Source: an uncultured bacterium
Lineage (GTDB): Bacteria; Patescibacteriota; Doudnabacteria; UBA920
Length of the DNA stretch: 64,000 nt
Assembly: GCA_963749445.1 (NCBI GenBank)
Contig: CAVVMJ010000007.1
Coordinates: forward strand, 9,971-73,970
Direction of reading: 5' to 3'
Positions within the stretch are counted from its first letter, which is position 1. Every line of letters starts with the position of its first letter. Both the position numbers and the translations under genes were made by a program. Positions 1 to 64,000 of the stretch are shown here, piece by piece. The notes beneath the pieces were generated by a model. The model ran no database searches. It saw only the letters and a list, made by a program, of their open reading frames with translations, and was not told the origin of the DNA.

Positions 1-573
1 TAAACTTTCCAAAAAATCCCTGGCGTACCACTGCCGCAAATTCCAGAGATCAACGAAAGTCTGCACAGGCGGCGTCAGTTGGCCGAAAACTTTCAGGCGC
101 GGATCCGCGGCCAGGATCGCCAGATTGGGGAAGTCGGACGAGGCCAAAGGGAAGCGCTTGATAATCTCCGGCAAAAAATTTTCGTCCGCGTAAACGTAAA
201 CGTCCGCGTAATCGGCCGGAGTTAAACGGTACTGCCGGACAAACGCGCTGAACGCGCCATAAATTACTCCGGGCGGCATTAATCCCTCTATATCCAGGGG
301 CGAGTTTACCGAAACCTTTGTCTGGTATATTATATCATTCTCCAATTTGCGGTTGCTGGCCCAGAGCAGCAAAAACTTTTCCCTGTCCCGAACCCTAAAA
401 TTCCTGCCGGTTATTTCAATTGCCCCAGCTCTTTTTGGCAAGGCCATGGCGTTATTAACGGTGGATAGCGAAAAACCCAAACGGCCCGCCAGTTCCTTTT
501 GCGTAAAAACATACTGTTTCTTTTGGAAACAATCGTTTAATATTTCTCTCCAGATTTGTTCCTTTTTGAGCAT
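1..573 (-). CDS. winged-helix/HTH DNA-binding protein, C-terminus off-window (partial)
   Basis: Runs off the left edge, so it is absent from the ORF track. Hand translation of the minus strand from ATG (cat at 571-573) gives MLKKEQIWREILNDCFQKKQYVFTQKELAGRLGFSLSTVNNAMALPKRAGAIEITGRNFRV..., open to base 1 (191 codons). HTH-like core is TQKELAGRLGFSLSTVNNA. Track ORF 347..637(+) is its antisense shadow. Confidence 0.6.
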   Translation of the reverse strand, partial: MLKKEQIWREILNDCFQKKQYVFTQKELAGRLGFSLSTVNNAMALPKRAGAIEITGRNFRVRDREKFLLLWASNRKLENDIIYQTKVSVNSPLDIEGLMPPGVIYGAFSAFVRQYRLTPADYADVYVYADENFLPEIIKRFPLASSDFPNLAILAADPRLKVFGQLTPPVQTFVDLWNLRQWYARDFLESL

Positions 574-819
574 ATCTGATATGTTTCGGTTTACTAACTA
601 TTTGATTAACCTCTTTTCTATTATATTAGAAACATAATAATTGGTCAAGTTACAAAATAATATGTGTAGTTTTTATGAGTGATATTATATTATTTGCCTT
701 ATATAAAAGGCTTTATTATTTAAATAGTTGATAAAAACCTTATTTTGTGCTATCATTGATGGTTAATTTCATAAAAGTACTTGTTTTGCTTGTGGTGGGC
801 AAAACCCTGTAAATTCATG

Positions 820-849
820 CCCCCAAAGTCTTTTTGGGGGTTTTTGTTT
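820..849 (+). terminator. rho-independent terminator-like hairpin with no obvious upstream gene
   Basis: CCCCCAAA (820-827) pairs with TTTGGGGG (833-840) around a 5-nt loop, followed by TTTTTGTTT. The T-tract exists only in + orientation. No + strand ORF lies between 640 and 820. Confidence 0.5.
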
Positions 850-1068
850 CTCCCAAACAATTCGTCTGGCATTACCACCACTAATGCTTAATGAATTGCC
901 GGGTAGAAACACAAGGAGTTATTTCCGATAAATCCGACTTTCTGATTTATCTGACTGATTCCGAATTTACCGGGTTTTCCTCTCCATAAGTCGTCCCGAC
1001 TTAATACATTCAATTTATACGGGACATTATGAGAGGGCGATGGCAATATCGCAGCGGCAATTTTATAA

Positions 1069-1797
1069 TTGAGCCGCAGACGTGCACGGCGTTTCCCGTG
1101 CGGGCACCTTAACAATCGAGAAAACCAAATGTTAAAACTAACGTCTGACCCGGTTCGGACCATGGGTCCGAACAATCACTCGGTTGTGATTGGCGTTACG
1201 ATTATCGGCGACAGAAGAACGCCGGTGGTGAACGCAGACGTGCTCCTAAAGCTGGACTCACGAGATTGGGGCACACGAAAGACAAACCGTAATGGCCAAA
1301 TCGAACCGACGGAAGTGACTGCCATCCCCGATGGCAGTTTCAATGGCAACGGCAAACTGACGGTGGAGGCAATCCGCGTCGGCGCACCGGGGGATATGGA
1401 TCGCAAGATTATTGACATCCCAATGCCTCAACCCAAACCCGAACCCGCGGCAGTGGAAAGCATTGCCGTGACCAACGCGACTGAAGGCATTGTCTTGTGC
1501 TCCGGTTTCAACGGAACGCTCGAGATCGCCTTAGGGTTTGAGCAGGGAAAGAAGTCTCGCCCTGTCAGACTGAAAGTTTCGGCCGACCACAGGGTAGATT
1601 TTGCCAACGATAAAACGGGCACGCCTTTAGGCGCGAACGTAAAGTCGTGCGCGGCAACTACTTCGGCAGACGGAGTGCTCCGTCTGCGCGTCAACTTCCT
1701 GGCCTGCGGTCGGGACGAAGTCGAGATCAAAGTATCGGTCCCGAACTCGTCCAAAACTGCTACCGCCAAACTCAAATACAAAATGTTCGAAACTTAG
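1069..1797 (+). CDS. hypothetical beta-rich protein, first gene of the G+C-rich block
   Basis: Maximal ORF starts at TTG 1069, with in-frame ATGs at 1129 and 1162. No SD and no signal peptide. Strand-like segments include VVIGVTIIGDRRTPVVNADVLLKL, GKLTVEAIRVG and RLRVNFLACGRDEVEIKVSV. No family recognised by eye. Confidence 0.55.
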   Translation: MSRRRARRFPCGHLNNRENQMLKLTSDPVRTMGPNNHSVVIGVTIIGDRRTPVVNADVLLKLDSRDWGTRKTNRNGQIEPTEVTAIPDGSFNGNGKLTVEAIRVGAPGDMDRKIIDIPMPQPKPEPAAVESIAVTNATEGIVLCSGFNGTLEIALGFEQGKKSRPVRLKVSADHRVDFANDKTGTPLGANVKSCAATTSADGVLRLRVNFLACGRDEVEIKVSVPNSSKTATAKLKYKMFET

Positions 1798-1810
1798 GAG
1801 AGATAGACTG

Positions 1811-2788
1811 ATGACTCGTCACACACCCACATCCGCTGCACCGCCGCCGGCACCACCCGTGGCAACCGCACCGGCACCCCTCGCACCCGCAGTCATCCCG
1901 GCACAGGCACCCCTCGCACCCGCCACAATTCCGATCCCGGGAGGACACCACCTTAGCGACAAAACTTTGGTGACACTCGACATCCTCGTTGGAATCATCA
2001 CCGCTCTGTTCGGCCACGAAATCGGCCGCCAAGCGGGAAAGTGGTTCCAGGGAGCCAAACGCGGCTTGCAACAGATCGGTACGCCCGGGACAGCAACCGG
2101 GGTCACCATCTCAGGCAACGCACCCGCTCACATCGACCCCACCATCCATAGCGCCCTCCTAGGCATTGGACCGTGGGACGAAGCCGCCACTGGCATGACG
2201 CTGGGTGCTGCTTTCCGGCGGGCATTTCAACGCTTGTTGGAAGCAACCGGCACGCCAATGGAAGCGCCCATCCGCGCCGCGCTTGCCCAGCTGGAACAGA
2301 CTGTCGGCTTCATCGCCAACAAGCTCAACCAGCACCAGCGCGACTTCCTCCGCGAAGTCGTCGGCAAGCTCAAGACGGCTGAACTCCAGAACCTCTTCTG
2401 GCAGGACTTGGTCCTCGCCAGCAAGGACGAAACCGGTTTCATAAACTTTATGAAGGCAATGGGGATCGTCCACGAGCCGAACGAACTCACCCAGGAACTC
2501 GCGATTGCTATTGCCTATGGTTTCGAGCAGGCGAATGTGATCCGGGTCCAAATGGTGACCACGCTCACAGTTCGCTACGACGCCCGTTCCGACGCTGCCA
2601 GACAGCGCTGGTTCACCGCACATGGGCAACTCGCTCAAGGGCAGCCCGTTCAACAAAACGCGACGCCGTTCTGGCGCCGCCGCACGATATGGCTCGTCAT
2701 TGGACTGGCCATTCTGGCAGTGGCTCTATTTCTAGGCCTGCCCCACATCTACCTCAACCTTCGAAATTGGGAATGGAGTTGGAAATGA
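1811..2788 (+). CDS. hypothetical Pro/Ala-rich protein with C-terminal TM anchor
   Basis: ATG 1811 is preceded by AGGAGA (1794-1799). Has an N-terminal tract SAAPPPAPPVATAPAPLAPAVIPAQAPLAPATIPIP, a hydrophobic segment LVTLDILVGIITALFG and a C-terminal TM TIWLVIGLAILAVALFLGL. Stop TGA 2786-2788 overlaps the next start (ATGA). Confidence 0.6.
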   Translation: MTRHTPTSAAPPPAPPVATAPAPLAPAVIPAQAPLAPATIPIPGGHHLSDKTLVTLDILVGIITALFGHEIGRQAGKWFQGAKRGLQQIGTPGTATGVTISGNAPAHIDPTIHSALLGIGPWDEAATGMTLGAAFRRAFQRLLEATGTPMEAPIRAALAQLEQTVGFIANKLNQHQRDFLREVVGKLKTAELQNLFWQDLVLASKDETGFINFMKAMGIVHEPNELTQELAIAIAYGFEQANVIRVQMVTTLTVRYDARSDAARQRWFTAHGQLAQGQPVQQNATPFWRRRTIWLVIGLAILAVALFLGLPHIYLNLRNWEWSWK

Positions 2789-4197
2789 CGAATCTAGGAA
2801 GAATCGGAAGGTCGATCGGCACAATGGTGTCCGGTCTGGAAGCGAGGATTTTGGGCTGGATTAGCGCTCATGTCTCGCTAACGCCGCGCGCCTTCGGCAC
2901 GTGGCTTGACGAACACAATTTCATCCGGCTGGAAAACGGCGCGCCTGTCACGGACTACGCCGGTTTCTTCCGCTGGACACGCAACTCGCTCCTGTCCCTG
3001 ATGGCACTGACTTTATTGCTCGAAGCCTACACCATAGTCATCGGGACATTCAACAACACCCCGCTCGGCCTCGGCATAAGCTTAGGTTTCGGTGTGGCAG
3101 TGTTCGGCATCGCGTCGGTGGTCTGGATTTGGAGGACCATCGGCCGCGTCAACGAAGGCTTGGCCTGGATTTTCACTCTGGCCACTGCCACCCTTGCCCT
3201 AATTGGCTTAGGGACTCCGACTTACCAGTACTACGCCGCGGGGAACCTCGCCAAACTTTCGGCAAAAGATATCCAAAATCTGATCGCGGCAGGCATTCCG
3301 CGAATCTGGGCTATGGCGGGCTTTTGCCTGCTCAGCCTGATCGTTCTTCCGCTTACCTGGATGACCACTCTGGGGCCCGCCCTGCTGTCCCTGGCTTTCG
3401 CCAAGACGGCAGAAGGTCTGGAAACGGCGTGGACAGAAATCCGGAAAATATTCTCGCACGATAGGGAAGTAGCGGAAGCCGCTGCGGAAAACCTCCGCAA
3501 GCGGACAGAAACACAGACCGGCCTGCTCATGCTCACATGGGCGATCCTGGCGCTGTTTACTCTCTCTATTATTCTCTCGTCCACGGTCTGGGGGCCTTTC
3601 GGCGGCTTGGTCATCGGTATGACCGCAATCGTGCCGGTATGGATACGACGGTGGAATATGTTCTTGGGAACTTTCTTAACCAAGGCACTCTACGGCGTAG
3701 CCACAGGAGGGCTGATCTTTATCTGCTTCCTGTACGGCCTTTCACTCTCGGCCTTGATGCTGATTCCCGACCAAATTTCGCTCAACGCACTGCTAGTAAT
3801 CAAGTGGGCCAGCTTCCTAATCGGTCTCGCTTCGGCAGTTGGAGTGTTGTTTACCTCCACCACGGCCAGCAAACAGAACGAACTGGAAGCCGGCATGGGG
3901 GAAATTCAGCCCTACACCAGAAAGGTCACGGGTTTCGGGACTGATGGGCAGCCGATTTTTGAAGCTGTTCACCCCAAACCGACGTCCTTCGCCTGGGTCA
4001 AGCCCACGGTCTTCGGTGCTGTTGTCATCGCTCTGGTTGCCTATGTGCACTACAACGGCAACCCGCTTTCCGGCACCAGCCCGCTCAAGCTGGTCGCTTA
4101 CACAATGGTTGTCGGCTTGATCCTTATTCTCTTTGGGATCTTTTCCGGCGGCAAGACGCAAGCCACCCCTACACAGGAGGTGCGCCATGACCACTAG
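2785..4197 (+). CDS. polytopic integral membrane protein, unknown family
   Basis: The track ORF starts at 2689, but ATG 2785 forms an ATGA overlap with the upstream stop and has GGAG at 2775-2778. About ten hydrophobic helices, e.g. LLSLMALTLLLEAYTIVIG, LGISLGFGVAVFGIASVVWIW, GLLMLTWAILALFTLSIILS, AYTMVVGLILILFGIF. Confidence 0.65.
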   Translation: MTNLGRIGRSIGTMVSGLEARILGWISAHVSLTPRAFGTWLDEHNFIRLENGAPVTDYAGFFRWTRNSLLSLMALTLLLEAYTIVIGTFNNTPLGLGISLGFGVAVFGIASVVWIWRTIGRVNEGLAWIFTLATATLALIGLGTPTYQYYAAGNLAKLSAKDIQNLIAAGIPRIWAMAGFCLLSLIVLPLTWMTTLGPALLSLAFAKTAEGLETAWTEIRKIFSHDREVAEAAAENLRKRTETQTGLLMLTWAILALFTLSIILSSTVWGPFGGLVIGMTAIVPVWIRRWNMFLGTFLTKALYGVATGGLIFICFLYGLSLSALMLIPDQISLNALLVIKWASFLIGLASAVGVLFTSTTASKQNELEAGMGEIQPYTRKVTGFGTDGQPIFEAVHPKPTSFAWVKPTVFGAVVIALVAYVHYNGNPLSGTSPLKLVAYTMVVGLILILFGIFSGGKTQATPTQEVRHDH

Positions 4198-4771
4198 GAA
4201 AAAGTGCATCGTCATCGGCACTTTAATCGTCGGCGCAGCAGCCGCTGTGCTCCTCGGCTATTACGTAGGCATTGGCAAGTACGCGCCCAGCGAACAGGCG
4301 GCCTACAACCGCCTTCACGCGGCGAACAACTGGGAGTTTGAGGGGAAAACAAGCGATGTTGAAGACAAGCAAGTTCCCCTCGCCGACAAGGTTGCTCAAG
4401 TCAACGTCCTAGCCGTGCAAAAACGCACTCTGGACGCGCAAATCGGCCACCCGGAGCTGACCAACTGCCGGACGCAACCCGGCAAGGACAAGGACGGCAA
4501 GCCAATACTGGTGTCCGAGCCGTGCCCCGGCGGCGTCTCCGCGGCAATCTACAGGGGCAAAGAGGCCGTCATAACGGTCCAGCTCCTAACTTACAGCAAC
4601 GACGAACTCCCGCTCAATGTCGCACCGACCCTCGTCGGCGACGAGCAACTCGGTGGGACAGCAGTACCCCTGGGCAACAACCGGTTCCGCGTGTCGGGAC
4701 TGGTGTATGACCAGGAAAAAATCGCCGGCGGATACAAGATTCGCGTTACGCCGGAAGGAGGAGGAAACTAA
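4187..4771 (+). CDS. N-terminally membrane-anchored protein, unknown family
   Basis: The track ORF starts at 4133. ATG 4187 has AGGAGG at 4175-4180 and overlaps the upstream stop (4195-4197). Anchor CIVIGTLIVGAAAAVLLGYYVG is followed by a soluble domain of about 170 aa. Confidence 0.6.
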   Translation: MTTRKKCIVIGTLIVGAAAAVLLGYYVGIGKYAPSEQAAYNRLHAANNWEFEGKTSDVEDKQVPLADKVAQVNVLAVQKRTLDAQIGHPELTNCRTQPGKDKDGKPILVSEPCPGGVSAAIYRGKEAVITVQLLTYSNDELPLNVAPTLVGDEQLGGTAVPLGNNRFRVSGLVYDQEKIAGGYKIRVTPEGGGN

Positions 4772-4896
4772 TGAGAGACAGGATCCCGTGGCCTCGATCG
4801 ACAATTGACAGTAATGATTGCCCGACGAGGTGTAGGGAACCGACTTGGACAGGAGAGAAAAACAAATAATTAAGCAATTATTTCTCTCCCGTCCGT

Positions 4897-4998
4897 TTTA
4901 AAAGCCGTCATAGATTAACCTTATCATTCTCCCCCAAATCATGAGGAGATACCCCGCCGAAGGCGGAACAGAGAGGTTAAACTATGGCGGCTTTTAAA
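4897..4998. other. compound stem-loop element (long rod plus two internal hairpins), candidate structured RNA
   Basis: TTTAAAAGCCGTCATAG (4897-4913) pairs with CTATGGCGGCTTTTAAA (4982-4998): 17 bp, with one G-U if read on +. TTAACCT (4915-4921) pairs with AGGTTAA (4974-4980). Inner hairpins are TCTCC/GGAGA (4928-4932 / 4945-4949) and CCGCC-GAA-GGCGG (4954-4966). Confidence 0.4.
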
Positions 4999-5000
4999 TT

Positions 5001-5027
5001 GGCCACATTCCATTTTGGAATGTGGCC
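5001..5027. terminator. hairpin between convergent genes
   Basis: GGCCACATTCC-ATTTT-GGAATGTGGCC, a perfect 11-bp stem between the + operon end (4771) and the minus pilin gene end (5061). No clean U-tract on either strand. Confidence 0.4.
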
Positions 5028-5060
5028 ATCCCGAACGAAGTGAGGAATCTATTTAACTTT

Positions 5061-5765
5061 TTAATTAGTTGTCTGGGTTGTAGTGCCCCGCTGTAAAATG
5101 TCGGAGGTCGTTAAGGTGGAGGTAATAATCGTAACAATGGAGTAAGCCAAAATTACCACTACCAAACCGACAATCGCGTTAATCAAAGCTTTTTTGCCTT
5201 TTTCCGACTGCTCCTCATTGCCCGCGGACGTAATGTACCAAAACCCGCCGACAATTAACGCGACCACCGCTATCAATCCGGAAAGAATCAATAAATACTT
5301 TATAACGACAAAAATCAAATCCACCAAGGTTCCCGCGCCTGCCGGGCTGCCGGCAGTATAAGTATTTGCCGGTACGCAAAAGCCGTTGATTTGCACCAGT
5401 CGGCTGTCGCCGCAAGGGCCACTCACCGTGGAAGGGATGGTTGGATTTAAGTTCACTCCTCCGCTATTTTGATACGCAGTACAAACCGGATCGTTCGGGT
5501 AGCTGTTGCAACAAGCTAACCCGGTTAAGCCCGAAGAGGCGCAGTCAACTTGCTTTGGCCCGACAATTCCGCCGGCAACGCAGGCACTTCCTGAATAAGT
5601 GCATCCCACTGTATTTGCGCACTGGATCGGATCAGCAATACCGGTACAATTATCGGCTTTAGCCAACAAAGGCCCACATGCCAAAAAACTAAAGGCCAAA
5701 GCAAAAACTGCAAAAAACACAAGTCCTGTCAGTTTATCAAATTGCAATTTGCTATTTTTTTTCAT
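5061..5765 (-). CDS. TrbC/VirB2-like (T4SS-pilin family) membrane protein with Cys-rich ectodomain
   Basis: Signal/anchor LTGLVFFAVFALAFSFLA, a Cys-rich N-terminal region, then the family core GGFWYITSAGNEEQSEKGKKALINAIVGLVVVILAY (two TM helices around a charged loop). Confidence 0.8.
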   Translation of the reverse strand: MKKNSKLQFDKLTGLVFFAVFALAFSFLACGPLLAKADNCTGIADPIQCANTVGCTYSGSACVAGGIVGPKQVDCASSGLTGLACCNSYPNDPVCTAYQNSGGVNLNPTIPSTVSGPCGDSRLVQINGFCVPANTYTAGSPAGAGTLVDLIFVVIKYLLILSGLIAVVALIVGGFWYITSAGNEEQSEKGKKALINAIVGLVVVILAYSIVTIITSTLTTSDILQRGTTTQTTN

Positions 5766-5774
5766 CGCGAAAAT

Positions 5775-6173
5775 TTAAACCCCGAGCCCGCCGGTAATGG
5801 TATTTTCAATGACCGTAATAATTGTATAAGCCAAAATAATAATCACAATGCCGATAATGGCATTGATTAAAGTTTTTTTGCCTTTTTCCGACTGCTCCTC
5901 GTTGCCGGACGCGGTAATGTAATAGTACCCGCCGATAATAATGAACAGCACGGCAATGGCGCCGGCAAACAGCAGCATCAGCTTAATGACATCATAAATC
6001 AAATGCGGCAAATCCGGCTCCTGGGACAGCCCGCCGATGCCGAACAAATCCCTTAAACCGCCTATGCCGGTCAGCCCCTGGCCGACCGCGCTGGTCTGGG
6101 CAAAAACCATAGCCGGCAAAAATAGCAAAGCGGAAGATATCCAGGCAAATATTTTTTTGACTGTTTGTTTCAT
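5775..6173 (-). CDS. TrbC/VirB2-like (T4SS-pilin family) membrane protein, short form
   Basis: Signal IFAWISSALLFLPAMVFA; core GGYYYITASGNEEQSEKGKKTLINAIIGIVIIILAY. Confidence 0.8.
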   Translation of the reverse strand: MKQTVKKIFAWISSALLFLPAMVFAQTSAVGQGLTGIGGLRDLFGIGGLSQEPDLPHLIYDVIKLMLLFAGAIAVLFIIIGGYYYITASGNEEQSEKGKKTLINAIIGIVIIILAYTIITVIENTITGGLGV

Positions 6174-6235
6174 AAGATTGTGCTTCTAATTATTAAAAGT
6201 TAATTAAACACCAATCAGAATGTCGGAATGTCGAA

Positions 6236-6298
6236 TTAATCGGAGGGGTCATTTCCAAAATTTTTCCAATTTGTTATTAACCGATTAATTTGTTCAGA
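6236..6298 (-). pseudogene. remnant of a four-helix-bundle (Avd / 23S rRNA IVS protein-like) gene, C-terminal about 20 codons only
   Basis: Minus-strand reading EQINRLITNWKNFGNDPSD* matches the C-terminus KQINRLITNWKNFRSDNSD* of the gene at 7966..8350. The adjacent non-coding stretch 6303-6350 matches 8362-8410. Confidence 0.6.
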
Positions 6299-6448
6299 AA
6301 CTAAGACCAATCTTTATTGCCTGTATACGTCCAACTACCCGACCTCCGATATTCTGATTTATCCGATTATTCCGACTTCTGATTCCAAACTCAGGGGCAG
6401 AACCAGTTCCGCCCGAGAGCCCGGAGCCGAAATTTTCGGCCGACCGTT

Positions 6449-6542
6449 TAGTGTCATTGCGAGGAGGCCGGGGCTTTGTCCGGCCGACGCGGCAATCCCT
6501 TCTTTTGATAAGATTGCTTCGGCTGCTACTGCAATGACACTA
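6449..6542. repeat. palindromic intergenic element (TAGTGTCATTGCGAGGAG...GCAATGACACTA)
   Basis: Terminal inverted repeats TAGTGTCATTGC / GCAATGACACTA. The internal GCGGCAATCCC...GATTGCTTCGGC motif is shared with the GAAATTGCGAGG family copies. Confidence 0.6.
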
Positions 6543-6548
6543 AATTTT

Positions 6549-6941
6549 TTAGCTGGATGACTTGGAAACCAAACCGGCCACCACGTTAACGATTACGTAG
6601 GACAAAAGAATAATGACAATACCGATAATGGCGTTAATGGCCGTGTTCTTGCCTTTTTCCGCGGTTTCCTCATTGCCGGCGGAGGTAATGTACCAGAAGC
6701 CGCCAATGATTAAGAACAACACGGCAATACCAAAGGCGATCCCTAGGAGCCAATTGATGATATTTTTAATCAACGCGTTAGCATCGGTAGTGCCGCAGTT
6801 TAATCCGGTTCCGGAGCAGTTAGGAGCGGTCAGCTGCGCCTGTCCAAAATGCAATGGGACAAACACAAAAATCGCCACCAACACCAGCTCAGCGACCACT
6901 AACCAATTGATTTTCTTGATTATTTGTTTCAAGCTGTTCAC
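6549..6941 (-). CDS. TrbC/VirB2-like (T4SS-pilin family) membrane protein, short form
   Basis: Signal WLVVAELVLVAIFVFVPLHFGQA; core GGFWYITSAGNEETAEKGKNTAINAIIGIVIILLSY. Confidence 0.8.
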   Translation of the reverse strand: MNSLKQIIKKINWLVVAELVLVAIFVFVPLHFGQAQLTAPNCSGTGLNCGTTDANALIKNIINWLLGIAFGIAVLFLIIGGFWYITSAGNEETAEKGKNTAINAIIGIVIILLSYVIVNVVAGLVSKSSS

Positions 6942-7061
6942 CCCCTCTCGTTTCCCTTTCCCTCTCCCTCGGGGAGAGGGCAGGGTGAGGGTTAATTTGC
7001 TGACATTATTATACTACGATTCCTAATTTTTGGCCATCTCTATCTTTTTGGCACACGGTTG

Positions 7062-7946
7062 TCATCTCGGGCTCGGCCCAGGCGTAGGATAGGTTAAATT
7101 CTTATTGGTGGCTTGGCCGCAAACAAAAGTTTGCACCTCCTGCCCGGGCTGTATGGGTTTCTGGGAAGCCATGGCCACGGCCCAGCCGCTTGCGTTTTGC
7201 GTATAGTTTGATTGCATATAATCCGCGCCGTCAACTTTTACGGTAAAAGAGATAGGACTTACATCGCCACATATCATCGCAATCTGTGCCAATAAATCTC
7301 TTTCGCCAGTAGAAATTGTGGAATTCACTAACAGGCCGGGATTTTTGGGCGTAATGACAATATTGTCCCCCAAATAATTTTTATTGGTGCTCCTAGCATT
7401 ACTGACATCCTGTAAACTGATGCCCGCGAACATCGGGTTGGAATAAGCATTGCCTCCTTGCGTACCCGCGACCGCCGGATTGGTGTTGGTATTAGCCGAC
7501 GGATTAGTTACTGCCGGGGTATTGCCATTGCCGGTACTGCCCCCGGTCAACCCGCTGGTTAGCAAATTAACCGTGATGCGGACTATGGCATAAGCCATAA
7601 TAATTACGACCAAACCGATAATCGCGCTGGTAATGGCCTTGCGGCCTTTTTCGGATTGCTCCTCGTTGCCCGCGGCCGTCAGGTACCAAAAACCGCCCAA
7701 AATTATGAACACTACGGCCACCAAGGCGGCAAATTCCAGCAATAACTGGATAACATTGCCCACGGCCTGCTGGGGCGTACATAGTTTGGGGAGGCCTTCA
7801 ATGGTATTTACCGGTTTGCCGTTAACGGTAATTTGAAACTGGCCAAAAAACTTGTTGCAATCAAATTGCGCCGACGCCGGCATGGCCAACAGCCAGCTGA
7901 AAAGGATTATCACCAGAAAAAATTGAAGCTTATGCGTTTTCTTCAT
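7062..7946 (-). CDS. TrbC/VirB2-like pilin-family protein with about 150-aa C-terminal extension
   Basis: Signal LQFFLVIILFSWLLAMPASA; core GGFWYLTAAGNEEQSEKGRKAITSAIIGLVVIIMAY. Followed by a Gly/Asn/Thr linker and a C-terminal domain (…ISFTVKVDGADYMQSNYTQNASGW…). Confidence 0.8.
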   Translation of the reverse strand: MKKTHKLQFFLVIILFSWLLAMPASAQFDCNKFFGQFQITVNGKPVNTIEGLPKLCTPQQAVGNVIQLLLEFAALVAVVFIILGGFWYLTAAGNEEQSEKGRKAITSAIIGLVVIIMAYAIVRITVNLLTSGLTGGSTGNGNTPAVTNPSANTNTNPAVAGTQGGNAYSNPMFAGISLQDVSNARSTNKNYLGDNIVITPKNPGLLVNSTISTGERDLLAQIAMICGDVSPISFTVKVDGADYMQSNYTQNASGWAVAMASQKPIQPGQEVQTFVCGQATNKNLTYPTPGPSPR

Positions 7947-7965
7947 AATTTTTCGGAAAATCGGA

Positions 7966-8350
7966 TTAATCGGAATTATCGGATCTGAAATTCTTCCAAT
8001 TGGTTATTAGTCGATTAATTTGCTTGGATACTATTTTATAGTGCTTGATTAGTGCTTCGCAGGTTTCGGGTTTAATATTCGGGAAACCAATGAGTTTAAT
8101 TTGTCTTAGATGGGTTATAACTTCATCCGAAGATCCCAACGCAATCCGCAAGTAACGCTTGAATTCTTTTTCCGAATTTCGTTTGGCAAAACCTTCGGTA
8201 ATTTGCGCCGGAACTCCTTTTGCCGCGCCCGTTAACTGGTCTTTTGTCCGAAACTCATTTTTTGGCAACAAATCTGCTAACCGGTAAATCGGCCTAATCA
8301 ACTTCATTGACCTTCTGATAAACCTCTAAATCCTCAACATCCTTTATCAT
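7966..8350 (-). pseudogene. four-helix-bundle protein (Avd / 23S rRNA intervening-sequence protein family), frameshifted near N-terminus
   Basis: Track ORF 7966..8307 reads ...GAAKGVPAQITEGFAKRNSEKEFKRYLRIALGSSDEVITHL. The family N-terminus MIKDVEDLEVYQK is encoded from ATG 8350 in another frame. One extra nt near 8308-8314 separates YQK from SMKLIRPIYRLA. Confidence 0.7.
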
Positions 8351-8394
8351 AATTAAAAAATTAAGACCGGTTTTTATTGCCTATATCCATCCAA

Positions 8395-9978
8395 CTATCC
8401 GACCTCCGATTTATCCGACATTCCGACATTCCGACATTCCGACATTCCGACATTCCGATTTATCCGAATCATACTCGTACTCTGGCTGACGTTTTGGATT
8501 TGCGTCTGCAAAATATATTGGACAATGGCAATGATGCTAAAGGACAGCAAAGCAATGGCTAAACCCAAAATGGCCCAGGTGATGGTCTTGCGCGCGGCCG
8601 TGACCGCCTCTTCGTTGCCCTGGGACATGACGTAGCGGAAGCCACCGATGACTATAAAAGCCACGGACCACAAAGCAATGACGCCCAAAAAGGCGCGCAT
8701 TATCAACAGCAAAGTCGCAGTCAAAGAATCCACGGGCAGGGGGTTATATAAACAATTGTTGGCATCGGGACCGGTACAATTAGCGGTGGAAGGAGTGCCG
8801 GCGGCAGAACATGTCCCTCCCGTGGCGGCTGAACATATCTGCCCGGAACTGCAAGTCCCCTGCTGCCCGGGACCTCCGGTACAAGAAGCACCAGGCGCGA
8901 CAGCCGCGGTCGGACTTACAGTAATATTAAAAGTAGTCGGTCCAACCCCATTTAACGCTGTGGTTCCGTCAGCGGCCACCGGAGTCGCGACAATTGAATT
9001 AACGCCGCTAATATTAAAACCGGAGTTTGCGTCCAAGGTAAAATTTTGGCTCCATTGTTTTGAACTGTCAAGTTTTACATCTTGATTACCCGCGTGCACC
9101 AATAAAATGCCGCCACTGGGCATATTGGTGGCAGAAATTGTTATGGTAGTTCCGGGCGCATAAGTACTATTGGCCGCAGGCGGCGATAAAACAACCGTCG
9201 GCGCGTTACCACTTGCGCCTGTGGCCTGAGTTAAAGTATAAGTTTGATCATAAATTCCCTTGCCGCTACTATCAGTCAGGACAAATCTTAACTTGTTATC
9301 CCCATTGCTAATAAATCCATTTGTGGCATTTACCGCTATTTGGTTGCCGCCTGAGTATATTGCAACAAAGTGATTATTATCGTTGACATAAATGTTTCCC
9401 TGCGCACCGGGCGGAAAATCTGTATAAGTAATTTTTAAGGTATCGCCAATTTTAGCGGTAGGCGGTGAAACTGTAAAGTTAAACCCCTCTCCTAAAGGAT
9501 TATTAGAAACATTTAGCTGTTTTCCCCAATTTTTTGTATCTCCCAAGTCACCCAAACTTGAATGAACATCCAAATAGTAAGGAAAAATGTAATCTGACCC
9601 TGACTTGGTAACATCACTCCAACGGGAAAAATTTGATAAATTAAAAGGGCAGTCAATATTAACATTGTTAGGAACAGGCGGGCTGACCTGGCACCTGGCC
9701 AAATACCAAGGGCTACCACTGATAGGGGCAATAAAATCAAACTCCATGATATTATTGGCACTACAGCCGTTTGTATTAACTATGGTATTAAATTTTGCCG
9801 AATCGCCTTTATAAATTCTGGTTGGAACTGCCTCCATAGAGGTAATTTGCACCTGGCAAATTCCTGCGGCTATTGCAGATTTTATGAATCCACGCCCAAA
9901 AACCCCGGCCAGCATCAATAAAATTATGACGCTGCTTTTTAGTGCGCTTAATATTTTATTGTACTTGTTCTGCGTCAT
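8395..9978 (-). CDS. TrbC/VirB2-like pilin-family protein with about 400-aa N-terminal ectodomain
   Basis: Signal SSVIILLMLAGVFG, a beta-rich repeated ectodomain and a Cys/Gly/Thr linker (CTGGPGQQGTCSSGQICSAATGGTCSAAG). Core is GGFRYVMSQGNEEAVTAARKTITWAILGLAIALLSF. The last about 25 codons run into the CCGACATT tandem repeat. Confidence 0.75.
   Translation of the reverse strand: MTQNKYNKILSALKSSVIILLMLAGVFGRGFIKSAIAAGICQVQITSMEAVPTRIYKGDSAKFNTIVNTNGCSANNIMEFDFIAPISGSPWYLARCQVSPPVPNNVNIDCPFNLSNFSRWSDVTKSGSDYIFPYYLDVHSSLGDLGDTKNWGKQLNVSNNPLGEGFNFTVSPPTAKIGDTLKITYTDFPPGAQGNIYVNDNNHFVAIYSGGNQIAVNATNGFISNGDNKLRFVLTDSSGKGIYDQTYTLTQATGASGNAPTVVLSPPAANSTYAPGTTITISATNMPSGGILLVHAGNQDVKLDSSKQWSQNFTLDANSGFNISGVNSIVATPVAADGTTALNGVGPTTFNITVSPTAAVAPGASCTGGPGQQGTCSSGQICSAATGGTCSAAGTPSTANCTGPDANNCLYNPLPVDSLTATLLLIMRAFLGVIALWSVAFIVIGGFRYVMSQGNEEAVTAARKTITWAILGLAIALLSFSIIAIVQYILQTQIQNVSQSTSMIRINRNVGMSECRNVGMSDKSEVG
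8415..8460. repeat. tandem octamer (CCGACATT) x5 plus partial copy
   Basis: ccgacatt repeated five times from 8415 to 8454, then ccgatt. It forms the 3' tail of the 527-aa pilin ORF. Confidence 0.9.
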
Positions 9979-9990
9979 ACTTTTTGATTT

Positions 9991-10485
9991 TTACTTCCCT
10001 GCCGGCGCGATGCCTTCTTCCACGTTATAGGAATTTGGGACGCAGGTATAACTGCTCGGGTTGGTCAAAGTAATGTAAGTCCACGGACTGGCAAAATCAA
10101 TTTTGCATTTGGACATTAATAGAATATTAACTGCGGTATTGACGAACATATACGCGGCCACGACCACAAAAAATCCTATGAATACCTGGGTTAACGCTCC
10201 CTTGTGTTTGGTAATGTCCTCCTCGTTGCCGCTGCTCGCCACCAGCCAAAAAGAATGTTCAACAATCTTGTAAACCGCGTAAAGCCCGGCCATGGCTATC
10301 AGCCAGTTGGTCACCCGCGCCACCCCGTAAAAAGCGTCCAAAACTCCGCAGGGATGATTATCCGTCGGCCCGCTGCCGCCGCAGGGAACTAGTCCAGCGG
10401 CATGGACGAAAAATGGCATAGAAAAAGCTATTGTTATTGTTAAGATTACCGCAACTAAAAGCCTTTTTTGTTTCAAGATAATCAT
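9991..10485 (-). CDS. TrbC/VirB2-like (T4SS-pilin family) membrane protein, divergent member
   Basis: Signal LLVAVILTITIAFSMPFFVHA; core FWLVASSGNEEDITKHKGALTQVFIGFFVVVAAY. First gene of the minus-strand pilin array. Confidence 0.7.
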   Translation of the reverse strand: MIILKQKRLLVAVILTITIAFSMPFFVHAAGLVPCGGSGPTDNHPCGVLDAFYGVARVTNWLIAMAGLYAVYKIVEHSFWLVASSGNEEDITKHKGALTQVFIGFFVVVAAYMFVNTAVNILLMSKCKIDFASPWTYITLTNPSSYTCVPNSYNVEEGIAPAGK

Positions 10486-10542
10486 TTTTCTACAATAACT
10501 CTACCACATTTTTGGCAAATTTTCAATTTTTGTCGCTTTGTT

Positions 10543-10619
10543 GAAATTGCGAGGGCGTGCATCCGACCGAAGCAATCCCCAAAAAATAACCGGATTGCTC
10601 CGGCCACCCTCGCAATTTC
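10543..10619. repeat. palindromic element, GAAATTGCGAGG...CCTCGCAATTTC family
   Basis: GAAATTGCGAGGG...GAAGCAATCCCC...GGATTGCTCCGG...CCCTCGCAATTTC. Same termini and core as the copies at 28170, 43436 and 48538. Confidence 0.75.
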
Positions 10620-10727
10620 ATAAAAAACACAACTTTGCAAAAACAACAACTAGTTTCCCAATTTCCAATTTTTCTGTCGTTTTGGCTTTGCATTGGAAAT
10701 TAGTAATTGGGTATTGGAAATTCGCCA

Positions 10728-12024
10728 TCACTGCCCCGCAGTGATTGCGGCCGCTTGTTGTTCGGCTTGACTAAGCGAATCCTGCGCGCTCAACCCGTTT
10801 AAAATTACGTTATCAATCGCCTTGCCGAAAATGTTGTCCATCTTGGCCTGGTCCGGGCGGTAAAAAGATTTAGCGGTAAGGTTGGCGTTGGCAAACACGC
10901 CGATGTCCGGGTCCGGAATTTGCAGCTCAATAAGGTCGCGGCGCGAAGACGGCACTTTGTTTTGCGCGTAATATTGGTCCAGGCTGTCCTTGCTCGTTAA
11001 AAATTTTACCAAATCCCAGGCTGCGGCCAGTTCTTACTCTGTTTGCTCACCACCTCTCCCCAGTAGTTGGCAAAATTCACGGATGGGTTATTCAAATCCG
11101 GCTGCGGCACGCCGGCCACGTCAAAATTCAAATTGGGAGATTTTTGTAAGATGGTGGCGCGACTATAGGAATAGCTGTACAAAAACGCGGCGCGGCCGTT
11201 GGCAAAAGCGTCAATGGAATAATCGCTTTGGGCGTTCCAGTTGTAATTAGGGCTGGAAGGATTGGCAAAAGATGTGTAAAAACTCAAAGCACTGACTCCG
11301 GGATTGGTAAAATTGCCGTTTTTCTGAACCGGGTCGGCAAAAGTCGGCTGCATGCCGGTATAAGGCATGGTGCCCTGCTGCAGCATCATCAAATACAAAA
11401 TATCCACCGCGCGATTGACATTGGCGTTAGTACCTAATGCTACGCCGCTTTGCAAAAAATAACCGTGGCTGTCCTGCCGCTTGATTTTCTGCACATCCGT
11501 TGCCAGCTCGCTCCAGGTCTTCGGCGGCGTGGCAATCCCCGCGCTGCCCATCATATCCTTGTTATAATACAGCGCCAAAGAATCCACGGACATGGCCGCG
11601 CCGTAAATTTTTCCTGGCTGGTAAAATCGTTGACCACCGCGTCCACAAAGGTATCCTTAAAATCCTTCAAAGTAAAAATGGAAGCCGGCGAAGGCGTGGC
11701 TTTGTCCAAATACTGCGGCAGCCAGGCGTTGTTGATGGAAAAAATATCCGGCCCGTTGCCTGCGGCCAAAGCGTTCAGCAAATCCTGCTGGTAAGTGTTA
11801 ATGTCTTTTTTGGTGTAGACGATGGTAATATTGGGATTTTTTTGGCGGTAAGCGTCGAGCAGCGGCTGCAGGCTTTGGCTGTCCATAAACGGATTCCACA
11901 TGGTCAGGGTAATATTCCGCTGAACCGTAGTTGTCCCTCCCCCGCCGCATCCCGCCGCAAGCAAACTAAGGCCGATGGCGGATAAAAGCAATTTTGGTTT
12001 GAAAAATTTTCTTTTTGGTTTCAT
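10728..12024 (-). pseudogene. ABC transporter extracellular solute-binding lipoprotein (family 1), two frameshifts
   Basis: Three track ORFs (11551..12024, 11006..11593, 10728..11012) are consecutive parts of one SBP. Lipobox is LSLLAAGCGG. Junction 1 ...NDFTSQEKFT / PGKIYGAAMSVDSLALYYNKD lies near 11615; junction 2 ...VVSKQSKN / ELAAAWDLVKFLTSKDSL lies near 11030. Confidence 0.8.
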
Positions 12025-12123
12025 ATGCCGCGGATATTCACGCGGATTACTACGCGGATCTACCGCTGACAGCCGCGCCTTCCGCGTCTGATCTGCGTTG
12101 CTATCCGCATTTAATCCGCAATT

Positions 12124-13038
12124 TTAAATTTTTAGACCTTTTAAAAATTTGCCAAACTCTTCCCTCAAATCCTCGTGTTTAAGTCCGAATTCCACCACGG
12201 TCTTTAAATACTCCAGCTTGTTGCCGCAGTCGTAATATTTGCCTCCTTTAATCTCCAGGGCGTGGCACGGCTTGCCTTTTTCCAGCAAAATATTGACGGC
12301 GTCAATGTAAACCAGCTCTTTCGGCGTGTTGTCCTCCTTTACCCGCCACATGGCTTCCTCAATAGCGCCAAACATTTCCGGCCCGTAAACCGCTCCGGAA
12401 ATCACCGCGTAGTCGGAATCAATTCTGCCGGGCCCGGGTTTTTCTATCAACCGGTCAATTTTCAAAAGCCCCGGCTTGATTTCTTTGCCGACCGCGTAAC
12501 CGTAGCGCTTGTAATCTTCGTCTTTGTTCATCCGAATGCTGGCCAGCATGGCGCTGGAATCGCTTGAGCCAAAAGCTTCCACCAATTGCCGGCTCCGCGA
12601 AGGCTCGGCTTCTATAAAATCATCTCCCCACAAAACCAAAAACGGCTCATTGCCAACAAAGTCCCGCGCGTTCCAAATCGGCGTGGCATTGCCCAGCGGC
12701 CCTTTTTGCCGGACAAAATAAAAGTTGGCCATGTTGGCGATGTTGCGGATTTGTTCCAGCTCCTCGTATTTGTTGGCTTCTTCCAACCGTTTTTCCAGTT
12801 CAAACGGATAGTCAAAATGGTCCTCAATGCTGCGCTTGCTCTGGCCGGTGACGATAATGATGTCTTCAATGCCCGCGCTCACCGCGTCTTCCACCACGTA
12901 CTGAATAATTGGCTTATCCACTATGGGCAGCATCTCCTTTGGCTGGGCTTTGGTGGCCGGCAAAAACCTGGTCCCATACCCCGCCGCCGGAATAATAGCT
13001 TTTCTGATTTTCTTGTTCATGATGATATTATACATCAA
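12124..13038 (-). CDS. galU: UTP--glucose-1-phosphate uridylyltransferase
   Basis: AIIPAAGYGTRFLPATKAQPKEMLPIVDKPIIQYVVEDAVSAGIEDIIIVTG is the GalU signature. The likely start is MNKKIRK at 13020. Confidence 0.85.
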   Translation of the reverse strand: MMYNIIMNKKIRKAIIPAAGYGTRFLPATKAQPKEMLPIVDKPIIQYVVEDAVSAGIEDIIIVTGQSKRSIEDHFDYPFELEKRLEEANKYEELEQIRNIANMANFYFVRQKGPLGNATPIWNARDFVGNEPFLVLWGDDFIEAEPSRSRQLVEAFGSSDSSAMLASIRMNKDEDYKRYGYAVGKEIKPGLLKIDRLIEKPGPGRIDSDYAVISGAVYGPEMFGAIEEAMWRVKEDNTPKELVYIDAVNILLEKGKPCHALEIKGGKYYDCGNKLEYLKTVVEFGLKHEDLREEFGKFLKGLKI

Positions 13039-13041
13039 CTT

Positions 13042-13122
13042 CTACTAAATACGAAAGTGGCTAAAAATACTAAACTTATGGTTTATAAGTTTAGTATTTT
13101 TAGATAATTTAGTATTTAGTAA
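13042..13122. terminator. long nested hairpin built from ACTAAAT-type words
   Basis: A perfect 19-bp stem: CTAAAAATACTAAACTTAT (13061-13079) with ATAAGTTTAGTATTTTTAG (13085-13103). It is nested in outer arms TACTAAATAC / GTATTTAGTA. Lies downstream of comM and upstream of galU. Confidence 0.5.
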
Positions 13123-13125
13123 AGA

Positions 13126-14631
13126 TTATTCCGTCTTCGGGCGGTACTGAATGGCTTCGGACAGATGTTTGATGATGATATTCTCGCTGCCGTCCAAGTC
13201 GGCTATGGTGCGGCTAACTTTGAGTAGGCGGTGCATGCTGCGGCCGGAAAAATTGTAGCGTTGCATGGCGGTTTTCATCAGCTGCTGGCCGGCCTGGTCC
13301 AGCCGGCAAAATTCCTTCAGCTCCACCAAGCTCATTTCGCTGTTGGTCTTGGCGCGGCCATAACGCGCGGTTTGGATTTCCCGTGTGCGCTCCACGCGCA
13401 GTTTAATATCGGCTGATTTTTCACCGGCTTCAGGCTGCGACATTTTATCGTAAGAAAGGCGCGGCACTTCCACGTGCAAATCAATGCGGTCAAGCAATGG
13501 ACCGGAAATTTTTTTCTGGTATTTAAAAATCTGCCCGGGGGTGCAGGCGCACGGCTTGCTGCCGTCGCCCAAATAGCCGCACGGGCAGGGATTCTGCGCC
13601 GCTATTAGAGTAAACTTGGCCGGAAAAGTAAAACTGCCCGAGGCGCGCGCCACAGTGACCACGCCGTCTTCCAACGGTTGCCGCAGCGCTTCCAAAACAT
13701 TGCGCGGAAATTCCGGAAATTCATCCAAAAATAAAATTCCCCGATGGGATAACGTCACTTCCCCGGGTTTAGGGTTGGCGCCGCCGCCCACCAACGCCAC
13801 GTTGGAAGTAGTGTGGTGCGGGCTGCGCACCGGCCGGCTGGCCACAAACGAACCGGTTAGCTTTCCCGCAATGCTGTAAATTTTGGTCAGCTCCAAAGCC
13901 TCTTCCAAAGCCAAATCCGGCAACAGGCCGGCCATGGCGCGGGCCAGCAAAGTCTTGCCGCTGCCCGGCGGGCCCGAAAGCAGCACATTATGCCCGCCAG
14001 CGGCCGCGATTTCCAGCGCCCGCTTGGCCAGTTCCTGCCCGGCAATATCGCTCATGTCCAAAGCCGGCGCGGGATTAATTAAAATTTTCTCCAAATCAAT
14101 AGGCGGCTGTTTGGTCAAATTGCCGCTGCCTAACAAATGCTCCAATAACCCTTTCAGGTGGGCCACCGGAAAAATTTTCAGTCCACTAACCAGCGCCGCT
14201 TCCCGGGAATTTTCCCGGGGCACAAAAATTTCCTTAAACCCCAATTCTTTGGCCCTAAGCGCCGCGGCCAAAACCCCGGGCACCGGCCTGACCTGTCCGT
14301 CCAGGGACAATTCTCCCAAAAACAGTTTACCTTTGCCGTCAAAACTGATTTGCTCCGAGGCCGACAAAATCGCCAAGGCAATCGGCAAATCAAACTGCGT
14401 GCCCAACTTTGGCACGTCGGCCGGCGCCAAATTCACGGACACGCGCGTCGGCGGATAAAAACAGCCGGAATTTTTTATCGCCGCCTTGACGCGCTCGCGG
14501 CTTTCCTGCACCGCCGTATCCGCCAGCCCCACGACAACCGTAGCCGGAAGTCCGTTAGTAATGTCAGCTTCCGTTTCCACCAATTCCGCGCCCAAGCCCA
14601 CCACGGCCGCGGAATAAATTCGCGCGATCAT
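13126..14631 (-). CDS. comM: YifB/ComM family Mg-chelatase-like ATPase
   Basis: N-terminal Lon-like domain MIARIYSAAVVGLGAELVETEADITNGLP, Walker A LSGPPGSGKTLLARAM, and C-terminal ...HRLLKVSRTIADLDGS. Confidence 0.9.
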   Translation of the reverse strand: MIARIYSAAVVGLGAELVETEADITNGLPATVVVGLADTAVQESRERVKAAIKNSGCFYPPTRVSVNLAPADVPKLGTQFDLPIALAILSASEQISFDGKGKLFLGELSLDGQVRPVPGVLAAALRAKELGFKEIFVPRENSREAALVSGLKIFPVAHLKGLLEHLLGSGNLTKQPPIDLEKILINPAPALDMSDIAGQELAKRALEIAAAGGHNVLLSGPPGSGKTLLARAMAGLLPDLALEEALELTKIYSIAGKLTGSFVASRPVRSPHHTTSNVALVGGGANPKPGEVTLSHRGILFLDEFPEFPRNVLEALRQPLEDGVVTVARASGSFTFPAKFTLIAAQNPCPCGYLGDGSKPCACTPGQIFKYQKKISGPLLDRIDLHVEVPRLSYDKMSQPEAGEKSADIKLRVERTREIQTARYGRAKTNSEMSLVELKEFCRLDQAGQQLMKTAMQRYNFSGRSMHRLLKVSRTIADLDGSENIIIKHLSEAIQYRPKTE

Positions 14632-14706
14632 TTTTGAATGGAATTATGAATCAAAAATTATGAATCATGGGCCAAATCCCCTAATTCTTAATTCCTGATT
14701 CCTGAT

Positions 14707-15150
14707 TCAATCTTTATCCGCAATTCCCTTTTTATTCCAACCGGATGAGAAAAATAAAATAACTATGCCAATAATAATATATCCGTCCGCCAAATTATAA
14801 ACCCCCACCCACTTCCAAAAATGGATATAAATAAAATCCCGGACGTAACCCAAAACCAAGCGCTCGCCGACGTTCAAAGCGGCACCGGTAAAAATCAACA
14901 GCCAGGCCAAACTCTGCCCAAAACTAAATTGCCGAAAGTTTTTTGTACAATAAATTACCATGCCCAAAATTACCACAGCGTAAATTGTAAACATCAATCC
15001 GTTCGGCAGCGGCAGGCTGAACGCGAATTGCCTGTTCAAAAATTGATGGCTGACGATTTTTTTGGAGGCTTGATCAAAAACAATCAACAAAGCAAACAAA
15101 AAAACACCCAGCCCCCAAAAGCTCCTGGATGTTTTTTGAAAATTTTCCAT
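14707..15150 (-). CDS. lspA: lipoprotein signal peptidase II
   Basis: Four TM segments. Has FDQASKKIV and the C-terminal VRDFIYIHFWKWVGVYNLADGYIIIGIVILF motif (FNxAD). Confidence 0.8.
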   Translation of the reverse strand: MENFQKTSRSFWGLGVFLFALLIVFDQASKKIVSHQFLNRQFAFSLPLPNGLMFTIYAVVILGMVIYCTKNFRQFSFGQSLAWLLIFTGAALNVGERLVLGYVRDFIYIHFWKWVGVYNLADGYIIIGIVILFFSSGWNKKGIADKD

Positions 15151-15172
15151 TCCGGATTCTGAAATGAATGCT

Positions 15173-15268
15173 TTCCATTTCGACCGAATGCACCTGAGGG
15201 AGAAATCTATTAACTTCTAACTTCGGATATTAACGGATCTCTCCTCGACTGCACTCGTCGAGATGGGA
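15173..15268. repeat. CCATCCCGA-type imperfect palindromic element (family X)
   Basis: Left half TTCCATTTCGACCGAATGCACCTGAGGGAGAAATC is mirrored by GGATCTCTCCTCGACTGCACTCGTCGAGATGGGAA. Related copies at 38231, 57900 and 62440. Confidence 0.6.
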
Positions 15269-15284
15269 AAAAATATGCTAAGTT

Positions 15285-15638
15285 CTATAATGCCTTATCA
15301 GCCCACGGCATAGCGCGCAAACGGGCTTCGGGTATCTGTTTGCCTTCGTCGTCCGTCCCGTAAGTCCCCTGGCCGATTTTCGCCAAGGCTTTGTCAATTT
15401 TGGCCAAATCCGCCTGCATTACGGCAATCACGTCCTGGCTGGCTTCGTCCACGTTAATTTCCTCGGCATTTTCGTCTTCTTCGTCGCCCATTTCAGTATG
15501 AGCCGAAAGGCCGGCCAAATCATTCTCCAGTTGCCGCTTTTTTTGCAGCAGCTGTTTTTTCATTTCTTCGGTAAAAGATTGCGATAGCATATTTTTTTGA
15601 TTATCTGATGTAATTTCATTATAGCCGATATCCGTCAT
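15285..15638 (-). CDS. DksA/TraR-family protein lacking the C4 zinc finger
   Basis: A coiled-coil N-terminal part and a C-terminal GQGTYGTDDEGKQIPEARLRAMPWA, which aligns with the CxxC...IPxxRLxAxP region of DksA/TraR but has the Cys residues replaced. Confidence 0.6.
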   Translation of the reverse strand: MTDIGYNEITSDNQKNMLSQSFTEEMKKQLLQKKRQLENDLAGLSAHTEMGDEEDENAEEINVDEASQDVIAVMQADLAKIDKALAKIGQGTYGTDDEGKQIPEARLRAMPWADKAL

Positions 15639-15653
15639 TTATCAAAACTCTCG

Positions 15654-15822
15654 GGCAGGGCTTACGCATTGGCCAAGTGCGAGGCATTTTGCGAGGATGT
15701 TTGGAGGCGTACTAAAGGTACGACGACAAACACCGCAGCAAAATAACGAAGCAATTGGCCAAAGCCACTTTTTTGGAACCCGGACTTCCTCTGCCAAAAA
15801 ACGGCGGTGCGTAAGTCCTGCC
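15654..15822. ncRNA. candidate structured RNA (169 nt, three-way architecture), class unknown
   Basis: Closing helix 15654-15667 / 15809-15822: 14 bp, with one G-U on + (A-C on minus). Next helix is built on TTGGCCAA at 15669-15676 and 15755-15762. Further helices: ATTTTGC/GCAAAAT, GTTTG/CAAAC and hairpin CGTAC-TAAAG-GTACG. A side hairpin TTTTTTGG (15769-15776) / CCAAAAAA (15794-15801) carries a 17-nt loop. Confidence 0.5.
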
Positions 15823-15851
15823 AAAATTGAAAAAGCGCCCCGGTTAGGGGC
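15821..15851 (-). terminator. terminator-like hairpin
   Basis: GCCCC (15837-15841) pairs with GGGGC (15847-15851). On the minus strand it is followed by GCUUUUUCAAUUUUGG; the + strand tail is weaker (CGUUUAUAAAAU). Confidence 0.45.
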
Positions 15852-16486
15852 CGTTTATAAAATAAAATGCCCACGCGAGGCGCTTGTAACCCGAAATTAA
15901 TCGGATACGCTTCGCGCAAACGAGTTGCGCAAAGAATACCACACTGTTAATTCCAGGCCTTCCCAACTTTACAGTCGGGAGAAAGCGTCTGAAGTCCAAT
16001 CGCATTTCAAACTGCACTCTAAACTTCTCTTGTGGTAGTTTAACAACTACCTAAAAACTTTGATTGCCTATTTTGGGCAATTAATGCTAATCCATTGGGG
16101 AATAAATTAGCCTACATTTTTGTTTTTGTTTTTCAAACAGCTTAGATTGGAATAAGCTATGACGAGAAGTTTAAAGGAAAATACCCTCAAATATCAAAAT
16201 TAAGAGCAACTTCCTTTAGTTCAGTTTACCTCGACCTTGCGTCGGGGTTTGAAATCAATTTTTAAAGTGCTTTTGTTTCCGAATCTGCTTGAATAACTGT
16301 GTATTTATCATAGCAATGTTTGCCTAAAATGTCAATTACTGACGTCTTTTGTAACTAAACTCCTTTTAAATAAAAGCGATTTAAATTTTGCTGATATAAG
16401 TTGGCTTGCTTTACCGAATTTTTGATTATTTTATCTTTTGGGGATAACCCATATAAACCTTTTAATTATGCCGGGAATAGGAAAAT

Positions 16487-18799
16487 TTAATCACCTTTGG
16501 TCAGCCTAATCCTAAAAAGAGATTTTAAATGGTTCTGATATAATTCCTTATATTTAAAAGCTTTTTTTGCATCTAGAATTATAATTTGTTTCAATTTGGC
16601 TGTATAAAAAAATCGCAGTAAACTTTGAAAGTCATACATGCTCCGCGGCAAGAAAAACTCCCTATCCGGATCAGCAGACTTTTGAGCCAAAGCTTTGCTA
16701 TAAGGATCAGCTACTTTCATACTTGGCCACTGCGAAAAAATGACGGTTTTTGCCTGCAATTGGGCCACCGGCTGGACCTGCTGGACGGAGCGCAAAAAAT
16801 TTAAAACCCCGCTGCTGCTTATTAAAAGCAAGCTGTCTTTATGGATACTGAAATTGCGGAACAGTCTGTTGCTTCCTCCGCCGCTGCGTTCAACCAATAA
16901 AAACGCGCGCTTTTTCAGTTCTCCGTAATATTCTTTGTAAAGCTTCGTAATTTCCGCCGGCGAGTCAAACACCATTACTGCCGGCAAGTCGGCTTTGCTT
17001 AAAATTTTGACGGGATTTGAATCGACGGCCGGCGTAATCCGGCAAATCGGCTGATGATGCAGAATTCCGACTAATTTGCTTCGTAATTTTTTTACCGGCC
17101 ATGGTATCAAAGAAAATTTCCCCATACCGAGGCGATTAATAAAATAGTCGAGCGCGACTTGTTCTCCTTGCGGTTCAATGACGCAAACCTTTTCAAAGCC
17201 TGAAAAACTTTTGCCAACGATGCCGCCAATATCTAGCGGCAAGGAATGGAAACTGCAGGAACGCTCCCCAAAACTTATCCATTTTACTTCCGTAGGCCTA
17301 TCCTCAAAAAAATCCTTGAGGTTACTGGCAAAGTCCGTGAGGCTTTGGAGCTTTAAACTTTGGTTTGCCGATGATAACTTTTCCGTAAAATTTTCCGCGG
17401 CACTCATAATCTTTAAAAATTCTTCGGAATTTCTTAATTCATCCGTTACGCTCACTTCGCCCCAGCCTTTGTTAAATTTTAACAATAGCGCGTTGGTCAA
17501 ACCAAAAAATAAATCCGCGTCCGAAAGCAATCGGCTGATAATATCTCTATATTCGGCATCGCCAAAGCCGGTTTCCGGATCGTAAACGGTTTTTAATAAA
17601 TAAGATAAAAAGCCCCAGCTGCTGCGCTGCCCAATAGTAGCCGTGATTACGGCCTCAAAATCACCAAGACCGATAACAATCAGGCCGCGCTGGCGGAATA
17701 GCTCGGAACTTTTCAATTCTAAAAAAGTTTGCTGGTCGCAACATAACACCCTATCGGGTAATTTCTCCGGCAGTTGCCGGCCTGAAACCAAACCCTGAAA
17801 CTGACCGCCGAAAAATGACAGATTCAAATCCAACAAGCACTCCGTTTGCCAATTTGTGGCCTGCCAAACCAAAAGCTTCATTAAAAACCTAGCCTGCTCC
17901 GGATTTTGGATGTCCTGATGAAGCAGTACTTCAAATTTTTGGCGGTCAAACATATGCCGCGGCTGGAAAATTCCCCGCGCCAAATTTTGCCGCCATGTTT
18001 CCAAAACCTGATAGCGCTTGGGTACCACAATCAGCAGTCGCTCGGCTGTCCGGCTGACAATTTGCCCGATAATATCCTCAACGGGAACAAAAGGGTCAAC
18101 GATGTAAACCGTTTTGTCCTGCATAACAACAGAGCCCAAGCGTGATTTAGCCACTGATATTTTTTTGACTGGTTTGGCTGGCTCTAATTTGTAGGGTTTG
18201 ATTTTTGCTTTTAACAAATCCGACCACGGAGCCTTGACGCGTTCCGCCAGTCCGGTAATCTGGGTCTTAGCTTCGTTGGGCAAACTTTGATAAACGCCGA
18301 GCAGCCGCTCCAGCAACTCCATGGATGCCATGGCGTCCGCCAAAGCGCGGTGCGCGTTTTTGTGCGAAATTTTAAAAATACTCGCCAAATTTTCCAAATT
18401 GTAACTATGATGCGTAGGCAGCAAAAACTGCACCAAGTCCATAGTGTCAATTACCGGCCCGAAAAATTTTATGCCGCACTTTTGCAAAAACTTAATGTCA
18501 AAACCCACGTTATGCCCAACTATCGCCGCCGTCCCCAGCTTCCCCTGCAAAAAAAACAGCTCGTCCGAAATCGCGCCGCCTTTTTCTAGGTCGGCTGATG
18601 TGAGTCCAGTCAGTCCCAAAACATGGTGCGACACCTCGCCCTTTGGCTTAAACACCCTGTCCCATTTTTCAACAATCCGAAATCCGAAATCCGAAATCCG
18701 AAATCCGGCTATCCCCACTTCCAAAATCTCATTGGTTACCGGGTCAAACCCGCTCGTCTCAATATCCAAGCTGTAATAAATTTTTTCTTGATTTGCCAT
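16487..18799 (-). CDS. DnaQ-like 3'-5' exonuclease fused to a DinG-like C-terminal region
   Basis: DEDDh motifs YYSLDIETSGFDP, GHNVGFDIKFL and HRALADAMA. About 560 aa follow in which I see no Walker A. ATG 18799 (MANQEK) avoids overlap with the upstream TrmB gene (the track start 18844 overlaps it). Confidence 0.75.
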   Translation of the reverse strand: MANQEKIYYSLDIETSGFDPVTNEILEVGIAGFRISDFGFRIVEKWDRVFKPKGEVSHHVLGLTGLTSADLEKGGAISDELFFLQGKLGTAAIVGHNVGFDIKFLQKCGIKFFGPVIDTMDLVQFLLPTHHSYNLENLASIFKISHKNAHRALADAMASMELLERLLGVYQSLPNEAKTQITGLAERVKAPWSDLLKAKIKPYKLEPAKPVKKISVAKSRLGSVVMQDKTVYIVDPFVPVEDIIGQIVSRTAERLLIVVPKRYQVLETWRQNLARGIFQPRHMFDRQKFEVLLHQDIQNPEQARFLMKLLVWQATNWQTECLLDLNLSFFGGQFQGLVSGRQLPEKLPDRVLCCDQQTFLELKSSELFRQRGLIVIGLGDFEAVITATIGQRSSWGFLSYLLKTVYDPETGFGDAEYRDIISRLLSDADLFFGLTNALLLKFNKGWGEVSVTDELRNSEEFLKIMSAAENFTEKLSSANQSLKLQSLTDFASNLKDFFEDRPTEVKWISFGERSCSFHSLPLDIGGIVGKSFSGFEKVCVIEPQGEQVALDYFINRLGMGKFSLIPWPVKKLRSKLVGILHHQPICRITPAVDSNPVKILSKADLPAVMVFDSPAEITKLYKEYYGELKKRAFLLVERSGGGSNRLFRNFSIHKDSLLLISSSGVLNFLRSVQQVQPVAQLQAKTVIFSQWPSMKVADPYSKALAQKSADPDREFFLPRSMYDFQSLLRFFYTAKLKQIIILDAKKAFKYKELYQNHLKSLFRIRLTKGD
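18677..18707. repeat. tandem heptamer (CCGAAAT) x4 inside the exonuclease CDS
   Basis: ccgaaat x4 (18677-18704) plus ccg. Encodes GFRISDFGFRI between exonuclease motifs I and II. Confidence 0.9.
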
Positions 18800-18809
18800 A
18801 ATTGTTACT

Positions 18810-19547
18810 TTAGGCAGGTAAACTGATTTGCCAAAGCGCTTCAAATAAGTAACCCAAATTCTGGTTCAGCTCCGCGCTTTCAACAATCATGCCAAAATTT
18901 TCTTTTGTTGAAGAAATAATCCCAACTTTATCGTCATAGATATATAAGGTCATGGCAAAAATCATATTTGCTGGGGCGTAACGCAATAACCTTAATTCAG
19001 AAGGGTCGGTCGGCCAAGTTTCTTTTACATCTTTTTGCTTGCTTCTAACAACCCTCAAAGCATAACCTGATTTAATTCTCCGCGCAACATATTCTTTCAT
19101 AAATCTTTCGCCGGGGATTTTAAATAAGTCAACTATCGATAACACGCCTCTTATATTTTTGTCCGGGGTTGAAATTGTATCTTCTAAAACCGTTTTAATT
19201 CCCTCCACTCCTTCGTAAAAAGAAGTTTTCGGCTTAGACTTTAAAGTATTGTAAACAGACTTAAGTTCCGGCAACAAGCTGTCAAAAGTTCGTTGTTTTT
19301 CGGCCAAATTCCGTTTAATTTTTTCCGGGTCATTGGCGATATAATACCGGACTTTATGTTTTTCATATGCCCCCACTAATCCTTCTTCCGCGAGTTTTTC
19401 CAAAAGATCGTAGGCAGTCGGCCTGGCCACCTTGGCTCTCAAAGCAATCTCGTGGGCCTTGGCCTGCCCCATTTCCAAAAGCGCCAAATAAACCCGCGCT
19501 TTTTTATCGTCCAAACCGAATTCCTTTAAGTCTTCTTTTAATGCCAT
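18810..19547 (-). CDS. TrmB-family transcriptional regulator
   Basis: From MALKEDLKEFGLDDKKARVYLALLEMGQAKAHEIALRAKVARPTAYDLLEKLAEEGLV (TrmB-type wHTH) plus a C-terminal domain. The track start 19685 adds an AT-rich, implausible leader. Confidence 0.8.
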   Translation of the reverse strand: MALKEDLKEFGLDDKKARVYLALLEMGQAKAHEIALRAKVARPTAYDLLEKLAEEGLVGAYEKHKVRYYIANDPEKIKRNLAEKQRTFDSLLPELKSVYNTLKSKPKTSFYEGVEGIKTVLEDTISTPDKNIRGVLSIVDLFKIPGERFMKEYVARRIKSGYALRVVRSKQKDVKETWPTDPSELRLLRYAPANMIFAMTLYIYDDKVGIISSTKENFGMIVESAELNQNLGYLFEALWQISLPA

Positions 19548-19718
19548 AAAATTGCGTTTACGATGCTTTTTTGATATTTGTCGAAACTTTTCGACTACAT
19601 AAATATTATATAATAATGCCTTATTTATGTCAACTATTGATAATAAAACTGTTATTAGTCGAATATTATTAACATCGTACGACAAAACTGTTATGCTTGC
19701 AGATTATAAGGAGGAAGT

Positions 19719-20102
19719 ATGCGCTTTGAATCCCAACAGACTACACACGGTCTACCGACAGTTGCCATCGACGACTTCGAAAAGCTCGGCAAAGGAGAGC
19801 TTCTCTGGTTTTTCCTTTTACGGATACAACGCCGCTGGAGACCATGGACTAACCGACGTCTTATGAGAGTTAGCTCAGACAATGGTGTGGTGTTCGTCAA
19901 CAACTTTCTTAACAGATTGCCGAAAGAACTGATTTGCTCCGGGGGTGAGGGAACCCACGGTCTGATCTGCAAAGGTGATGACGGCAAAATAAACGTGCTC
20001 TTGGGCTCTTGGGGGCCAGAACTTTCACTCCCCCTTGCGAAACAGGCTGTTCAGTTGCTGTCCGAAGCCGGCCTACCAGCCAAAATCTTCGGAAAAGAAT
20101 AG
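19719..20102 (+). CDS. hypothetical protein (SD-bearing orphan divergent from TrmB regulator)
   Basis: ATG 19719 has AGGAGG at 19709-19714. 127 aa with no recognisable family. Followed by a strong terminator. Confidence 0.5.
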   Translation: MRFESQQTTHGLPTVAIDDFEKLGKGELLWFFLLRIQRRWRPWTNRRLMRVSSDNGVVFVNNFLNRLPKELICSGGEGTHGLICKGDDGKINVLLGSWGPELSLPLAKQAVQLLSEAGLPAKIFGKE

Positions 20103-20138
20103 CCTCCAATCCCTGCCGTCTGCCACTAAAAAACGCAA

Positions 20139-20208
20139 AACCGCCCCGGGCAACCTGTCCTCCGTAGCTTTATGCGGAGGAGGGATGCGAAGGGCGGTTG
20201 TTTTTTTA
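20139..20208 (+). terminator. compound rho-independent terminator
   Basis: Outer stem AACCGCCC (20139-20146) / GGGCGGTT (20192-20199), inner CCTCCG/CGGAGG, then GTTTTTTT. Confidence 0.65.
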
Positions 20209-20214
20209 TACATT

Positions 20215-20478
20215 TTACGGTTTATATTCCAGCCCAATCTTGGAGCCGGCTTTTGTAATCCAATTTTCTGTGGTCGTGACTCTGCTGTTTACAACCAAAA
20301 TTTCATCGGCATTTTTCTTTGTGCCAACCGCAAAGGATTCCACGGACGCTTGGAGGTTATTAAAATCCTTGCGCTGACCTTCAAACTTTTCATCCATTTC
20401 CAGCTTATCGTAAAATAACTGTTTGTTGGCCTCAATCACCTTATTCACAATTTTAGTTGTGTCTTCGTCGGTAATCAT
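20215..20478 (-). CDS. hypothetical small protein
   Basis: 87-aa ORF MITDEDTTKIVNKVIEANKQLFYDKLEMDEKFEGQRKDF..., co-oriented with and downstream of recA. No family recognised. Confidence 0.5.
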   Translation of the reverse strand: MITDEDTTKIVNKVIEANKQLFYDKLEMDEKFEGQRKDFNNLQASVESFAVGTKKNADEILVVNSRVTTTENWITKAGSKIGLEYKP

Positions 20479-20486
20479 ATACGCGG

Positions 20487-20660
20487 CTATTTATTTTTTG
20501 GTTTTTCGATTAAATGATGACTATTTAAAAATCTTATTACGGGCTTGCCGCAATTCAAACAAAAAGTTAAACTAGACAGTTTGCCCGGGGGAGCGACATT
20601 AACTTCCTTGTTATAATCTTTAATTTGCTTTTTACAAATATCACATTTTGTAACATGCAT
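20487..20660 (-). CDS. small zinc-ribbon protein (57 aa, below ORF-track cutoff)
   Basis: Hand translation: MHVTKCDICKKQIKDYNKEVNVAPPGKLSSLTFCLNCGKPVIRFLNSHHLIEKPKNK*. Has CxxC...CxxC pairs. Sits between recA and the 87-aa ORF on the same strand. Confidence 0.5.
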   Translation of the reverse strand: MHVTKCDICKKQIKDYNKEVNVAPPGKLSSLTFCLNCGKPVIRFLNSHHLIEKPKNK

Positions 20661-20728
20661 ATGATTTTATTTTAAGGCTTGGGATAAAATCATAAACCCA
20701 AGAAAACTTTCCGTCAACTGTGGAAAAC

Positions 20729-21832
20729 TTATTCCGCCGCGTCTTCTTCCTCGGCCGGCTTGGCGGCCACAACGACTTCGCTTTCTTTGACGCGCTTACG
20801 CACTTCGGCATCTATTTCTTTAAAAACTTTGGGAGTTTCTTTAAGGAAAGCTTTGGCATTCTCGCGGCCCACGCCCAATTTAACGTCTTTGAACATAAAC
20901 GTGTTGCCGTTCTTTTCTATGGCGCCAATTAACACGCCGGTATCCAGCAAATCGCCGGAAGCGGAAATGCCTTCGTTGTACATAATGTCAAATTCCGTGG
21001 TGCGGAAAGGCGGCGCCACTTTGTTTTTGACGACTTTGACCTTAACGCGGTTGCCCACAACCTTGTCGCCGTTTTTGATTTGCGCCGACCGGCGGACTTC
21101 TATCCTGATTGAAGCGTAAAACTTAAGCGCGTTGCCGCCGGTGGTGGTTTCCGGATTACCGAACATCACGCCGATCTTCATACGGATCTGGTTAATGAAT
21201 ACCACGGTGGTCTGAGTTTTGCTGATGATAGCCGTAAGCTTGCGCAAAGCCTGCGACATTAGCCGCGCGTGCAAGCCCATATGGCTGTCGCCCATTTCGC
21301 CCTCAATTTCGTTGCGCGGGGTCAGCGCGGCCACGGAATCAATCACGATTAAATCCAAGCCGTTTGAGCGCACCAAAGTTTCGCAAATATCCAAAGCCTG
21401 CTCGCCGTTGTCCGGCTGGCTAATCAACAAATCTTCCAGTTTGACGCCGATGCGCTTGGCATACTCCGGATCCAGCGCGTGCTCGGCGTCTATAAACGCG
21501 GCGAGTCCCCCGCGCTTTTGCACTTCCGCGATCATATGCAAGGTCAAAGTGGTTTTGCCCGAACTTTCCGGACCGTAAATTTCAATGACGCGGCCTTTGG
21601 GAAAACCGCCCACGCCCAGAGCCAAATCCAAAGAAATGGAACCCGTGGGAATGGAAGCCACGTCCATAGTTCTGGAATCAGACAACTTCATGATGCTGCC
21701 AGCGCCGAACTTTTCCTGGATTTGGTCCATGGCGCTGGTCACGGCCTTCCATTTGCCTGTCTCGGGCTTAGCCGAGGAACCGGAATCCGCCGGCGCGGTT
21801 TTTGGTGTTGGTTTGGTCATAAATTTGCTCAA
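20729..21832 (-). CDS. recA: recombinase RecA
   Basis: [20 protein letters not shown] (Walker A), [17 protein letters not shown], and an [31 protein letters not shown]2 region. Confidence 0.97.
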
Positions 21833-22014
21833 ATTCTAATTTCTAAAGCCTAAAATCTAAACAATATTCAAATCCCAAATTTTCAAAGTTTAAACTGTTT
21901 GATATTTTGGGTTTTAGAGTTTGTTTAAAATTTAGCGTTTCGATTTTAGATTTTAATGATTACTTATATAGTATACAATCGTTCACCATATGTCAAATAA
22001 TCCCTGTGGATAAT

Positions 22015-22968
22015 TCACGGCGCGCTGCTGGTAGCGGTATTTTCCGCGGTAAACGGGATATCGGACAGCTGTTCGCCTCGGCGGCCGAGCGGCCCCAGGC
22101 GCTGGCCGTTCAAAGTGGCCGCGGTGGCGCCGGCATTGCTGGTGGAAATGACGATTTTATTCTGGCCCGTCAATGTTTTGACGTCGCCGGCATGAAAAGA
22201 AATCTGCTGAGACGGGCTGTTATCAATAGCGTAGGTTAAACTGCCGTCAGCGGAAAATTCCAATTTTAAACTGACCTGGTTGGGGGAGCTCGGCAAGTCC
22301 GCCTGGCCGATTACCGACATTTTTGCCGCAGCGGTTTTGCCCATCTTGTTATCGGCCACAATGTTAATTTCCTCAGGGCCTGGCTTTAAGCTGAGCTGGG
22401 TCTGAAAATTCCCGCCGCTGTCCACGAACACGCTCTGCCCGTTTACGGTCACGCTGGAGCCCGAATCGGTTTGGCCGCGCACGTTGACAAAAGAATCCTT
22501 AATAATTTGCCCGTCACGCGGCTGGAAAATTTCCAACGACGGAGTTTTATTAATGGATAAAACTTGCCAAACAATATAGAGCAATGTCAGGGCCACAAAC
22601 AAGCTGCCTACCGTGATGCTCAAAACTTTCGGCGTTATCACCAGCTTGCCAAAATGACGGCCCGCCCAGCTCTTACGGACAGCGGTGGAACGCTGCATTT
22701 GGTTGGCAATGGCCTTTTCTTTTTTGTACTGGCTGATCAGCGCCAAGCCGTCCACGGCATACAGTTCGGCCAGCTGGCGCAAAAATCCAAACACATAGAC
22801 ATCAGGAGGCAAAGCGTTAAACTCGCCGGCTTCTAAGGCCCGCAAAAATTCCAGTCTTATCCCAGTCTGCCCGGCGGCGGTCTCCACGGACAGCCCATGT
22901 CCGCTTCTTATGGCTGACAGATATTCGCTTAGGGTTTCGGCCTGGATTTTTTTCTTTTCAAAAGACAC
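22015..22968 (-). CDS. RodZ-like HTH/transmembrane protein
   Basis: N-terminal HTH TLSEYLSAIRSGHGLSVETAAGQTGIRLEFLRALEAGEF, a single TM VLSITVGSLFVALTLLYIVW, and a beta-rich C-terminal domain. Confidence 0.7.
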   Translation of the reverse strand: MSFEKKKIQAETLSEYLSAIRSGHGLSVETAAGQTGIRLEFLRALEAGEFNALPPDVYVFGFLRQLAELYAVDGLALISQYKKEKAIANQMQRSTAVRKSWAGRHFGKLVITPKVLSITVGSLFVALTLLYIVWQVLSINKTPSLEIFQPRDGQIIKDSFVNVRGQTDSGSSVTVNGQSVFVDSGGNFQTQLSLKPGPEEINIVADNKMGKTAAAKMSVIGQADLPSSPNQVSLKLEFSADGSLTYAIDNSPSQQISFHAGDVKTLTGQNKIVISTSNAGATAATLNGQRLGPLGRRGEQLSDIPFTAENTATSSAP

Positions 22969-23050
22969 AAATTAATTGAACAAGATTGACATGATTGATC
23001 AAGATTGACAAGATTGCCATTCCCAAATCATGCTCAATCTTTTAATTCTT

Positions 23051-25276
23051 TTAAATCTTGTCAATCTCTTCTATTCCATACTCCGCCTTCTCATCCCGCG
23101 GCACTACCCCATAGACTTCCCTCGGTTTGGCTCCCTCGCCAGGGCCGATGATTCCTCTCCCTTCCAAAATATCCAAAACCCGCGCCGCGCGCGCGTAACC
23201 GATTTTCAAACGCCGCTGCAGCAGCGAGGCGCTGGCTTTGCCCGCGCGCCGCACTTCTGCTATGGCTTCTTCCAAAAGCGGCTCATCATCATCGCCTTCG
23301 CCTTCAAATCCGGGCACGCCAATTCCCCGCTTGGGCTTTTCCAATATCGCCTCATTATAAATAACCGCACCGGTCTGCTGCTTAAAAAAATCCACCACGC
23401 GCCTGACTTCTTTTTCGCCGACGAACGCGCCCTGGATACGCCGCGGCTTGTTGAATTCCGCGGAAATATAGAGCATATCGCCGTTGCCCAAAAGTTTTTC
23501 CGCGCCGCTACTGTCCAAAATGGTGCGGCTGTCAATCTGGCTGGCCACGGCAAAGGCAATGCGCGAGGTAATGTTGGCCTTAATCAAACCAGTGATAATA
23601 TCCACGGACGGGCGCTGGGTCGCCACCACCAAATGGATGCCCACGGCGCGCGCCATTTGCGCCAAACGCACAATGGCCGCTTCCACGTCGACCTGGGCCA
23701 CGGCCATCAAATCGGCCAACTCATCCACCAAAATCACAATGTACGGCAATTTCAAACTTATTGCTTCATTGTATTCAATGATGTTGCGCTTGTTGGCTTC
23801 GGACAAAAGTTTATAACGGCGGTCCATTTCGGCAACCGCCCACTTTAAGGCATTGACCGCTTTCTCATGGTCAATGACCACGGGCGTCAGCAAATGCGGG
23901 ATGCCGTTGTACAAATTCAGCTCCACCCTTTTGGGGTCAATGACAATAAATTTAACGTCCTGCGGCGTGTTGCGGTAAAGCAGCGAAATAAATAAAGAAT
24001 TGATGGCCACGCTCTTACCCGTGCCCGTGGCGCCGGCGATAAGCAAGTGCGGCATCTTGGCCAAGTCCGCCACCATGGGCCGGCCGGCCACGTCGCGGCC
24101 CAAAGCCATGGCCAGCTTGCTCTTGTGATCCACAAAATCTTTGGTCTGCATGACCTCGCGAAGGCGCACGATGGCCGTGGCTTTGTTAGGCACTTCAATG
24201 CCCACCAAGGCCTTGCCCGGGATCGGCAATTCCATGCGGATGCTGTGCGCGGCCAGGGCCAAAGCCAAATCGTTCTGCAAAGTGGCGATCTGCGACAATT
24301 TTACCCCCACTGTCGGCCGCAAAGTGTATTGCGTCACCGTAGGCCCGACATTAACCTCGCCCATTTCCACTTCAATGCCAAAATCCGCCAAAGTTTTTTT
24401 AATAATGGCCACATTGGCCTCAATGTTACCGCTGTCCACCGCGGTCTGGTTGTCATCCAACAAATCAAACGTCGGCAGTTTCCAGTCTTTGCGCTCCAGC
24501 GGCAGGGTTTCAATCTGCGGGCCTTTGGATTTTTGATTGGTGTTAATAACTGTGCCTTTGGGTTTTTCCGGCTCATCCTGTTCTTCCTCATCTCCAACAA
24601 TGGCCTGGTTTTTGCCGGCCACCTTTTCGCTCACAAACCCCTGCGTACCCATGGCATTAATCTTCAATGTAGGCAAAGCGGTTTGCGCGACCGCGGTTGA
24701 TTCGGCAGGCTCTTCTTTTGATTTAGAAAAGAACGCGCGCAGCGATATGTCAAAAGCAATTAAGATGCCAATGACCAATAAGGCAAATAGCACCAAACTG
24801 CCCGCCCAAAAACCCAAAAAATTATAGGCAGGCGAGGCAAAAATCGCGCCAAAATAACCGCCGGCGCGGCCCTGGGACGCCAAATCAAACGCGCTCGCGC
24901 CATTGCCCAAACTAAAAATATGGATTAACCCCGTAATGCCCCCAATCAGCAAAATCGCGCCAAGATAAGTCCGCGCATAAGCGCCGCGGTGCTCCAGCTG
25001 TTCATCCGTTTGCCGATAAAGCAGCACAGCCACCATAATCAAAAGCAGCGGCACAATGTAAACCATCACCCCGAACATTTGCGCCAAAAAGCCAAATAAA
25101 GACGCGCCGAAACTGCCGGCCAAATTTGCCAAACCGAGCAAACAAACAAGCGCCAAAACCACAAACACCACCACTACAATCCCGCGCTTGGTTTCGGCGG
25201 ATAAATTTAAAGTCGGCTTCTCGCGCCTTTTCTTGGCCTGCCTTTCTTCTTCCTTGTCTTTTTTGTTTCTCGCCAT
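23051..25276 (-). CDS. ftsK: DNA translocase FtsK/SpoIIIE
   Basis: N-terminal TM helices, Walker A LLIAGATGTGKSVAINS, VILVDELADLM, ATQRPSVDIITG, and a C-terminal gamma wHTH ASASLLQRRLKIGYARAARVLDILE. Confidence 0.95.
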   Translation of the reverse strand: MARNKKDKEEERQAKKRREKPTLNLSAETKRGIVVVVFVVLALVCLLGLANLAGSFGASLFGFLAQMFGVMVYIVPLLLIMVAVLLYRQTDEQLEHRGAYARTYLGAILLIGGITGLIHIFSLGNGASAFDLASQGRAGGYFGAIFASPAYNFLGFWAGSLVLFALLVIGILIAFDISLRAFFSKSKEEPAESTAVAQTALPTLKINAMGTQGFVSEKVAGKNQAIVGDEEEQDEPEKPKGTVINTNQKSKGPQIETLPLERKDWKLPTFDLLDDNQTAVDSGNIEANVAIIKKTLADFGIEVEMGEVNVGPTVTQYTLRPTVGVKLSQIATLQNDLALALAAHSIRMELPIPGKALVGIEVPNKATAIVRLREVMQTKDFVDHKSKLAMALGRDVAGRPMVADLAKMPHLLIAGATGTGKSVAINSLFISLLYRNTPQDVKFIVIDPKRVELNLYNGIPHLLTPVVIDHEKAVNALKWAVAEMDRRYKLLSEANKRNIIEYNEAISLKLPYIVILVDELADLMAVAQVDVEAAIVRLAQMARAVGIHLVVATQRPSVDIITGLIKANITSRIAFAVASQIDSRTILDSSGAEKLLGNGDMLYISAEFNKPRRIQGAFVGEKEVRRVVDFFKQQTGAVIYNEAILEKPKRGIGVPGFEGEGDDDEPLLEEAIAEVRRAGKASASLLQRRLKIGYARAARVLDILEGRGIIGPGEGAKPREVYGVVPRDEKAEYGIEEIDKI

Positions 25277-25406
25277 CTTTGTTGTTTCCCTTCTCCCCCT
25301 CTGGGGGAGATGTCCCGCCTTTGGCGGGACAGAGAGGGTGCATTAAATAAAATTAATCGATTATAATTTCTCGCCTCCCTATTTTACCATTTTTTTACCC
25401 GCCTTA

Positions 25407-26168
25407 CTAGCCTAAACTTTTCCAAATTAACTGGTACATCACCTTAACCACTTCCACTACCTCTTTGCTCTTTATTACCGCGGCAAAAGGCTTGTTTTCA
25501 AGATTCAAGATGGCCAGTTTGTCTTCATAAATAATAAAACCCGTTCCCACGCTTATTACCCCGGGCAAAATTTTCATTTCCCGCCACGGGGTTTTGGTTT
25601 TTTGCCATTCTTTCCCCAAAGCGAAAACCCCGGAATCCGTAATTATATAAATTTTTGGCCGGTCAGGATTGCCGCGCAAAGCCCAGGCCTCATTTAGGAT
25701 ATCCATTCTTTTTGATTTAACCAGTTTATCCAAAATTTTCGCGCCTGAGCCAAAAAAAAGCCAGGAAGTCGGGCACGCCGATATTTCCAAAGCGATATTT
25801 TTTAAGCCTTCCACCCCGGAATAAAAACTAACCTTTGGCTCTTCCGCGTATTGTTTAGGAAATTTAATAAGCCCGGGTAAAATACTTTCCAATAAAATTT
25901 CCGCATCAACAACCTGCCGCCGCATCCGCTTGGTCAGCTTTCCCAGCTTTTGCGGCTTTTCGGCTTCAAACAGCCTTTTCTTTCCGGCAAAACTTTCTAT
26001 AATCAACCCTTGTTTAATAAGATTCTCCAACGCCAAATAAACCGTCGGCCGCTTTATGCCTGACTGCTCCGATATTTGCCATGCCGATGAAGGCCCCAAA
26101 CTCAAAGCCGCCAAATAAACTTTGGCTTCGTGCTCACTTAACCCCAATTTTTGCAGTTCTTCTTCCAT
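25407..26168 (-). CDS. TrmB-family transcriptional regulator
   Basis: From MEEELQKLGLSEHEAKVYLAALSLGPSSAWQISEQSGIKRPTVYLALENLIKQGLI. Paralogous in architecture to 18810..19547. Confidence 0.8.
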   Translation of the reverse strand: MEEELQKLGLSEHEAKVYLAALSLGPSSAWQISEQSGIKRPTVYLALENLIKQGLIIESFAGKKRLFEAEKPQKLGKLTKRMRRQVVDAEILLESILPGLIKFPKQYAEEPKVSFYSGVEGLKNIALEISACPTSWLFFGSGAKILDKLVKSKRMDILNEAWALRGNPDRPKIYIITDSGVFALGKEWQKTKTPWREMKILPGVISVGTGFIIYEDKLAILNLENKPFAAVIKSKEVVEVVKVMYQLIWKSLG

Positions 26169-26329
26169 ATATATTTTGTCATCAAATTCTGACAACAATA
26201 ATATAACATAATCATTCAATGTTTGCAAGCAAGTTAATCCAATTTATATGAATTAGTCATAAAATATTGATCATAAATTCAATCGTATGGAATAATGACT
26301 AGTTGTAAACCTTAAGGAGGAAGAAAAAA

Positions 26330-27091
26330 ATGGAAATAAAGGAAATCTGCGAAGCGTACTCCGCGAGTGATGACGTCGCGTTGTTGAAAGCTTTGAACGA
26401 ATTCAGCCTTCGGCTGTCTTATTCTTGCCATTCGATTGGGCCAGCCGCCACGGCAATGCAGTTGCGCGAAACTCATCTGCTTGGGATCTTAAACAAGACC
26501 GCGGCTGAGGCAGAAGATAAGCCGGGGGGGTCTTTAGCTTTGGTAGTTGGACGCCTCTCCGCTTACATCCATTTTGTTGGACTAATCGCTGACCGTGAGC
26601 GTGTAGATTCGGTGGTCGCCCAGCTGTCTGATCTCCCTAACGCCGACTTGACTAACTTTTTCCTCAGAAATAGCTTCTGCCAAGGAGGACTGCGTCGTGA
26701 ACAGTTAGTTTACGCAGCCGCACGCTTTATCAAAGTCAAGGACGTTTTGGCGAGGTCTCGGTTCAGGCAACTTTTACGGATGGAGATGATTGAGTCATTC
26801 AAGGTGTACGAGACGCTGGAGGCGCAAGCGGAGGATCGGGCAGTGTTGCATTACAAGATAACCCATCTTGGCGAGGCAGTCCTGGAGCGCCTCATGCACC
26901 CGCACGAACTTGCGCTGTGGTTTGTAGATGAAGCGGCGTTTAATCCAGAACTGCGCGCCGCGATGAGGAACGAGATTAAACACACGTGGCCACTGGAAGA
27001 CCTGACGGTGCCTGACGCGGAACTACGCGCCATAACCGCAAGGCGGGATGAGATTAAACGCAAATGGTCATCAGATGAGCCGTCCGTCTGA
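26330..27091 (+). CDS. hypothetical protein (SD-bearing orphan divergent from TrmB regulator)
   Basis: ATG 26330 has AGGAGG at 26315-26320. 253 aa, helical, with a possible wHTH-like stretch RFRQLLRMEMIESFKVYETLEAQAEDRAVLHYKITHLGEAVLERL. No family recognised. Confidence 0.55.
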   Translation: MEIKEICEAYSASDDVALLKALNEFSLRLSYSCHSIGPAATAMQLRETHLLGILNKTAAEAEDKPGGSLALVVGRLSAYIHFVGLIADRERVDSVVAQLSDLPNADLTNFFLRNSFCQGGLRREQLVYAAARFIKVKDVLARSRFRQLLRMEMIESFKVYETLEAQAEDRAVLHYKITHLGEAVLERLMHPHELALWFVDEAAFNPELRAAMRNEIKHTWPLEDLTVPDAELRAITARRDEIKRKWSSDEPSV

Positions 27092-27130
27092 ACGGAATTA
27101 GGTTGTCCTGTTCGACGGGACAACCATCTT

Positions 27131-27174
27131 AAAACTGCCGGTACGCGTACCACGCCCCGGCAGTTTTTCTTTTG
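27131..27174 (+). terminator. rho-independent terminator
   Basis: ACTGCCGG (27134-27141) pairs with CCGGCAGT (27157-27164), followed by TTTTTCTTTT. Confidence 0.7.
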
Positions 27175-27290
27175 GTATTTTCACCCCTCCCTAACCCTCC
27201 CCCTCCAGGGGAGGGGAATAAAGAACGAAAAATCCCGCTCCGAATGGGGCGGGATTCCTATATGCTAATTACTAAATGCTATCTGCTAAT

Positions 27291-27888
27291 TACAAGCCCT
27301 TAACTTTAACCTTCTTCGTCTTCGCCTTCGCGGCCTTGGGGATTATTACCGTCAATATCCCGTCCTTCAAATCCGCCTCTATCTGCTCGCTGTCAATGTC
27401 TACCGGAATTATGACCGAGCGGGAAAATTGCCCCAGTAGCATTCCTGGTAAAAATAATCGTCCTGAACAATGGCTTCCTCTTTTTTGCGCGCGCCACGGA
27501 TAGTCACCATGTCGTTGGCCACGGTGATGTCAATGTCCTCGGGTTTGACGCCGGCAATGGTGGACTTGATAATCACGTTGTCCTTGGTCTGGTACATGTC
27601 TATGTTCAGCTGCCCTTCAAAATCCGACATCCATTCCTCGCCGCCGTTATTGTTGGCCCCGGCCGGAGCCACAACCGCGGGCTTGGCCGCCGCCGGAATT
27701 TCCGTAACCTGCTCCTCTATTAACACAGTTTCCTGCTCGTCGTCGTCGTCGGCATCGGCACCCAGCTCTTCGGCCTCCACAGTTTGCTGCGCCATGCCCT
27801 GTGAAACGCGCGGCTGTTGGATGTCTTCATCTGTCACACTGCCCCCCATAATTTTCCCGAAAAACGAAGCTCTGTCTTTCTTGGCCAT
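27291..27888 (-). CDS. Hsp20/alpha-crystallin small heat-shock protein, interrupted by a 1-nt frameshift as sequenced
   Basis: The track ORF ends ...VTIRGARKKEEAIVQDDYFYQECYWGNFPARS*. A second frame continues QFSRSVIIPVDIDSEQIEADLKDGILTVIIPKAAKAKTKKVKVKGL* to stop 27291-27293. Shift near 27412-27425. Confidence 0.8.
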
Positions 27889-28169
27889 AGATTTATAATT
27901 ACTGATAATTGTTCTTTGCCTCCGCTTTTGTTTTAGTTCAAAATCTCAGATTTAGCTTATGCCTGTATAATAAAGCATTTGATTACATCCGTCAAACCCC
28001 CACACCAATTCCCCAAAACATCAGTTTGGTTGATAAACTGGGGTAGAATGGTGCTTTTTGAAAATTAAAATATAACCAAAATTGGTGCGGAGGCCAAACC
28101 CCATAAAACAATGTGCAACATCTGAGTATTAAAGCCACCGGAGTGGTGAAACTCCCGCAACTCTAAAAT

Positions 28170-28265
28170 GAATTTGCGAGGAGCCAGGGCTTTATCTGGC
28201 GACGAAGCAATCCCAAAATTTGAATGGGATTGCCGCGCCCCTCTCTGCATCGGGGCTCGCAAATT
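28170..28265. repeat. palindromic element, GAAATTGCGAGG family
   Basis: GAATTTGCGAGGAGCC...GGCGACGAAGCAATCCC...GGGATTGCCGCGCCCCTCTCTGCATCGGGGCTCGCAAATTC. Near-identical to 48538..48637. Confidence 0.8.
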
Positions 28266-28279
28266 CTGTTATTTGATAT

Positions 28280-29367
28280 TTAATTCCCGCCGGCCAAGTA
28301 CTGCGCCAAACTAGCGGCTGCGGAAGGGTAAGCAAGCAGCTGATGAGCGGCCGGATTATTTTCCAAAGACTGCCGAAAGTCACCGGCATCCAGCTCCTGC
28401 CTGATTTGTTGCAAAACATCTTTGGCCTCGGGCATAATCAAACGTTGCCTTCGCAAATATTCCAAATTCAACTTTTCCTGGCCGGGCAGCATAGAAGTTA
28501 TAATCATCGGTAAACCAAAACGCAAAGCTTCGGACGTGGACAGGCCGCCGGGCTTGGTTAAAAAAATATCCGCGATGGCGTAAAGCTCATCCATGGGTTG
28601 ATAAAAGCCGACTACGGAAATGTTGGCATGATGATGCCGCCCCGATAATTTTTCGCGGATGATTTGATTATTGCCGCAAACCACTATGGTATGCCAATTT
28701 GGGCGCGCGGATAATTGGGCTAGCAGACGATTATTAAGGCCTATGCCGAGTGAACCGCTACCTAACACTATAACTTTTTGATTATCGCTGATGTTAAACT
28801 TGGCGCGCACCGCCTGTTTATCAACGGCTAAAGGCGTGGACAAATTGAATCCGGTGACAAAGATTTTATTTGCCGATATACCCGCGTTAACCATTTGCTG
28901 TTTTTGCTCCTCGATGTTCACCAAATAAAAATCCGCCTGACGATAAAGCCAATACGGATGCAAATGGTAATCACTAAAGGCAATACCAAATGGATTTTTG
29001 TAATATCCTTTCTTCTTTAAATACGCAATGACTGCCGAAGCCGCGGTCTGGGTAGTAATAATAATATCGGGCTGATATTCATCAACCAAAACCTTGGCGC
29101 TTTTATAATTAAACCCCGCAATGTATACGCGGAAAGGCAAAATTAGATAATGCCCAAAACGGTAAATAAAGCCCCAGACAAACGGCAAGTACTTATTGAT
29201 AAACTGATGAATGCCAACGACGATCTGTTCAAATTTACCCTTTTGCACAGCGCCGATATCGGCCAATTTAACCTCAAACCCGCCCTCTCTTAAAGACCGG
29301 CCGATGTTTTCAGCAATGGTCTTGTGTCCAGGCCTACTGAAGTGTGTACAATTAAAATTCTTTTCAT
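28280..29367 (-). CDS. GT28-family glycosyltransferase (MGDG synthase/UgtP-like), N-terminal frameshift as sequenced
   Basis: The track ORF starts at ...KLADIGAVQKG. Upstream, ATG 29367 gives MKRILIVHTSVG, then another frame gives PGHKTIAENIGRSLREGGFEVKLADIG. Shift near 29323-29336. C-terminal FLTKPGGLSTSEAL motif. Confidence 0.7.
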
Positions 29368-29372
29368 AATCT

Positions 29373-29473
29373 CTACTAAATACTAAAGAATACGAAAGGT
29401 ACTAAATACGAAACTTAATGGCATGCTGATAGTTTCGTACATTTTAGTATTTCGTATCTTTAGTATTTAGTAG
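29373..29473. terminator. about 40-bp imperfect hairpin built from ACTAAAT/ACGAAA words
   Basis: CTACTAAATACTAAAGAATACGAAAGGTACTAAATACGAAACT faces AGTTTCGTACATTTTAGTATTTCGTATCTTTAGTATTTAGTAG. Lies downstream of the SH3 gene on the minus strand. Confidence 0.5.
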
Positions 29474-29536
29474 AAAAACAAGTCCCATCCCGACCAACCG
29501 GCCAAGACGGGACATATCAAACTTTATATTAAATTC

Positions 29537-30403
29537 CTATTTCACGACCTGAACATACTGCCCCGTGACCCAGCCCTGGCTGCCGTCTGAAAGTGTAATG
29601 TAATACCAGCCGTTCTTGGTTTGGGTGTAAGTATAAATTTCGCCGGGATGGACTTTAGTCAAAAGTTTGCCCGAAGTGGAAGGCGCGTTTCTGACGTTGA
29701 GGTAGCCGGTCGGGGTATTGCTGATTTTTACCTGAGTGAGGTTAGCAACAGGGGTGGAAGTCGGGACCACGACAGGAGTTGAGGTCGCGGCCGGAACAGT
29801 TACAGGAGAAGGGGTCGCCGCAACGGGATTTTGCGGGGCCTGATTGACCGGAACATTGGGCCGTTGGGGAAACAGGCTGAAATTCTGGCCGGCATTGCCG
29901 CCGCTTTTATTGTTGTACCAAAGCAGCAGGCCGAAAACCAGGCATACGGCCAGCAGGGAAATCAACAGGCTCCAGCCGATTTTGCGGACCGAAGAAGACT
30001 TGGTCGGCAGGCTGATTTTTTGGGAAGTGGACGGGGTGGGAAAAATTTTTGGCTTGGCCGCGGGCACGCCCGTAAACGAAGGCGAAGCCGGCTCTTCTAT
30101 GAGCTGTTTTTCTGAATTGGTGAGGGTAATCTTTGGCGGCACCACAATGCTTTGCCCCTGCATCGCGCCGGCAGGCACAGGTTCCGGCTGGATCGGAGCC
30201 GGAGCCAGCGACACAGGCGCCGGCTCGCCGCCAACAGGCGTATTAATGCCTTCCACTAATGGCTTCGGGCTTTTCCGCGCACGGGCCGGCTTAATATCGC
30301 CGGTATCGGTCGGCCTTTGCGGCACTTTATCAACTTCGGGGATCAAATCGCTTGCCGAAGCGGTCGGCTGGACGGGGAAGTCATTTTTTTTGTCTAGAAC
30401 CAT
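29537..30403 (-). CDS. membrane-anchored Pro-rich protein with C-terminal SH3b domain
   Basis: TM IGWSLLISLLAVCLVFGLLLW. C-terminal GYLNVRNAPSTSGKLLTKVHPGEIYTYTQTKNGWYYITLSDGSQGWVTGQYV (bacterial SH3). Confidence 0.7.
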   Translation of the reverse strand: MVLDKKNDFPVQPTASASDLIPEVDKVPQRPTDTGDIKPARARKSPKPLVEGINTPVGGEPAPVSLAPAPIQPEPVPAGAMQGQSIVVPPKITLTNSEKQLIEEPASPSFTGVPAAKPKIFPTPSTSQKISLPTKSSSVRKIGWSLLISLLAVCLVFGLLLWYNNKSGGNAGQNFSLFPQRPNVPVNQAPQNPVAATPSPVTVPAATSTPVVVPTSTPVANLTQVKISNTPTGYLNVRNAPSTSGKLLTKVHPGEIYTYTQTKNGWYYITLSDGSQGWVTGQYVQVVK

Positions 30404-30490
30404 AAAAAGTAATGCTAAAATTTAACGTTGGATAAATCCATTATACCACCTTTTTAAAAAATGTTTAAATTTTGTCAAACTGGTTTGATT

Positions 30491-31108
30491 TTATCCAACT
30501 TTCGCCACGACCCGGCAGGGTGCCGCGTCGGTCGCAAGCTTCATCGGCAGGGCGACAACCTCAAAATTTGGATGGCCGATGAGGGCTGCCAGGTTAATCA
30601 GGTTTTCAATAATTAAAATATCGCGCCCAAACAAAATTTTGTGTGTGCTGTAAGGAGCGCGGTCGGGGCTTGGCGTGTCCAACCCGACTATCGAGGCACC
30701 GGATTCAGCCAACTTTTTGGCAAAGCCCTCACTAAGTTCGGGATAGTTTTGGTAATATTCCTCTTCCTGGAATTCGCTGGACCAGCCAAAACAAACAAGG
30801 ACAATGTCACCGCGATGAATATCAACATGGGATAACAAATTTTCTCCAGCCGATGTCTTTCCCCGAGCGTCGATGATGATGCCGCGGCCAAAAAACTTTT
30901 CGGACGGATAATCGGACAACATTTTCCCGCCGGAGAGCATATGCGCCGGCCCTTCCATATGCGTACCCACATGCATGCCGGTTTTAAGTTCGTAGTCAAC
31001 AAACCCGTCTTTGCCTATATCAGCAATCCGGTGAAGCGCCGGCGCGGGATCGCCCGGATATACCGGCGCCTGATCGGTAAAAATATGGGTTAAATCAGTG
31101 TATTTCAT
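30491..31108 (-). CDS. cyclase-family protein (kynurenine formamidase-like)
   Basis: MKYTDLTHIFTDQAPVYPGDP...GMHVGTHMEGPAHM, a cyclase-family HxGTHxDxPxH-like motif. Confidence 0.7.
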   Translation of the reverse strand: MKYTDLTHIFTDQAPVYPGDPAPALHRIADIGKDGFVDYELKTGMHVGTHMEGPAHMLSGGKMLSDYPSEKFFGRGIIIDARGKTSAGENLLSHVDIHRGDIVLVCFGWSSEFQEEEYYQNYPELSEGFAKKLAESGASIVGLDTPSPDRAPYSTHKILFGRDILIIENLINLAALIGHPNFEVVALPMKLATDAAPCRVVAKVG

Positions 31109-32411
31109 TTTTGTTCAAAAGCAAATCTTTTAATTCTTTGTAATCATTTTTTATTATAACCAATCTCTTTTGCTTTTTCATTGCCGCCCGGAGCTGTTTA
31201 GGCAAAACAAGCTTGCGATGAATTACGGGCTCCACAATTTCCCTGAATTTGGCCGGATGGGCTGTGGCAAGCACGACCAGCGGATGAATGTCTTCCGATG
31301 ACTCCCTATATCGTAACGCCGCGGTGATTCCCACGGCCGTATGCGGGTCGCAAACATAACCGGTTTGTTCATAAATCTTTTTTATAGTTTTTCGCGTCTC
31401 GGTATCGCTTATGCCGATTCCAACAATGTCCTTGCCCATCTTCCTATAATCGTTACCATACAATTCCAACATACGGACAAAATTACTTGGATTGCCCACA
31501 TCCATGGCATTGGATATGGTCTTTTTGGATTTTTTTGGATTAAAATCGCCCGTACGCAAGTATTTTGGCACACTATCGTTAATATTAGTAGCGGCGATAA
31601 ATTTGTAAACCGGCAAACCCATTTTTTTGGCAATTAAGCCTGAGGTTAAATTGCCAAAGTTGCCGCTTGGCACAACAAAAATCGGCGGCTGATTTATCCC
31701 TTGCCTTCTAAGTTGCCCCGTCGCCCAAAAATAATAGAACGATTGTGGCAATAACCGGCCAAAATTTATTGAATTTGCCGAAGAAAAAACCATAATCTTG
31801 CTTAAACTCGCGTCTAATAAAACCTGCTTAGCCAATTTTTGGCAATCGTCAAAACTGCCCTTAACTTCAATTGCCGTAATATTGTGTCCGTAAGTTGTCA
31901 GTTGCTTTTCCTGAAGTGGACTGACCTTGCCGCTCGGGTAGAGAATAAATACCCCGATGTTTGGCACTTTAAAAAATCCGCCGGCCACCGCGCTGCCGGT
32001 ATCTCCGGAGGTGGCCACGATAATATTTAAAATTTGGTTTTGATTTTTTAAAAAATAACCCAAAGCGCGGGCCAATAACCTTGCGCCGAAATCTTTAAAA
32101 GCCATGGTCGGGCCATGGAATAATTCCAGCACGAACAAATTGGAACCTATCTGTCTTAAAGGAACTGGAAAATTAAAAGCATCCCTAATGATTGCCTTTA
32201 ACTTTTTTTCGGGGATTTCTTTTATAAAATTCCCGGCAACGGCAAAGGCAATTTGCTTAAAACTTAAACTGTCCAAATCCGCAAAAAAATCCCGCGGTAG
32301 CCTCGCCCAGCGGTCAGGCATAAAAAGGCCCCCGTCGGGAGCCAAACCTTTCTGTAAAACTTCGGGCAAACTAAAATTTTTTGACTTTTTATTGGTGCTG
32401 TGAAATTTCAT
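31095..32411 (-). CDS. thrC: threonine synthase
   Basis: PLP-lysine motif HGPTMAFKDFGARLLA, plus ATSGDTGSAVA. 438 aa. Confidence 0.85.
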   Translation of the reverse strand: MKFHSTNKKSKNFSLPEVLQKGLAPDGGLFMPDRWARLPRDFFADLDSLSFKQIAFAVAGNFIKEIPEKKLKAIIRDAFNFPVPLRQIGSNLFVLELFHGPTMAFKDFGARLLARALGYFLKNQNQILNIIVATSGDTGSAVAGGFFKVPNIGVFILYPSGKVSPLQEKQLTTYGHNITAIEVKGSFDDCQKLAKQVLLDASLSKIMVFSSANSINFGRLLPQSFYYFWATGQLRRQGINQPPIFVVPSGNFGNLTSGLIAKKMGLPVYKFIAATNINDSVPKYLRTGDFNPKKSKKTISNAMDVGNPSNFVRMLELYGNDYRKMGKDIVGIGISDTETRKTIKKIYEQTGYVCDPHTAVGITAALRYRESSEDIHPLVVLATAHPAKFREIVEPVIHRKLVLPKQLRAAMKKQKRLVIIKNDYKELKDLLLNKNEIH

Positions 32412-32938
32412 ATATTTTTAAGCGTAAAGTTTATTCCCGCTGCCCGCAAGCCGGCAATAACTTTCTCGGCCATCTCTTGCTTGGTCTGCTCCGCGGAATC
32501 AAAAATGTAATCCGCATATTTTTCGTACAAAACCGCCCGCTCCGCCATCAATTTTGGCAGTCCTTTTCCTTCCAACCCGATGATGCCGTTTTTGTACAAG
32601 CGCTCTCCCAGACGTTTTTCCACAATCCCCGGAGTGGTCCTTAAATAAACAACCAGGGAATCCCGCTTGATTCTTTCCATGGCCCGCTCCGCGTAAACCA
32701 TGCTGCCGGGCGGGGCAAAAACGGCATTTTGCAAATCCAGCGACATAGCGTATTGCTCTTCCAACTGGCTTAAAGACTGTTCTCCGTTGCGCTTCATATA
32801 TTCATGGTGGCTAATGCCCTGCCTTTCCAGAATAATTTTGTCCAAATCCCAAAATTGCCAACCCAAAAGTTCAGCCATAGACCTGCCCACGGCGGATTTG
32901 CCCGCTCCGGCCATGCCGATTAAAGTTATGCCGTTCAT
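32408..32938 (-). CDS. aroK: shikimate kinase-like P-loop kinase
   Basis: ITLIGMAGAGKSAVGRSMAELLGWQFWDLDKIILERQG. ATGA overlap with the thrC start. Confidence 0.7.
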   Translation of the reverse strand: MNGITLIGMAGAGKSAVGRSMAELLGWQFWDLDKIILERQGISHHEYMKRNGEQSLSQLEEQYAMSLDLQNAVFAPPGSMVYAERAMERIKRDSLVVYLRTTPGIVEKRLGERLYKNGIIGLEGKGLPKLMAERAVLYEKYADYIFDSAEQTKQEMAEKVIAGLRAAGINFTLKNI

Positions 32939-32947
32939 GAATGAGCC

Positions 32948-34267
32948 TTAACTTATTTTTACCAATTTATCAAATTCCTTATTGGTCAGCCATTCTTTCT
33001 CCAGCACCACCTCGCGCAAAGTTTTGCCCAAAGCCAGCGATTCTTTTACGGCTAAAGCGGCGTTGTCGTAGCCGATTTTCGGGGAAAGCAGCGTGGCAAA
33101 AGCCGTGGAATTTTCCAAATGCTTTTTGCAGTTTTCGCGGTTGGCTTTCAGCGTCTTTATGCAGGATCGGGTGAATTTGTCCAGGACTTCCGCGGACAGG
33201 GTCAGGCTCTGCAGCAAACGGTCGGCCAAAATGGGGAACATTACCCCCAGCTCAAGCTGGGCCGCATGCGCCGCGTGCTCAATGCTTAAATTATTGCCGG
33301 AAATCAGGTAGTAAAATTGGTTCACGGTTTCCGGCAAAATCGGGTTGATCTTGCCCGGCATTATGGAAGAGCCTTTTTGCAGCTCTTGGAGTTTTATTTC
33401 GCCCAATCCCCCGCGCGGGCCGCTGGCCAGCAGGCGCAAATCACTGGCAATTTTGGAACAGTCAACCATCAGGGCCGTCACGGCCTGCGATATCGCCAAA
33501 AAATCGGTCTGGCTGGAAGTTTGGGACATTAAATTTTTGGCCGGATGGAATTTTTGGCCCGTAATTTTATTGAGCTCGCGGTAAACCGCCCGAATGTATT
33601 TCGGACTGGCATTCAGCGAATTGCCAATGGCCGTGCCGCCCAGGTTCAATTCCTGGCAATAAGCGACCACGCGGTTTATTTTTTCCTGGTGCCATTTGAC
33701 AATGGCGGCATAAGACGCGAATTCCGCGCCCAATGTGGTGGGGATTGCGTCCTGCAAATGCGTCCGCGCCAGTTTTTGGATATTTTTATACTGGCGCGAC
33801 TTTTGTTCCAGGACTTCCACCATATGGCCCAAGACCTGCTGCAAATTTTGGGTCAGGCCGATGGAAGCGATTTTTATGGCCGACGGGTTGGCATCGTTGG
33901 TGGACATACTGCAGTTAACGTGGTCGTTGGGATGGACCGTAACGTTTTTGCCGGCTTTCGCCAGAATCTCCGTAGCCCGCCCGGCCAGAACTTCGTTGAC
34001 ATTCATGTTAATGGACGTGCCTGCCCCTCCCTGCAAAGCCGGCAAAGGGAACTGGCCGTCTAACCTGCCGGCCAGGACTTCATCGGCCGCCTTGACAATG
34101 GCGTCGCTGATGTCGCGGTGGAAATTTCCGGCTTCGTGGTTGGCTATGGCGGCGGAACGCTTAATCTTCGCCAAGGCGGCAATAAATTCCTTGTGCACTT
34201 TGTACACATGGAACGGAAAATTTTTTATGGCTTTTTGCGTTTGCGCGCCGAAGTATTGTTTGGTCAT
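32948..34267 (-). CDS. class II fumarate hydratase / aspartate ammonia-lyase family enzyme
   Basis: Fumarate-lyase signature GSSIMPGKINP, plus GGAGTSINMNVNEV. I cannot separate AspA from FumC by eye. Confidence 0.8.
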   Translation of the reverse strand: MTKQYFGAQTQKAIKNFPFHVYKVHKEFIAALAKIKRSAAIANHEAGNFHRDISDAIVKAADEVLAGRLDGQFPLPALQGGAGTSINMNVNEVLAGRATEILAKAGKNVTVHPNDHVNCSMSTNDANPSAIKIASIGLTQNLQQVLGHMVEVLEQKSRQYKNIQKLARTHLQDAIPTTLGAEFASYAAIVKWHQEKINRVVAYCQELNLGGTAIGNSLNASPKYIRAVYRELNKITGQKFHPAKNLMSQTSSQTDFLAISQAVTALMVDCSKIASDLRLLASGPRGGLGEIKLQELQKGSSIMPGKINPILPETVNQFYYLISGNNLSIEHAAHAAQLELGVMFPILADRLLQSLTLSAEVLDKFTRSCIKTLKANRENCKKHLENSTAFATLLSPKIGYDNAALAVKESLALGKTLREVVLEKEWLTNKEFDKLVKIS

Positions 34268-34323
34268 AAAATAGAGGTTAAATATCTGACTTAACTATAC
34301 TCTTTTTGAGATTGGGATTCAAG

Positions 34324-34483
34324 GATTATTTGCGGAGCATCCCCTCCTATCTTAAGCTCTTTATTAGCACATAGGAGGGGTGTCCCGACTTGTCGGGACG
34401 GGGTGGTATCGTCATAATTTTCTACCACCTCCCCCGCCTGCGGCGGGTACTCCTCCTATAATAGGAGGAGGGGCTCCGCGGTT
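34324..34483. repeat. composite GC-rich palindromic block bounded by GCGGAGC...GCTCCGCGGTT
   Basis: Contains CCCCTCCTAT...ATAGGAGGGG, GTCCCGACTTGTCGGGAC, CCGCCTGCGGCGG and CTCCTCC-TATAATA-GGAGGAG, then GGGCTCCGCGGTT. The same tail occurs at 55112-55124 and 60274-60286. Confidence 0.65.
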
Positions 34484-34548
34484 GTCCTTTAATACAGTCA
34501 CCGCCGAAACCTTGGTGTAGATGGATGGCCGAACCGATAATCCATAAG

Positions 34549-35707
34549 CTATACCATCGCCCTCGCCACCGCTGCCACCGCGGATTTATCCAAAGGGCTC
34601 GGAATAATGTTTGCCGGATTTAGTTTGGTTACGCAACCCGCCAGGTTTTTGGCCGCCCTAATGAGCATCGGCTGGGTAATTTGTTTTATCTGATTGTCCA
34701 GCGCGCCGCGGAAGATTCCCGGAAAAACCAAAACATTGTTAATCTGGTTGGGAAAGTCCGACCGGCCCGTGGCCACAATAAAAGCTCCGGCCCGCTTGGC
34801 CGAAACGGGATTTATTTCCGGATCCGGATTGGCCATGGCAAAAATTACCGGGTCTTTGGCCATGCTTTTAACCATCCGCTGGCTTAAAATATTCGGCGCG
34901 CTCACGCCAATGAAAACATCGGCTGATTTTAAAGCGCCTGATAAATCCCCGGCAATTTTACAGCCGGTCAGTCTTGCCAGCTGGCGTTTGTGCCAGTTCA
35001 AGTCTTTGCGATGACGGCCGATGATTCCCCTACTATCACATACGATAACATGCCGGAAACCGTATTTCATCAGCAATACGGTAATGGCCGTGCCTGCCGC
35101 GCCTGCACCGCAGATGACCACTTTGGTTTTTCCAGCGGTCTGACGTTTTAGCTTTAGCGCGTTAATCAGCCCGGCCAAAACCACCACGGCCGTGCCGTGC
35201 TGGTCATCGTGCATCACCGGTATATCCAGTTCCGCTTTGAGCCGCCGCTCTATTTCAAAACAGTGCGGCGCCGAAATATCCTCCAAGCTTATGCCGCCAA
35301 ACGCCGGCGTGATATTTTTGATGGTGCTGATAACGGCTTCGGTATCCTGCGTGTCTAGGCAAATGGGGACAGGCGTCAACTCCAGCCAACCGTTTAAATA
35401 AAACACACTTGCCTTCCATAACCGGCAACGCCGCCAAAGGCCCCAAATTCCCCAATCCCAAAACCGCGCTGCCGTCTGTCACCACGGCTACGGTATTTTT
35501 TTTGATGGTATAAATTTTGGCCAGAGATTTATCTTGAAAGATTTTTTGGCAGACATCGGCCACGCCCGGGGTATAAGCCAAAGAAAGATCCCTACGGTTT
35601 CGCAGGGGTATTTTGCTTTTTATTTCCAGTTTCCCGCCGTGCTTTTTGTGCAGGGCTAAAGATTGTTTGCCGAGGTCGTTCATTTTTTTTATCAACACCG
35701 TGCTCAT
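34549..35707 (-). CDS. NAD(P)-dependent malic enzyme, interrupted by a 1-nt frameshift as sequenced
   Basis: The N-terminal part ends ...PVMEGKCVLFKRLAGVDA, then goes out of frame. The C-terminal part resumes VPICLDTQDTEAVISTIKNITPAFGGISLEDISAPHCFEIERRL. Extra nt near 35368-35375. Confidence 0.85.
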
Positions 35708-35853
35708 TTATGGATAACCGATGATAATCGTGTGTTTCCTTCTCCCCTGCCTGTCCGCCAAAGCCTTGGCGACGGCGGGGCGAGGGGAGATGCCCACACC
35801 CGGACTCACGAGGGGCAGAGAGGTCGAACGGATGACAATCCTAAACGATACCA

Positions 35854-36555
35854 TCACCGCGCATTAAACAGCTTCCCCAATTTTTCCACACTCAATCCGG
35901 AAAAATCCTTTATTACCAAATCCGCCTGCCTTAAATCTTTGGCTTTATTGGTAGTAGTTATGGCCACAATTTTCATTCCTGCCCTTTGCGCCGCCTTTAT
36001 GCCATTTAAGGCATCTTCAAACACCACGCAATTTTGTGGTTTGGCTTTTATCAGCTTTGCGGCTTTTAAGAAAACTTCCGGGTTGGGCTTGCCTTTTTTG
36101 ACCTGGGATGAATCTATAATTTTGTCAAAAAACCTTCCCGTTCCCGTTTTGCCCAAAACGAATTTGATATTTTCCGCTGGCGCGGACGTAGCCATGGCAA
36201 CTTTAATCCGATTTTTCTTCAGGGTCGATAAAAAACCGACCAATCCTTTCACCGGTTTTATAAACTTTTTGTAGCTGTCCCTATAGAATTTTTCCTTTTC
36301 GCCGGCCAGACGGGCAATTTCCCGCGCGGAAACTTTTTCTTTTGCGATAATTTTGACGTCTTCTTCCGCCCGCCTGCCGTTGATTCTGGTTTTAAAAAAT
36401 TTCCAGGTCAGCCTTACCCCAAACTTTGCAGCTATAAACTGCCAGGACTTAAAATGATACTTTGTGTTATTAACCAACACGCCGTCCATGTCAAATATCG
36501 CGGCAAATTCTATTTTTTTATCTTGATGAGTCCCAGTTTCTTTTTTCTTGGCCAT
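35854..36555 (-). CDS. HAD-superfamily hydrolase (beta-phosphoglucomutase-like)
   Basis: Motif I AAIFDMDGVLVNN; later SAPAENI and KGKPNPEVFL...VVFEDALNGIKAA. Confidence 0.8.
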   Translation of the reverse strand: MAKKKETGTHQDKKIEFAAIFDMDGVLVNNTKYHFKSWQFIAAKFGVRLTWKFFKTRINGRRAEEDVKIIAKEKVSAREIARLAGEKEKFYRDSYKKFIKPVKGLVGFLSTLKKNRIKVAMATSAPAENIKFVLGKTGTGRFFDKIIDSSQVKKGKPNPEVFLKAAKLIKAKPQNCVVFEDALNGIKAAQRAGMKIVAITTTNKAKDLRQADLVIKDFSGLSVEKLGKLFNAR

Positions 36556-36755
36556 TTTTTTACTTCCATTTCCCGCCGCAACGCCTTGCTTAATGTCCTA
36601 AACTTTTCCGAATAAACAATTTTCCCGCCGCCGCGGCTCCTGACATATTTGGATCCTTTGCCGCTGTTATGTAACATCAATCGCCGCGCTAAGTCTTTCG
36701 CGCTCCCGCTGTACAGCGTCCCGTCTTTGCATTTAAGGATGTAGAAATAAAACAT
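36510..36755 (-). CDS. GIY-YIG nuclease-family small protein
   Basis: MFYFYILKCKDGTLYSGSAKDLARRLMLHNSGKGSKYVRS...EKFRTLSKALRREMEVKKW. Confidence 0.8.
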   Translation of the reverse strand: MFYFYILKCKDGTLYSGSAKDLARRLMLHNSGKGSKYVRSRGGGKIVYSEKFRTLSKALRREMEVKKWPRKKKLGLIKIKK

Positions 36756-36757
36756 AA

Positions 36758-37093
36758 CTAGCCAATAGACAAGAGCACGATGGATATTACCGCCAACACC
36801 ATTCCAGAAATGCCAACAATGCTCAATTTTTCTTTAAACACCGCAATGCCGATTAAAACCGTGGCAAACAAACTTAATACCGACCAAATGGTGCCCGCTA
36901 TGGAAAGCGAATTTTTTTGCAAAATCGCCGGCAGCCAGGCCAGCGTCCCTAAAATATAGGCTAAAAGGATCAGCAGCGCCAGCGTAAACCTTGGGCCGAG
37001 GGCGAACTTTTTTGAAAAAAATTCGCCGACGGCAAAAAACACAGCCGACAGCACCAGCCAATATAAATAATTTATTGATAACAAAAATTTCAT
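36758..37093 (-). CDS. small four-TM membrane protein (SMR/EamA-like)
   Basis: 111 aa with four hydrophobic helices and a conserved Glu in TM1 (FFAVGEFFSKKF). Confidence 0.55.
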   Translation of the reverse strand: MKFLLSINYLYWLVLSAVFFAVGEFFSKKFALGPRFTLALLILLAYILGTLAWLPAILQKNSLSIAGTIWSVLSLFATVLIGIAVFKEKLSIVGISGMVLAVISIVLLSIG

Positions 37094-37097
37094 ATAT

Positions 37098-37127
37098 TTG
37101 TATTATAACCTCTTTTCCAGGTATAAT
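37098..37127 (+). promoter_or_regulatory. sigma70-like promoter for tRNA-Ser
   Basis: TTGTAT (37098-37103), an 18-nt spacer, then TATAAT (37122-37127). The tRNA starts 12 nt downstream. Confidence 0.45.
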
Positions 37128-37139
37128 AAATAGCGGCTC

Positions 37140-37229
37140 GGAGAGGTGCGAGAGTGGTTGAATCGGGCGGTCCCGAAAACCGCTAGCTCCGCAAGGGGCT
37201 CGTGGGTTCGAATCCCACCCTCTCCGCCA
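37140..37229 (+). tRNA. tRNA-Ser(CGA), type II with long variable arm, CCA encoded
   Basis: Acceptor GGAGAGG/CCTCTCC. Anticodon stem GCGGT/ACCGC with loop CCCGAAA (anticodon CGA; position 33 reads C, not U). Variable arm TAGCTCCGCAAGGGGCT, T arm GTGGGTTCGAATCCCAC, then GCCA. Confidence 0.85.
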
Positions 37230-37341
37230 AGACAATTTCTTATCGGAGCAACCCGATTAATCGAGAGCGAGTTGCGACCCGAGTAGTTAAATTTTGTAAT
37301 TTTTCTATCCATGTGAAAGAAGTCATGGTAGAATTACACAT

Positions 37342-37788
37342 ATGAAAGAAATTACACTTCATGATCAGTGGCTTGTTAAAGCACCTGTTGAAGATGTATT
37401 CAGGATGATGACAGACTTCGAGAAATTTCCGGAGCATTTCCCGAAGGTTGCCGAATCAATACAGGTGAAGAAACGGGAAGGAAATTATGTAGAAATGGAT
37501 GCAATTGTCAGATCGTTCGGCAAAAAATTTCCGGTACAAATGAAAACCCACATTCTCCCGGGGGAAGGCTTTATTTCAGACAATGACAGTTTTAAATTCG
37601 GAACTTCCGGACATGAAGAGATGCTACTTTCCAAATCCCCCGAAGGAACCTTAATTGATTACACCTATCGCGTTTCAATTCATAAGGCATGGCTACGCGT
37701 AGTTGCAACGCCACTTATCCGCTGGTATTCGATGAAGTACTGGGAAAAAGCAGTTATAAGCGAATTAAGGAAGGCGCTTGAGAAATAA
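37342..37788 (+). CDS. SRPBCC (START/polyketide cyclase-like) family protein
   Basis: 148 aa: HDQWLVKAPVEDVFRMMTDFEKFPEHFPKV...; typical SRPBCC N-terminus and length. Confidence 0.65.
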   Translation: MKEITLHDQWLVKAPVEDVFRMMTDFEKFPEHFPKVAESIQVKKREGNYVEMDAIVRSFGKKFPVQMKTHILPGEGFISDNDSFKFGTSGHEEMLLSKSPEGTLIDYTYRVSIHKAWLRVVATPLIRWYSMKYWEKAVISELRKALEK

Positions 37789-37950
37789 CGGTTCCAATTC
37801 TGGAATTTCAAACCATTCTGGCTTATCCCTGTAAATTCTCCTCAATTTCTGTATACTTTTATCAATAACCGCGAAGTTTAGGCGTTTTACCGGTTCAAAG
37901 TTCCGGCAATCGTCTCCGCCAGAAAAAAATCCCGTGTTTCGGAATTTTTT

Positions 37951-38664
37951 TTATATCAGGTGACTGCAAAAAGTTAGACGATGGATATCACTCAACCCGT
38001 GCCTAATAATCATTGTTCGATGAAACAACGTGCCGTAGCCTTTATGCTGGGCGAAGTTATAGATTGGATATTGCTGATGATATTTTTTCATCAAGTCATC
38101 GCGGAAAACTTTGGCCACAATGGACGCGGCGGCAACTGATAAAATTTTGTTGTCGCCGCCGACCACGGCTTCCTGGGCAAGGTTGACGCCGGGGATGGTG
38201 AACTTGCCGTCGATAAACAAAAATAGGCCGCCACCCCGACCGACGAGTGCATCCGAGGAGTGGAGGGGTCTGTTTATCTGTGTCTTTGACAGATTCCTCG
38301 ACTCGTCCGGCTGATGATGTTCCAATGCGGACTCGCTCGGAATGGAAGCTAATAAATTCTCTGCCGCCCTTTTCATCGCCAACAATGTTGCGTGGTGAAT
38401 GTTAACTCCATCAATAATTTTTTCATCCACCACCCCAATTCCCCACCAAGCGTGCTTTTTTATCGTAGACGATAATTCCTCGCGCTTCTTTGGTAATAAC
38501 AGCTTGCTATCCCTTATTCCCCGCTTCATATTCCATGTTTCAGGCTTCAAGATTACTGCCGCCGCTACTACCGGTCCGGCCAAACTTCCCCTGCCCACTT
38601 CATCGCAGCCGATAACGTAAGTATAGCCTTGTCTAAATTTTTGATTTTCGTATTTTGGAGACAT
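37951..38664 (-). CDS. rnhB: ribonuclease HII carrying an in-frame repeat-derived insertion
   Basis: From MSPKYENQKF...VIGCDEVGRGSLAGPVVAAAVIL, then IHHATLLAMKRA, DGKF, and SVAAASIVAKVFRD. The track start 38718 (MILDPGSRLHSAGMD) is read from an upstream repeat. Confidence 0.85.
   Translation of the reverse strand: MSPKYENQKFRQGYTYVIGCDEVGRGSLAGPVVAAAVILKPETWNMKRGIRDSKLLLPKKREELSSTIKKHAWWGIGVVDEKIIDGVNIHHATLLAMKRAAENLLASIPSESALEHHQPDESRNLSKTQINRPLHSSDALVGRGGGLFLFIDGKFTIPGVNLAQEAVVGGDNKILSVAAASIVAKVFRDDLMKKYHQQYPIYNFAQHKGYGTLFHRTMIIRHGLSDIHRLTFCSHLI
38231..38345. repeat. family X palindromic element inserted inside rnhB
   Basis: CCACCCCGACCGACGAGTGCATCCGAGGAGTGGAGGGGTCTG...CAGATTCCTCGACTCGTCCGG...GCGGACTCGCTCGGAATGG. 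It translates in frame as IPSESALEHHQPDESRNLSKTQINRPLHSSDALVGRGGG. Confidence 0.7.
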
Positions 38665-38890
38665 AAAAAATGTGTCCATCCCGGCCGAGTGCAGCCGAGA
38701 GCCGGGATCCAGAATCAAGCTTTATACTGGATCCTGGATATTTTTCACAGCCCTAAAAAATTCCAGGATGACTGCAATAAAGCATCGGCAGCTATCCGCA
38801 TATCCGGATCGGTTTTACATCAAACTCACCACGTGGAAAAAGGTTCCACCGTCTTTTTGGCTTATCTGCAACCCCGTGGCTGATGAAACA

Positions 38891-40091
38891 CTATTGCAAT
38901 TTCGCTGATCCGAATTTTTTTGAATTTAGGTGTTTGAGCACGTTTGATTCAAAAGTAAACGTCACGCTACGTTTTTGCTGATACCTTGCCTCGGCGAAAG
39001 CTATCAATTTTTGCAGCAACTGGCCAAATTCCACTCCGCTGGCTTTCCATAAATGATGATACAGCGTGCCGGGCAAAGGATTAACCTCATTGGCAAAAAA
39101 TTTATTGGATGATTTGTCCAGCAAAAAATCCACGCGCGCGATGCCGCAGCAGCCAAGCGCGCGGTACACCTCTTTGGCTGTATTTTGAATCGCCGATGTT
39201 ACGCCCGCATCCAGCCGCGCCGGAATTATCACCCCGCCCTGCGATTTGCCCAATTGCGCGCCCCCGCCTTTTAAGTATTTTTCCTCAAAATCAAACAAAT
39301 CGGAAGCAAACGTCGATTCCTGCAAAGCTGATGCCGTCAAGTCGTCGTTACCGATAATACAACACGTCACATCCATCACATTTTCCACGCCCTCTTCCAC
39401 CAGAACCTTGTTATCATAATGCAGGGCCACCTCAACCCGGAATTCCAAATCTTTCAAGTCCTGATTTTTGACTTTGGCGATGCCAATGGACGAACCCAAA
39501 TGCACCGGCTTTACAAACAGAGGGTATTTTAATTCACTAATTCTCTTATTCACTAATTCTTTATTTCTCTCCCATTCGTTTTTAGTAAAATAAACAAATT
39601 TTGTGGTCGGGATGCCCGCCTGCCGCATCACGATTTTCGTCAGCGCCTTGTCCATGGAAACGGCGGACGACGGCACATCGCAGCCCACGTAAGGGATGCC
39701 GAACATTTCAAACAAACCCCTGGATGGTGCCGTCTTCGCCGTAAGAGCCGTGCAGCGCGGGAAACGCCAGGTCGATGGTTATTGATTTTCCCATCAGCCC
39801 TTTCTTTCTGAATACCATTTTTCCGATTGATTCTTCAAGATCCAAATAATACCGCGCGTAGGCCGGCTTGCCCTCCGTAGCTTTAGCGAAGGAGGGGTCC
39901 GTAAATAACTTCATATTGCCCAAATCCTCGCCGAGCATCCACTTACCCTGCTTGGTAATGTAAACCGGCGTCACTTGATAGCCCAAACCTTTTAGCCCGG
40001 CGATAATCAGCTGGCCGGTAATAATGGACACGTCATGCTCCGGCGATCCACTTCCAAAAAACACCCCGATATTTTTGTTCAATTTTGTCAT
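38891..40091 (-). CDS. ddl: D-alanine--D-alanine ligase, interrupted by a 1-nt frameshift as sequenced
   Basis: The N-terminal part ends HGSYGEDGTIQGFV*. The C-terminal part starts (L)FEMFGIPYVGCDVPSSAVSMDK. The expected GEDGTIQGLFEMFGIPYVG is restored by removing one T in GGGTTTGTTTG (about 39708-39720). Confidence 0.9.
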
Positions 40092-40109
40092 TTATGTCAA
40101 TTTTGTCAA

Positions 40110-41571
40110 TTATAAATACTGGTCTCCCCAGTCATTCTGGAACACCACCACGTCGCCAGGCTGCACGATGTTTTTTAACGACTCATGCATGTCCAGCGCC
40201 GTGTCAAACCAGACGATTTGTGGTTTGTCTCCACCCTTAGCCCTTAGCCCTATACCCTCTGCAATCCACGGCGTCGCGCTGTCCCTAATCAGTATAACCA
40301 CATCGGCCACCGCTGCCAACTGCCGGCCGATTTGCCGGTGGACTTCGGCCGTAGCGGCGCCGATTTCCACCAGACCGGGCGTAATGTAGATTTTGCGCCG
40401 GCCATTAAAGCGCGACAAAACACTTACGGCCTCGGCCGCGCCGGCCGGGTTACCGTTATAACTGTCGTCAATCACCAAAACCCCGCTGGCCGAAATTATG
40501 GGCTTCAGCCGGTGCTCCACGGCCCGGACCTGCGACAGCCCAACCTTAATGTCCACAACGCTCAACCCCAAATGTTCGCCCACGGCCATCGCCGCCACGG
40601 CCGCGCCAATGCTGTATTCGCCGAGCAAAGCCAAGGAAAACGCGCCGTGATTTTTGACATTAAAACTCCAGGCCAGCTGACTTTGGTCAAATTTTTGGTC
40701 ACTGACAAAATAATCGGTCCGACCGCCTTCGCGGCCGGAATAAAAACGCACTTCCCGGCCACCGGTATAGTCCTTAAAATGGCTCACCACCCGCTCGTCG
40801 TCGCCGTTCATAATCACCAACGCTTCCGGCTTGGCGAATTCCGCGGCTTCAAAAATCGTGGCGATGATGTTACCCAAACTGCCCATGCGCTCCAAATGCG
40901 CTTCGTTAATGCCCGTGATTATGGAAATATCCGGCCGCGCGATGTCGCACAACTCTTTAATGTCGCCGCGGTAATGCTCGCCCAGTTCCAAAATTAATAT
41001 TTTCGTGTCATCGCCGACTTTATTCAAAATAAACCGCGCAATACCCACCGGCGTATTCACGCTCTCCGGTGGGCTAAGAACTGCGTACTGTGTACTGAGC
41101 ACTGATCGCAGCACTTCACTTCACCGTAGTCTTGCCATAGCTGCCGGCTATGCCGATAATCTTTAAATCTTTCAATCTTTCAATCTTCAATCTCGCCTGT
41201 TTGGCCAATTTATTTTTGGCGTAACCGTCCAGCGGCCGAATCAAAATCAGCGCAATGCTGTACCATAAAAAATAAAGCCAAAAACCGGCTATAAAACAAA
41301 CAATCACAAAAATTTGCGCCCCGTCAGTCCCGCCAAAAACCAAAAACGAGGCCGCTGCCGGAAAAATCGCAAACAGCAAATGCAAAGCAACGGCCATAAC
41401 CATCAAAGCTTTGGCCTTGGCCGTCCACACCAGCTCTTTTCGCTGCGGCTGGTGCTTGTCCGGAAAAAATCCCTTAATCTTAAGCAATTTCCAATACCTC
41501 CCCAGCTCATAATTTTCCAGTTGGAGCAGGTAAAGTTGATATTTGATGAATTTTGGGACAAATATGTCCAT
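40110..41571 (-). CDS. murF: MurF-like Mur ligase with N-terminal two-TM domain, interrupted by a 1-nt frameshift as sequenced
   Basis: N-terminal part: TM helices ALMVMAVALHLLFAIFPAAASFLVF and IFVIVCFIAGFWLYFLWYSIALILI, then IIGIAGSYGKTTVK*. The C-terminal part from GTG 41114 reads VLRSVLSTQY...NTPVGIARFIL...DDSYNGNP. Junction GTGAAGTGAAGTG at 41108-41120. Confidence 0.8.
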
Positions 41572-41617
41572 AAGTTACTGAGCATGGGCTAATTCGTGCG
41601 AATAAGCCTATGATGAG

Positions 41618-42398
41618 TCAGGTGATAAATTTTTTCAAAATCTCTGCAAACTCCTCCGGCTGGTCCAAAAAACTAAAATGCCCGGCGTTTTTTAGAATTG
41701 CGAATTGCGAATTGCGAATTAACGAATTCATTTTTTTGCCAAAACTGACAGGGGTGTCCGCGTCGTTTTCACCGCTGATAATTAAGGTTGGACATTTTAT
41801 ATTTTCCATATCGGACGATAAATCTTCGCCTGTGATGTTAACAAACGTTTTTTGCAGTTCCGGCGTAGCCAGGTAATCTTCCGCGTCGATTTTTTGGTAG
41901 ATTTTTTTCCTCAATCCTTGCATAAATGCCGACTTAAAAAACGGTTTTGCGATTTTTGCCGCGGACCGATAAAAATTTTTCTTGGGTGTGTCCATGGCAA
42001 ACCCCGCGCTGTCCACCAAAACCAATTTTCTGACAAGTTCCGGATGCGCAGATGACAATTTTATCCCAACCCTTCCCCCAAACGAATGACCGATAACAAT
42101 TACGTCAGTCAAATCCAATTTTTTTATAAACTCCGCCACCACTTCCGCATAATCCCCCACCGTCATCGGCAACTTCAGGAGCCTGTGATCCGCCAAACCC
42201 GGGTAAATCTATAGCAAACAATTGACGATTGACGATTGACGATTGACTCATCACGTTCGCCCAAACTTCCTTGCTGCTCCGCCATCCGTGCAAAAACAGC
42301 AGAGTCCCCGCGCCCTGGCTTTTATCCTCGCTGTAGCTGATTAACAAATCCTTGATGATTATCTGCTTATCCATATCTATATAATACCATTGCTTCAT
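41618..42398 (-). CDS. alpha/beta-fold hydrolase, interrupted by a frameshift as sequenced
   Basis: The N-terminal part reads LLFLHGWRSSKEVW...FAIDLPGFGGS. The C-terminal part reads ...MTVGDYAEVVAEFIKKLDLTDVIVIGHSFGGRVG (nucleophile elbow GHSFGG) ...AGHFSFLDQP. Shift near 42185-42200. Confidence 0.8.
41695..41720. repeat. tandem heptamer (GAATTGC) x3.7 inside hydrolase CDS
   Basis: gaattgc x3 plus gaatt. Encodes NSQFAIL in the minus-strand gene. Confidence 0.9.
42221..42247. repeat. tandem heptamer (ATTGACG) x3.9 inside hydrolase CDS
   Basis: attgacg x3 plus attgac. Encodes QSSIVNRQ in the minus-strand gene. Confidence 0.9.
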
Positions 42399-42435
42399 CT
42401 AAGATAAAACCCCCAATAACTTGGAGGTTTTATCA

Positions 42436-42509
42436 TGGTCGGGATGCTGGGAATCGAACCCAGTCTCCACGCACCCGAAGCGTGTGTACTACCGGTATAC
42501 TACATCCCG
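42436..42509 (-). tRNA. tRNA-Pro(CGG), CCA encoded
   Basis: Minus-strand read: CGGGATG TA GTAT..GTAC A CACGC TTCGGGT GCGTG GAGA CTGGG TTCGATT CCCAG CATCCCG A CCA. 74 nt. Confidence 0.9.
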
Positions 42510-42632
42510 ATATCTTGTTTATTGTTCCGGACAAAAATAACCCTTATTAGGGTTCAATTATTAGCGGTTTGGTCAAAGCCCGTTAGGGCGCAGACCGCGA
42601 GCGAGTCCCGATATCAATCGGGATGAGTGAAG

Positions 42633-42706
42633 TGGTGGACCTGGGGGGAATCGAACCCCCGACTGAACTATGCCATAGTCCCGTATTACCATTATACTAC
42701 AGGCCC
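42633..42706 (-). tRNA. tRNA-Ala(GGC), CCA encoded
   Basis: Minus-strand read: GGGCCTG TA GTATAATGGTAATAC G GGACT ATGGCAT AGTTC AGTC GGGGG TTCGATT CCCCC CAGGTCC A CCA. Has the G3:U70 identity pair. Confidence 0.9.
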
Positions 42707-42882
42707 TTATGAAAATAACGATGAACAATTAACCATTCACGATTAACCATTTATGTTCGGGTTAATTGTCAATCGTAAATTGTTAATTGTATTTGGGTAT
42801 TTTACTGGTTTTGATTGATTTCGGCAAGAGCCAATCCCCTATTGCGTCACATTGACCTTATATTGCTGGCCGTTGGGCAAAG

Positions 42883-43197
42883 TTACGGTTGTCGCTCCCC
42901 GCCGGCCGGCTGACTGGGGTTGGAAGATTTTTGATCTGTGGGAATTAACTTTTTTGCCGAATCCACGAGGTCGGTAAAATTTTTCACCTGGGCCTCAAAC
43001 GCCGGCAACAAGCCTGTCCTTTGCAAAATCCAACCAAGGATGACAACCACAATTGCCAGCCCGGCAACATACCCCAAAGCGCTGAACACACCGTTAAAAA
43101 ACGACCTCCAAATGCCGGTTTTACCGCTTTTTTTGTTGATTTGATTTAAATTTTCGGTGATAGAATCCAGCTGGATTTTAAGCTCCGGGTCGATCAT
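42883..43197 (-). CDS. small membrane protein (DUF5665-like)
   Basis: 104 aa: GIWRSFFNGVFSALGYVAGLAIVVVILGWIL, a single hydrophobic hairpin after an N-terminal helix. The family call is from memory and tentative. Confidence 0.5.
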   Translation of the reverse strand: MIDPELKIQLDSITENLNQINKKSGKTGIWRSFFNGVFSALGYVAGLAIVVVILGWILQRTGLLPAFEAQVKNFTDLVDSAKKLIPTDQKSSNPSQPAGGERQP

Positions 43198-43326
43198 TCA
43201 CCCGCCTAAATTTTGCCCAAACTGCTTGGGCAAACTTAATTTATAAAAAAATTAAACAAAAGGCTAACTTTTTCAAATCCCCGGCAAAATTTTGGCGGGT
43301 AAATTTATTATATCATAGATAACTTT

Positions 43327-43401
43327 TGGTCTCCTCGGCAGGAATCGAACCTACATCGTCTCGTTAGGAGTGAGATGCTCTATCCATTGAGCTACGAGGA
43401 G
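43327..43401 (-). tRNA. tRNA-Arg(CCU), CCA encoded
   Basis: Minus-strand read: CTCCTCG TA GCTC AATGGATA GAGC A TCTCA CTCCTAA CGAGA CGAT GTAGG TTCGATT CCTGC CGAGGAG A CCA. Has a C1:G72 pair and one A-C mismatch at 31:39. Confidence 0.8.
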
Positions 43402-43435
43402 ATACAAAATTCAAATTGCAAAACTTAAAACAAGC

Positions 43436-43550
43436 TGAAATTGCGAGCCCCGATGCAGAGGGGCGCGGCAATCCCATAAAATTGACGGGATTGCTTCGCC
43501 CGCCTTCGCTGAAGCTTCGGCGGATAAATCGGATGCACTCCTCGCAATTT
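43436..43550. repeat. palindromic element, GAAATTGCGAGG family, inverted orientation with internal insertion
   Basis: GAAATTGCGAGCCCCGATGCAGAGGGGCGCGGCAATCCC...GGGATTGCTTCGCCC...CCTCGCAATTTC. Confidence 0.8.
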
Positions 43551-43724
43551 CTGATGGAAAGAAAGGCTTAAAAGCCCCAAAATTATAACATAGATGGAGA
43601 ATTTGTGCTAAAATGGCCTTATAAAAGCAAAAATGGCACTCCAATGGCCATTATATATATTATAGCATAATTATAAACTATTGTCAATAGATTAAACAAC
43701 AAACCTTTCTTTCTGTCAAATATT

Positions 43725-45068
43725 TTGTTACATATGGAACACTTTTTTAAAAAATCGGTAAATCCTCTTAACATAGCGACAATTTTCCTATTTTTGTTTA
43801 TTTTAAGCTTATTTTTTCCTATAAGATATGTTTTCCCTAGTAATTTTAGCTTAATTACAGGCATTTATTCGGACTTTACCAGCTTTTCTTTATATTTAAG
43901 CGACATTTTCTTAGTATTTACCTTTATTTTTGTTTTAATTGATTCAGCAAAACTTTGGATTTTCCACGTGAAAAAGCTAAAATGGCTCGTTCTTTGGCTA
44001 ATTTTGGCTTTTATCGTTAGTTTTAATGCAAACCACAAGGAAACCATATATTATCTACTTAAATTCCTGGAATTGGTTGTTGCATATGGAACGATTGCCA
44101 CGATCTTATCAAAAAAACCCATAAAAACGGCGCTGTTAACCTTTTTTGTTTGTTTGTCAGCCTTTCAAAGCTTGATAGCACTGTTGCAATTCTATCTCCA
44201 GCACCCAATTGGGTTGTTCAAGCTGGGAGAGCAACAAGTTTACCCCTGGCAACAGGGGATTGCCAAAATCATCCTAAACGGCCAAGCCTATGTCCGGGGT
44301 TACGGGACCTTTTTTCACCCCAACCCCTTGGCCGCTTTTTTGCTGGCCGGAATTTTCTTTAATCTTTATTTGTTTGCGATAGCAAAAAAACGCTTTGCCC
44401 AAATCCTCCTAAGTTTGACACTTTTGATCAATATTTTGGGGATGGCTGTCACATTTTCCCGCGCCGCTTTTTTGGCTTTGGCAGTCGGCCTGGTAATTTA
44501 TTTTGGGTTCCTAATGATGAAAAAAATTGAATTGAAAAAAACTTACCAGTCCCTGGGTTTGGTAATTTTAGGATTGCTGATTGCGCTGTTTTGTTTTAAA
44601 TCTTTTCTTTTGACCCGGGCGACTGTCACCGATTCAGCGTCGCTCGATAGAATTACCTACGACAAAATCGGTTTGCGGATAATTGTCAGCCACCCGCTAT
44701 TCGGCGTCGGGCTAGGGGAGAGCGTGCCGCTGATGAATCAGTATTCCCCGATAAAGCTCCTGCCCTGGGACATCCAGCCCATCCACAACTACTTCCTCCT
44801 CGCCGCCGCGGAACTCGGCATCCCCGGCGCCCTGATTTTAATTTGGATATTTTTGTCTCATTTAATAAAAATCACCAAACACGAGCTGGCTACTAACTAC
44901 TTACTACTAACTACTAGCCTGGTTTGCATCCTAATCCTGATGATGTTTGATCATTATTTTTATACCCTGCAACAAACCCAAATGCTCCTGTGGCTAATTT
45001 TAGGCTTAATTGCGGCGGAAATTTTTCCTAACAAATATGACCAAAGCCCAAAAAGTCAATCTGATTGA
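43725..45068 (+). CDS. O-antigen ligase/polymerase (Wzy_C) family membrane protein
   Basis: Polytopic, with about 11 helices. The loop FSRAAFLAL and motif IQPIHNYFLLAAAELGIPGAL are typical of O-antigen ligase-like proteins. Confidence 0.75.
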   Translation: MLHMEHFFKKSVNPLNIATIFLFLFILSLFFPIRYVFPSNFSLITGIYSDFTSFSLYLSDIFLVFTFIFVLIDSAKLWIFHVKKLKWLVLWLILAFIVSFNANHKETIYYLLKFLELVVAYGTIATILSKKPIKTALLTFFVCLSAFQSLIALLQFYLQHPIGLFKLGEQQVYPWQQGIAKIILNGQAYVRGYGTFFHPNPLAAFLLAGIFFNLYLFAIAKKRFAQILLSLTLLINILGMAVTFSRAAFLALAVGLVIYFGFLMMKKIELKKTYQSLGLVILGLLIALFCFKSFLLTRATVTDSASLDRITYDKIGLRIIVSHPLFGVGLGESVPLMNQYSPIKLLPWDIQPIHNYFLLAAAELGIPGALILIWIFLSHLIKITKHELATNYLLLTTSLVCILILMMFDHYFYTLQQTQMLLWLILGLIAAEIFPNKYDQSPKSQSD

Positions 45069-45435
45069 AGGAACAATTTTTATTGCCCTGATGGCTTACG
45101 GATACTACCGCCATCCGGTTTTAGATTTTTGGACAATTGCCGGCGGCGTGCTGTTCATAGTTGGAGCAATATTGGGCGTGACGGCTCGCCACGAGTTGGC
45201 GGAGTGTTTTTCGGGCACGCCAAAAGCCAAGAGAATCGTCCATTCCGGAATTTATGCCAAAATCCGCCACCCGATTTATATCGGAGGATTATTAATTTGC
45301 GTTAGCTTATGCCTGCTGTACCGGAATTTGATTTTTTATTCCGTTTTATTAATTATCTTTGTTATCCAAAGTATTCGAGCCAGAGCAGAAGAAAAACTTT
45401 TGCTCAAAACCTTTGGACAAGAATATATAAATTAG
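45037..45435 (+). CDS. isoprenylcysteine carboxyl methyltransferase (ICMT/PEMT) family protein, C-terminus truncated by IS insertion
   Basis: GIYAKIRHPIYIGGLLICVSL...RARAEEKLLLKTFGQEY. The present stop TAG (45433-45435) is formed at the IS junction. The pre-insertion reading would continue YKKSTWF*. Confidence 0.75.
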   Translation: MTKAQKVNLIEGTIFIALMAYGYYRHPVLDFWTIAGGVLFIVGAILGVTARHELAECFSGTPKAKRIVHSGIYAKIRHPIYIGGLLICVSLCLLYRNLIFYSVLLIIFVIQSIRARAEEKLLLKTFGQEYIN

Positions 45436-46462
45436 GCTTAATGGTAAATATTAGTGCTTAGATTTCGGCGTTTGTGCCATACTTAAGATAAATAATTAAC
45501 TTTGATTATGTATGGCTTGTAAAAAAAGTGCCCAAGATGCCGTTCTTCGGCAATTATTAAGAAAGGGAAACAGTTAGGGCTCCAGCGTTACCAGTGCAAG
45601 AATTGCGGAAAGAATTTTGAGAATAAACGGCGTAAACAGAAACTTCAACGCGCCCTCTGGCGGCAATACATCTGGGGCAAACAAACAGTTAAGCAGCTGG
45701 TTAAAAAATATCAGCGGAGTGAAAAGTGGATTCGGCAGCAGCTGGATAAAGCTCCTACAAAGTCATTTCGCCTTTATCCGCAACCTGTAGTTGCCATCGC
45801 TGATTGCACATTCTGGGGTCGGGGTTACGGGGTGTTGGTTTTTAGATCCTTTGACCTTAAACAGAACCTGTACTGGACGGAGGTTAAAACTGAAACGGCT
45901 GATGTGTATCGGGAAGCCAGACAACTGCTGGAAGAATTGGGCTACACCTTTGAAGCAGTGGTCTTAGACGGTAAAAAGGGCGTCAGAGAAGTGTTTTCCG
46001 ACATTCCGGTACAAGTCTGCCAGTTCCACCAAATGGCCATCGTTACCAGGTATTTGACCAAACGGCCGAAGCTGGAAGCGGGAAAAGAACTGCGGATGAT
46101 TGCCTTGGCTTTAACTGAATTAACTGAAAACATGTTGCTGTTGTTGCTGGATGCCTGGCATGAAAAATGGGGAGACTTTTTAAAAGAACGAACCGTTAAT
46201 CCCTTTAATCCTAAAAAGTGGTTTTACACCCACAAGCGAATTAGGTCTGCTTATCGGAGTTTGAAAACCAACGCGCCTTACCTGTTTACTTACCAACGAT
46301 ATACCGGTTTAAATATTCCCAATACTACGAATTCTTTAGACGGCAGTTTTAAATATCTTAAACAACTGATTGGCATCCATAGCGGTCTGAAACGCGACAG
46401 GCGCTGGCGGTTAATCGAGGAAGTTTTAGCCGGTTTCAAGCACTAGAATTTACCATTAAACC
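45435..46462 (+). mobile_element. IS element (IS1/IS1595-like), 1028 bp, with 8-bp target-site duplication
   Basis: IRL GGCTTAATGGTAAAT (45435-45449) faces IRR ATTTACCATTAAACC (46448-46462), a 14/15 match. Flanking direct repeat ATAAATTA at 45427-45434 and 46463-46470. Confidence 0.85.
45512..46446 (+). pseudogene. DDE transposase with N-terminal zinc ribbon, frameshifted in an A7 run
   Basis: ATG 45512 gives MACKK; the A7 run is at 45521-45527. The next frame reads CPRCRSSAIIKKGKQLGLQRYQCKNCGKNF...AIADCTFWGRGYGVLVFRSFD...VVLDGKKG...NTTNSLDGSFKYLK to stop 46446. One extra A would join the frames. Confidence 0.8.
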
Positions 46463-46576
46463 ATAAATTACAAAAAATCCACTTGGTTTTAAAAACCCCT
46501 CTTTACCAAAAAGGGGATTAAATGGGTTATCTGCGGTTATCCGTATATCCGTATCCTATCCGTACTCCGTAGACGT

Positions 46577-47047
46577 TTACTTGTGATACTCCCGACCAGC
46601 TAAAATCATGCACGCGCGATATACCTGCTCTTCCAAAAGCACCCGAGCGAAGTTGTGGGTAAAAGTGAGAGGGGAGAGCGACACCGAATAATTGCTGTAC
46701 TGCTTTAGCGACTCGTGCAGACCCAAACCGCTGCCGATGACAAATACCAGCTCCTTGCCCAAACCGCCGGTACGCTGTAAAAACGCGGCAAAATCTTTGG
46801 AATTGCGGAGAGTGCCTTTTTCTTCCAGCAAAATAACCATCGCGCCGGCCGGCAGCTGCTTGGCGATCATCGCGGCTTCTTTTTCTTTTATCTGATTGAT
46901 ATCATCCTTGGCGCGATAAGAAACTTCCGGCAATTCCACCACCTTGATTTTGGCAAACTGATGAAGGCGTTTTAAATATTCCTTTTCCAAATCCAAAAAC
47001 GCCTTCTCCTTAAATTTTCCCAGCGCGATAATCTTTATTTTAAACAT
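46577..47047 (-). CDS. rlmH: 23S rRNA (pseudouridine1915-N3)-methyltransferase RlmH
   Basis: 156 aa, SPOUT fold: MFKIKIIALGKFKEKAFLDLEKEY...VFVIGSGLGLHESL...LSLSPLTFTHNFARVLLEEQVYRA. Confidence 0.85.
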   Translation of the reverse strand: MFKIKIIALGKFKEKAFLDLEKEYLKRLHQFAKIKVVELPEVSYRAKDDINQIKEKEAAMIAKQLPAGAMVILLEEKGTLRNSKDFAAFLQRTGGLGKELVFVIGSGLGLHESLKQYSNYSVSLSPLTFTHNFARVLLEEQVYRACMILAGREYHK

Positions 47048-47100
47048 AGCTTTACTACTTTACCATATCCAGATAAAATACAATAGATACCTCTAAAACG

Positions 47101-47730
47101 ATGGAAATAAAAACAAAATCTGGATTTACCTTAATAGAATTATTGGTGGTCATAGCAATTATCGGCCTGCTGGCATCGGTGGTGTTGGTGGCGTTAAATA
47201 ATGCCAGAAACAAGGCAAAATCGGCACTAGCCTTGACTAATCAAAGACAACTGCAAAAAGCAGTGGAAATGTACAATCTTGATGTGGGCTTTTACCCGCC
47301 AGACGTAAACAGAGGATGGGATCCGGGTATTGCCAAGCCTCTTCCTTCAAATAAGGATCTGGGATTTGATTGTAATATTGACGCAACTGCCTGCACCTGC
47401 CCCAGCACTGATTTTCCCCCATGCTCCATCACACCATTTCCTTTACCGGCAGACTGGATGAATCAAGTAAAAAATAACTGGAAAGGTCCTTATGTGGCTG
47501 TCTGGCCAAATACGGCACCCTGGGGGGGCAAGTATGACTTCAATAATTGGAATGTACCTACGGTACGATATGGCTGCACCGTGCCGGCCGGCATTTACAT
47601 AGGCACCCAAAGAAACTACGATGATAGTAATCCTATTCCCCAAGATCAGGAACAATGGTTTTTGGATCAAAAAATGGACGCGGATAATTGCCTAAACGGC
47701 GAGGTTCAACTTATGCTTATTAAATATTAG
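47101..47730 (+). CDS. type IV pilin / T2SS pseudopilin-like protein
   Basis: Prepilin cleavage/methylation motif KSGFTLIELLVVIAIIGLLASVVLVAL, followed by a Cys-containing globular domain. Confidence 0.85.
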   Translation: MEIKTKSGFTLIELLVVIAIIGLLASVVLVALNNARNKAKSALALTNQRQLQKAVEMYNLDVGFYPPDVNRGWDPGIAKPLPSNKDLGFDCNIDATACTCPSTDFPPCSITPFPLPADWMNQVKNNWKGPYVAVWPNTAPWGGKYDFNNWNVPTVRYGCTVPAGIYIGTQRNYDDSNPIPQDQEQWFLDQKMDADNCLNGEVQLMLIKY

Positions 47731-47806
47731 CCGGATTTACCAGGTAGGCATAATCGGCTAAGATTATTCGGTAGAGACTGTATTAATTGTTAATTACTCC
47801 TGATAA

Positions 47807-47880
47807 GGGCCTGTAGTAAAGTGGTATTACGCGGCATTCGCATTGCCGAGGCGGGGGTTCGATTCCCCCCAGGTCCACCA
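47807..47880 (+). tRNA. tRNA-Ala(CGC), CCA encoded
   Basis: GGGCCTG TA GTAAAGTGGTATTAC G CGGCA TTCGCAT TGCCG AGGC GGGGG TTCGATT CCCCC CAGGTCC A CCA. Has G3:U70. Acceptor and T arms are identical to the tRNA-Ala at 42633. Confidence 0.9.
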
Positions 47881-47883
47881 AAG

Positions 47884-47918
47884 AAAAACGCTCAAAATTT
47901 TTTGAGCGTTTTTCTTTG
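47884..47918 (+). terminator. rho-independent terminator after tRNA-Ala
   Basis: AAAAACGCTCAAAA / TTTTGAGCGTTTTT, then CTTTG. Confidence 0.7.
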
Positions 47919-47940
47919 TCTCAGACTGAGAGATTATATT

Positions 47941-48510
47941 TTAGATTTCTTTTTTCAGGCGTTTTGATACCAGCCATTTGGCAAAAAAGTAAAGGCCGAT
48001 AAATATTAACGGGATTACTTCCGCAAACCGGAGATAATTTTTAAATTGATGGTAAGAAGCGCTAAAAATAAATCCTAAACTGCCGATTATGGCCAGCCAA
48101 ATTACCCCAATGTAAGCGGAGTCTTTCATAAATTTTTTAAAAGGCAACCTTATCATACCGCTTCGAATAAGTAGGCCGTGATGCAGGCCGTAAATAAATT
48201 TGGATATCAGCAGAGTATGGAAAGGCCGCGCCAGCAAATGCCGGTCAAACGGCGCGGCGACTTTATTGGCCCATTTGGCCAGCCATTCCCGCTTGGATAA
48301 TTTCATCCCCAACCAGTAAAACCCCAACTGCTCGGCAAAAATCCCGAGCAATAAAACCAAAAGCCCCGGCGCGATGCCGATAATTTTATCGGCCATCAAA
48401 AAAACCGCAGCAAACACGGTCAGTGCGGCGTCAATGAACATCCCGCAAAATAGGGCAAAATAGATGTAATTTTGCAACTGGTGCGCCTGGATAAAATGGA
48501 CGATGTGCAT
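47941..48510 (-). CDS. DedA/VTT-family membrane protein
   Basis: From MHIVHFIQAHQL...; pattern FAEQLGFYWLGMKL...FDRHLLARPFHTLLISKFIYGLHHGLLIRSGMIRLPFKKF. The track start 48633 (MRAPMQRGARQS...) is read out of the adjacent repeat. Confidence 0.6.
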   Translation of the reverse strand: MHIVHFIQAHQLQNYIYFALFCGMFIDAALTVFAAVFLMADKIIGIAPGLLVLLLGIFAEQLGFYWLGMKLSKREWLAKWANKVAAPFDRHLLARPFHTLLISKFIYGLHHGLLIRSGMIRLPFKKFMKDSAYIGVIWLAIIGSLGFIFSASYHQFKNYLRFAEVIPLIFIGLYFFAKWLVSKRLKKEI

Positions 48511-48537
48511 AAATATTGATGGATCATCTAAGCAGAT

Positions 48538-48637
48538 GAAATTGCGAGGAGCCGAGGGCTTTTTATCTGGCGACGAAGCAATCCCGATACTTAACTGGGA
48601 TTGCCGCGCCCCTCGCTGCATCGGGGCTCGCAATTTC
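48538..48637. repeat. palindromic element, GAAATTGCGAGG family
   Basis: GAAATTGCGAGGAGCCGAGGGC...GGCGACGAAGCAATCCCGATACTTAACTGGGATTGCCGCGCCCCTCGCTGCATCGGGGCTCGCAATTTC. Confidence 0.85.
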
Positions 48638-48692
48638 CGGGCATTTGGGATTTTGCAATTAAAGACTGACTCTACCTATCAAGGAACATTAG

Positions 48693-51128
48693 CTAGTCAG
48701 AAAACCGCCGGTAAAAACGGCGCTTAATCAATTCCACCAAAACCAGGTAAACCGCGGTTATCAAAATAATTCCGCCTACCGCAGTTACCGGCAATACAGC
48801 AAATTTAAATACCGCGCCAAACCTTGACAGCGCCACCCACCAGCCCGCGGCAATGGCGGCCAGCACGGAAAACGCCAAATACTTGGACGGATTGCTTTGC
48901 AGGAACGGAATTTTTTTGGTGCGGATAATAAAAATCACCAAAGCCTGGGTGGCTAGGCTTTCTAAAAACCAGCCGGTCTGAAACTTACTGCCGGAAAATT
49001 TAAATACCACGAACAGCAAATAAAAAGTGGCAAAATCAAACACGGAACTGACCGGGCCGAACACCAGCATAAACTCCTTAATGAATTTTAGGTTCATTTT
49101 GCGCGGTTTCTGAACCTGTTCGTGATCTACCCGGTCAAGGGGAATGGTGAATTGGGAAGAATCGTATAAAAGATTGTTAAATAATATTTGCGTCGGCAGC
49201 ATGGGCAAAAATTTAAAAAACAGCGAAGCTCCGGCCATGGAAAACATATTACCGAAATTGGATGACAGCGCCATCATTAAATACTTCATGGTGTTGGCAA
49301 ACGTCTGCCGTCCCTGGATAACGCCGTTGGCCAAATCACGCAGGCTTTTGTGCATTAAAATCAGATCAGCCGAGTCTTTGGCCACATTGACCGCGTTGTT
49401 CACGGAAATGCCCACGTCCGCGGCTTTCAGGCTCGGCGCGTCATTTATGCCGTCACCCATATATCCGACCGTGTGGCCGTTTTTTTGCAAGGCTATGATG
49501 ATGCGCTTTTTCTGCTCCGGATTGACGCGCGCGAAAATCGTGGTGGCCTCAACGGCTTTAACCATTTCGTGGTCGGATAACTTTTCTATTTCCTCGCCGA
49601 GCAATACTCCTAAAACCGGCAGCTCAATTTCCTGGGCGATTTTTTTGGTCACCAAATCGTTATCACCGGTAATAATTTTAATGCTAATGCCGTAATGTTC
49701 CAGCAATTTTAAAGTTTCCGTAACGGTTTTTTTGGGCGGATCCAAAAACGCCACAAAGCCCAAAAATATCATAGCTGATTCATCCGCTTTATCGTAAACT
49801 CTTTTGGATTCACTAATGGGTTTGTAAGCGATGCCGAGCACTCGAAATCCGTCCTGACTTAATTTCCGGTATTCATCTTCCAGTTCTTTTAACACATGCG
49901 GTGTAAGCTTGGTCTCTTCGTTTTTATAATGACCACAAGTCGTCAATAACCCCTCGGGCGCGCCTTTGGCCACCAGCTCTTTGCCTGCCGCGGATTCCAC
50001 CACCACGCTGTCCCGCCGGCGGTCAAAGTCAAACGGGATTTCATCGAGCTTCTGATAATGTTTGGTTTCGATCTTTTTAAATTTCTTGATGGCGGCATCC
50101 AGCGGGTTATGGAAACCGCTGCGGAACGTGCTGGTCAAATACGCATACTCAAAAATTTTCTCATCCGCCTCGCCCTTGGCATCCAAATATTTTACCAGGA
50201 CAATGTTGTCCTCGGTCAAAGTTCCGGTTTTGTCCGTGCACAGTACGTCCATACTGCCGAAGTTTTGGATGGATGATAGTTTTTTCACGATAACGCCGTG
50301 CTTGGACATATTCAAACTACCTTTGGAAAGGTTTAACGCGATAATCATCGGCAATAACTCCGGGGTCAAACCGACTGCCAGCGCGGCCGAAAACAAAAAC
50401 GATTCCAAAATGTTGGCCTTAAGCAGGGCGTTTATCAAAAAAATGCAGATTACCAAAACAAAGGTAATCTTCATAATCAAATAACTAAAATCTTTGATGC
50501 TGCGGTCAAATTCCGTGGGCTGTTCGCTGCCTTCCAGAGATTGCGCAATATGGCTAAACTTGGTTTGCCGGCCGGTAAGCTCCACTTCCATGGTCGCCGT
50601 GCCGCTTATGACGCTGGTGCCCAAAAACAGGGGAGTACCCGGCTCTTTTTCCGTGGGGAACGATTCGCCGGTCAACGCCGACTCGTTCAGAAAAAAATCT
50701 TTGGCCTGCAAAATTTTGCCGTCAGCCGGCACTAAATCGCCGGCTTCCAATTCCACCGCATCGCCGGGCACGATTTGCCGAAGCGGTAAATCAACGGTTT
50801 TGCCATCGCGGATGACGCGCGCCAGGACCTGGACTTTTTCCTTTAATTCCTCTGCCGCGCGGCTGGACCTAAAAGTATTAATAAAATCCAGCAGCACGCT
50901 TACCAAAATAATGGCGATGATAATCGTGGCGCTCACCGGATCGCCGGTCAAAGCCGATATGCCGGCCGCAAACACCAAAATCAAAACCAGCGGATTCTTA
51001 AACCTTACCAAAAAATCCACCAACCCTGAAATCTTTTTCCCCTCCGCCATCTGGTTCGGCCCATACTGCTTAAACCGCTTTACGGCTTCGGCTGATGTTA
51101 AACCTAAATTTTGATTTGTTTCTCCCAT
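48693..51128 (-). CDS. cation-transporting P-type ATPase (MgtA/Ca-ATPase-like)
   Basis: CTDKTGTLT phosphorylation site, TGES, ITGDN, MGDGINDAPSLKAADVGISV, and ten TM segments. 811 aa. Confidence 0.9.
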   Translation of the reverse strand: MGETNQNLGLTSAEAVKRFKQYGPNQMAEGKKISGLVDFLVRFKNPLVLILVFAAGISALTGDPVSATIIIAIILVSVLLDFINTFRSSRAAEELKEKVQVLARVIRDGKTVDLPLRQIVPGDAVELEAGDLVPADGKILQAKDFFLNESALTGESFPTEKEPGTPLFLGTSVISGTATMEVELTGRQTKFSHIAQSLEGSEQPTEFDRSIKDFSYLIMKITFVLVICIFLINALLKANILESFLFSAALAVGLTPELLPMIIALNLSKGSLNMSKHGVIVKKLSSIQNFGSMDVLCTDKTGTLTEDNIVLVKYLDAKGEADEKIFEYAYLTSTFRSGFHNPLDAAIKKFKKIETKHYQKLDEIPFDFDRRRDSVVVESAAGKELVAKGAPEGLLTTCGHYKNEETKLTPHVLKELEDEYRKLSQDGFRVLGIAYKPISESKRVYDKADESAMIFLGFVAFLDPPKKTVTETLKLLEHYGISIKIITGDNDLVTKKIAQEIELPVLGVLLGEEIEKLSDHEMVKAVEATTIFARVNPEQKKRIIIALQKNGHTVGYMGDGINDAPSLKAADVGISVNNAVNVAKDSADLILMHKSLRDLANGVIQGRQTFANTMKYLMMALSSNFGNMFSMAGASLFFKFLPMLPTQILFNNLLYDSSQFTIPLDRVDHEQVQKPRKMNLKFIKEFMLVFGPVSSVFDFATFYLLFVVFKFSGSKFQTGWFLESLATQALVIFIIRTKKIPFLQSNPSKYLAFSVLAAIAAGWWVALSRFGAVFKFAVLPVTAVGGIILITAVYLVLVELIKRRFYRRFSD

Positions 51129-51247
51129 ACTTTGTGCTTTTCTTTATTTTAGCACAAAAAAACCGAACTTTGCTCCAAATAGCTCGGCCTCCTGAACGAC
51201 GTTCGTACCTGTGTGGAAATTGCCCCGGTTTAACCCCGACTAGTACT

Positions 51248-52245
51248 TTAAACTTGGTTATCTAAATCTTTAGCATTAACACCCATTTTTTTATAATAGC
51301 AATCAGCCAGTTCCTGTAATTTTTTTAAGTTGGACAACATTTCTTCTTCTAAAAGCAACGGCCTATAAGTATCCATTATAATCCTAATAAGTAAACCGGC
51401 CACAAAAATACAATCTACGTACGCGTTCTGGACATCTTTGTCTGATGAACTGCCCCCAACGTTTATCCGAACCTGTAAACGTCCGTCTTTGACACCGCCT
51501 TGTGTAACCTTTGATTGAATGTACTTAAAAGTGGCGTGGAACCCATTTCTGAAAATTTGCTATAATATTCGTCTCGGGCTGGCTTACCTAATTTTTTTCT
51601 TACGGCAGCAGGTTTTAACTCTTCCCAACGTTCTTTTGTATCTTCGCCGGCCCAAAGTTTTATAAGTTCAGGACGCAGATTGAATAGCTCTATTTTATCA
51701 ATAATGTCTAAAACAATTCTCGTATGCGCTATGGATTGCGGCGCAAATCTATGCTCTGCCAGGTGATATGCGACAACAATTTCATCTATAGCGGAGAACA
51801 ACAAACCCAACTTCGCCATATCTGCTGACTTTAAACCGCTGTCCGAAACGTCAGAAAGATAATTAAGTAAAGTTTGCCCTATAAAAATAAAAATCTCTTT
51901 TGCTTCCGCAGCCAAGTTAGTTGTTGGGTTGGGCGCTTTATTTAAACTATCCAGGAAAGTATTCAGGTCAAAATGTTCATTTTTAACTTGTTTGGATAGC
52001 CGCAGGGCTTTCCTTTTGTCTAAACTGTCTGGCTTACTTTTCCAAGTTTTAGTAATTTCATCATTTGCTTCTTCCAGAAGTTTAATTTGTTTATCAATCA
52101 GCTCTTTTGCCTCGGGTGTTAACTCTTCATAATGTTCCGACGCAAATTTGAGGTGTTCGGATATAGCATTAGCTAAATCCGCTTCTGTCTTGGCTTGTGT
52201 TGCTGCGTCTTTAAGTTTATTTTTTAAGAAATCGGCATCAATCAT
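51248..52245 (-). CDS. hypothetical helical protein (DUF5677/AbiV-like, tentative), C-terminal frameshift as sequenced
   Basis: The track ORF ends ...KTDVYRFG* at 51463. Another frame continues VGGSSSDKDVQNAYVDCIFVAGLLIRIIMDTYRPLLLEEEMLSNLKKLQELADCYYKKMGVNAKDLDNQV* to stop 51248-51250. The segment VVAYHLAEHRFAPQSIAHTRIVLDIIDKIELF recalls HEPN-type AbiV/DUF5677. Confidence 0.45.
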
Positions 52246-52347
52246 TTTTATAGCGCCATTAGTTCTATGGTAAAATTTAGCCCCCAGCCCAACTCATGGT
52301 ATCTTTGGGGAGGTTCACGGGGTTCACTGATTCACGTTCTTAAATGT

Positions 52348-52563
52348 TTATTTTCTTAAAAAATAAGCTAATAAATATCCAACAATGGCTGTCGCAACAA
52401 TCGCTATAATAATCTTATAGCTTTTACTAAGTATGTCTTTAGCGAGTTTAGAAATGCCCTTCCAAATTCCCCAAAAAATTAGCATGATGGGTGCCAAAAT
52501 ATAATTTAGCAGAAATTCTATAACACTTATTTTTTTATCGTATTTGTTCCATCTTTTTTTCAT
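52348..52563 (-). CDS. small two-TM membrane protein
   Basis: From MKKRWNKYDKKISVIEFLLNYILAPIMLIFWGIWKG...IIIAIVATAIVGYLLAYFLRK. The track start 52641 would overlap the upstream gene. Confidence 0.5.
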   Translation of the reverse strand: MKKRWNKYDKKISVIEFLLNYILAPIMLIFWGIWKGISKLAKDILSKSYKIIIAIVATAIVGYLLAYFLRK

Positions 52564-52573
52564 AATGGTCTGA

Positions 52574-52786
52574 TTATGGCTTTCTCCATTTATCCCGGCC
52601 ACCGACTTTCGTATCCCGCACTCGTTCAACATGCGGAGCAACGCCGGGGTTTAATTCTTGAGCTATCTCGATCGCTTCTTGCTGGGTAGGAGCGGTTGCG
52701 GAAGCCCTATCCGCGTCCGCCCTTCTCACGGCGTAATCGCCTTGTTCGCGCCGCTCCACATACAATCTTTTGTCCGATTTACTCAT
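52574..52786 (-). CDS. DUF2188-like small protein
   Basis: MSKSDKRLYVERREQGDYAVRRADADRASATAPTQQEAIEIAQELNP...HVERVRDTKVGGRDKWR. A G+C-rich patch inside an AT-rich island. Confidence 0.55.
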   Translation of the reverse strand: MSKSDKRLYVERREQGDYAVRRADADRASATAPTQQEAIEIAQELNPGVAPHVERVRDTKVGGRDKWRKP

Positions 52787-52805
52787 AAGTAACAAAGTTA
52801 ATTTT

Positions 52806-54311
52806 TTAGGTAGTGATTTTTTCTTTCTTCTTTTGACTTAAATTTTCTTTTGCCAAGTCTACATTATTACAGAAGAAAGAATATAATTCATCGAAACTAG
52901 CAATGTATTCTTGAGGTGTAAGTTTTTCGTCGTCTTCTGGTACTGCCAACTGTATAGCGGCAGTTTCTATAAGATATAGGATTTGACCTCGGCTGGCTTT
53001 ATAACCTGAAAATAAATTGTTTATTACCAAAGTTTTTTTACTATTAACTTCCTCAATCATACTTCTGAGACTTTCATCCATAGGCCTAATATCCCAGTCC
53101 AAAAATTCCTTGAGCCTGCGGCGCTTTCCAGTTGCATCAGGTGGAGGGGGTGTTCGTGGGTTGTACTTTCGATTTAAGATTTCAGGTTTGGGTTTGGGAT
53201 CAACGGGTTCCACAGTCTTGATGCGGGGTTTTTGACCTTGGGTAAACGTATCCATTAAATTGGAACCTTTTATGTCCTTGTTACGCATTTTCATTAATTC
53301 GGCAACCAAATCTTTAGCGTTCTTTACCCGGTCTTTTTCTTCATCTGTTGCTTCTTGTATTTCCCTACCGAGCAAATCATCGATATGGGGTTTGAGAACC
53401 TCAAACATAAGCTGGCTAACCTCCTGCCACTCATCTGTATCCCTGTCAAAATCAGTTTTATTGGTTGTTGCGTGAACGTGGTTGAGGTAAACTTCGCCAA
53501 ATAGTGAATTAAGTGTTTGTTTATAATGAGCGTCGGGGTGTCCGAAATACTCTCTATCGCAGATAAGCCGACCAAGCTTATAACATCTTATTCCTCCCTT
53601 AACTCCGGTTCTTGGGGCAAGCCTGCCAACCCATCCCTTAATTTTTTTATAATGTTCATCACCAAACCGTAGAGGAAACTCGAATTTTTGAATTTTAAAT
53701 GACTCCTCAAGGGGAAAGTCTTTGGTTTTAACTAATTCGTCATTAATTCGAAATTCAACCTCGTAGTTATCTATAAGCGGTTTGTATCTATCGACAACTA
53801 GCAATTTTAATTCGTCGTTCTTAACTTTACGTTTTAATTTATGCACTTCGACTGAGACAAATCCGTCTTGATTGTTTGTATCAAATTGTTCAACTTGAAA
53901 TTTTTTAAGTCTGTAGTCGTGAAGATTATCGTCCTCAATTTGATAAACTATTTTGCTTTTGTCCGGAGAAGCCTTAACAATCATAGTACCACCCAAATAA
54001 CCCATAGCCGCTTTACCACCTTGTGAGTACGCTCCTAAATCGTGAGACTCCCTCTCTTTTATTTTTCCCCAAGCCAAAAAATCCTGTAATTGATCCGGGC
54101 CCATTCCCTTGCCCCCTTTGTTTGTAATAGAAATAAATTTTGGAGAAGTGAGTATTTCAACAATTAGTTTTTTCCCAATTATCCGATTACTAACAGCATT
54201 GTCTAGTAGTTCCAAAACAGCCTCTTCCCAATTTTTAAAGTTGGAGTAAAGGGAGTGTTTTAGCCCACCTTCGAAGCTTTCTTGTAATATTAATTTTTTA
54301 TTCTTTTTCAT
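52806..54311 (-). CDS. GHKL-superfamily (HATPase_c_3 / MORC-Hsp90-like) ATPase with uncharacterised C-terminal half
   Basis: N box ELLDNAVSN, G1 NKGGKGMG, G2 GAYSQGGKAAMGYLG. The C-terminal 250 aa are unassigned. 501 aa and intact. Confidence 0.7.
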   Translation of the reverse strand: MKKNKKLILQESFEGGLKHSLYSNFKNWEEAVLELLDNAVSNRIIGKKLIVEILTSPKFISITNKGGKGMGPDQLQDFLAWGKIKERESHDLGAYSQGGKAAMGYLGGTMIVKASPDKSKIVYQIEDDNLHDYRLKKFQVEQFDTNNQDGFVSVEVHKLKRKVKNDELKLLVVDRYKPLIDNYEVEFRINDELVKTKDFPLEESFKIQKFEFPLRFGDEHYKKIKGWVGRLAPRTGVKGGIRCYKLGRLICDREYFGHPDAHYKQTLNSLFGEVYLNHVHATTNKTDFDRDTDEWQEVSQLMFEVLKPHIDDLLGREIQEATDEEKDRVKNAKDLVAELMKMRNKDIKGSNLMDTFTQGQKPRIKTVEPVDPKPKPEILNRKYNPRTPPPPDATGKRRRLKEFLDWDIRPMDESLRSMIEEVNSKKTLVINNLFSGYKASRGQILYLIETAAIQLAVPEDDEKLTPQEYIASFDELYSFFCNNVDLAKENLSQKKKEKITT

Positions 54312-54329
54312 AAGATTGTTTTTAACTGG

Positions 54330-54554
54330 TTATAACCTAAATTCTCCTTTTTGCCTAGGAAAATAAAATTTTGTCTTTATATCCTTTGTGGCTCTTTCTA
54401 TTTCTGAAAATATTTTGTTTATCTCTTCCGGAGTGTAGTCGTAAGCGCTACGATTCGAGCAATTACCTAAAACCCTAAGCTTTTTTAAGACCTCGTTTGT
54501 TCTATAAACTGCCAGCCTTTTAAACCTTTCCTTTTTATTATCAATGGATACCAT
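54330..54554 (-). CDS. hypothetical small protein upstream of the GHKL ATPase
   Basis: 74 aa: MVSIDNKKERFKRLAVYRTNEVLKKLRVLGNCSNRSAYDYTPEEINKIFSEIERA... An 18-nt gap separates it from the ATPase start. Confidence 0.5.
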   Translation of the reverse strand: MVSIDNKKERFKRLAVYRTNEVLKKLRVLGNCSNRSAYDYTPEEINKIFSEIERATKDIKTKFYFPRQKGEFRL

Positions 54555-54786
54555 ATATTTATATCCTGTGTATATTTAATGCTTATACGGTAATAGTATA
54601 CTCCTATTGCGTATTTTGTCAATAGGTACTTTTAAAAATCAAAAAAGTACCTCATTTAAAACATTTTGTTATCATTTACCTTTACCTAAGGCTCGCTCTC
54701 CAGGAGAGATGAAAATGCCAAGGCATTTGACAAACCCAGTAACAACAAGTAAGATTAAGTCATACTCATTAATTAACCATAAATTT

Positions 54787-54996
54787 ATGCGCACGACGCA
54801 AACCATGACAATTTCCCTGCCGCCGCAGATTATGGAATACTTGGAAACTTACAGAAAAAAACACGATTTTACCCGGTCGGAACTAGTAAGACACGCTTTG
54901 CGGGAATTATTCAATAAACAATCTCCTGTTAATAAGCCGACAAAATCCGAGCAAGTATACCCAAAAAGGTTGGGGAGAAACAAAAAACACTACTAA
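54787..54996 (+). CDS. ribbon-helix-helix (CopG/Arc/MetJ-like) protein
   Basis: MRTTQTMTISLPPQIMEYLETYRKKHDFTRSELVRHALRELF, an RHH pattern. The track ORF from 54607 has an implausible leader. Confidence 0.65.
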   Translation: MRTTQTMTISLPPQIMEYLETYRKKHDFTRSELVRHALRELFNKQSPVNKPTKSEQVYPKRLGRNKKHY

Positions 54997-55033
54997 AATC
55001 CCGCCCCGAGCGAAGCCGAGGGGCGGGATTTTA
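54995..55033. terminator. bidirectional terminator hairpin
   Basis: AAATCCCGCCCC ... GGGGCGGGATTT, flanked by A-run and T-run. Lies between the convergent RHH gene and murA. Confidence 0.7.
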
Positions 55034-55122
55034 AACAGTTAATTAGATGGCAACCAATACACCTCATCTGTCGCTCCGATGCAGTCGCGACATCTTCCCC
55101 TCCAGGGGAAGAGGCTCCGCGG

Positions 55123-56694
55123 TTAAACCCCGCGCAATAATTCTATTTTGGCGCCAATCTTGCGCAGGCGCGAGACGAGGTCTTCGTAGCCGCGGTTGAT
55201 GGAGTAGGCGTTGCGGAGGATGGAGGTGCCTTTGGCCGCCAGCATGGCGACCAGAATGTTGGCGGCCGGGCGCAGGGCGGGAGGACAAATGACTTCTGCG
55301 CCGCGGAGCTCGGTCGGCCCTTCAATGTATACCCGATGGGCATCGGCCAAAATTATATTGGCGCGCAGCTTGGTTAATTCCATATAGTAAATTGCGCGGT
55401 TTTCGTAAACCCAGTCGTGGATTAAAGTTGTGCCCTTGGCCTGCGTGGCAATGGGCACAAAAAACGGCAAATTGTCTATATTTATGCCCAATCCGCCGGG
55501 CAACGGGTGCAATTTTTCCTCCAGCGCCTTGAGTTTGGAAGGAAAAGCTTGCACATCGGCCAAATTGGTTATGCCGTTATAACTTTTGTACTGTTTGATA
55601 ATTTTATAGCGGAAACCCATTTTTTCCAGCTTTAAAAGTTCAAGCTCCAAAAAATCAATCGGGCAACGCTCAATCGTCAGCGAAGAATTCGTCGTGGCCG
55701 CGATGGCCAAAAACAGCATTGACTCAATCGGGTCTTCGCTTAAATAATAACTGACGGTTTGGTTGATATGCGGTTTGCCGTGGACAACAAGAGTGGAAGA
55801 ACCGACCCCGTCTATTTTTACGCCCAGGGCAATAAGGAAATGGCACAAATCCCGCACCATATAATTGGCGCTGGCCATTTTGATGATGGTAATGCCGGGC
55901 AAGCGCGCGGCAGCCATTAAGGCATTTTCCGTAACCGTATCACCGGTTTCATAAAGTACGATTTCGGAGGTTTTCCCGCCGGAGGCGGATCCGCCTTTGG
56001 CGGAAAGTCCAACCGATGTGACCTGGTAATTATCATGGGTGGTTTTAACTTTAACGCCCAGTTTTTCCAAAGCGAACAAATGCGGCCGCACCGTGCGCGC
56101 GCCAAGGCGGCAGCCGCCGGGGTGGGGAAGGGCAAAATTTTGCAGCAGATGAACCAGCGGCCCAAGCAGCATCAGCACGCTGCGCGTTTTGGCCGCGGAC
56201 TCCACGTCCATAGCCTTTAAATTCAGCCTTTTTGGCGGAATAATTTGCAAATCCCGGTCTTTCCATTTCACATCCACGCCAATGCTTAAAAGAACTTCCA
56301 CCATCCGATAGACCTCTTCAATCTTGGGAACTCTTTTGAGTATGGTCTTGCCCGAATTGAGCAGGCTCGCGCACAGCAGAGCCACGGCCGCGTTTTTAGA
56401 GGTGTTGGTGGTTACTTTGCCGGAAAGTTTAAACCCACCTTCAATTTTAAAATTAACGCTTTGGCCGCCCAAAGTAATAATTTCCCGCCCCAGCACGGCG
56501 CTGATTTTAGCCAGGGTTTCCGTTGTTAAATTCTGCAAACCGTTTTCCATGCGGGCCACGGCCGATTGGGAAGTTTTCAGCAGCACGGCAAACTCCGCCT
56601 GGGTCAAGCCCTTTTGTTCGCGCGTCTGGCTAATAAACCGGCCGATTCTGGCCTGTTCTTGGGCGATATTTTTAGTTAAAGCCACATTTGGCAT
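55123..56694 (-). CDS. murA: UDP-N-acetylglucosamine 1-carboxyvinyltransferase with N-terminal XRE-type HTH domain
   Basis: N-terminal FISQTREQKGLTQAEFAVLLKTSQSAVARMENGLQN (XRE HTH). Then the MurA body: KIEGGFKLSGKVTTNTSKNAAVALLCASLL...GGCRLGARTVRPH...IIKMASANY...IHDWVYENR. 523 aa versus about 420 for typical MurA. Confidence 0.9.
   Translation of the reverse strand: MPNVALTKNIAQEQARIGRFISQTREQKGLTQAEFAVLLKTSQSAVARMENGLQNLTTETLAKISAVLGREIITLGGQSVNFKIEGGFKLSGKVTTNTSKNAAVALLCASLLNSGKTILKRVPKIEEVYRMVEVLLSIGVDVKWKDRDLQIIPPKRLNLKAMDVESAAKTRSVLMLLGPLVHLLQNFALPHPGGCRLGARTVRPHLFALEKLGVKVKTTHDNYQVTSVGLSAKGGSASGGKTSEIVLYETGDTVTENALMAAARLPGITIIKMASANYMVRDLCHFLIALGVKIDGVGSSTLVVHGKPHINQTVSYYLSEDPIESMLFLAIAATTNSSLTIERCPIDFLELELLKLEKMGFRYKIIKQYKSYNGITNLADVQAFPSKLKALEEKLHPLPGGLGINIDNLPFFVPIATQAKGTTLIHDWVYENRAIYYMELTKLRANIILADAHRVYIEGPTELRGAEVICPPALRPAANILVAMLAAKGTSILRNAYSINRGYEDLVSRLRKIGAKIELLRGV
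55976..56003. repeat. 28-nt GGATCC-centred mini-palindrome inside murA
   Basis: CCGCCGGAGGCGGATCCGCCTTTGGCGG. In the gene sense it encodes SAKGGSASGGK. A near-identical copy lies at 63182-63209. Confidence 0.8.
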
Positions 56695-56875
56695 ATTTTA
56701 TCCGCCTAAATTTTATATTTAATAGAATAAAATTAAACTCAATTATCCACCCTAACTTATTGGGTGTTTGATAATAAACAACCAAAATTTTGCGGATTTA
56801 TATCACCTATGATATTTATTGCATTCTAATTATAGCAAATCTAACTAATTCCGTCAAAATATACCATATATGACA

Positions 56876-56897
56876 AAACCCGCACGTAGGTGCGGGT
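56876..56897 (-). terminator. terminator hairpin
   Basis: AACCCGCAC-GTAG-GTGCGGGTT. On the minus strand it is followed by TTTTGTC. Lies downstream of the small membrane protein gene. Confidence 0.55.
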
Positions 56898-57017
56898 TAA
56901 AGTTTTAAGTTATAAGTTGTGGCGGCCGGTACGGTCATAGGGATATGGTTTTAGGCGACTTACAACCTATTACCTACAACTATACTGGCCGCCATACCTT
57001 ATAACCTATTCCCCATC

Positions 57018-57227
57018 TTAAAAATGAAACAGCTTCCCAAACCAGTGTTCCAAATACTGCGAGCGCTGGTTAGTAAAATAAACCACTAACAACGCAGCAA
57101 GATAAATCAAATTCAAATACAACACCTTCCATAAATCATGCCGGATAATCCGGTATTCTGCCGCGTGCATTGAGCCGCCGGAAACGGTTACGTTTTCCTG
57201 GACGATTTTTTTGTGCTTTTTGGACAT
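57018..57227 (-). CDS. small membrane protein
   Basis: From MSKKHKKIVQENVTVSGGSMHAAEYRIIRHDLWKVLYLNLIYLAALLVVYF..., with one TM. Confidence 0.45.
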   Translation of the reverse strand: MSKKHKKIVQENVTVSGGSMHAAEYRIIRHDLWKVLYLNLIYLAALLVVYFTNQRSQYLEHWFGKLFHF

Positions 57228-57371
57228 AAATAGTAGCGTTCCCAAATATACAAATCAACACAAATATACAAATTACTGACAGTGCTATAGATTTGTATAT
57301 TTGTTAAAATTTGTATATTTGCGATTACTACAATTATAGCATTTGAAAGGATTTGAACGCAAGCCGCCGGA

Positions 57372-57881
57372 GTGCTACAATACCAAAAGCTTATGACTTC
57401 ACCGCTTCTCAGTTTAGCCGCTTTAATCATCGGCATTTTGGCTTTAACCGTGGCCATTGTCGGCTGGTTAAGTTTGCGTTCCTTTAACCGCCTGCGGCAA
57501 ACGTTTTTTACCGGCAGCGGGGGAGCCAACCTGGAGCATATCCTCAATAGCCTGGCCGCAGATTTCCGGCAACTGCAAAGCCAACAAACGGCCCTGGAGC
57601 AGACCTTATTAAAGCTCAAAAAAGATTTCGGTTTCGCCGTGCAGAAAATCGGCGTGGTGCGCTTTAATCCGTTCGCGGACGGCGGCGGCAATTTTAGTTT
57701 CACTCTGGCCCTGCTCAACGGCCACGACACCGGGGTGGTCATAACCAGCATGCACGGCCGCGAGCAGAACCGAATTTATACCAAAAAAATCCAAGACGGA
57801 AAAAGCGAAACAGCGCTGACCGAAGAAGAACAGCAGGCCATTGAACGCGCGGTTGACCAGCATCGCAAACAGATGGAATAA
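57372..57881 (+). CDS. DUF4446-family protein
   Basis: N-terminal TM LLSLAALIIGILALTVAIVGW, then VVRFNPFADGGGNFSFTLALLNGHDTGVVITSMHGREQNRIYTKKI...LTEEEQQAI. Confidence 0.7.
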   Translation: MLQYQKLMTSPLLSLAALIIGILALTVAIVGWLSLRSFNRLRQTFFTGSGGANLEHILNSLAADFRQLQSQQTALEQTLLKLKKDFGFAVQKIGVVRFNPFADGGGNFSFTLALLNGHDTGVVITSMHGREQNRIYTKKIQDGKSETALTEEEQQAIERAVDQHRKQME

Positions 57882-57899
57882 TATTTCTCCACCCTTGGA

Positions 57900-58027
57900 T
57901 TCCATCCCGAGCGAGTCCTCAATGTACTCTCAAGACGAGCCGAGGGATCTATCCAATATAGCAGATCCCTCCACTCCCCCTCGACTCGTCCGCTTCGCGG
58001 TGCTCGCTCGGGGTCGGTCGGGATGGA
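57900..58027. repeat. family X palindromic element
   Basis: TTCCATCCCGAGCGAGTCCTC...GAGGGATCTATCCAATATAGCAGATCCCTCC...CTCGCTCGGGGTCGGTCGGGATGGA. Confidence 0.7.
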
Positions 58028-58118
58028 CACTTATCTAGACAAGTTATGAAGTTGTTAAATCAAAAAGGTAAATAAAACAAAACCGGTTATCAGCAATTAA
58101 TCATAGAAAGGAAAAACA

Positions 58119-58562
58119 ATGGACAAAACGTTGAGTGACGAAAATTTAAGCCAGCAGGCCGAGACCGTGGTCGGGCCGTCCGTAAAAATTCAGGGCGACC
58201 TGAATTCCGAAGGCAACATCCGCATAGAAGGCCAGGTCAGCGGCAAAGTCAAAACCAGCCAAAGCGTGTTCGTCAACCAGGGCGCCAAAATCGCGGCCGA
58301 CGTTGTGGCCGGCAACGCCGTCATCGGCGGAGATGTCCAGGGAAATCTTAAAATTTCCGGGCACTTAATTCTCCAAACCACCGCCAAAATTACCGGCGAC
58401 GTCACTTGCTCAATTCTGCGCGTGGAAGACGGCGCCCAGTTTACCGGCAAATGCGCCATGAACGGCGCCGTGGCGGGAGCCCAACCGCCCACCAACGGCC
58501 ATACTGAACGCGGCGCCAGCAAAAAAACCGGCCGTGAGGAAATTTTGGAGATGGAAGAATAG
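58119..58562 (+). CDS. bactofilin-family cytoskeletal protein
   Basis: Beta-helix repeats: VKIQGDLNSEGNIRIEGQVSGKVKTSQSVFVNQGAKIAADVVAGNAVIGGDVQGNLKISGHLILQTTAKITGDV. Confidence 0.85.
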   Translation: MDKTLSDENLSQQAETVVGPSVKIQGDLNSEGNIRIEGQVSGKVKTSQSVFVNQGAKIAADVVAGNAVIGGDVQGNLKISGHLILQTTAKITGDVTCSILRVEDGAQFTGKCAMNGAVAGAQPPTNGHTERGASKKTGREEILEMEE

Positions 58563-58662
58563 ATAGCGATACTAATATACGAATGCATACGAATGATACT
58601 AATAATACGAATTCGTATTATTCGTTTCATTAGTATCAATTAGTATACTGGTATCTTTTAAT

Positions 58663-59505
58663 ATGTACTACTATATTCTCGACCAAGGCAATCTGCCTCT
58701 TGAAAAATACGAGAAGCTGCAAACCCAACTTTCGGGGCTGTTGGCCGAGTTTAAAATTTCCGGCGAAAACGCCCGCGTCACGCCGCTGCGCAGCATCACC
58801 GATTTGGTGGATACCGCCAGCCAGCGCGGCACCAACACTTTGGTGGCCTGCGGTTCGGACGATACCTTTAACGTCATGCTGGCCGCGCTCAAAGGCCGCG
58901 ATTTTACTTTGGGTTTTATTCCCTTGGACGAAAATTCCATTTTGAGCACAATCTTAGGCATCCCAGATTTGTTTACCGGCGTCAAAACCATTGCCGCGCG
59001 CCGCATTGAAAAAATTGATTTGGCCAGAATTTCCGGCAGCTACTTTATCAGTTTTTTGGAATTTGGCGTTATGAGCCAGCGCCTGCAATCCGCCGGGCTG
59101 TGGCAGTCGTTAAAACTTCTGTCCAGCGAATCCAAAAACTTTACCATCCGGATTGATGATTCTTACACCGTCAACTTAAGCGGGCTCGGGGGGCTCGTGG
59201 CCAACATCCGTTCCAACTCCGGCAAAGACCAAAAAATCGCCAACCCCACGGACGGCAATTTGGATTTATTGATGCTGGAACGGCTGAAAAAAACCCAAGT
59301 TTTGGCTTACCGCCGCAGCATTGTGGACGGCCTCTTGGAAAAAGTGCCCAAGACCACGGTCATCAAATGCAAAAAAATCCAATTTTTGGAGCCGCGCGGT
59401 TTCCCCTTAACTATGCTTGGCCGCATGGTGACCAAATTCCCCGCCACCGTGGAAATTATTCCCAACCGGCTTAAAATGATTGTGGGGAAAAACCGGACAT
59501 TTTAA
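58663..59505 (+). CDS. diacylglycerol/lipid kinase catalytic-domain-like protein (YegS/BmrU-like, degenerate)
   Basis: NTLVACGSDDTFNVMLAAL sits in place of the GGDGT motif. Overall length and pattern fit DAGK_cat proteins. Confidence 0.55.
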   Translation: MYYYILDQGNLPLEKYEKLQTQLSGLLAEFKISGENARVTPLRSITDLVDTASQRGTNTLVACGSDDTFNVMLAALKGRDFTLGFIPLDENSILSTILGIPDLFTGVKTIAARRIEKIDLARISGSYFISFLEFGVMSQRLQSAGLWQSLKLLSSESKNFTIRIDDSYTVNLSGLGGLVANIRSNSGKDQKIANPTDGNLDLLMLERLKKTQVLAYRRSIVDGLLEKVPKTTVIKCKKIQFLEPRGFPLTMLGRMVTKFPATVEIIPNRLKMIVGKNRTF

Positions 59506-59726
59506 GTTCACGGATACGCGGATTGAATCAGATATCGCGGATGTAGCGGCACGCCGTGGCGTGCCGCTTTGTTTACGATCTCACCCGCCCGGTGTAGTGT
59601 GCCGATTTATCGGCTCTGACGTTACCCGCTGTAATACGGGCCCGTGGCCTGCTTTTTTTATCCAAAACAAAACCGGCGGGGCTCGCTTGCGAACCAACCG
59701 CCGGTTTCATTATCTAAACATAATTT

Positions 59727-59962
59727 TTAATGTATTGGCGGGCCGTCAGGCGGATTCTTGCCGTTGGTAACCACAAAGCTCACGCAATCGCCCTGGTTCT
59801 TGAACGTATCGCCAAAGTCTCGCCAGTCGTCTTTCTTGCACTGGTCTTTGCTGGTCGGCACAGTCGGCGGGGGGGCGGCGTAAAATCCGCCAAAGCTGTC
59901 CCGGCGGCGACAAACAAGCTTGCCGCGGCCAGCAAAGAGGAAACAACAATTTGTTTTTTCAT
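59727..59962 (-). CDS. small secreted Cys-containing protein, frame broken in a C7/G7 homopolymer
   Basis: Signal MKKQIVVSSLLAAASLFVAAGTALA DFT(P)PP, then the poly-C run (G7 at 59869-59875 on +). The next frame reads PPPTVPTSKDQCKKDDWRDFGDTFKNQGDCVSFVVTNGKNPPDGPPIH* to stop 59727-59729. Confidence 0.65.
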
Positions 59963-60168
59963 TTTTGATTTCTTTCCGAAAAAATAATCTTTTCGACCTT
60001 TTACAATATTATATCATAGAAAAAAACCGGCAAGTTTACCCCGTACCGTCCCGACTTGTCGGAACCAGTGCGGGGTTATTCATACGTAACTATCGGAAAG
60101 CCCAAAAATCGCTTATAGCGAGCGCAAGAATTTTGACATCATTTGGGGACTGACAACCGCGGCAAACG

Positions 60169-60197
60169 CTTGATTTTATTAGAGTTTGCAAGTATAA
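60169..60197 (+). promoter_or_regulatory. sigma70-like promoter upstream of infB
   Basis: TTGATT (60169-60174), a 17-nt spacer, then TATAAT (60192-60197). About 130 nt upstream of the infB ATG. Confidence 0.55.
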
Positions 60198-60329
60198 TCA
60201 ATGGGTTAAACATTATTTTCCCTCCAACCACCCCGTCTCGCGAAGCTCACCACCCCTCCTCAGCAAGGAGGGGAAGCTCCGCGGTTCAGCGACATATCAG
60301 CGTCCCTATCAGCGACGTATCAGCGGAAT

Positions 60330-62249
60330 ATGAATTTATCCAGCCTCTCGTCACAATTAAATATGTCCATCCAAGACCTCCGCCTCAAAGCCAAGGAGAA
60401 GGGGTATTTTATTTCACCCAAGGCCAACAAGGTGGACAATTACGTGGCCAGAAAAATGATGGAAATTTTCGGCAAGCCGGCGCCAACTCCGTCGGGACCC
60501 AAAGAAATCAAAAAAATCAAACTGCCGGGCTTCATTAAAGTGCGCGACTTGGCCGACTTGCTCAAACTGCCCGTCACCGAAGTCATTAAAACTTTAATCA
60601 AAAACGGCGTCATGGCCACCATCAACGAAGAGGTAGATTTTGACACGGCCAGCATTGTGGCCCAGGATTTGGGTTTTGAAGTGGAAACCGAAGCCGACCA
60701 AACGCACAAAGAATTCGGCTTGGGATTCTTGCAGGAAATTTTAGCCAACGAAAAAGAAGAAAATTTAAAGCCGCGCTTTCCGATTGTCACCATAATGGGC
60801 CACGTGGACCACGGCAAAACCACGCTGCTTGATACCATCCGCAAAACTAAAGTTGCCGAAGGCGAAAGTGGGGGCATTACTCAGCACATCGGCGCCTACC
60901 GCGTGCAAAAAAACGGCAAGTGGATTACGTTTTTGGATACCCCGGGCCACGAAGCGTTTTCCGAAATGCGCGCCCGCGGCGCCAATGTTACGGACATTAT
61001 CGTGCTGGTAGTGGCCGCGGACGACGGCGTCAGGCCGCAGACTTTGGAAGTCATCAACCGCGCCAAATTTACCGAAACGCCGATGATTGTGGCCATCAAC
61101 AAAGTGGACAAGCCCGAAGCCAACGTCATTAAAGTCAAACAGGAGCTGGCCGGCGTTGGGGTTTTAACCGAAGAATGGGGTGGCAAAACCATTGCCTGCG
61201 AAATTTCCGCCAAACAGGGTTTGGGCATAGACAATCTTTTGGAAATGATTTTACTGACCGCAGAGTTGGAAAATTTACGCGCCAACCCGCAAGGCAAGAC
61301 AATCGGCACGGTCATTGAAAGCAAAATTAGCCAAGGTATGGGAGCCACGGCCACGGTGATCATCCAAAACGGCACCTTAAAAATCGGCGATATTTTTGCC
61401 GCGGGAACCGCTTTTGGCAGAATCCGGTCGCTGGAGGACGAAAAAGGCCGCAAGCTTAAAGACGCCGGCCCTTCCATCCCGGTGCAAATCTCCGGCCTGT
61501 CCGAAACGCCCAAGGCCGGCGACATTTTGCAGGTTATGGAAAATTTGGACGAGGCGCGGCAGATTGCCATGTCCGCCAAAAAAAAGGAGCAAAGCCACCG
61601 CTTTGCGCGCCACGGCCTGGCCGGGGACATAACCAGCAAAAGCTTAAATTTGGTTTTAAAGGCCGACGTGGCCGGCAGTTTGGAAGCCATTAAGCAAAGC
61701 ATTGCCAAATTAAAAAATGATGAGGTAAAAATTAATATTTTGTCCGACGGCGTGGGTGAAATAAACGAGTCCGATGTCCTGCGGGCCTCCAGCGCCAAAG
61801 CCACCGTTTTGGCGTTTCGCGTCAAGACCAATCCCAAAGCCGAAAGCCTGGCCAAACAAAGCAAGGTTACGATTGACAGCTACGAGGTTATTTACGAACT
61901 GCTCGAAGACGTAACTTCGGCGGTCATTAAAATGTTCACGCCCGAGCTGGAAAAAGTCGCCTACGGCACGGCCAAAGTTTTGGCGATTTTCCGCACGGAA
62001 AAAGGCGTAATGATCGTGGGCGGCAGCGTGCTCTCCGGCCAAATCAAAAAAAACAGCCGCATCGCGATTTTTAGAAATGACGTTGAGTTGGGTCGAGGCG
62101 AAATTATGGAACTCCAGCAAACCAAAGTCGCCGCCAAAACCATCGGCATCAACGAAGAATTCGGCATCAAACTAAAAACCCCGGTCAAAATTTTAGTCGG
62201 GGATATTTTGGAAAGCTTTGAGGAGAAAATAAAGATAAAAACTTTGTAA
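60330..62249 (+). CDS. infB: translation initiation factor IF-2
   Basis: G domain [28 protein letters not shown]. 639 aa. Confidence 0.97.
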
Positions 62250-62439
62250 AGAAATTGGTAGAAATATGCCCCGATAAATCGGGACGAAATTTATTGAAAT
62301 TGGTTGCTGTAGGGGCGGGTCTAGACCCGCCCTTTTCTTTGCCCGAAAACGGATTTAGCCTGCCCTTGCCCAAACTGTGGAAATTGATTATACTATGGGG
62401 CTGATATAATAAATATTGAAGCGAGATTATCTAGTTGTG

Positions 62440-62509
62440 CCATCCCGACCGAAGTGGATGGATCTATTATTAACAGATTCCTCGGCTCGGATGCACTCGA
62501 TCGGAATGG
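62440..62509. repeat. family X palindromic element, short form
   Basis: CCATCCCGACCGAAGTGGATGGATCTATTATTAACAGATTCCTCGGCTCGGATGCACTCGATCGGAATGG. Ends 9 nt before the rbfA start. A half copy lies at 5025-5055. Confidence 0.7.
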
Positions 62510-62517
62510 AATAATGT

Positions 62518-62880
62518 ATGAGACCAGTAAAAAAAGACACCAACCGCATTGCCAAGGTCAATTCGCTAATTAGGCGCGAGTTGGGACCGATTTTGTTAGT
62601 GTTTTTACAGGGGATGGAGGGATTAGTGACCATTACCAAAGCCGACACCAGCAAGGATATGAAGTGGTGCAAGGTTTGGATTTCCATTTTGGGCGGAGAT
62701 GATGATAAAATTTTAGGTTATCTTGCAAAAAATATTTACGACATCCAGGGCGAGCTGAATAAATATTTTTTCACTAAAATTATCCCGCGGATTTCCTTTC
62801 ACCTGGATACCAGCCCAAGGTACGCGCAGCATATTGATGAAGTGATACGGAAGATACACGATGAAGAAGAGACAATTTAA
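62518..62880 (+). CDS. rbfA: ribosome-binding factor A
   Basis: RIAKVNSLIRRELGPIL...VTITKADTSKDMKWCKVWISIL...IPRISFHLDTS. Canonical position after infB. Confidence 0.9.
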   Translation: MRPVKKDTNRIAKVNSLIRRELGPILLVFLQGMEGLVTITKADTSKDMKWCKVWISILGGDDDKILGYLAKNIYDIQGELNKYFFTKIIPRISFHLDTSPRYAQHIDEVIRKIHDEEETI

Positions 62881-62946
62881 GAATTACGGATTGCGGATTA
62901 CGAATTCGTAATGCGCAATCCGTAATTAATAATTCCTATTAAGTTA

Positions 62947-63932
62947 ATGCAGCAAGATTTTATTAAAGCCAAACAACTAATTGACCAATCCCAAAACATC
63001 CTCCTGACAATGCATGAGCGGATGGACGGGGATGACGGCGGCAGCGTGCTGGCCGTTTTTCATCATTTGGCCAAAAACGGCAAGCAGGTCACCTGCGCCA
63101 TCAAAAAGGGCGTACCGCTCGCTTTGCGTTTTCTGCCCGGCAGCGAAAAAATCGCCGATGACATCAGCCATCAAAATTTTTCCGCCGAAGGCGGATCCGC
63201 CTCTGGCGGAGACTTTGATCTACTGATAATGTTCGGATGCTCTGCCAAAGACCGCTGCGGCAGCGAAGATATTATCAATTTGAACGTGCCTACGATTAAT
63301 TTTGACCACCATCCCGACAACTCCCATTTTGCCGACGTGAACGCCGTGGATCCGGCCAAATCTTCCGTGGCGGAGATAATTTATGACTTTTTCCGCTTCC
63401 ACAACTGGCCCATAACCCCCGAAGTCGCCACTTGTCTTTTGACCGGAATTATTACCGACACAGGCTCATTTATGCACGCCAACACCAAAAACTCTACGCT
63501 CAAAACCGCGGGCGAGCTGATGCGCAAAGGCGCCCAAACCAACCTTATCATTAAACACACTTCCCTGGGCAAAAATCCCCAAATTTTAAAAGCCTGGGAC
63601 AGGCTTTGGAAAACTCGCATTACGATAAAAAACACAAAATTATTTACGCTGTAATGACGGGAGAAGATTTACTCAATTTTAAAAACCTGCCGCAGGCGGC
63701 CTTTGAAGGATTCGTGGAAACGTTGAATACTTACCCGGATGCAAAGTTCGCCATGTTTTTGCGGCAGGACGGCGACGTAATTAAAGGCAGCCTGCGCTCC
63801 GACCCTTATAAAAATATTGATGTTTCCCAAATCGCCAAAGCCTTTGGCGGCGGCGGCCACAAACTGGCGGCGGGGTTTTCGCTGGCGGGAAAACTGACTA
63901 AGGACGAGGCGGGAAAATGGCGCGTAATTTAA
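62947..63932 (+). CDS. DHH-family phosphoesterase (NrnA-like), interrupted by a 1-nt frameshift as sequenced
   Basis: The N-terminal part has HERMDGDDGGSVLAV, FDHHPDN and GIITDTGSF. The C-terminal part (track 63606..63932) has SLRSDPYKNIDVSQIAKAFGGGGHKLAAG. Joined as QILKAWGQALENSHYDKK by adding one G at 63596-63598. Confidence 0.85.
63182..63209. repeat. 28-nt GGATCC-centred mini-palindrome inside the nrnA-like gene
   Basis: CCGCCGAAGGCGGATCCGCCTCTGGCGG encodes SAEGGSASGGD. It differs at 2 of 28 positions from the murA copy. Confidence 0.8.
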
Positions 63933-63961
63933 TTGAACAAAATTAAATAAAATTTAAAAAA

Positions 63962-63993
63962 TTGACATAATTGCCAACCGGTAATTATGTCAA
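63962..63993. terminator. hairpin after the nrnA-like gene
   Basis: TTGACATAATT-GCCAACCGGT-AATTATGTCAA: 11-bp arms and a 10-nt loop. Confidence 0.45.
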
Positions 63994-64000
63994 TTCTGTT

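What the first reader, a model, noticed from the sequence alone, without database searches (positions are those of the whole stretch)
1069..4771. G+C-rich, Shine-Dalgarno-bearing, translationally coupled four-gene membrane operon of unknown function
- **Operon structure:** four co-directional ORFs. Genes 2 and 3 share an ATGA overlap at 2785-2788. Genes 3 and 4 overlap by 11 nt at 4187-4197.
- **SD sites:** three of the four starts carry canonical SD sites: AGGAGA at 1794, GGAG at 2775 and AGGAGG at 4175. Nearly every backbone gene I inspected has no SD: recA, comM, galU, infB, rbfA, the pilins and both TrmB genes.
- **Composition:** my hand counts of 60-nt lines give 47-75% G+C here (lines 1861, 3001, 3061, 3121). 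Pilin and recA lines give about 42-53%.
- **Products:** a soluble beta-rich protein, a Pro/Ala-rich tail-anchored protein, an integral membrane protein of about 10 TM segments, and an N-terminally anchored exported protein. I recognise none of them.
- **Context:** the block is bracketed by a wHTH regulator gene with an orphan terminator on the left. On the right are a structured element and the convergent pilin array.

Together this looks like a horizontally acquired envelope-associated module with no assignable function.
Basis: partly seen in the sequence, partly recalled or inferred. Interest (0 to 1): 0.72.

Follow-up and report, generated by a model that had tools for sequence, protein, structure and literature searches.

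The report
Orphan membrane operon beside pilin array
A real, tightly packed four-gene operon for membrane-associated proteins with no known relatives sits in a G+C-rich, strain-variable islet that starts with a conserved leader, always next to the pilin gene array of Doudnabacteria-like ultra-small bacteria; its function is unproven but it looks like a variable cell-surface module.

Summary
Four co-directional, overlapping ORFs (1162/1069-4771) lie in the most G+C-rich stretch of the window (57.6% vs 46.2%), which is also its largest tetranucleotide outlier. Three of the four starts carry Shine-Dalgarno sites.

No protein matches Pfam, PHROGs, PADLOC, NCBIfam, PDB, phage or plasmid records. 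A fair AlphaFold model of the 10-TM protein G3 has no structural relative, so a VirB6-like reading is not supported. The G4 model failed, so VirB8 is untestable.

The block is not a one-off import. In Doudnabacteria-like MAGs the backbone is comM>galU>sbp>pilin array>tRNA-Leu(UAG)>ftsH. About 30 loci have nothing between the pilins and the tRNA. At least 13 have an opposite-strand islet there, always richer in G+C than its host, with no integrase.

The G1-G2-G3-G4 module recurs at this site even in a distant lineage (GalU 44% identical). Its divergence broadly tracks the pilins, but module types are swapped and one protein is a mosaic.

A conserved promoter, invariant hairpin and terminator (728-849) precede the islet in 14 loci.

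Best reading: an accessory, fast-evolving envelope complex in a flexible islet. Function is inferred only.

The parts
728..756 (+). Sigma-70-type promoter, TTGATA-17-TATCAT with a TG extension, pointing into the operon
   Evidence: The -35 and extended -10 align with those of L096 and L014. Comparable TTGACA...TAtAAT promoters precede the modules of L005 and L009.
784..807 (+). Invariant leader motif TTTTGCTTGTGGTGGGCAAAACCC, a 9-bp hairpin with loop UGUGG
   Evidence: Identical in L096 and L014. Found exactly in 10 further metagenome contigs, 7 of them just beside tRNA-Leu(UAG), 5 of those with ftsH. No significant match in islet-less loci. Fold.
819..849 (+). Intrinsic terminator (GCCCCCAAAG...UUUGGGGGU plus a U-run) closing the roughly 85-nt leader
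   Evidence: 3 of 7 stem pairs show compensatory changes in 12 distinct sequences.
1162..1797 (+). G1: 211-aa beta-rich protein with no signal peptide (alternative starts 1129 and 1069). Shorter than its closest relatives (335-432 aa).
   Evidence: Family found in L003/L096, L018, L005, L009, L054, L091, L097 and L100.
1811..2788 (+). G2: 325-aa helical protein. It has a Pro/Ala-rich N-terminus, a hydrophobic helix at 53-71, an invariant D-E(-A) motif (D123, E124), and a C-terminal TM (290-317) found in none of the 10 aligned homologues.
   Evidence: SD AGGAGA at 1796-1801.
2785..4197 (+). G3: 470-aa integral membrane protein with 10 TM helices. It has a conserved FLTKALYGVATGGLIF helix, a conserved hairpin Y-x-R-x-V-T-G-F-x-x-D-G-x-P, and a His-containing C-terminal tail.
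   Evidence: AF2 pLDDT 78, pTM 0.63. ATGA overlap with G2 and GGAG at 2775.
4187..4771 (+). G4: 194-aa protein with an N-terminal TM anchor and an exported domain carrying two invariant Cys (C94, C113). It is the most divergent of the four.
   Evidence: SD AGGAGG at 4175 and an 11-nt overlap with G3.
4847..4894 (+). G+C-rich hairpin followed by GTTTT. Candidate operon terminator.
   Evidence: (repeat I4).
4897..5028 (.). Long inverted repeat (25-nt arms, 4897-4998) plus a perfect 13-bp hairpin (5000-5028) between the convergent operon and the pilin gene. No role assigned.
   Evidence: the whole spacer 4772-5060 folds at -116 kcal/mol, z = -9.5. No Rfam family reaches its threshold.
5061..10485 (-). 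Context: convergent array of six T4SS_pilin (PF18895) genes, interrupted by a 23S-rRNA-IVP-like gene at 7966-8307

Best explanation
**What it is (shown).**
- The block is a genuine four-gene operon.
- It belongs to a small family of envelope modules seen so far only in Patescibacteria-type gene contexts.
- The family occupies one fixed chromosomal site: between the 3' end of the VirB2-like pilin array and tRNA-Leu(UAG)/ftsH.
- There it forms an optional, opposite-strand, G+C-rich islet.
- In many lineages the islet begins with a conserved promoter, invariant hairpin and terminator.

**How it probably works (inferred).**
1. Transcription starts at the conserved promoter.
2. It must either read through the leader terminator (attenuation) or start again downstream. 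If it restarts, the leader is a separate small RNA. This is not resolved.
3. The tightly coupled ORFs then give a cytoplasmic-membrane complex:
   - G3 is a 10-TM scaffold with both ends in the cytoplasm.
   - G4 is a single-pass protein whose Cys-containing ectodomain is the only sizeable external part. In other lineages an equivalent TM plus beta-domain is fused to the G3 C-terminus.
   - G2 is a membrane-tethered helical protein at the cytoplasmic face.
   - G1 is a signal-less beta-sandwich partner or cargo.

**Why I read it as a surface module.**
- The exported part evolves fastest.
- Module types are exchanged and recombined between strains.
- Most relatives with the same pilin array lack the module.
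- So I read it as an accessory, strain-variable surface determinant for host contact or exclusion, carried in a flexible genomic islet. I do not read it as core pilus machinery or as a recent foreign import.
For: **Anatomy.**

**Family size and absence of known relatives.**
- 3 proteins among 5.8 billion.
- 21 among 1.84 billion representatives with a profile.
- No match in Pfam, PHROGs, PADLOC, NCBIfam, PDB, phages or plasmids.

**Conserved gene order G1-G2-G3-G4.** L096, L018, L091, L092, L010, L093 and the P0007 contig.

**G3 fused to an extra TM plus beta-domain.** P0009, P0014 and P0015.

**Fixed site.**
- The module is convergent on pilins in the window, L005, L009, L012, L018, L064 and L096.
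- tRNA-Leu(UAG) and ftsH lie on the other side in L005, L009, L014 and L096.

**Optional presence.** About 30 related loci have pilins directly followed by tRNA-Leu and ftsH. At least 13 have an islet. Islet G+C exceeds backbone G+C in all of them.

**Leader.** Conserved in 14 loci, with no significant match in islet-less loci, and with compensatory changes in the terminator stem.

**Divergence, window vs L096.** G2 50%, G3 44%, G1 35%, G4 28% identity. Pilins are 37-62% and GalU is 77% (window vs L018 and L064; L096 lacks galU).

**Type switching and mosaic.** L012 carries type B despite GalU 79%. P0005 is a type B N-part joined to a near-identical P0003 C-terminus.
Against: - No function is demonstrated and there is no expression data.
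- The topology is inferred from the fusions and the AF2 helices, not from a topology predictor.
- The G4 fold is unknown (pLDDT 41.6). G1 and G2 were not modelled.
- Adjacency to the pilins could simply reflect a permissive insertion site.
- Other islets at the site are not detectably homologous by HMMER or hhalign. 'One hyper-divergent system' is therefore only an architectural impression.
- In the window the left flank is an HTH regulator gene, not tRNA-Leu/ftsH.
- The persistently high G+C is unexplained by this model.
Confidence: 0.5

Rival explanations
1. Recent horizontal import. A foreign, higher-G+C donor supplied the block to this genome, and its composition and SD usage are donor signatures.
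For: - The block is the top G+C and tetranucleotide outlier, and GC1, GC2 and GC3 are all raised.
- SD sites are enriched.
- Distribution is patchy, and L012 carries a different module type.
Against: - All homologues with context lie in the same Patescibacteria locus.
- No relatives were found in any other context among 1.84 billion representatives.
- Module divergence parallels the flanking pilins.
- The same site is used in a lineage with GalU 44% identical.
- No integrase, transposase or flanking direct repeats were found.
- Islets are G+C-rich in every host, from 41 to 55% G+C.
Confidence: 0.15
2. Dedicated partner of the VirB2-like pilins. G3 acts as a VirB6-like channel or platform and G4 as a VirB8-like component, and together they assemble or anchor the pilus.
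For: - The module is invariably adjacent to, and convergent with, T4SS_pilin arrays.
- Per Quinonero-Coronel et al. 2025, VirB6 homologues are scarce or absent in some CPR phyla (Microgenomates, Gracilibacteria).
- The composition fits in outline: a polytopic protein plus a bitopic one.
Against: - No TrbL/VirB6 or VirB8 Pfam signal in any of 19 G3 or 7 G4 family members.
- No VirB4 match in any of the eight ORFs of 500 aa or more; seven match other families and one (52806-54311) has no Pfam match.
- About 30 relatives keep the pilin array without any gene at this site.
Confidence: 0.12
3. Competition or protection cassette. The module would be a membrane-acting toxin/immunity, superinfection-exclusion or anti-phage system housed in a variable defence-island-like hotspot.
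For: - It sits in a hypervariable hotspot beside a tRNA gene, filled with orphan genes and showing rapid turnover and mosaicism.
- Other islets at the site carry protein kinase and cold-shock-domain genes.
Against: - No PADLOC hit.
- No nuclease, ATPase or other enzymatic domain.
- The four-gene architecture is conserved over deep divergence, which is unusual for shuffled defence genes.
Confidence: 0.13
4. Remnant of a prophage, plasmid or integrative element.
For: - Deviant composition.
- In relatives the site is next to a tRNA gene.
Against: - No PHROG hit, no BFVD fold match, and no match in 50,697 phage or 72,556 plasmid records.
- No IMG/VR contig carries the protein patterns or the leader motif.
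- No integrase was found.
- The islet abuts the 5' side of the tRNA, not its 3' end.
Confidence: 0.04
5. Assembly chimera joining a higher-G+C organism's fragment to a CPR contig.
For: - There are sharp composition steps at both edges.
- Many homologues lie on short contigs.
Against: - A second assembly has the identical join over 781-6481.
- The same module-pilin junction occurs in L096, L018, L012, L005 (a 214-kb contig, flanked on both sides) and L009.
- The leader at the left edge is shared with loci that carry tRNA-Leu/ftsH.
Confidence: 0.02

Closest known systems
Flexible genomic islands: hypervariable, often tRNA-adjacent regions that encode envelope or surface functions (general knowledge, not tested against a database)
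   Same: - A fixed chromosomal site beside a tRNA gene.
- Presence or absence, and swapping of content, among close relatives.
- Deviant composition.
- Products that are membrane or exported proteins.
- Mosaic recombination.
   Different: - It is only 3-6 kb.
- There are no glycosyltransferase-type enzymes in the module and no mobility genes.
- The islet is richer in G+C than the host, not poorer.
- It carries its own conserved promoter-hairpin-terminator leader.
VirB6 / VirB8 inner-membrane components of type IV secretion systems
   Same: - A polytopic membrane protein plus an N-anchored bitopic protein.
- Both are encoded next to VirB2-like pilin genes.
   Different: - No sequence or fold similarity.
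- No VirB4 nearby.
- The module is dispensable in most relatives that keep the pilins.
CPR VirB2-like pilin arrays (Quinonero-Coronel et al. 2025, doi 10.1101/2025.01.22.634366 / PMC12102498)
   Same: - The window's array of six divergent PF18895 genes matches their description of 2-11-gene arrays of low mutual identity.
   Different: - In the passages I searched (terms pilin, VirB2, VirB6, PF18895), that paper does not mention the adjacent module, the islet, or the tRNA-Leu/ftsH junction.
- Here the array lies away from any VirB4.
Expression sites with a constant promoter/leader and exchangeable downstream genes, such as integron cassettes or antigenic-variation loci (recalled from general knowledge; a lead only)
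   Same: - A conserved 5' leader is followed by gene sets that differ between strains.
   Different: - No integrase, attC-like repeats or silent donor copies were seen.
- Exchange is presumably by homologous recombination of whole islets.

Membership tests
VirB6/TrbL (T4SS polytopic component) | Sequence match to the TrbL/VirB6 family | tested here: not met
   No TrbL/VirB6 hit at E<=1 in Pfam for G3 or any of 19 family members.
VirB6/TrbL (T4SS polytopic component) | Fold similarity to solved T4SS inner-membrane subunits | tested here: not met
VirB6/TrbL (T4SS polytopic component) | Encoded with a VirB4 ATPase | tested here: not met
   None of the eight window ORFs of 500 aa or more matches VirB4. 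Seven are pilin-domain, ComM, exonuclease, FtsK, P-type ATPase, EPSP synthase and IF2; the eighth (52806-54311) has no Pfam match.
VirB8 (bitopic, NTF2-like periplasmic domain) | NTF2-like fold of the exported domain | tested here: inconclusive
   The G4 AF2 model from 5 sequences reached only pLDDT 41.6, so no fold search was run.
VirB8 (bitopic, NTF2-like periplasmic domain) | Sequence match to VirB8 families | tested here: not met
   No Pfam hit in 7 G4 family members. A PDB profile search found nothing at E<=10.
Integrative genomic island / integrative element | Integrase or recombinase gene | tested here: not met
   None in G1-G4. None in 40 ORFs from 10 other islets at the same site.
Integrative genomic island / integrative element | Flanking direct repeats (att) duplicating a tRNA 3' end | tested here: not met
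   No flanking direct repeat in 500-5400. In relatives the islet abuts the 5' side of tRNA-Leu(UAG). No tRNA-Leu is present in the window.
Flexible genomic islet (operational definition) | Same site, variable presence and content among relatives, deviant composition | tested here: met
   About 30 loci are empty and at least 13 are occupied. Islet G+C exceeds backbone G+C in all occupied loci. Window composition.
Prophage / phage-derived module | Homology to phage protein families or phage genomes | tested here: not met
   PHROGs best E is 0.053. BFVD best E is 0.71. No tblastn match in phages. IMG/VR scans were negative.
Known anti-phage defence systems | Match to PADLOC models | tested here: not met
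   0 families at E<=1 for all four proteins.
Rfam NsiR1 sRNA (for the leader) | Score at or above the gathering threshold | tested here: not met
   24.8 bits against a gathering score of 39. The resemblance is hairpin plus terminator only.

The most novel reading that the evidence does not exclude
The islet may be an 'expression site' for a previously unrecognised Patescibacteria-specific envelope machine that works with the VirB2-like pilins, for example in host recognition or contact.
- A conserved riboregulatory leader would control it.
- Its exposed components would be diversified by cassette-like recombination between strains.
- The same recombination hot spot could keep the locus G+C-rich through GC-biased gene conversion.
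Probability: 0.15. Interest if true: 0.8.

Novelty: new variant of a known kind. Interest (0 to 1): 0.55.

Why it matters
**Why the locus is worth attention.**
- Per the sources read here, VirB2-like pilin arrays and T4SS genes are reported as essential for epibiotic growth in the one genetically tractable CPR species, and what the T4SS does is described as completely unknown.
- A conserved, strain-variable operon for membrane and exported proteins lies directly beside these arrays and has its own conserved leader.
- That makes it a concrete candidate for a host-range or surface-specificity determinant in an uncultured lineage.

**What it offers.**
- Four new protein families. G3, the only one modelled successfully, has no structural relative among solved or viral structures.
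- A new leader RNA motif that can be used as a search handle for the locus.

**A separate puzzle in genome evolution.** Every islet at this site is richer in G+C than its host, across hosts of 41-55% G+C.

Tried and rejected
**Database and fold searches with no result.**
- Pfam, PHROGs, PADLOC and NCBIfam on G1-G4 gave nothing.
- Pfam on all family members of G3 and G4 gave only scattered single weak hits.
- The afdb50 library was not available.
- tblastn of G3 against phages and plasmids found no match.

**Structure prediction.**
- After an exact look-up gave protein ids, the 5-sequence job ran but gave pLDDT 41.6.

**PDB profile searches.**
- G1 and G4 found nothing.
- G2 gave E 2.4e-6 to a trimeric CfaB fusion, but E about 1 for single CfaB chains and no stretch passing on its own. 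I rejected it as a summed repeat artefact.

**Collection scans.**
- Peptide-pattern scans with the close G3 alignment found nothing in GTDB genomes, metagenomes or IMG/VR.
- A concatenated G1+G2+G4 alignment, used as a single homology query, recovered only G2 itself.

**Tests on other islets and the window.**
- HMMER (--max) and hhalign of module profiles against proteins of other islets gave no significant relation. The exceptions concern a C-terminal beta-domain: hhalign E 0.0044 at probability 8%, and BLASTP 1.8e-4 between an L033 ORF and P0009.
- I looked for remnants of the longer G1 N-terminal domain in 846-1290 and found none.
- I looked for flanking direct repeats and found none.
- Rfam matches for the leader and the downstream spacer were all below gathering scores.

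Full report

Yes. The sequence shows four co-directional ORFs.
- G1 runs 1162-1797, with alternative starts at 1129 and 1069.
- G2 runs 1811-2788, G3 2785-4197 and G4 4187-4771.
- G2 and G3 overlap by ATGA. G3 and G4 overlap by 11 nt.
- No candidate G1 start has an SD.

Composition is clearly deviant.
- The block is 57.6% G+C and the rest of the window 46.2%.
- Among 121 sliding windows of block size it is the richest in G+C and the largest raw tetranucleotide outlier.
- GC3 of G2-G4 (0.68-0.71) exceeds that of every backbone ORF.
- GC1 and GC2 are raised as well, so this is not only an amino-acid effect.

SD motifs precede 3 of 4 block genes and about 7 of 58 backbone ORFs taken at their longest starts. 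My own hypergeometric calculation gives p about 0.012.

- G1 has no hydrophobic segment.
- G2 has a C-terminal TM.
- G3 has 10 TM helices.
- G4 has one N-terminal anchor.

**2. Are the genes real, and what are they related to?**

No protein hits Pfam, PHROGs, PADLOC or NCBIfam.

The G3 family is very small.
- G3 has three relatives among 5.8 billion proteins.
- A profile search finds 21 among 1.84 billion cluster representatives.
- G4 finds only itself by word-indexed search.

The genes are nevertheless conserved as a set.
- The order G1-G2-G3(-G4), usually with small gaps or overlaps, recurs in L003/L096, L002, L018, L010, L091, L092, L093 and the P0007 contig.
- In P0009, P0014 and P0015 the G3 core is followed by a His-rich linker, extra TM segment(s) and a beta-rich domain. 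In P0009 this copies the layout of G4: short basic tail, one TM, exported domain.
- From this I infer that the G3 C-terminus is cytoplasmic. With ten helices the N-terminus is then cytoplasmic too. The conserved soluble pieces of G3 would face the cytoplasm, and G4 or the fused domain would be the main external part.
- G4 has two invariant cysteines, which is compatible with an exported, disulfide-bonded domain.

**3. Structure tests.**

- With 19 sequences, AF2 gave a usable G3 model (pLDDT 78, pTM 0.63).
- Foldseek found nothing significant against the PDB or BFVD (best E 0.34 and 0.71, TM 0.19 or less).
- No T4SS-annotated chain appeared in the lists shown, so a VirB6-like fold is not supported.
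- The G4 model failed (pLDDT 41.6), so the VirB8 idea could not be tested by fold. Sequence profiles show no VirB8 signal.

**4. Where the module lives.**

A scan of GTDB species representatives with the window's GalU returned 80 loci.
- Most are labelled Candidatus Doudnabacteria, Patescibacteria or 'uncultured Saccharibacteria'. GalU identity is 59-81%.
- Marker mapping shows a conserved backbone on one strand: comM > galU > sbp > 5-8 T4SS_pilin genes > tRNA-Leu(UAG) > ftsH.
- In about 30 loci the last pilin is followed within 0.1-0.9 kb by the tRNA and ftsH.
- In at least 13 loci there is an insert between pilin and tRNA. Its genes run on the opposite strand. These loci are L012, L014, L018, L028, L029, L033, L042, L043, L054, L064, L073, L085 and the window; L005, L008, L009 and L096 came from other look-ups.
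- Every insert is richer in G+C than its backbone, by 4 to 19 points, in hosts from 41 to 55% G+C.
- Module homologues fill this site in the window, L096, L018, L012, L054, L064, L005, L008 and L009.
- L005 lies in the middle of a 214-kb contig. Its GalU is only 44% identical to the window's, yet the module sits at the same place and is again about 57% G+C in a roughly 44% background.
- Forty ORFs from ten other islets gave only two cold-shock domains, one protein kinase and one doubtful hit. There was no integrase or transposase.
- No flanking direct repeats occur in the window.

**5. Vertical or horizontal?**

Both signals are present.

Evidence for co-inheritance with rapid evolution:
- Window against the L096/L018/L064 group: pilins 37-62%, G2 45-50%, G3 40-44%, G1 35-40%, G4 about 28-32%, GalU 77%.
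- Within that group all values are higher, for pilins and module alike.

Evidence for exchange:
- L012 has GalU 79-80% identical to all of these but carries a different G3 type, about 395 aa and 22-26% identical. Its nearest relatives are P0013 and P0018.
- P0005 joins a type-B N-terminal part to a C-terminal stretch of about 70 residues nearly identical to type-A P0003. That is a recombinant.

The islet is therefore old at this site, optional, fast-evolving, and exchanged or recombined between strains. It is not a recent import from an unrelated donor.

The order of divergence is G2 < G3 < G1 < G4. The exported protein is the fastest-evolving.

**6. The leader.**

- A sigma-70-type promoter with a TG extension lies at 728-756.
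- A 24-nt motif, TTTTGCTTGTGGTGGGCAAAACCC (784-807), follows. It forms a hairpin.
- The terminator comes next.
- Promoter, motif and terminator align with L096 and L014, while the surrounding sequence has diverged.
- A covariance model also finds the element at the 5' end of L092, which carries a type-B module. It gives no significant match in any islet-less locus.
- An exact-motif scan of metagenome contigs gave 10 more loci and none in viral contigs.
- In 7 of the 10, tRNA-Leu(UAG) lies 90-260 nt upstream on the other strand; ftsH is also seen in 5 of these.
- Downstream there are plus-strand ORFs, mostly G+C-richer than the upstream flank. Some are recognisable as G1- or G2-like and some are not.
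- In 12 distinct sequences, 3 of 7 terminator pairs show compensatory changes. The first hairpin is invariant by the way the sequences were recruited, so it is uninformative.
- It is not resolved whether the leader is an attenuator for the operon or a separate RNA of about 85 nt. A second promoter-like site at 1040-1069 leaves both readings open.

**7. What it most likely is.**

It is an accessory envelope module in a flexible islet.
- The complex would comprise the G3 scaffold, the G4 ectodomain, G2 at the inner face and the signal-less beta protein G1.
- I do not consider it core pilus machinery, because most relatives keep the pilin array without it.
- Nothing links it to phages, plasmids or known defence systems.
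- A surface or host-contact role, or an exclusion role, is an inference. It rests on topology, the rapid evolution of the exported part, type switching and the neighbourhood.

**8. What stays unexplained.**

All islets at this site are G+C-rich and use strong SD sites: AAGGAGGA before G1 in L096, L018 and L005, and GGGAGGAAAAATG in L009. The module has clearly resided at the site for a long time.

Candidate causes, none tested:
- repeated replacement from higher-G+C relatives
- selection on the transcripts
- GC-biased gene conversion at a recombination hot spot

**9. Comparison with the literature.**

- Quinonero-Coronel et al. (doi 10.1101/2025.01.22.634366) describe VirB2-like arrays of 2-11 genes in CPR and the scarcity of VirB6 in some phyla. 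In the passages I searched (terms pilin, VirB2, VirB6, PF18895) they do not mention this neighbouring module or the islet.
- A PNAS perspective (PMC11665869) states that the role of the T4SS in Saccharibacteria is completely unknown.
- A full-text search for Doudnabacteria gave 32 papers; none of the 12 listed titles or abstracts concerns this locus.

**10. Verdict.**

- The protein families are new, and so is a leader motif.
- It is a new variant of a known kind of genome feature, the flexible islet. Function remains open.
- Interest: 0.55.

Noticed in passing
window 4772-5060: The spacer between the operon and the convergent pilin gene is extremely structured: -116 kcal/mol, z = -9.5 against shuffles. 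It has four hairpins, including a 25-nt-arm inverted repeat at 4897-4998. No Rfam family reaches its threshold and no similar sequence occurs in the other loci.
   Followed up: partly
window 5027-5053; L005 12195-12221 (opposite orientation); L009 about 890-905: A short palindromic motif, CATCCCGAACGAAGTGAGG(A/G)ATC (stem ATCCC/GGGAT), recurs at the downstream edge of the module in the window and in the distant L005. A related GTCATCCCGAAC string lies near tRNA-Leu in L009. It looks REP-like.
   Followed up: partly
window 10731-12123 (- strand): The solute-binding-protein gene is intact (about 430-440 aa) in nearly all related loci. Here it is split into three overlapping ORF fragments, so it is either a pseudogene or carries frameshift errors.
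   Followed up: no
window 51000-55200: This is the second compositional outlier of the window, this time A+T-rich (about 38% G+C, low tetranucleotide correlation). It includes a 501-aa ORF (52806-54311) with no Pfam match.
   Followed up: no
window 7966-8307 (- strand); also L020, L033, L042, L064: A 23S-rRNA-intervening-sequence-protein (four-helix-bundle, PF05635) gene is embedded in or next to the pilin array in several genomes.
   Followed up: no
L005 12294-15346 (also L060, L074, L084, L086): Two paralogous polytopic proteins of about 510 aa, at host-like G+C, lie between the module and the pilins in L005. Homologues occur beside galU in other loci. They look like envelope glycosyltransferase-type membrane proteins, but no Pfam family was recorded for them.
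   Followed up: no
L030 15790-18448: In one relative the pilin array is followed directly by an ORF whose N-terminus looks DnaA-like by eye, then a second ORF, instead of tRNA-Leu/ftsH. Neither was run against Pfam. If they are dnaA/dnaN, the array would sit next to the replication origin there.
   Followed up: no
L091 1-723; L092 334-636; L103 339-1301: An additional small membrane protein, with a conserved ...W-I-K-A-F-(G/A)-P-V...W-S-L-x-L-P-I... segment, precedes type-B modules. It has no counterpart in the window.
   Followed up: no
window 2689-2788: The window's G2 carries a C-terminal extension of about 55 aa with a strong TM helix, running into the ATGA overlap. All ten aligned homologues end earlier, in a basic tail. 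This looks like a stop-codon loss specific to this genome.
   Followed up: partly

What the first reader, a model, noticed from the sequence alone, without database searches (positions are those of the whole stretch)
5061..10485. Six tandem TrbC/VirB2-like pilin paralogues with radically different ectodomains
All six minus-strand genes share the core G-G-F/Y-x-Y-x-T/S-x-G-N-E-E-x(6-8)-K/R flanked by two TM helices. The regions attached to that core differ:
- three have almost nothing attached (130-164 aa);
- one has a Cys-rich 150-aa N-terminal domain;
- one has a beta-rich N-terminal domain of about 400 aa plus a Cys/Gly/Thr linker;
- one has a 150-aa C-terminal extension.

This looks like a repertoire of major-pilin-like and tip/adhesin-like subunits built on one membrane scaffold. 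No VirB4/VirD4-type ATPase is present in the window.
Basis: partly seen in the sequence, partly recalled or inferred. Interest (0 to 1): 0.6.

Follow-up and report, generated by a model that had tools for sequence, protein, structure and literature searches.

The report
Six-gene VirB2-like pilin array, Patescibacteria
This is a real cluster of six divergent secretion-system "pilin" genes in an ultrasmall (Candidate Phyla Radiation, Doudnabacteria-type) bacterium, three of them carrying large, fast-evolving surface domains; such pilin arrays were described in these bacteria in 2023-2025, so it is a well-preserved new example rather than a new kind of system.

Summary
Six minus-strand ORFs at 5061-10485 all score above Pfam's threshold for PF18895 (T4SS_pilin), and one also passes for TrbC/VirB2. 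Each has a signal peptide, a two-helix hydrophobic hairpin and a GNEE...K loop.

Three are bare (130-164 aa). P1 has a Cys-rich N-domain. P5 has three predicted Ig-like beta-sandwiches plus a disordered Cys/Gly/Thr linker. P4 has a C-terminal beta-sandwich.

The host is a Patescibacteria (Doudnabacteria-type) chromosome. No VirB4/VirD4/VirB6 was recognised in the 64 kb.

About 30 related species genomes carry the same ordered array (P6-P5-P4-P3-P2-P1) at the same housekeeping site, between ComM/GalU/SBP and FtsH. None has a VirB4-like ATPase candidate within 10 kb.

Against the closest complete genome, hairpin cores are 69-89% identical. Ectodomains are only 28-32% identical, while housekeeping proteins are 80-86%.

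P3 is the most conserved and has its own conserved promoter-like element, so it is the likely main subunit.

Tandem arrays of divergent VirB2-like pilins in Patescibacteria are already published (PMC10633639, PMC12102498, PMC12857230).

Verdict: new member of a known kind, with modest interest. Pilus formation and the link to a T4SS remain inferred.

The parts
9991..10485 (-). P6: first gene of the array and the most divergent pilin-like paralogue (164 aa). It has a signal peptide, a short Cys-Cys N-segment, the hairpin, and a conserved ~40-aa C-terminal tail with two Cys.
   Evidence: PF18895 scores 30.0 bits against a cutoff of 26.6. Orthologues of 148-188 aa hold the first position in most related arrays.
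8395..9978 (-). P5: pilin hairpin (aa 416-489) preceded by three predicted beta-sandwich (Ig-like) domains (about aa 44-356) and a disordered Cys/Gly/Thr linker (aa 359-415). The last ~25 codons are supplied by the repeat of the inserted cassette.
   Evidence: PF18895 scores 28.3 bits. The AF2 model has pLDDT 83-94 in the beta domains. Foldseek hits are MG/Ig/FnIII-type tandem domains at 4e-8. The ectodomain has only 12 relatives among 1.84e9 representatives, and 6 of them are pilin fusions. The changed tail is seen by comparison with L003.
7953..8470 (-). Inserted cassette carrying a four-helix-bundle / 23S rRNA-IVS-protein gene (7966-8307). It is flanked by CGGA-rich inverted repeats and is not a pilin.
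   Evidence: PF05635 scores 62.9 bits and TIGR02436 69.9 bits. Flank sequences were read. The cassette is absent from the orthologous arrays L003 and L007. It is present at another junction in L014 and L018. The flanks pair in the MFE fold, but only weakly, z = -1.6.
7062..7946 (-). P4: pilin hairpin (aa 58-132) with a small disulfide N-segment, a low-complexity linker (aa 132-165) and a C-terminal ~120-aa alpha+beta sandwich domain with two conserved Cys.
   Evidence: PF18895 scores 38.5 bits. The AF2 model has pLDDT 80-90 in the C-domain. No significant PDB fold match was found; the best was CBM56/Ig-like at 7e-3. Homologues conserve C226 and C276. The C-domain is absent in the L007 orthologue of 146 aa.
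7008..7036 (-). Promoter-like element in front of P3. Its -10 box (7013-7008), within an extended -10 TRTRGTATAAT, is conserved in six of six related genomes and followed by the conserved RBS/start GAGAGGGGGTGAACAGCTTG.
   Evidence: Consensus scan gives 10 of 12 matches. The alignment of P4-P3 intergenic regions shows GTATAAT and the RBS as invariant columns amid unconserved sequence.
6549..6941 (-). P3: bare pilin and the most conserved paralogue, so the candidate main subunit. The probable true start is TTG at 6932 (127 aa).
   Evidence: PF18895 scores 53.8 bits and PF04956 TrbC 28.9 bits, both above threshold. The core is 89% identical to the L003 orthologue. The search returned 539 homologues, and the best 120 are 62-87% identical. 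The start site is argued.
6215..6350 (-). Deleted remnant of the same four-helix-bundle cassette: both flanks and the gene's last ~22 codons, with about 320 nt missing. It lies in the 375-nt gap between P3 and P2.
   Evidence: Direct repeats D3 and D4 and inverted repeat I2. tblastn matches the cassette protein's C-terminus at 6239-6304. The sequence was read. It folds as a hairpin with z = -2.1.
5775..6173 (-). P2: bare pilin (132 aa), with no Cys.
   Evidence: PF18895 scores 51.3 bits and NF045849 40.4 bits against a cutoff of 40. The exact protein is found on an independent Logan contig.
5061..5765 (-). P1: last gene of the array. It has a Cys-rich (11 Cys) ~105-aa N-terminal domain in front of the hairpin.
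   Evidence: PF18895 scores 42 bits and NF045849 40.6 bits. Orthologues in the last position are 176-411 aa with N-domains of 95-331 aa. The core is 71% identical to L003 and the rest 30%.
4897..4998 (.). Inverted repeat (25-nt arms, 92% complementary, 52 nt apart) just downstream of P1. It is a possible end-of-operon hairpin.
   Evidence: the repeat finder pair I4. Function was not tested.

Best explanation
The locus is a chromosomal operon of six paralogous VirB2/TrbC-like pilins of the Patescibacteria type (Pfam PF18895). The host is a Doudnabacteria-type CPR bacterium.

**Shown**
- Each product has a Sec-type signal peptide and a hairpin of two hydrophobic helices. The helices are joined by the conserved GNEE-x3-K-x-K loop.
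- The array, its gene order and the six paralogue classes are conserved across the lineage.

**Inferred topology**
- The loop faces the cytoplasm.
- The N-terminal domains (P1, P5) and the C-terminal domains (P4, and the P6 tail) lie outside the cell. This fits their Cys content and their Ig-like folds.

**Inferred mechanism**
- After insertion and signal-peptide cleavage, the hairpins are extracted from the membrane. A monoderm-type (MPF-FATA-like) T4SS encoded elsewhere in the genome assembles them into a surface stalk or pilus.
- P3, possibly with P2, is the bulk subunit. P3 is the most conserved paralogue and has its own conserved promoter-like element and ribosome-binding site.
- The domain-bearing paralogues P1, P4 and P5 are incorporated sparsely or at the tip. 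They display fast-evolving adhesin-like domains that contact the host bacterium on which these epibionts live.
- The six classes are old and specialised rather than shuffled for antigenic variation.
For: **Family**
- PF18895 is above its gathering score in six of six proteins, and PF04956 in one.
- The NCBIfam 'pilin-like conjugal transfer protein' model NF045849 is at its cutoff for P1 and P2.
- Homologues are named pilin or TrbC/VirB2.

**Architecture**
- Hydropathy shows a signal segment plus two TM segments.
- AF2 predicts helical hairpins at 416-489 in P5 and 58-132 in P4.

**Ectodomains**
- P5 has three beta-sandwiches resembling MG/Ig/FnIII domains.
- Sequence relatives of the P5 ectodomain are other pilin fusions or Big_2/Big_7/PKD surface proteins.
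- P4 has a C-terminal sandwich with a conserved Cys pair.

**Lineage and conservation**
- Related loci are titled Candidatus Doudnabacteria or Patescibacteria.
- About 30 genomes share ComM...SBP-[array]-FtsH-SMC with the same gene order.
- Orthology is one-to-one in three genomes.

**Rates against L003**
- Cores are 69-89% identical and ectodomains 28-32%. ComM, GalU and RecA are 80-86%.

**P3**
- It has a conserved extended -10 box and RBS, and its homologues are 62-87% identical.

**Literature**
- Pilin arrays of 2-11 genes occur in 383 Patescibacteria assemblies (PMC12102498).
- The pilin series in the S. epibionticum T4SS cluster is essential for epibiotic growth (PMC10633639; PMC12857230).
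- A genome of GTDB class Doudnabacteria is listed as VirB4-positive (column header).
Against: - No VirB4, VirD4 or VirB6 was recognised in the 64-kb window.
- No VirB4-like ATPase candidate lies within 10 kb of the array in any of about 30 relatives. This was a screen of ORFs of at least 450 aa for a Walker A motif, not an HMM search. The link to a T4SS therefore rests on family membership and on other CPR classes.
- I could not locate VirB4 in the closest complete genome with the tools available.
- No T4SS pilus has been seen in any Patescibacterium; the review only calls it a possibility.
- Known VirB2/TraA pilins are about 70-80 aa when mature and pack tightly. N-terminal domains of 100-400 aa have no precedent in solved conjugative pili.
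- Some homologues are fused to a peptidoglycan-binding domain. That fits a wall-embedded protein better than a long filament.
Confidence: 0.6

Rival explanations
1. The hairpin serves only as a membrane anchor or oligomerisation module. The six proteins would be T4SS-independent surface or cell-wall-spanning proteins that display Ig-like or Cys-rich domains, or form a small ring or pore. They would never be extruded as a pilus.
For: - The array sits at a fixed housekeeping site, unlinked to virB4, in the window and in about 30 relatives.
- Ectodomains reach 400 aa.
- Some homologues are fused to PG_binding_1.
- A seventh, lone pilin gene sits amid housekeeping genes in the relative genome.
- No solved pilin is matched by sequence.
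- No CPR T4SS pilus has been observed.
Against: - The family is homologous to TrbC/VirB2 by Pfam.
- In other Patescibacteria the pilin genes lie inside or next to T4SS clusters in 1135 of 1948 assemblies. There they are essential together with the T4SS.
- Three of the six proteins display nothing, which is odd for a pure anchor.
Confidence: 0.27
2. The array is an antigenic- or phase-variation repertoire. One expressed pilin gene would be replaced or recombined with the others, as proposed for multi-copy virB2 in Bartonella and Anaplasma.
For: - The genes are multiple, divergent, tandem paralogues.
- The 2025 survey raises this analogy.
- The ectodomains evolve fast.
Against: - All six are full-length with their own signal peptides.
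- The order and identity of the six classes are conserved one-to-one across many species.
- DNA identity between core copies is only 64-70% over 187 nt (D1). I judge that too low for efficient homologous recombination.
- No recombinase or invertible element is present.
Confidence: 0.05
3. The small two-TM proteins are holin-like, bacteriocin-like or toxin-like membrane proteins, or remnants of an integrated conjugative element. They would not be a host-encoded organelle.
For: - The proteins are small and have two TM segments with a charged loop.
- A GC-rich four-gene island lies next to the array.
- There are weak NCBIfam hits to Mollicutes ICE proteins.
Against: - No relaxase, integrase, coupling protein or phage gene was found.
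- The array is syntenic in about 30 species between housekeeping genes.
- The array's GC content is close to the window's, 0.46 against 0.47.
- The neighbouring island is variable and is absent in L007, while the array remains.
Confidence: 0.03

Closest known systems
Patescibacteria VirB2-like pilin arrays (Quinonero-Coronel et al. 2025, PMC12102498; the S. epibionticum ML1 T4SS cluster SEML1_0006-0019, which includes a pilin series, Wang et al. 2023, PMC10633639)
   Same: - Same Pfam family (PF18895, with PF04956).
[quoted passage not shown] The published arrays have 2-11 genes, a mean identity of 25% and a maximum of 54%. Here there are six genes at 19-51% identity.
- Chromosomal location, with no relaxase.
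- A monoderm CPR host.
   Different: - Here the array is unlinked to virB4. It occupies a fixed housekeeping site (ComM/GalU/SBP | FtsH) throughout a Doudnabacteria-type lineage, a class the survey's main text does not mention.
- Three of the six subunits carry large folded ectodomains. The passages of these papers that I read do not mention such fusions.
- The six classes show one-to-one orthology across species.
Canonical conjugative pilins VirB2 / TrbC / TraA (Agrobacterium T-pilus, RP4, F)
   Same: - Signal peptide, then two hydrophobic helices joined by a short charged loop.
- P3 passes the TrbC/VirB2 Pfam threshold.
   Different: - No detectable match to solved pilins by sequence profile.
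- The mature proteins are longer. They have an extra 25-35-aa, often disulfide-bonded, N-segment and in three cases domains of 100-400 aa.
- The host is a monoderm.
- There are no adjacent virB3 or virB4 genes.
Mollicutes ICE 'pilin-like conjugal transfer protein' (NCBIfam NF045849, Mbov_0395/MMCAP2_0565) and the larger neighbouring families NF045848 and NF045889
   Same: - P1 and P2 reach the curated cutoff of NF045849 (40.6 and 40.4 bits against 40), and three others hit below it.
- P2 weakly matches the hairpin-like N-terminal part of the ~300-aa families. That is the same 'hairpin plus C-terminal extension' layout as P4.
   Different: - Scores are at or below the cutoff.
- Those proteins are encoded inside mobile ICEs next to VirB4-type genes, whereas this array is a fixed chromosomal operon.
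Multi-copy virB2 in Bartonella and Anaplasma T4SS
   Same: Tandem amplification and divergence of the T4SS pilin gene, thought to diversify host-surface interactions (as cited in PMC12102498).
   Different: - Those organisms are diderm pathogens, and their copies are near-identical in architecture and small in size.
- Here the paralogues are ancient, ordered and architecturally distinct.

Membership tests
Pfam PF18895 T4SS_pilin | HMM score at or above the gathering score (26.6 bits) | tested here: met
   All six pass, at 42.0, 51.3, 53.8, 38.5, 28.3 and 30.0 bits.
Pfam PF04956 TrbC/VirB2 pilin | HMM score at or above the gathering score (27.9 bits) | tested here: inconclusive
   P3 scores 28.9 bits and passes. 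P1, P2 and P4 score 16-19 bits, below threshold. P5 and P6 give no hit. Many P3 orthologues carry both domains in precomputed Pfam.
VirB2-type pilin (architecture) | Cleavable N-terminal signal or leader, then two hydrophobic helices joined by a short charged loop | tested here: met
   Hydropathy segments. AF2 helical hairpins in P5 and P4. Cleavage itself was not tested.
VirB2-type pilin (architecture) | Small mature size (about 70-80 aa in VirB2/TraA/TrbC, from my own knowledge) with no globular domain | tested here: not met
   The bare paralogues would be about 95-135 aa when mature. P1, P4 and P5 carry domains of 105, 160 and ~380 aa.
VirB2-type pilin (structure) | Detectable similarity to solved conjugative pilins | tested here: not met
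Type IV secretion system (genetic unit) | Pilin gene clustered with virB4 and other T4SS genes | tested here: not met
   None was recognised among the window ORFs of at least 150 aa that were scanned with Pfam or NCBIfam. In the related loci, the only Walker-A ORFs of at least 450 aa are ComM, FtsH and SMC.
Type IV secretion system (genetic unit) | VirB4 present somewhere in the same genome | not testable with these tools
Literature Table S1 lists a genome of GTDB class Doudnabacteria (GCA_003446815.1) as VirB4-positive, and 2417 of 3035 Patescibacteria assemblies have VirB4.
Type IV secretion system (function) | Subunits polymerise into an extracellular pilus | not testable with these tools
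   No experiment was possible, and no pilus has yet been reported for any CPR T4SS.
Patescibacteria VirB2 array (PMC12102498) | Two to eleven PF18895/PF04956 genes in tandem or separated by one non-pilin gene, highly divergent (mean 25%, maximum 54% identity), in a Patescibacteria genome | tested here: met
   Six genes with one intervening non-pilin gene, and core identity of 19-51%. The Patescibacteria origin follows from homologue and locus titles, the CPR-type gene content and the 23S-IVS protein gene.
NCBIfam NF045849 Mbov_0395 pilin-like conjugal transfer protein | Score at or above the curated cutoff (40 bits) | tested here: inconclusive
   P1 scores 40.6 and P2 40.4, just passing. P3 scores 33.3, P4 27.8 and P5 21.3, and P6 gives no hit.

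The most novel reading that the evidence does not exclude
In Doudnabacteria-type CPR bacteria the VirB2 hairpin has become a general polymerisable anchor for modular adhesins. A fixed set of six specialised subunits would build one heteropolymeric host-contact organelle. In it, Ig-like, Cys-rich and beta-sandwich domains are fused directly to pilin subunits instead of being supplied by a separate VirB5-type tip protein. P3 would form the shaft, and the other paralogues would form the base, decoration or tip. The operon is genetically uncoupled from the T4SS motor. That would be the first conjugative-type pilus with built-in globular adhesin domains, and it would be in a monoderm.
Probability: 0.3. 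Interest if true: 0.6.

Novelty: new member of a known kind. Interest (0 to 1): 0.3.

Why it matters
Patescibacteria make up a large share of uncultured bacterial diversity and appear to live attached to host cells. In the one species tested, their T4SS and its pilin series are essential for epibiotic growth, yet nobody knows what structure the pilins build.

This locus adds three things to what I found in the cited papers:
- a lineage-wide, strictly ordered six-paralogue array at a housekeeping site away from virB4;
- clear modular fusion of the pilin hairpin to fast-evolving Ig-like, Cys-rich and beta-sandwich ectodomains, which are gained and lost between species;
- a candidate main subunit (P3) with its own conserved promoter-like element.

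These give concrete, testable predictions about stoichiometry and about which parts contact the host. The general phenomenon is already published, so the value is incremental.

Tried and rejected
**Locating the source contig and a cognate VirB4**
- Exact-protein look-ups of P5, of ComM and of P0001 (the database copy identical to P5) found nothing.
- Look-ups of P2 and of the 325-aa island protein (1811-2788) returned only a 5.7-kb Logan contig. The 76-kb source contig was not delivered.

**Contig-length fingerprint idea**
- I looked in homologue tables for further pilins on the 1,211,450-bp genome that might sit beside VirB4.
- Only array members turned up.
- The second locus on that genome (L031) is a lone pilin among GyrA, S1 and PRPP synthase genes, with no T4SS genes.

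**Genome scan**
- The first attempt with the 18-sequence alignment failed because no conserved stretch was found. It was not counted.
- The narrower alignment worked, but it only reaches Doudnabacteria-like P1-P4-type cores.

**Fold searches**
- afdb50 was not available.
- Foldseek gave no significant match for the P4 C-domain.

**DGR hypothesis**
- The cassette protein belongs to a family that also hits Pfam bAvd in one related locus. From my own knowledge, Avd is a DGR accessory protein.
- No template/variable repeat pair was found in 1-16 kb. No reverse transcriptase appeared among the ORFs scanned. I rejected the idea.

**Adjacent GC-rich island**
- It has no Pfam, NCBIfam or PHROG hit.
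- I left it unexplained.

**Lipoprotein reading of P1**
- I rejected a lipobox at 'FLAC'. The -3 residue does not fit, and the Cys is not conserved in L003.

Full report
**1. What is there**

ORF listing confirms six minus-strand genes at the coordinates given:

| Gene | Coordinates | Length |
|---|---|---|
| P1 | 5061-5765 | 234 aa |
| P2 | 5775-6173 | 132 aa |
| P3 | 6549-6941 | 130 aa |
| P4 | 7062-7946 | 294 aa |
| P5 | 8395-9978 | 527 aa |
| P6 | 9991-10485 | 164 aa |

- A six-frame motif scan finds the GNEE core in exactly these six ORFs in the 64-kb window.
- The core is also recovered as a six-copy DNA repeat family.
- Each protein has an N-terminal hydrophobic signal-like segment and two strong hydrophobic segments flanking GNEE. 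P6 is the exception, because its first helix falls below the hydropathy threshold.
- Pairwise identity over the ~95-aa core alignment is 19-51%.
It is off by one residue in spacing, and P6 lacks the GG.
- A Logan assembly of run ERR10755942 reproduces window 781-6481 at 100% identity, so the sequence is not an assembly oddity.

**2. Family**

- All six exceed the gathering score of Pfam PF18895 (T4SS_pilin), at 28-54 bits against 26.6.
- P3 also exceeds that of PF04956 (TrbC/VirB2). P1, P2 and P4 hit it below threshold.
- NCBIfam NF045849, the Mollicutes ICE 'pilin-like conjugal transfer protein', is reached at its cutoff by P1 and P2.
- Database homologues are named 'pilin [Candidatus Doudnabacteria bacterium]' or 'TrbC/VirB2 family protein [Patescibacteria group bacterium]'.
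- The link to experimentally characterised pilins therefore rests on the Pfam models.

**3. Context**

- The rest of the window is ordinary chromosome: ComM, GalU, RecA, RodZ, FtsK, fumarase, Mur ligases, IF-2, a P-type ATPase and tRNAs.
- No VirB4, VirD4 or VirB6 was recognised. The FtsK is a full-length chromosomal FtsK with alpha and gamma domains.
- The gene between P5 and P4 (7966-8307) is a four-helix-bundle / 23S rRNA-IVS protein. From my own knowledge this is a common CPR feature.
- The closest relatives are MAGs titled Candidatus Doudnabacteria or Patescibacteria. Some TPA MAGs are labelled Saccharibacteria, which I take to be a mislabel.

**4. Comparison with related genomes**

The closest complete-looking genome is GCA_964474825.1, a single 1.21-Mb contig.
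- It has the same neighbourhood: RodZ-RecA-exonuclease-ComM-GalU-SBP-[pilins of 166, 465, 297, 127, 126 and 227 aa]-FtsH.
- A third genome has pilins of 159, 358, 146, 122, 135 and 236 aa.
- Alignment shows one-to-one orthology of the six classes.

A pattern scan of one genome per GTDB species returned 38 loci.
- About 30 share ComM...SBP-[array]-FtsH-SMC.
- With a core HMM, most arrays have 5-6 genes in the same order:

| Position | Length range | Appended domain |
|---|---|---|
| P6 | 148-188 aa, with two outliers of 369 aa | short C-terminal tail |
| P5 | 286-527 aa, sometimes absent | N-domain of 195-437 aa |
| P4 | 128-422 aa | C-extension of 0 or 138-259 aa |
| P3 | 128-141 aa | none |
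| P2 | 126-155 aa | none |
| P1 | 176-411 aa | N-domain of 95-331 aa |

- In none of these loci is there a Walker-A ORF of at least 450 aa other than ComM, FtsH and SMC.
- The array is therefore a lineage-wide fixture that is genetically uncoupled from virB4.
- The complete genome also has a seventh, lone pilin about 48 kb away among housekeeping genes.

**5. Evolutionary rates**

| Compared with GCA_964474825.1 | Identity |
|---|---|
| ComM, GalU, RecA | 80-86% |
| Six 80-aa hairpin cores | 69-89% (P3 highest) |
| Non-core parts of P5, P4, P1 | 28%, 32%, 30% |

- The P5 ectodomain has only 12 detectable relatives among 1.84 billion representative proteins.
- Six of those relatives are pilin fusions. 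The rest are mostly Big_2/Big_7/PKD surface proteins.
- The P4 C-domain is absent from the orthologue in L007.
- Other homologues carry a peptidoglycan-binding domain instead.
- The picture is a conserved scaffold with modular, fast-changing exposed parts.

**6. Predicted structures**

P5 (pLDDT 73 overall, 83-94 in the domains):
- A signal helix, then three beta-sandwiches at about 44-160, 167-252 and 261-356.
- A disordered Cys/Gly/Thr linker at 359-415, then a helical hairpin at 416-489.
- Foldseek matches tandem MG/Ig/FnIII-type domains at 4e-8 with low TM-scores, so this is a generic adhesin-like fold.

P4 (pLDDT 69.5):
- A hairpin at 58-132, a disordered linker, and a C-terminal alpha+beta sandwich with pLDDT 80-90.
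- No significant PDB match was found.
- Two Cys in the C-domain and two in the short N-segment are conserved.

With a cleaved signal peptide, the N- and C-terminal appendages would both lie outside the cell and the GNEE-K loop would face the cytoplasm. This is inference.

**7. Expression signals**

- Intergenic gaps are 12 nt (P6-P5), 448 nt (cassette), 120 nt (P4-P3), 375 nt (cassette remnant) and 9 nt (P2-P1).
- In the P4-P3 spacer, an extended -10 box (TRTRGTATAAT) and the RBS/start GAGAGGGGGTGAACAGCTTG are invariant in six of six genomes. The surrounding sequence is not conserved (consensus scan).
- P3 therefore probably has its own promoter, and it probably starts at TTG 6932 (127 aa).
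- Together with its conservation, this makes P3 the best candidate for the bulk subunit. This is inference.

**8. Literature**

- Wang et al. [quoted passage not shown] They are essential by Tn-seq and unusual for a Gram-positive-type T4SS (PMC10633639).
- Quinonero-Coronel et al. 2025 surveyed 3,035 genomes with PF18895 and PF04956 (PMC12102498).
  - VirB2-like pilins occur in 1,948 VirB4-positive assemblies, and lie near virB4 in 1,135 of them.
  - There are 441 arrays of 2-11 genes, with a mean identity of 25% and a maximum of 54%.
  - The arrays are most abundant in Microgenomatia and Saccharimonadia.
- A 2025 review highlights the six divergent pilins of S. epibionticum. It treats a pilus only as a possibility (PMC12857230).
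- Table S1 of the survey lists a genome of GTDB class Doudnabacteria as VirB4-positive.
- The passages I read do not discuss ectodomain fusions or the fixed, virB4-unlinked Doudnabacteria locus.

**9. Interpretation**

- Best: a specialised six-subunit VirB2-like set, assembled by a T4SS encoded elsewhere into a host-contact stalk or pilus. P3, possibly with P2, would form the shaft, and P1, P4 and P5 would display adhesin-like domains. Family membership is near certain. The assembly mechanism is inferred. Overall confidence is 0.6.
- Main rival (0.27): the hairpin is only an anchor or oligomerisation module for surface proteins, independent of any T4SS.
- Antigenic variation by recombination is unlikely. 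The classes are conserved one-to-one, all copies are complete, and the copies share only 64-70% DNA identity.
- An ICE or phage remnant is excluded by the synteny.

**10. Verdict**

This is a new member of a known kind, with some new detail: lineage-wide order, modular ectodomains and the P3 promoter-like element. Interest is 0.3.

Noticed in passing
window 7953-8470 (full copy) and 6215-6350 (remnant); L014 9335-9652, L018 9387-9713, L042 9320-9461: A small cassette has inserted into the pilin array at least twice here. It carries a four-helix-bundle / 23S rRNA-IVS-protein gene flanked by CGGA-rich inverted repeats. One copy is intact, between P5 and P4. The other has lost about 320 nt, between P3 and P2. 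In three other genomes it sits at a different junction, P4|P3. It rewrote the last ~25 codons of P5. Its flanks pair in the MFE fold, as in rRNA intervening sequences, but the z-scores are weak (-1.6 and -2.1). Why it favours pilin-array spacers is unexplained.
   Followed up: partly
window 1069-4771 (+ strand): A four-gene island of GC 0.57, against 0.47 for the window, lies between P1 and the position where FtsH lies in relatives. It encodes 242-, 325-, 502- (polytopic membrane) and 212-aa proteins with no Pfam, NCBIfam or PHROG hit. Homologues of the first three proteins (39-43% identity) occupy the same spot in L012. L003 holds an unrelated GC-rich four-gene set there, and L007 has nothing. 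The site behaves as an insertion hot spot of unknown function.
   Followed up: partly
window 10728-12024 (- strand): The ABC-type solute-binding protein gene next to the array is split over three reading frames by two frameshifts. Relatives have an intact 432-aa gene. This is either a pseudogene or indel errors. The malic enzyme also appears split, into 34549-35406 and 35255-35707, so ORF boundaries in this assembly deserve caution.
   Followed up: partly
window 7008-7036 and 6930-6960 (- strand): An invariant extended -10 box (TRTRGTATAAT) and the RBS/start GAGAGGGGGTGAACAGCTTG lie upstream of P3 in six of six genomes, within otherwise unconserved spacer. This suggests an internal promoter and a TTG start at 6932. 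The deposited annotation of the source contig gives a 116-aa product instead.
   Followed up: partly
L031 9839-10237 (GCA_964474825.1, about 1,005.8 kb): The closest complete genome has a seventh, solitary PF18895 pilin (132 aa) among GyrA, S1, Orn/DAP decarboxylase and PRPP synthase genes, about 48 kb from the array. No equivalent is present in the window.
   Followed up: partly
window 47101-47730 (+ strand): A type IV pilus-type (pseudo)pilin gene with an N-terminal methylation motif and a T2SSG domain. It belongs to a different surface-filament system from the T4SS-type pilins of the finding.
   Followed up: no
P1-P5 proteins (window 5061-9978): Five of the six proteins hit the NCBIfam model for the Mollicutes ICE 'pilin-like conjugal transfer protein', two of them at its cutoff. 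P2 also weakly hits the larger ICE and pLS20 transmembrane families. This hints that monoderm (MPF-FATA-type) conjugation systems do have VirB2-like relatives. That bears on the published suggestion that CPR pilins were co-opted from diderm systems.
   Followed up: no
window 10530-10632 and 6440-6548: The SBP-P6 spacer is about 240 nt here, against 36 nt in L003, and contains a 26-nt-arm inverted repeat. A second inverted repeat (GTGTCATTGC...GCAATGACAC) lies just downstream of P3. Neither was examined further.
   Followed up: no

What the first reader, a model, noticed from the sequence alone, without database searches (positions are those of the whole stretch)
6236..8470. Avd-like four-helix-bundle gene plus a decayed second copy in a duplicated inter-pilin module
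The gene at 7966-8350 belongs to the four-helix-bundle family. That family includes 23S rRNA intervening-sequence proteins and the DGR accessory protein Avd. It is broken by one extra nucleotide after codon 13.

A second module between two other pilin genes keeps only:
- the last 20 codons (6236-6298; EQINRLITNWKNFGNDPSD versus KQINRLITNWKNFRSDNSD);
- the upstream non-coding segment (6303-6350 versus 8362-8410);
- the CCGA-word repeats.

So the pilin array has been built or rearranged by duplicating a unit that carried this gene.
Basis: partly seen in the sequence, partly recalled or inferred. Interest (0 to 1): 0.5.

Follow-up and report, generated by a model that had tools for sequence, protein, structure and literature searches.

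The report
rRNA-intervening-sequence-type gene cassette between pilin genes
The small gene between two pilin genes is a stem-loop-bounded cassette of the kind known as an "intervening sequence" in ribosomal RNA genes, sitting here in a pilin operon with a gutted second copy two genes away; it is not part of a diversity-generating retroelement, and the pilin array was not built by duplicating it.

Summary
Gene 7966-8350 (-) is a PF05635/TIGR02436 four-helix-bundle gene with one extra base, at 8315. A second copy at 6213-6393 keeps only the leader, the last 20 codons and both flanking repeat arms, after an internal deletion of about 325 bp.

Both interpretations fail.
- The six pilin genes each have an ortholog in related Patescibacteria. 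Relatives read a b c [gene] d e f. The window reads a b [gene] c d [remnant] e f. So the cassette changed spacers, and the array was not built from a duplicated module.
- I found no reverse transcriptase or TR/VR pair. The protein is closer to XCC0516 and BT_0352 than to Avd.

The unit is a 5' arm of tandem CGGA words, then the ORF, then a 3' arm of complementary TCCG words. Across 80 homologous loci the two arms pair far better than shuffled controls. Some homologs lie inside 16S or 23S rRNA genes, others next to tRNA genes, in an rpsP operon, or in other pilin arrays. This is the architecture of a 23S rRNA intervening sequence. RNase III processing of the stem is inferred, not shown.

The frameshift is probably an assembly indel. 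An independent contig lacks it, and at least three other conserved genes in the window are also split.

The parts
8396..8469 (-). 5' arm of the full cassette. On the sense strand it is a run of tandem 8-nt CGGA words: ATTCGGATAAATCGGAATGT, then (CGGAATGT) about 5 times, then CGGATAAATCGGAGGTCGGATAG. It overlaps the last ~25 codons of pilin b.
   Evidence: TRF finds TCCGACAT x5.6 at 8414-8458, within a wider array at 8396-8467. The arm forms a 35-bp duplex with 7951-7994 at -41.1 kcal/mol, reached by 1 of 300 dinucleotide shuffles. Orthologs of pilin b end without these words.
8351..8395 (-). Leader between the 5' arm and the start codon. It holds a -10-like TAATTT at 8358-8363, which ends 7 nt before the ATG.
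   Evidence: The leader is 83% identical to 6293-6350 in the remnant (D7). Forty of 80 homologous loci have TGnTAnnnT ending 5-9 nt before the ATG. The window copy has the hexamer but lacks the TG.
7966..8350 (-). Four-helix-bundle ORF of 127 aa once repaired. One extra base at 8315 (codon 12) breaks the frame.
   Evidence: PF05635 at E 2e-22 and TIGR02436 at E 3.4e-22. The intact allele is in L001. The AF2 model has pLDDT 92.4 and four helices, and its tail 123-127 is disordered. The best structural match is 2GSC, with TM 0.83/0.90.
7951..7994 (-). 3' arm of the full cassette. It consists of TCCGA words complementary to the 5' arm, overlaps the last ~9 codons and the stop codon, and ends 4 nt before the pilin c start codon.
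   Evidence: Duplex with the 5' arm. AATCGGATT x2.9 at 7959-7984 on the + strand. The same layout is seen in L002, L005 and L007.
6336..6393 (-). 5' arm of the remnant cassette, made of CGGA and CAGA words.
   Evidence: Forms a 38-bp duplex with 6213-6250 at -40.0 kcal/mol, reached by 3 of 300 shuffles. The MFE fold of 6195-6400 pairs the two arms.
6299..6335 (-). Remnant of the leader. It ends at the deletion junction, about 6298-6303.
   Evidence: Direct repeat D7: 6293-6350 matches 8353-8410 at 83%. Blastn gives E 5.5e-12.
6236..6298 (-). Last 20 codons plus the stop codon of a deleted four-helix-bundle ORF (EQINRLITNWKNFGNDPSD*).
   Evidence: tblastn gives 77% identity over 22 residues, E 1e-6. 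Direct repeat D5: 6223-6303 matches 7953-8033 at 75%.
6213..6250 (-). 3' arm of the remnant (CCTCCGATTAATTCGACATTCCGACATTCTGATT).
   Evidence: It is 91% complementary over 32 nt to the 5' arm of copy B (I9). The duplex with that arm is -56.9 kcal/mol, reached by 0 of 300 shuffles.
5061..10485 (-). Host array of six T4SS_pilin (PF18895) genes: a 9991-10485, b 8395-9978, c 7062-7946, d 6549-6941, e 5775-6173, f 5061-5765.
   Evidence: Pfam hits. Orthology to arrays a-f in L002-L004, L007-L012, L016 and L092.
6400..6548 (-). A separate nested-hairpin repeat (GTCATTGC...GCAATGAC) in the same d|e spacer. It is not part of the cassette.
   Evidence: Read directly from the sequence. Related CGAAGCAATCCC/GGGATTGC elements are listed as D3, D4 and I3.

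Best explanation
This is an intervening-sequence (IVS)-type stem-loop cassette lodged in an mRNA spacer rather than in rRNA.

**Anatomy (shown).** The unit has four parts in order:
- a 5' arm of tandem 8-nt CGGA words;
- a short leader;
- a 127-aa four-helix-bundle ORF;
- a 3' arm of complementary TCCG words that also encodes the disordered C-terminal tail.

**History in this array (shown).** One full copy lies between pilin genes b and c. A second copy, between d and e, has lost the ORF through an internal deletion of about 325 bp but keeps both arms. Relatives carry the cassette between c and d. So the cassette has occupied three spacers of one orthologous array. The remnant was copied within this lineage.

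**How it works (inferred).** In read-through transcripts the arms pair into a dsRNA stem of about 35 bp. RNase III cleaves that stem, as it does for 23S rRNA IVSs. This would cut the pilin polycistron at that spacer. The ORF-less remnant would still act as a processing or stability hairpin. The protein is kept by purifying selection in relatives. It is probably a pentameric nucleic-acid-binding scaffold that acts on the element's own RNA or DNA. This last step is the weakest.

**The frameshift.** The one-base frameshift is most likely an assembly indel or a very recent variant, not evidence of long decay.
For: **Arms.**
- Both window copies have arms that pair into duplexes of 35-38 bp at about -40 kcal/mol. 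Only 1-3 of 300 shuffles do as well.
- Across 80 homologous loci the median energy for a locus's own arms is -63.8 kcal/mol. The controls give -36 (reversed 3' arm), -38 (dinucleotide shuffles) and -42.7 (3' arm taken from another locus).
- In 85% of loci no shuffle out of 50 does as well.
- The words differ by lineage but stay complementary: TCGGA/TCAGA in Patescibacteria, GGCTnTTGGCT paired with AGCCAA in Maribacter, and TTAGAGG paired with CTAAC in Clostridia.

**Where homologs sit.**
- Inside LSU rRNA: L014, L020, L079, L081.
- Inside SSU rRNA or at its 5' end: L013, L019, L017, L028, L085. L095-L097 are placed there from their flanking sequence only.
- Next to tRNA or tmRNA genes: L018, L022.
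- Between rpsP and a KH-protein gene: L005, at 76% identity.
- In pilin arrays of other lineages: L027, L029, L073, L111, L126, L135.

**Comparison with the described IVS.** The Coxiella IVS has complementary termini, is excised by RNase III, and carries copy-number-variable tandem heptamers upstream of the S23p ORF (PMC4990558). 23S_rRNA_IVP ORFs are reported in insertions in CPR 16S and 23S genes (PMC11270868).

**Cassette movement.** Pilin orthology and the differing cassette positions come. The remnant's leader and tail are closer to the window's own copy than to the copies in relatives.

**Selection.** Among the pilin-array copies pN is 0.12-0.22 and pS is 0.63-0.87. Where dS can be computed, dN/dS is about 0.06-0.14.

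**Internal promoter.** Forty of 80 loci have TGnTAnnnT ending 5-9 nt before the ATG, against 5% of shuffled tails.

**Frameshift.** L001 lacks the extra base. The SBP, Ddl and malic-enzyme genes in the window are also split by frameshifts.
Against: - No RNA data exist, so pairing of the arms in vivo and RNase III cleavage are inferred by analogy.
- The stem of the window's full copy is imperfect. Scored with wide flanks its z is only -2.3.
- No rnc gene lies in the window, although relatives carry one on the same contigs.
- The cassette is not always co-directional with its neighbours: 41 of 72 upstream and 41 of 70 downstream are on the same strand. Read-through in the sense orientation is therefore not universal.
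- The pilin-array copies lack the clear extended -10 box seen elsewhere.
- How the cassette moves is unknown. Differential loss from an ancestor that had several occupied spacers would also explain the different positions.
- The protein's biochemical role is untested in any member outside DGR Avd.
Confidence: 0.7

Rival explanations
1. Tandem duplication of a [pilin + four-helix-bundle gene] module built or rearranged the pilin array.
For: There are two copies of the gene and its flanks 1.7-2.1 kb apart on the same strand, each between pilin genes. All six pilins share a conserved C-terminal block (D1 and D2).
Against: - Each window pilin is the ortholog of a distinct gene a-f in relatives. 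For example d is 61-66% identical over its full length, e is 51-56%, and c shares the CNxFxxQF...C signature.
- So the six-gene array predates the cassette copies.
- The pilins next to copy A and copy B are not each other's closest paralogs.
- Relatives have one cassette, at a third position (c|d), and show no trace of it at d|e.
Confidence: 0.05
2. The gene is the Avd accessory protein of a diversity-generating retroelement that diversifies a pilin or another surface protein.
For: - PF05635 is the commonest Pfam family next to DGR reverse transcriptases (PMC10053308).
- The fold matches bAvd at TM 0.70/0.80 (8UB7_E and 4DWL_E).
- The location next to surface-protein genes would fit.
Against: - No RVT domain occurs in the 30 largest ORFs of the window.
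- No TR/VR-like direct repeat is present.
- No GxxxSQ...YxDD motif is found in 897 kb of related loci.
- RVT is not among the 25 commonest neighbour families.
- A profile search of PDB sequences finds 2GSC (E 1.8e-13) and 2RLD but not Avd, even at E <= 10.
- Identity to bAvd is 16%, against 29% to 2GSC.
- Close homologs lie inside rRNA genes.
Confidence: 0.03
3. The four-helix-bundle protein is a dedicated factor of the pilin operon, such as a regulator or chaperone. On this reading the flanking repeats are operon regulatory sites rather than parts of a mobile cassette.
For: - The gene holds a conserved position inside the a-f array in several lineages at 68-80% identity, under purifying selection.
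- T4SS_pilin is the commonest neighbour family, at 10 of 142 neighbours.
Against: - Homologs at 60-76% identity with the same arms sit in an rpsP operon, in 16S rRNA and beside tRNA genes.
- The arms travel with the gene, not with the pilins.
- The gene's position within the array differs between the window and its relatives.
- The gene is dispensable in this genome if the frameshift is real.
Confidence: 0.12
4. The arms are recombination substrates. The 5' arm of copy B and the 3' arm of copy A form a 32-nt inverted repeat that brackets genes c and d. Inversion between them could switch pilin expression, as in a shufflon.
For: I9: 6215-6246 and 8403-8434 are 91% complementary and lie 2156 nt apart. 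This cross-copy pair is stronger than either copy's own arms, at -56.9 kcal/mol.
Against: - I saw no recombinase or invertase gene in or beside the array.
- Thirty-two imperfect nucleotides are short for RecA-dependent inversion.
- No inverted arrangement was seen in any relative.
- The complementarity is expected simply because both arms derive from the same cassette.
Confidence: 0.03

Closest known systems
23S rRNA intervening sequences carrying an S23p ORF (Leptospira, Coxiella, Xanthomonas, Brucella), as described in PMC4990558
   Same: - The protein family is the same (PF05635; best structural and sequence match is XCC0516, 2GSC).
- The ORF sits in the loop of a stem formed by complementary termini.
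- Tandem 7-8-nt repeats lie just upstream of the ORF.
- The ORF is prone to decay while the stem persists.
- Homologs at 36-67% identity to the window protein lie inside rRNA genes.
   Different: - The host transcript is a pilin mRNA, not rRNA. The arms do not extend a pre-existing rRNA helix.
- The arms are built almost wholly from tandem words.
- RNase III excision has not been shown here.
- In relatives the ORF is under strong purifying selection, whereas the Coxiella ORF is reported as decaying and probably untranslated.
23S_rRNA_IVP ORFs in insertions of CPR 16S and 23S rRNA genes (PMC11270868)
   Same: The phylum and the protein family are the same. Several of my loci are such insertions (L013, L014, L017, L019, L020, L028 and L085 by Rfam).
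   Different: That survey covered rRNA genes only. In the passages I read it does not describe the word-repeat arms, the internal promoter or copies outside rRNA.
Avd, the accessory variability determinant of diversity-generating retroelements (bAvd; 4DWL, 8UB7)
   Same: Both have the four-helix-bundle fold, with TM 0.70/0.80, and belong to the same superfamily. Avd is a pentameric scaffold that binds nucleic acid and RT, which is the only biochemical precedent for this family.
   Different: - Identity is 16%, and a sequence-profile search does not find Avd.
- No RT, TR or VR lies nearby.
- The gene is bounded by inverted word repeats and sits in rRNA, tRNA or operon spacers.
Intercistronic REP/BIME-type hairpins and RNase III sites in polycistronic mRNAs
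   Same: The ORF-less remnant is a stable imperfect hairpin in a spacer between co-directional genes. So are the other word-repeat hairpins in the window. This is the position where such elements set differential mRNA stability.
   Different: The hairpin here derives from a gene-carrying cassette and is built of tandem words. No evidence was obtained on mRNA stability.

Membership tests
PF05635 / TIGR02436 four-helix-bundle (S23p, 23S rRNA IVS protein) family | Sequence match above the curated cut-offs | tested here: met
   PF05635 scores 79.8 bits against a cutoff of 33.8. TIGR02436 scores 78.7 bits against a cutoff of 24. Both were scored on the one-base-repaired translation.
PF05635 / TIGR02436 four-helix-bundle (S23p, 23S rRNA IVS protein) family | Four-helix-bundle fold like XCC0516 (2GSC) and BT_0352 (2RLD) | tested here: met
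   The AF2 model has pLDDT 92.4 with helices at 9-26, 33-55, 60-87 and 94-117. Foldseek gives 2GSC TM 0.83/0.90 with rmsd 1.4, and 2RLD TM 0.77/0.89.
PF05635 / TIGR02436 four-helix-bundle (S23p, 23S rRNA IVS protein) family | Homopentameric ring assembly | not tested
   Only a monomer was modelled.
rRNA intervening sequence (IVS) element | Complementary termini that form a stem enclosing the element | tested here: met
   Copy B forms 35 bp at -41.1 kcal/mol. Copy A forms 38 bp at -40.0 kcal/mol. The feature holds family-wide across 80 loci.
rRNA intervening sequence (IVS) element | Located within an rRNA gene (helix 9, 25 or 45 of 23S) | tested here: not met
   The window copies lie in pilin-gene spacers, and Rfam finds no rRNA in the window. 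Homologs do lie in LSU and SSU rRNA.
rRNA intervening sequence (IVS) element | Excised from the precursor transcript by RNase III without religation | not testable with these tools
   This needs RNA end-mapping or an in vitro cleavage assay. rnc genes are present on relatives' contigs.
Diversity-generating retroelement (Avd component) | Adjacent reverse transcriptase | tested here: not met
   No RVT domain occurs in the 30 largest window ORFs. No DGR RT motif is found in the window or in 90 related loci. RVT is not among the commonest neighbour families.
Diversity-generating retroelement (Avd component) | TR/VR repeat pair with adenine-specific differences | tested here: not met
   Apart from the conserved pilin-gene block (D1, 187 nt), the only direct repeats of 58 nt or more in the window are the cassette copies themselves and REP-like hairpins.
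Diversity-generating retroelement (Avd component) | Sequence-level relationship to bAvd | tested here: not met
   A profile search of PDB sequences does not list Avd even at E <= 10. The similarity is structural only, at 16% identity.
T4SS_pilin (PF18895) gene array as host locus | Pfam match above cutoff for each flanking gene | tested here: met
   All six genes score 28.3-53.8 bits against a cutoff of 26.6.

The most novel reading that the evidence does not exclude
Four-helix-bundle cassettes could be a class of autonomous mobile stem-loop elements, not confined to rRNA. On this reading their single protein recognises the lineage-specific tandem words of its own arms. It would then drive copy-and-paste between heavily transcribed spacers (rRNA, tRNA, ribosomal-protein and pilin operons) through an RNA or single-stranded hairpin intermediate. 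The ORF would be expressed from an internal promoter as a leaderless mRNA. ORF-less word hairpins scattered through these genomes would be the decay products.
Probability: 0.15. Interest if true: 0.8.

Novelty: new variant of a known kind. Interest (0 to 1): 0.5.

Why it matters
IVS elements have been treated as a peculiarity of 23S rRNA, and what their ORF does has been unclear for about 30 years.

Here the same protein family carries the same stem-loop architecture in mRNA spacers, beside tRNA genes and in both rRNAs. Lineage-specific complementary word arms are a family-wide feature. Half of the loci have a promoter placed to give a leaderless transcript. In the lineages tested the ORF is under purifying selection.

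That recasts the IVS as one habitat of a wider element, and it gives testable predictions:
- RNase III cuts in pilin polycistrons;
- the protein binds the word repeats;
- closely related strains differ in which spacers are occupied.

For this window the practical result is more modest. The locus is not a DGR, and the pilin array is an old, orthologous six-gene set.

Tried and rejected
- **Exact look-up of the 113-aa ORF.** Nothing was found in the contig index. The neighbouring pilin was found and gave L001.
- **MAFFT of the two whole modules.** It misaligned them because of the 325-bp gap. BLAST and the repeat finder resolved the two blocks instead.
- **Whole-region RNA folds.** These gave weak z-scores (-1.5), because the coding interior dominates. 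Arm-against-arm duplex tests were more informative.
- **DGR search.** Pfam on 30 ORFs, a repeat search and an RT-motif regex were all negative.
- **Promoter and terminator scan of 4800-10800.** The counts were no higher than in shuffles. The only hits I used are promoter-like sites upstream of a (10526-10498) and upstream of d (7036-7008).
- **Exact 30-mer from the 3' end of pilin b against JGI metagenomes.** No hit, so I could not find an empty or filled b|c site in a near-identical strain.
- **RNase III motif in the window.** None, which is uninformative for 64 kb.
- **Programmed frameshift.** Rejected, because all homologs are in frame and L001 lacks the extra base.
- **W3 (7062-7946) as a new paralog rather than pilin c.** Rejected on the c-specific CNxFxxQF...C signature and on its position. 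Its transmembrane block is nonetheless as similar to f as to c.

Full report
**What is in the sequence.** Window 5061-10485 holds six minus-strand genes that all match PF18895 T4SS_pilin. Between the second and third lies 7966-8350 (-). Translated from the ATG at 8350, it stops after 18 codons. The rest of a four-helix-bundle protein continues in another frame. With one base removed, the 127-aa product matches PF05635 at E 2e-22 and TIGR02436 at E 3.4e-22.

**The frameshift.** An independent short contig, L001 (Logan assembly of ERR10755942), carries the identical downstream pilin. It is identical to the window over about 480 nt except that it reads TATCAAAGG where the window reads TATCAGAAGG. 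It encodes the intact 127-aa protein. The extra base is window 8315, in codon 12.

The window assembly is rich in frameshifts elsewhere:
- The solute-binding-protein gene next to the array is spread over three frames while staying 56-72% identical to its ortholog.
- The Ddl and malic-enzyme genes are each split into two overlapping ORFs.

I therefore treat the frameshift as probably an assembly indel, or at most a very recent variant.

**The second copy.** BLAST of 7900-8520 against the window gives two significant blocks. 6298-6376 matches 8358-8435 (80%, E 5.5e-12), and 6223-6303 matches 7953-8033 (75%, E 2e-10). tblastn recovers the last 22 residues, and the repeat finder gives the same pairs (D5 and D7). 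The blocks abut in copy A and lie about 325 nt apart in copy B. Copy A is thus a deletion derivative. It lost everything from just upstream of the start codon to about codon 106.

On the sense strand the full copy is preceded by tandem CGGA words (CGGAATGT about 5 times, plus degenerate words; 8396-8469). It is followed by complementary TCCGA words (7951-7994), which also encode the last codons. The remnant has the same layout (6336-6393 and 6213-6250).

| Arm pair | Base pairs | Energy (kcal/mol) | Shuffles as good, of 300 |
|---|---|---|---|
| Copy B, own arms | 35 | -41.1 | 1 |
| Copy A, own arms | 38 | -40.0 | 3 |
| 5' arm of B with 3' arm of A | 48 | -56.9 | 0 |

The AF2 model (pLDDT 92.4, four helices) has a disordered tail at 123-127. 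That is the part encoded by the 3' arm.

**Relatives: the array is old and the cassette moves.** Proteins 68-80% identical occur in Patescibacteria contigs inside the same kind of array. BLAST and signature motifs pair each window pilin with one gene of the relatives' arrays. These are a (164 aa), b (527), c (294, CNxFxxQF...C), d (130; 61-66% identical over its full length), e (132) and f (234).

- Relatives (L002-L004, L007-L012, L016, L091, L092) read a b c [cassette] d e f.
- The window reads a b [cassette] c d [remnant] e f.
- The window's c|d spacer has no cassette. It keeps the TATAAT box, the CCCTCTCC hairpin and the GAGGGGGTGAACAGCTTG start region that follow the cassette in L007 and L092.
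- The d|e spacers of relatives hold no CGGA words.
- The remnant's leader and tail resemble the window's own full copy more than any relative's copy.

So the array was not assembled by duplicating a pilin-plus-gene module. The cassette alone was copied or relocated within this lineage. Differential loss from a multiply occupied ancestor remains possible.

**The architecture is a property of the family.** For 78 loci from one-genome-per-species contigs, plus L005, L007 and the window copy (80 in all), I scored the 110 nt upstream of the start against the 135 nt around and after the stop.
- The median duplex energy is -63.8 kcal/mol.
- The controls give -36 with the 3' arm reversed, -38 for dinucleotide shuffles, and -42.7 with the 3' arm of another locus.
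- In 85% of loci none of 50 shuffles did as well.
- The words change with lineage yet remain complementary.

Rfam places several homologs inside LSU rRNA (L014, L020, L079, L081), inside or at the 5' end of SSU rRNA (L013, L019, L017, L028, L085), and beside tRNA or tmRNA genes (L018, L022). Judged by their flanking sequence, metagenome loci at 60-67% identity lie at the 5' end of 16S genes (L095-L097). A 76%-identical copy sits between rpsP and a KH-protein gene (L005). T4SS_pilin is the commonest neighbour family, at 10 of 142 neighbours. LAGLIDADG comes next, from rRNA introns. No RVT appears among the 25 families listed. Further pilin-array contexts occur in more distant lineages (L027, L029, L073, L111, L126, L135).

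**Expression and selection.** Forty of 80 loci have TGnTAnnnT ending 5-9 nt before the ATG, against 5% of shuffled tails and 3 of 160 control windows. That position fits an extended -10 promoter that starts transcription at the start codon and gives a leaderless mRNA. The window copy has TAATTT at the right distance but no TG. The pilin-array group lacks a clear box and may rely on operon transcription.

Among the pilin-array copies and the rpsP copy, pN is 0.12-0.22 and pS is 0.63-0.87. Where dS can be computed, dN/dS is about 0.06-0.14. This is similar to the adjacent pilin d. The protein is therefore maintained by selection in relatives.

**Comparison with what is known.** The Coxiella IVS paper describes the same ingredients. 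[quoted passage not shown] Tandem heptamers of variable number lie upstream of an S23p ORF that decays while the RNA structure is kept (PMC4990558). A survey of CPR rRNA insertions reports 23S_rRNA_IVP ORFs in both 16S and 23S genes (PMC11270868). In the held library I found no description of the same cassette outside rRNA, of the word-built arms as a family trait, or of the leaderless-type promoter. Subscription journals are not covered.

**The DGR link.**
- PF05635 is common beside DGR reverse transcriptases (PMC10053308).
- The fold resembles bAvd, with TM 0.70/0.80 at 16% identity.
- The protein is closer to 2GSC (TM 0.83/0.90, 29% identity) and 2RLD.
- A profile search of PDB sequences finds 2GSC and 2RLD but not Avd.
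- No RT or TR/VR pair is in the window.
- No DGR RT motif occurs in 897 kb of related loci.

**Mechanism, and how sure I am.**
- Shown: the anatomy, its generality, the orthology of the array, and the different cassette positions.
- Inferred by analogy: in read-through transcripts the arms pair and RNase III cuts the stem, separating the upstream and downstream pilin cistrons. The remnant then persists as a processing or stability hairpin.
- Weakest: the role of the protein. The only biochemical precedent in the superfamily is Avd, a pentameric scaffold that binds RT and RNA.
- Unknown: how the cassette moves.
- Against a simple read-through model: orientation relative to neighbours is mixed, at 41 of 72 upstream and 41 of 70 downstream on the same strand.

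**Verdict.** The family assignment is correct. The module-duplication and DGR readings are not supported. The element is best filed as an IVS-type four-helix-bundle cassette in a non-rRNA host transcript, which is a new variant of a known kind. Interest is moderate, and comes from the family-wide pattern rather than from this locus alone.

Noticed in passing
window 13043-13121, 22975-23067, 29379-29472, 57229-57335, 58568-58655, 62877-62932: There are six ORF-less hairpins, each built from its own tandem 7-9-nt word, such as TACTAAATA, ATTGACAAG, GATACGAAT, CAAATATA and ATTACGG. Their fold energies range from -24 to -46 kcal/mol. Five sit in spacers between co-directional genes. They look like the cassette remnant without any ORF trace. 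They could be decayed cassettes or an independent class of intercistronic hairpin.
   Followed up: partly
window 10740-11991 (-), 38891-40091 (-), 34549-35707 (-): Conserved genes are split by frameshifts. The solute-binding protein is in three frames, Ddl in two ORFs and malic enzyme in two ORFs. The assembly is therefore either indel-prone or from a decaying genome. This bears directly on how to read the four-helix-bundle frameshift.
   Followed up: partly
window 1000-4800: This block has 55-60% G+C, against about 46% in the pilin array. It carries plus-strand ORFs of 242, 325, 502 and 212 aa with no Pfam match and many overlapping ORFs on both strands. It occupies the place where relatives have FtsH, a hypothetical gene and RNase III downstream of pilin f. 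It may be an island or a mis-join.
   Followed up: no
window 6400-6548, 10568-10605, 28191-28266, 43414-43501, 48562-48660: A dispersed family of nested GC-rich hairpin repeats (CGAAGCAATCCC...GGGATTGCCGCG and GTCATTGC...GCAATGAC) is present, with one member in the same d|e spacer as the remnant. A separate CCCTCTCC...GAGGGAGAGGG hairpin precedes pilin d at 6950-6990 and is conserved in L007 and L092.
   Followed up: no
window 7062-7946 (pilin c): Pilin c carries a C-terminal extension of about 165 aa after the transmembrane domain. Its orthologs (111-153 aa) lack it. The extension begins where relatives have the cassette, so gain of this domain and loss of the c|d cassette may be one event.
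   Followed up: no
window 880-1000 and 18674-18707: These are isolated runs of the same TCCGA/TCTGA word type with no obvious partner arm: TTTCCGATAAATCCGACTTTCTGATTTATCTGA at about 925-960, and AATCCGA x4.9 at 18674-18707. The second run falls inside the N-terminal part of the long RNase_T-domain ORF 16487-18844.
   Followed up: no
loci L014-L075: In 40 of 80 homologous loci an extended -10 box (TGnTAnnnT) ends 5-9 nt before the ATG of the four-helix-bundle ORF. This implies leaderless transcripts from a promoter inside the stem-loop. The pilin-array subgroup lacks the TG.
   Followed up: partly
L007, L012, L016: Pilin d is about 93% identical at non-synonymous sites among these three contigs (pN 0.06-0.08). 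The cassette gene between c and d is much more diverged (pN 0.17-0.19). The rpsP-context copy (L005) is as close to the pilin-context copies as they are to each other. This hints at exchange or replacement among paralogous cassettes.
   Followed up: no
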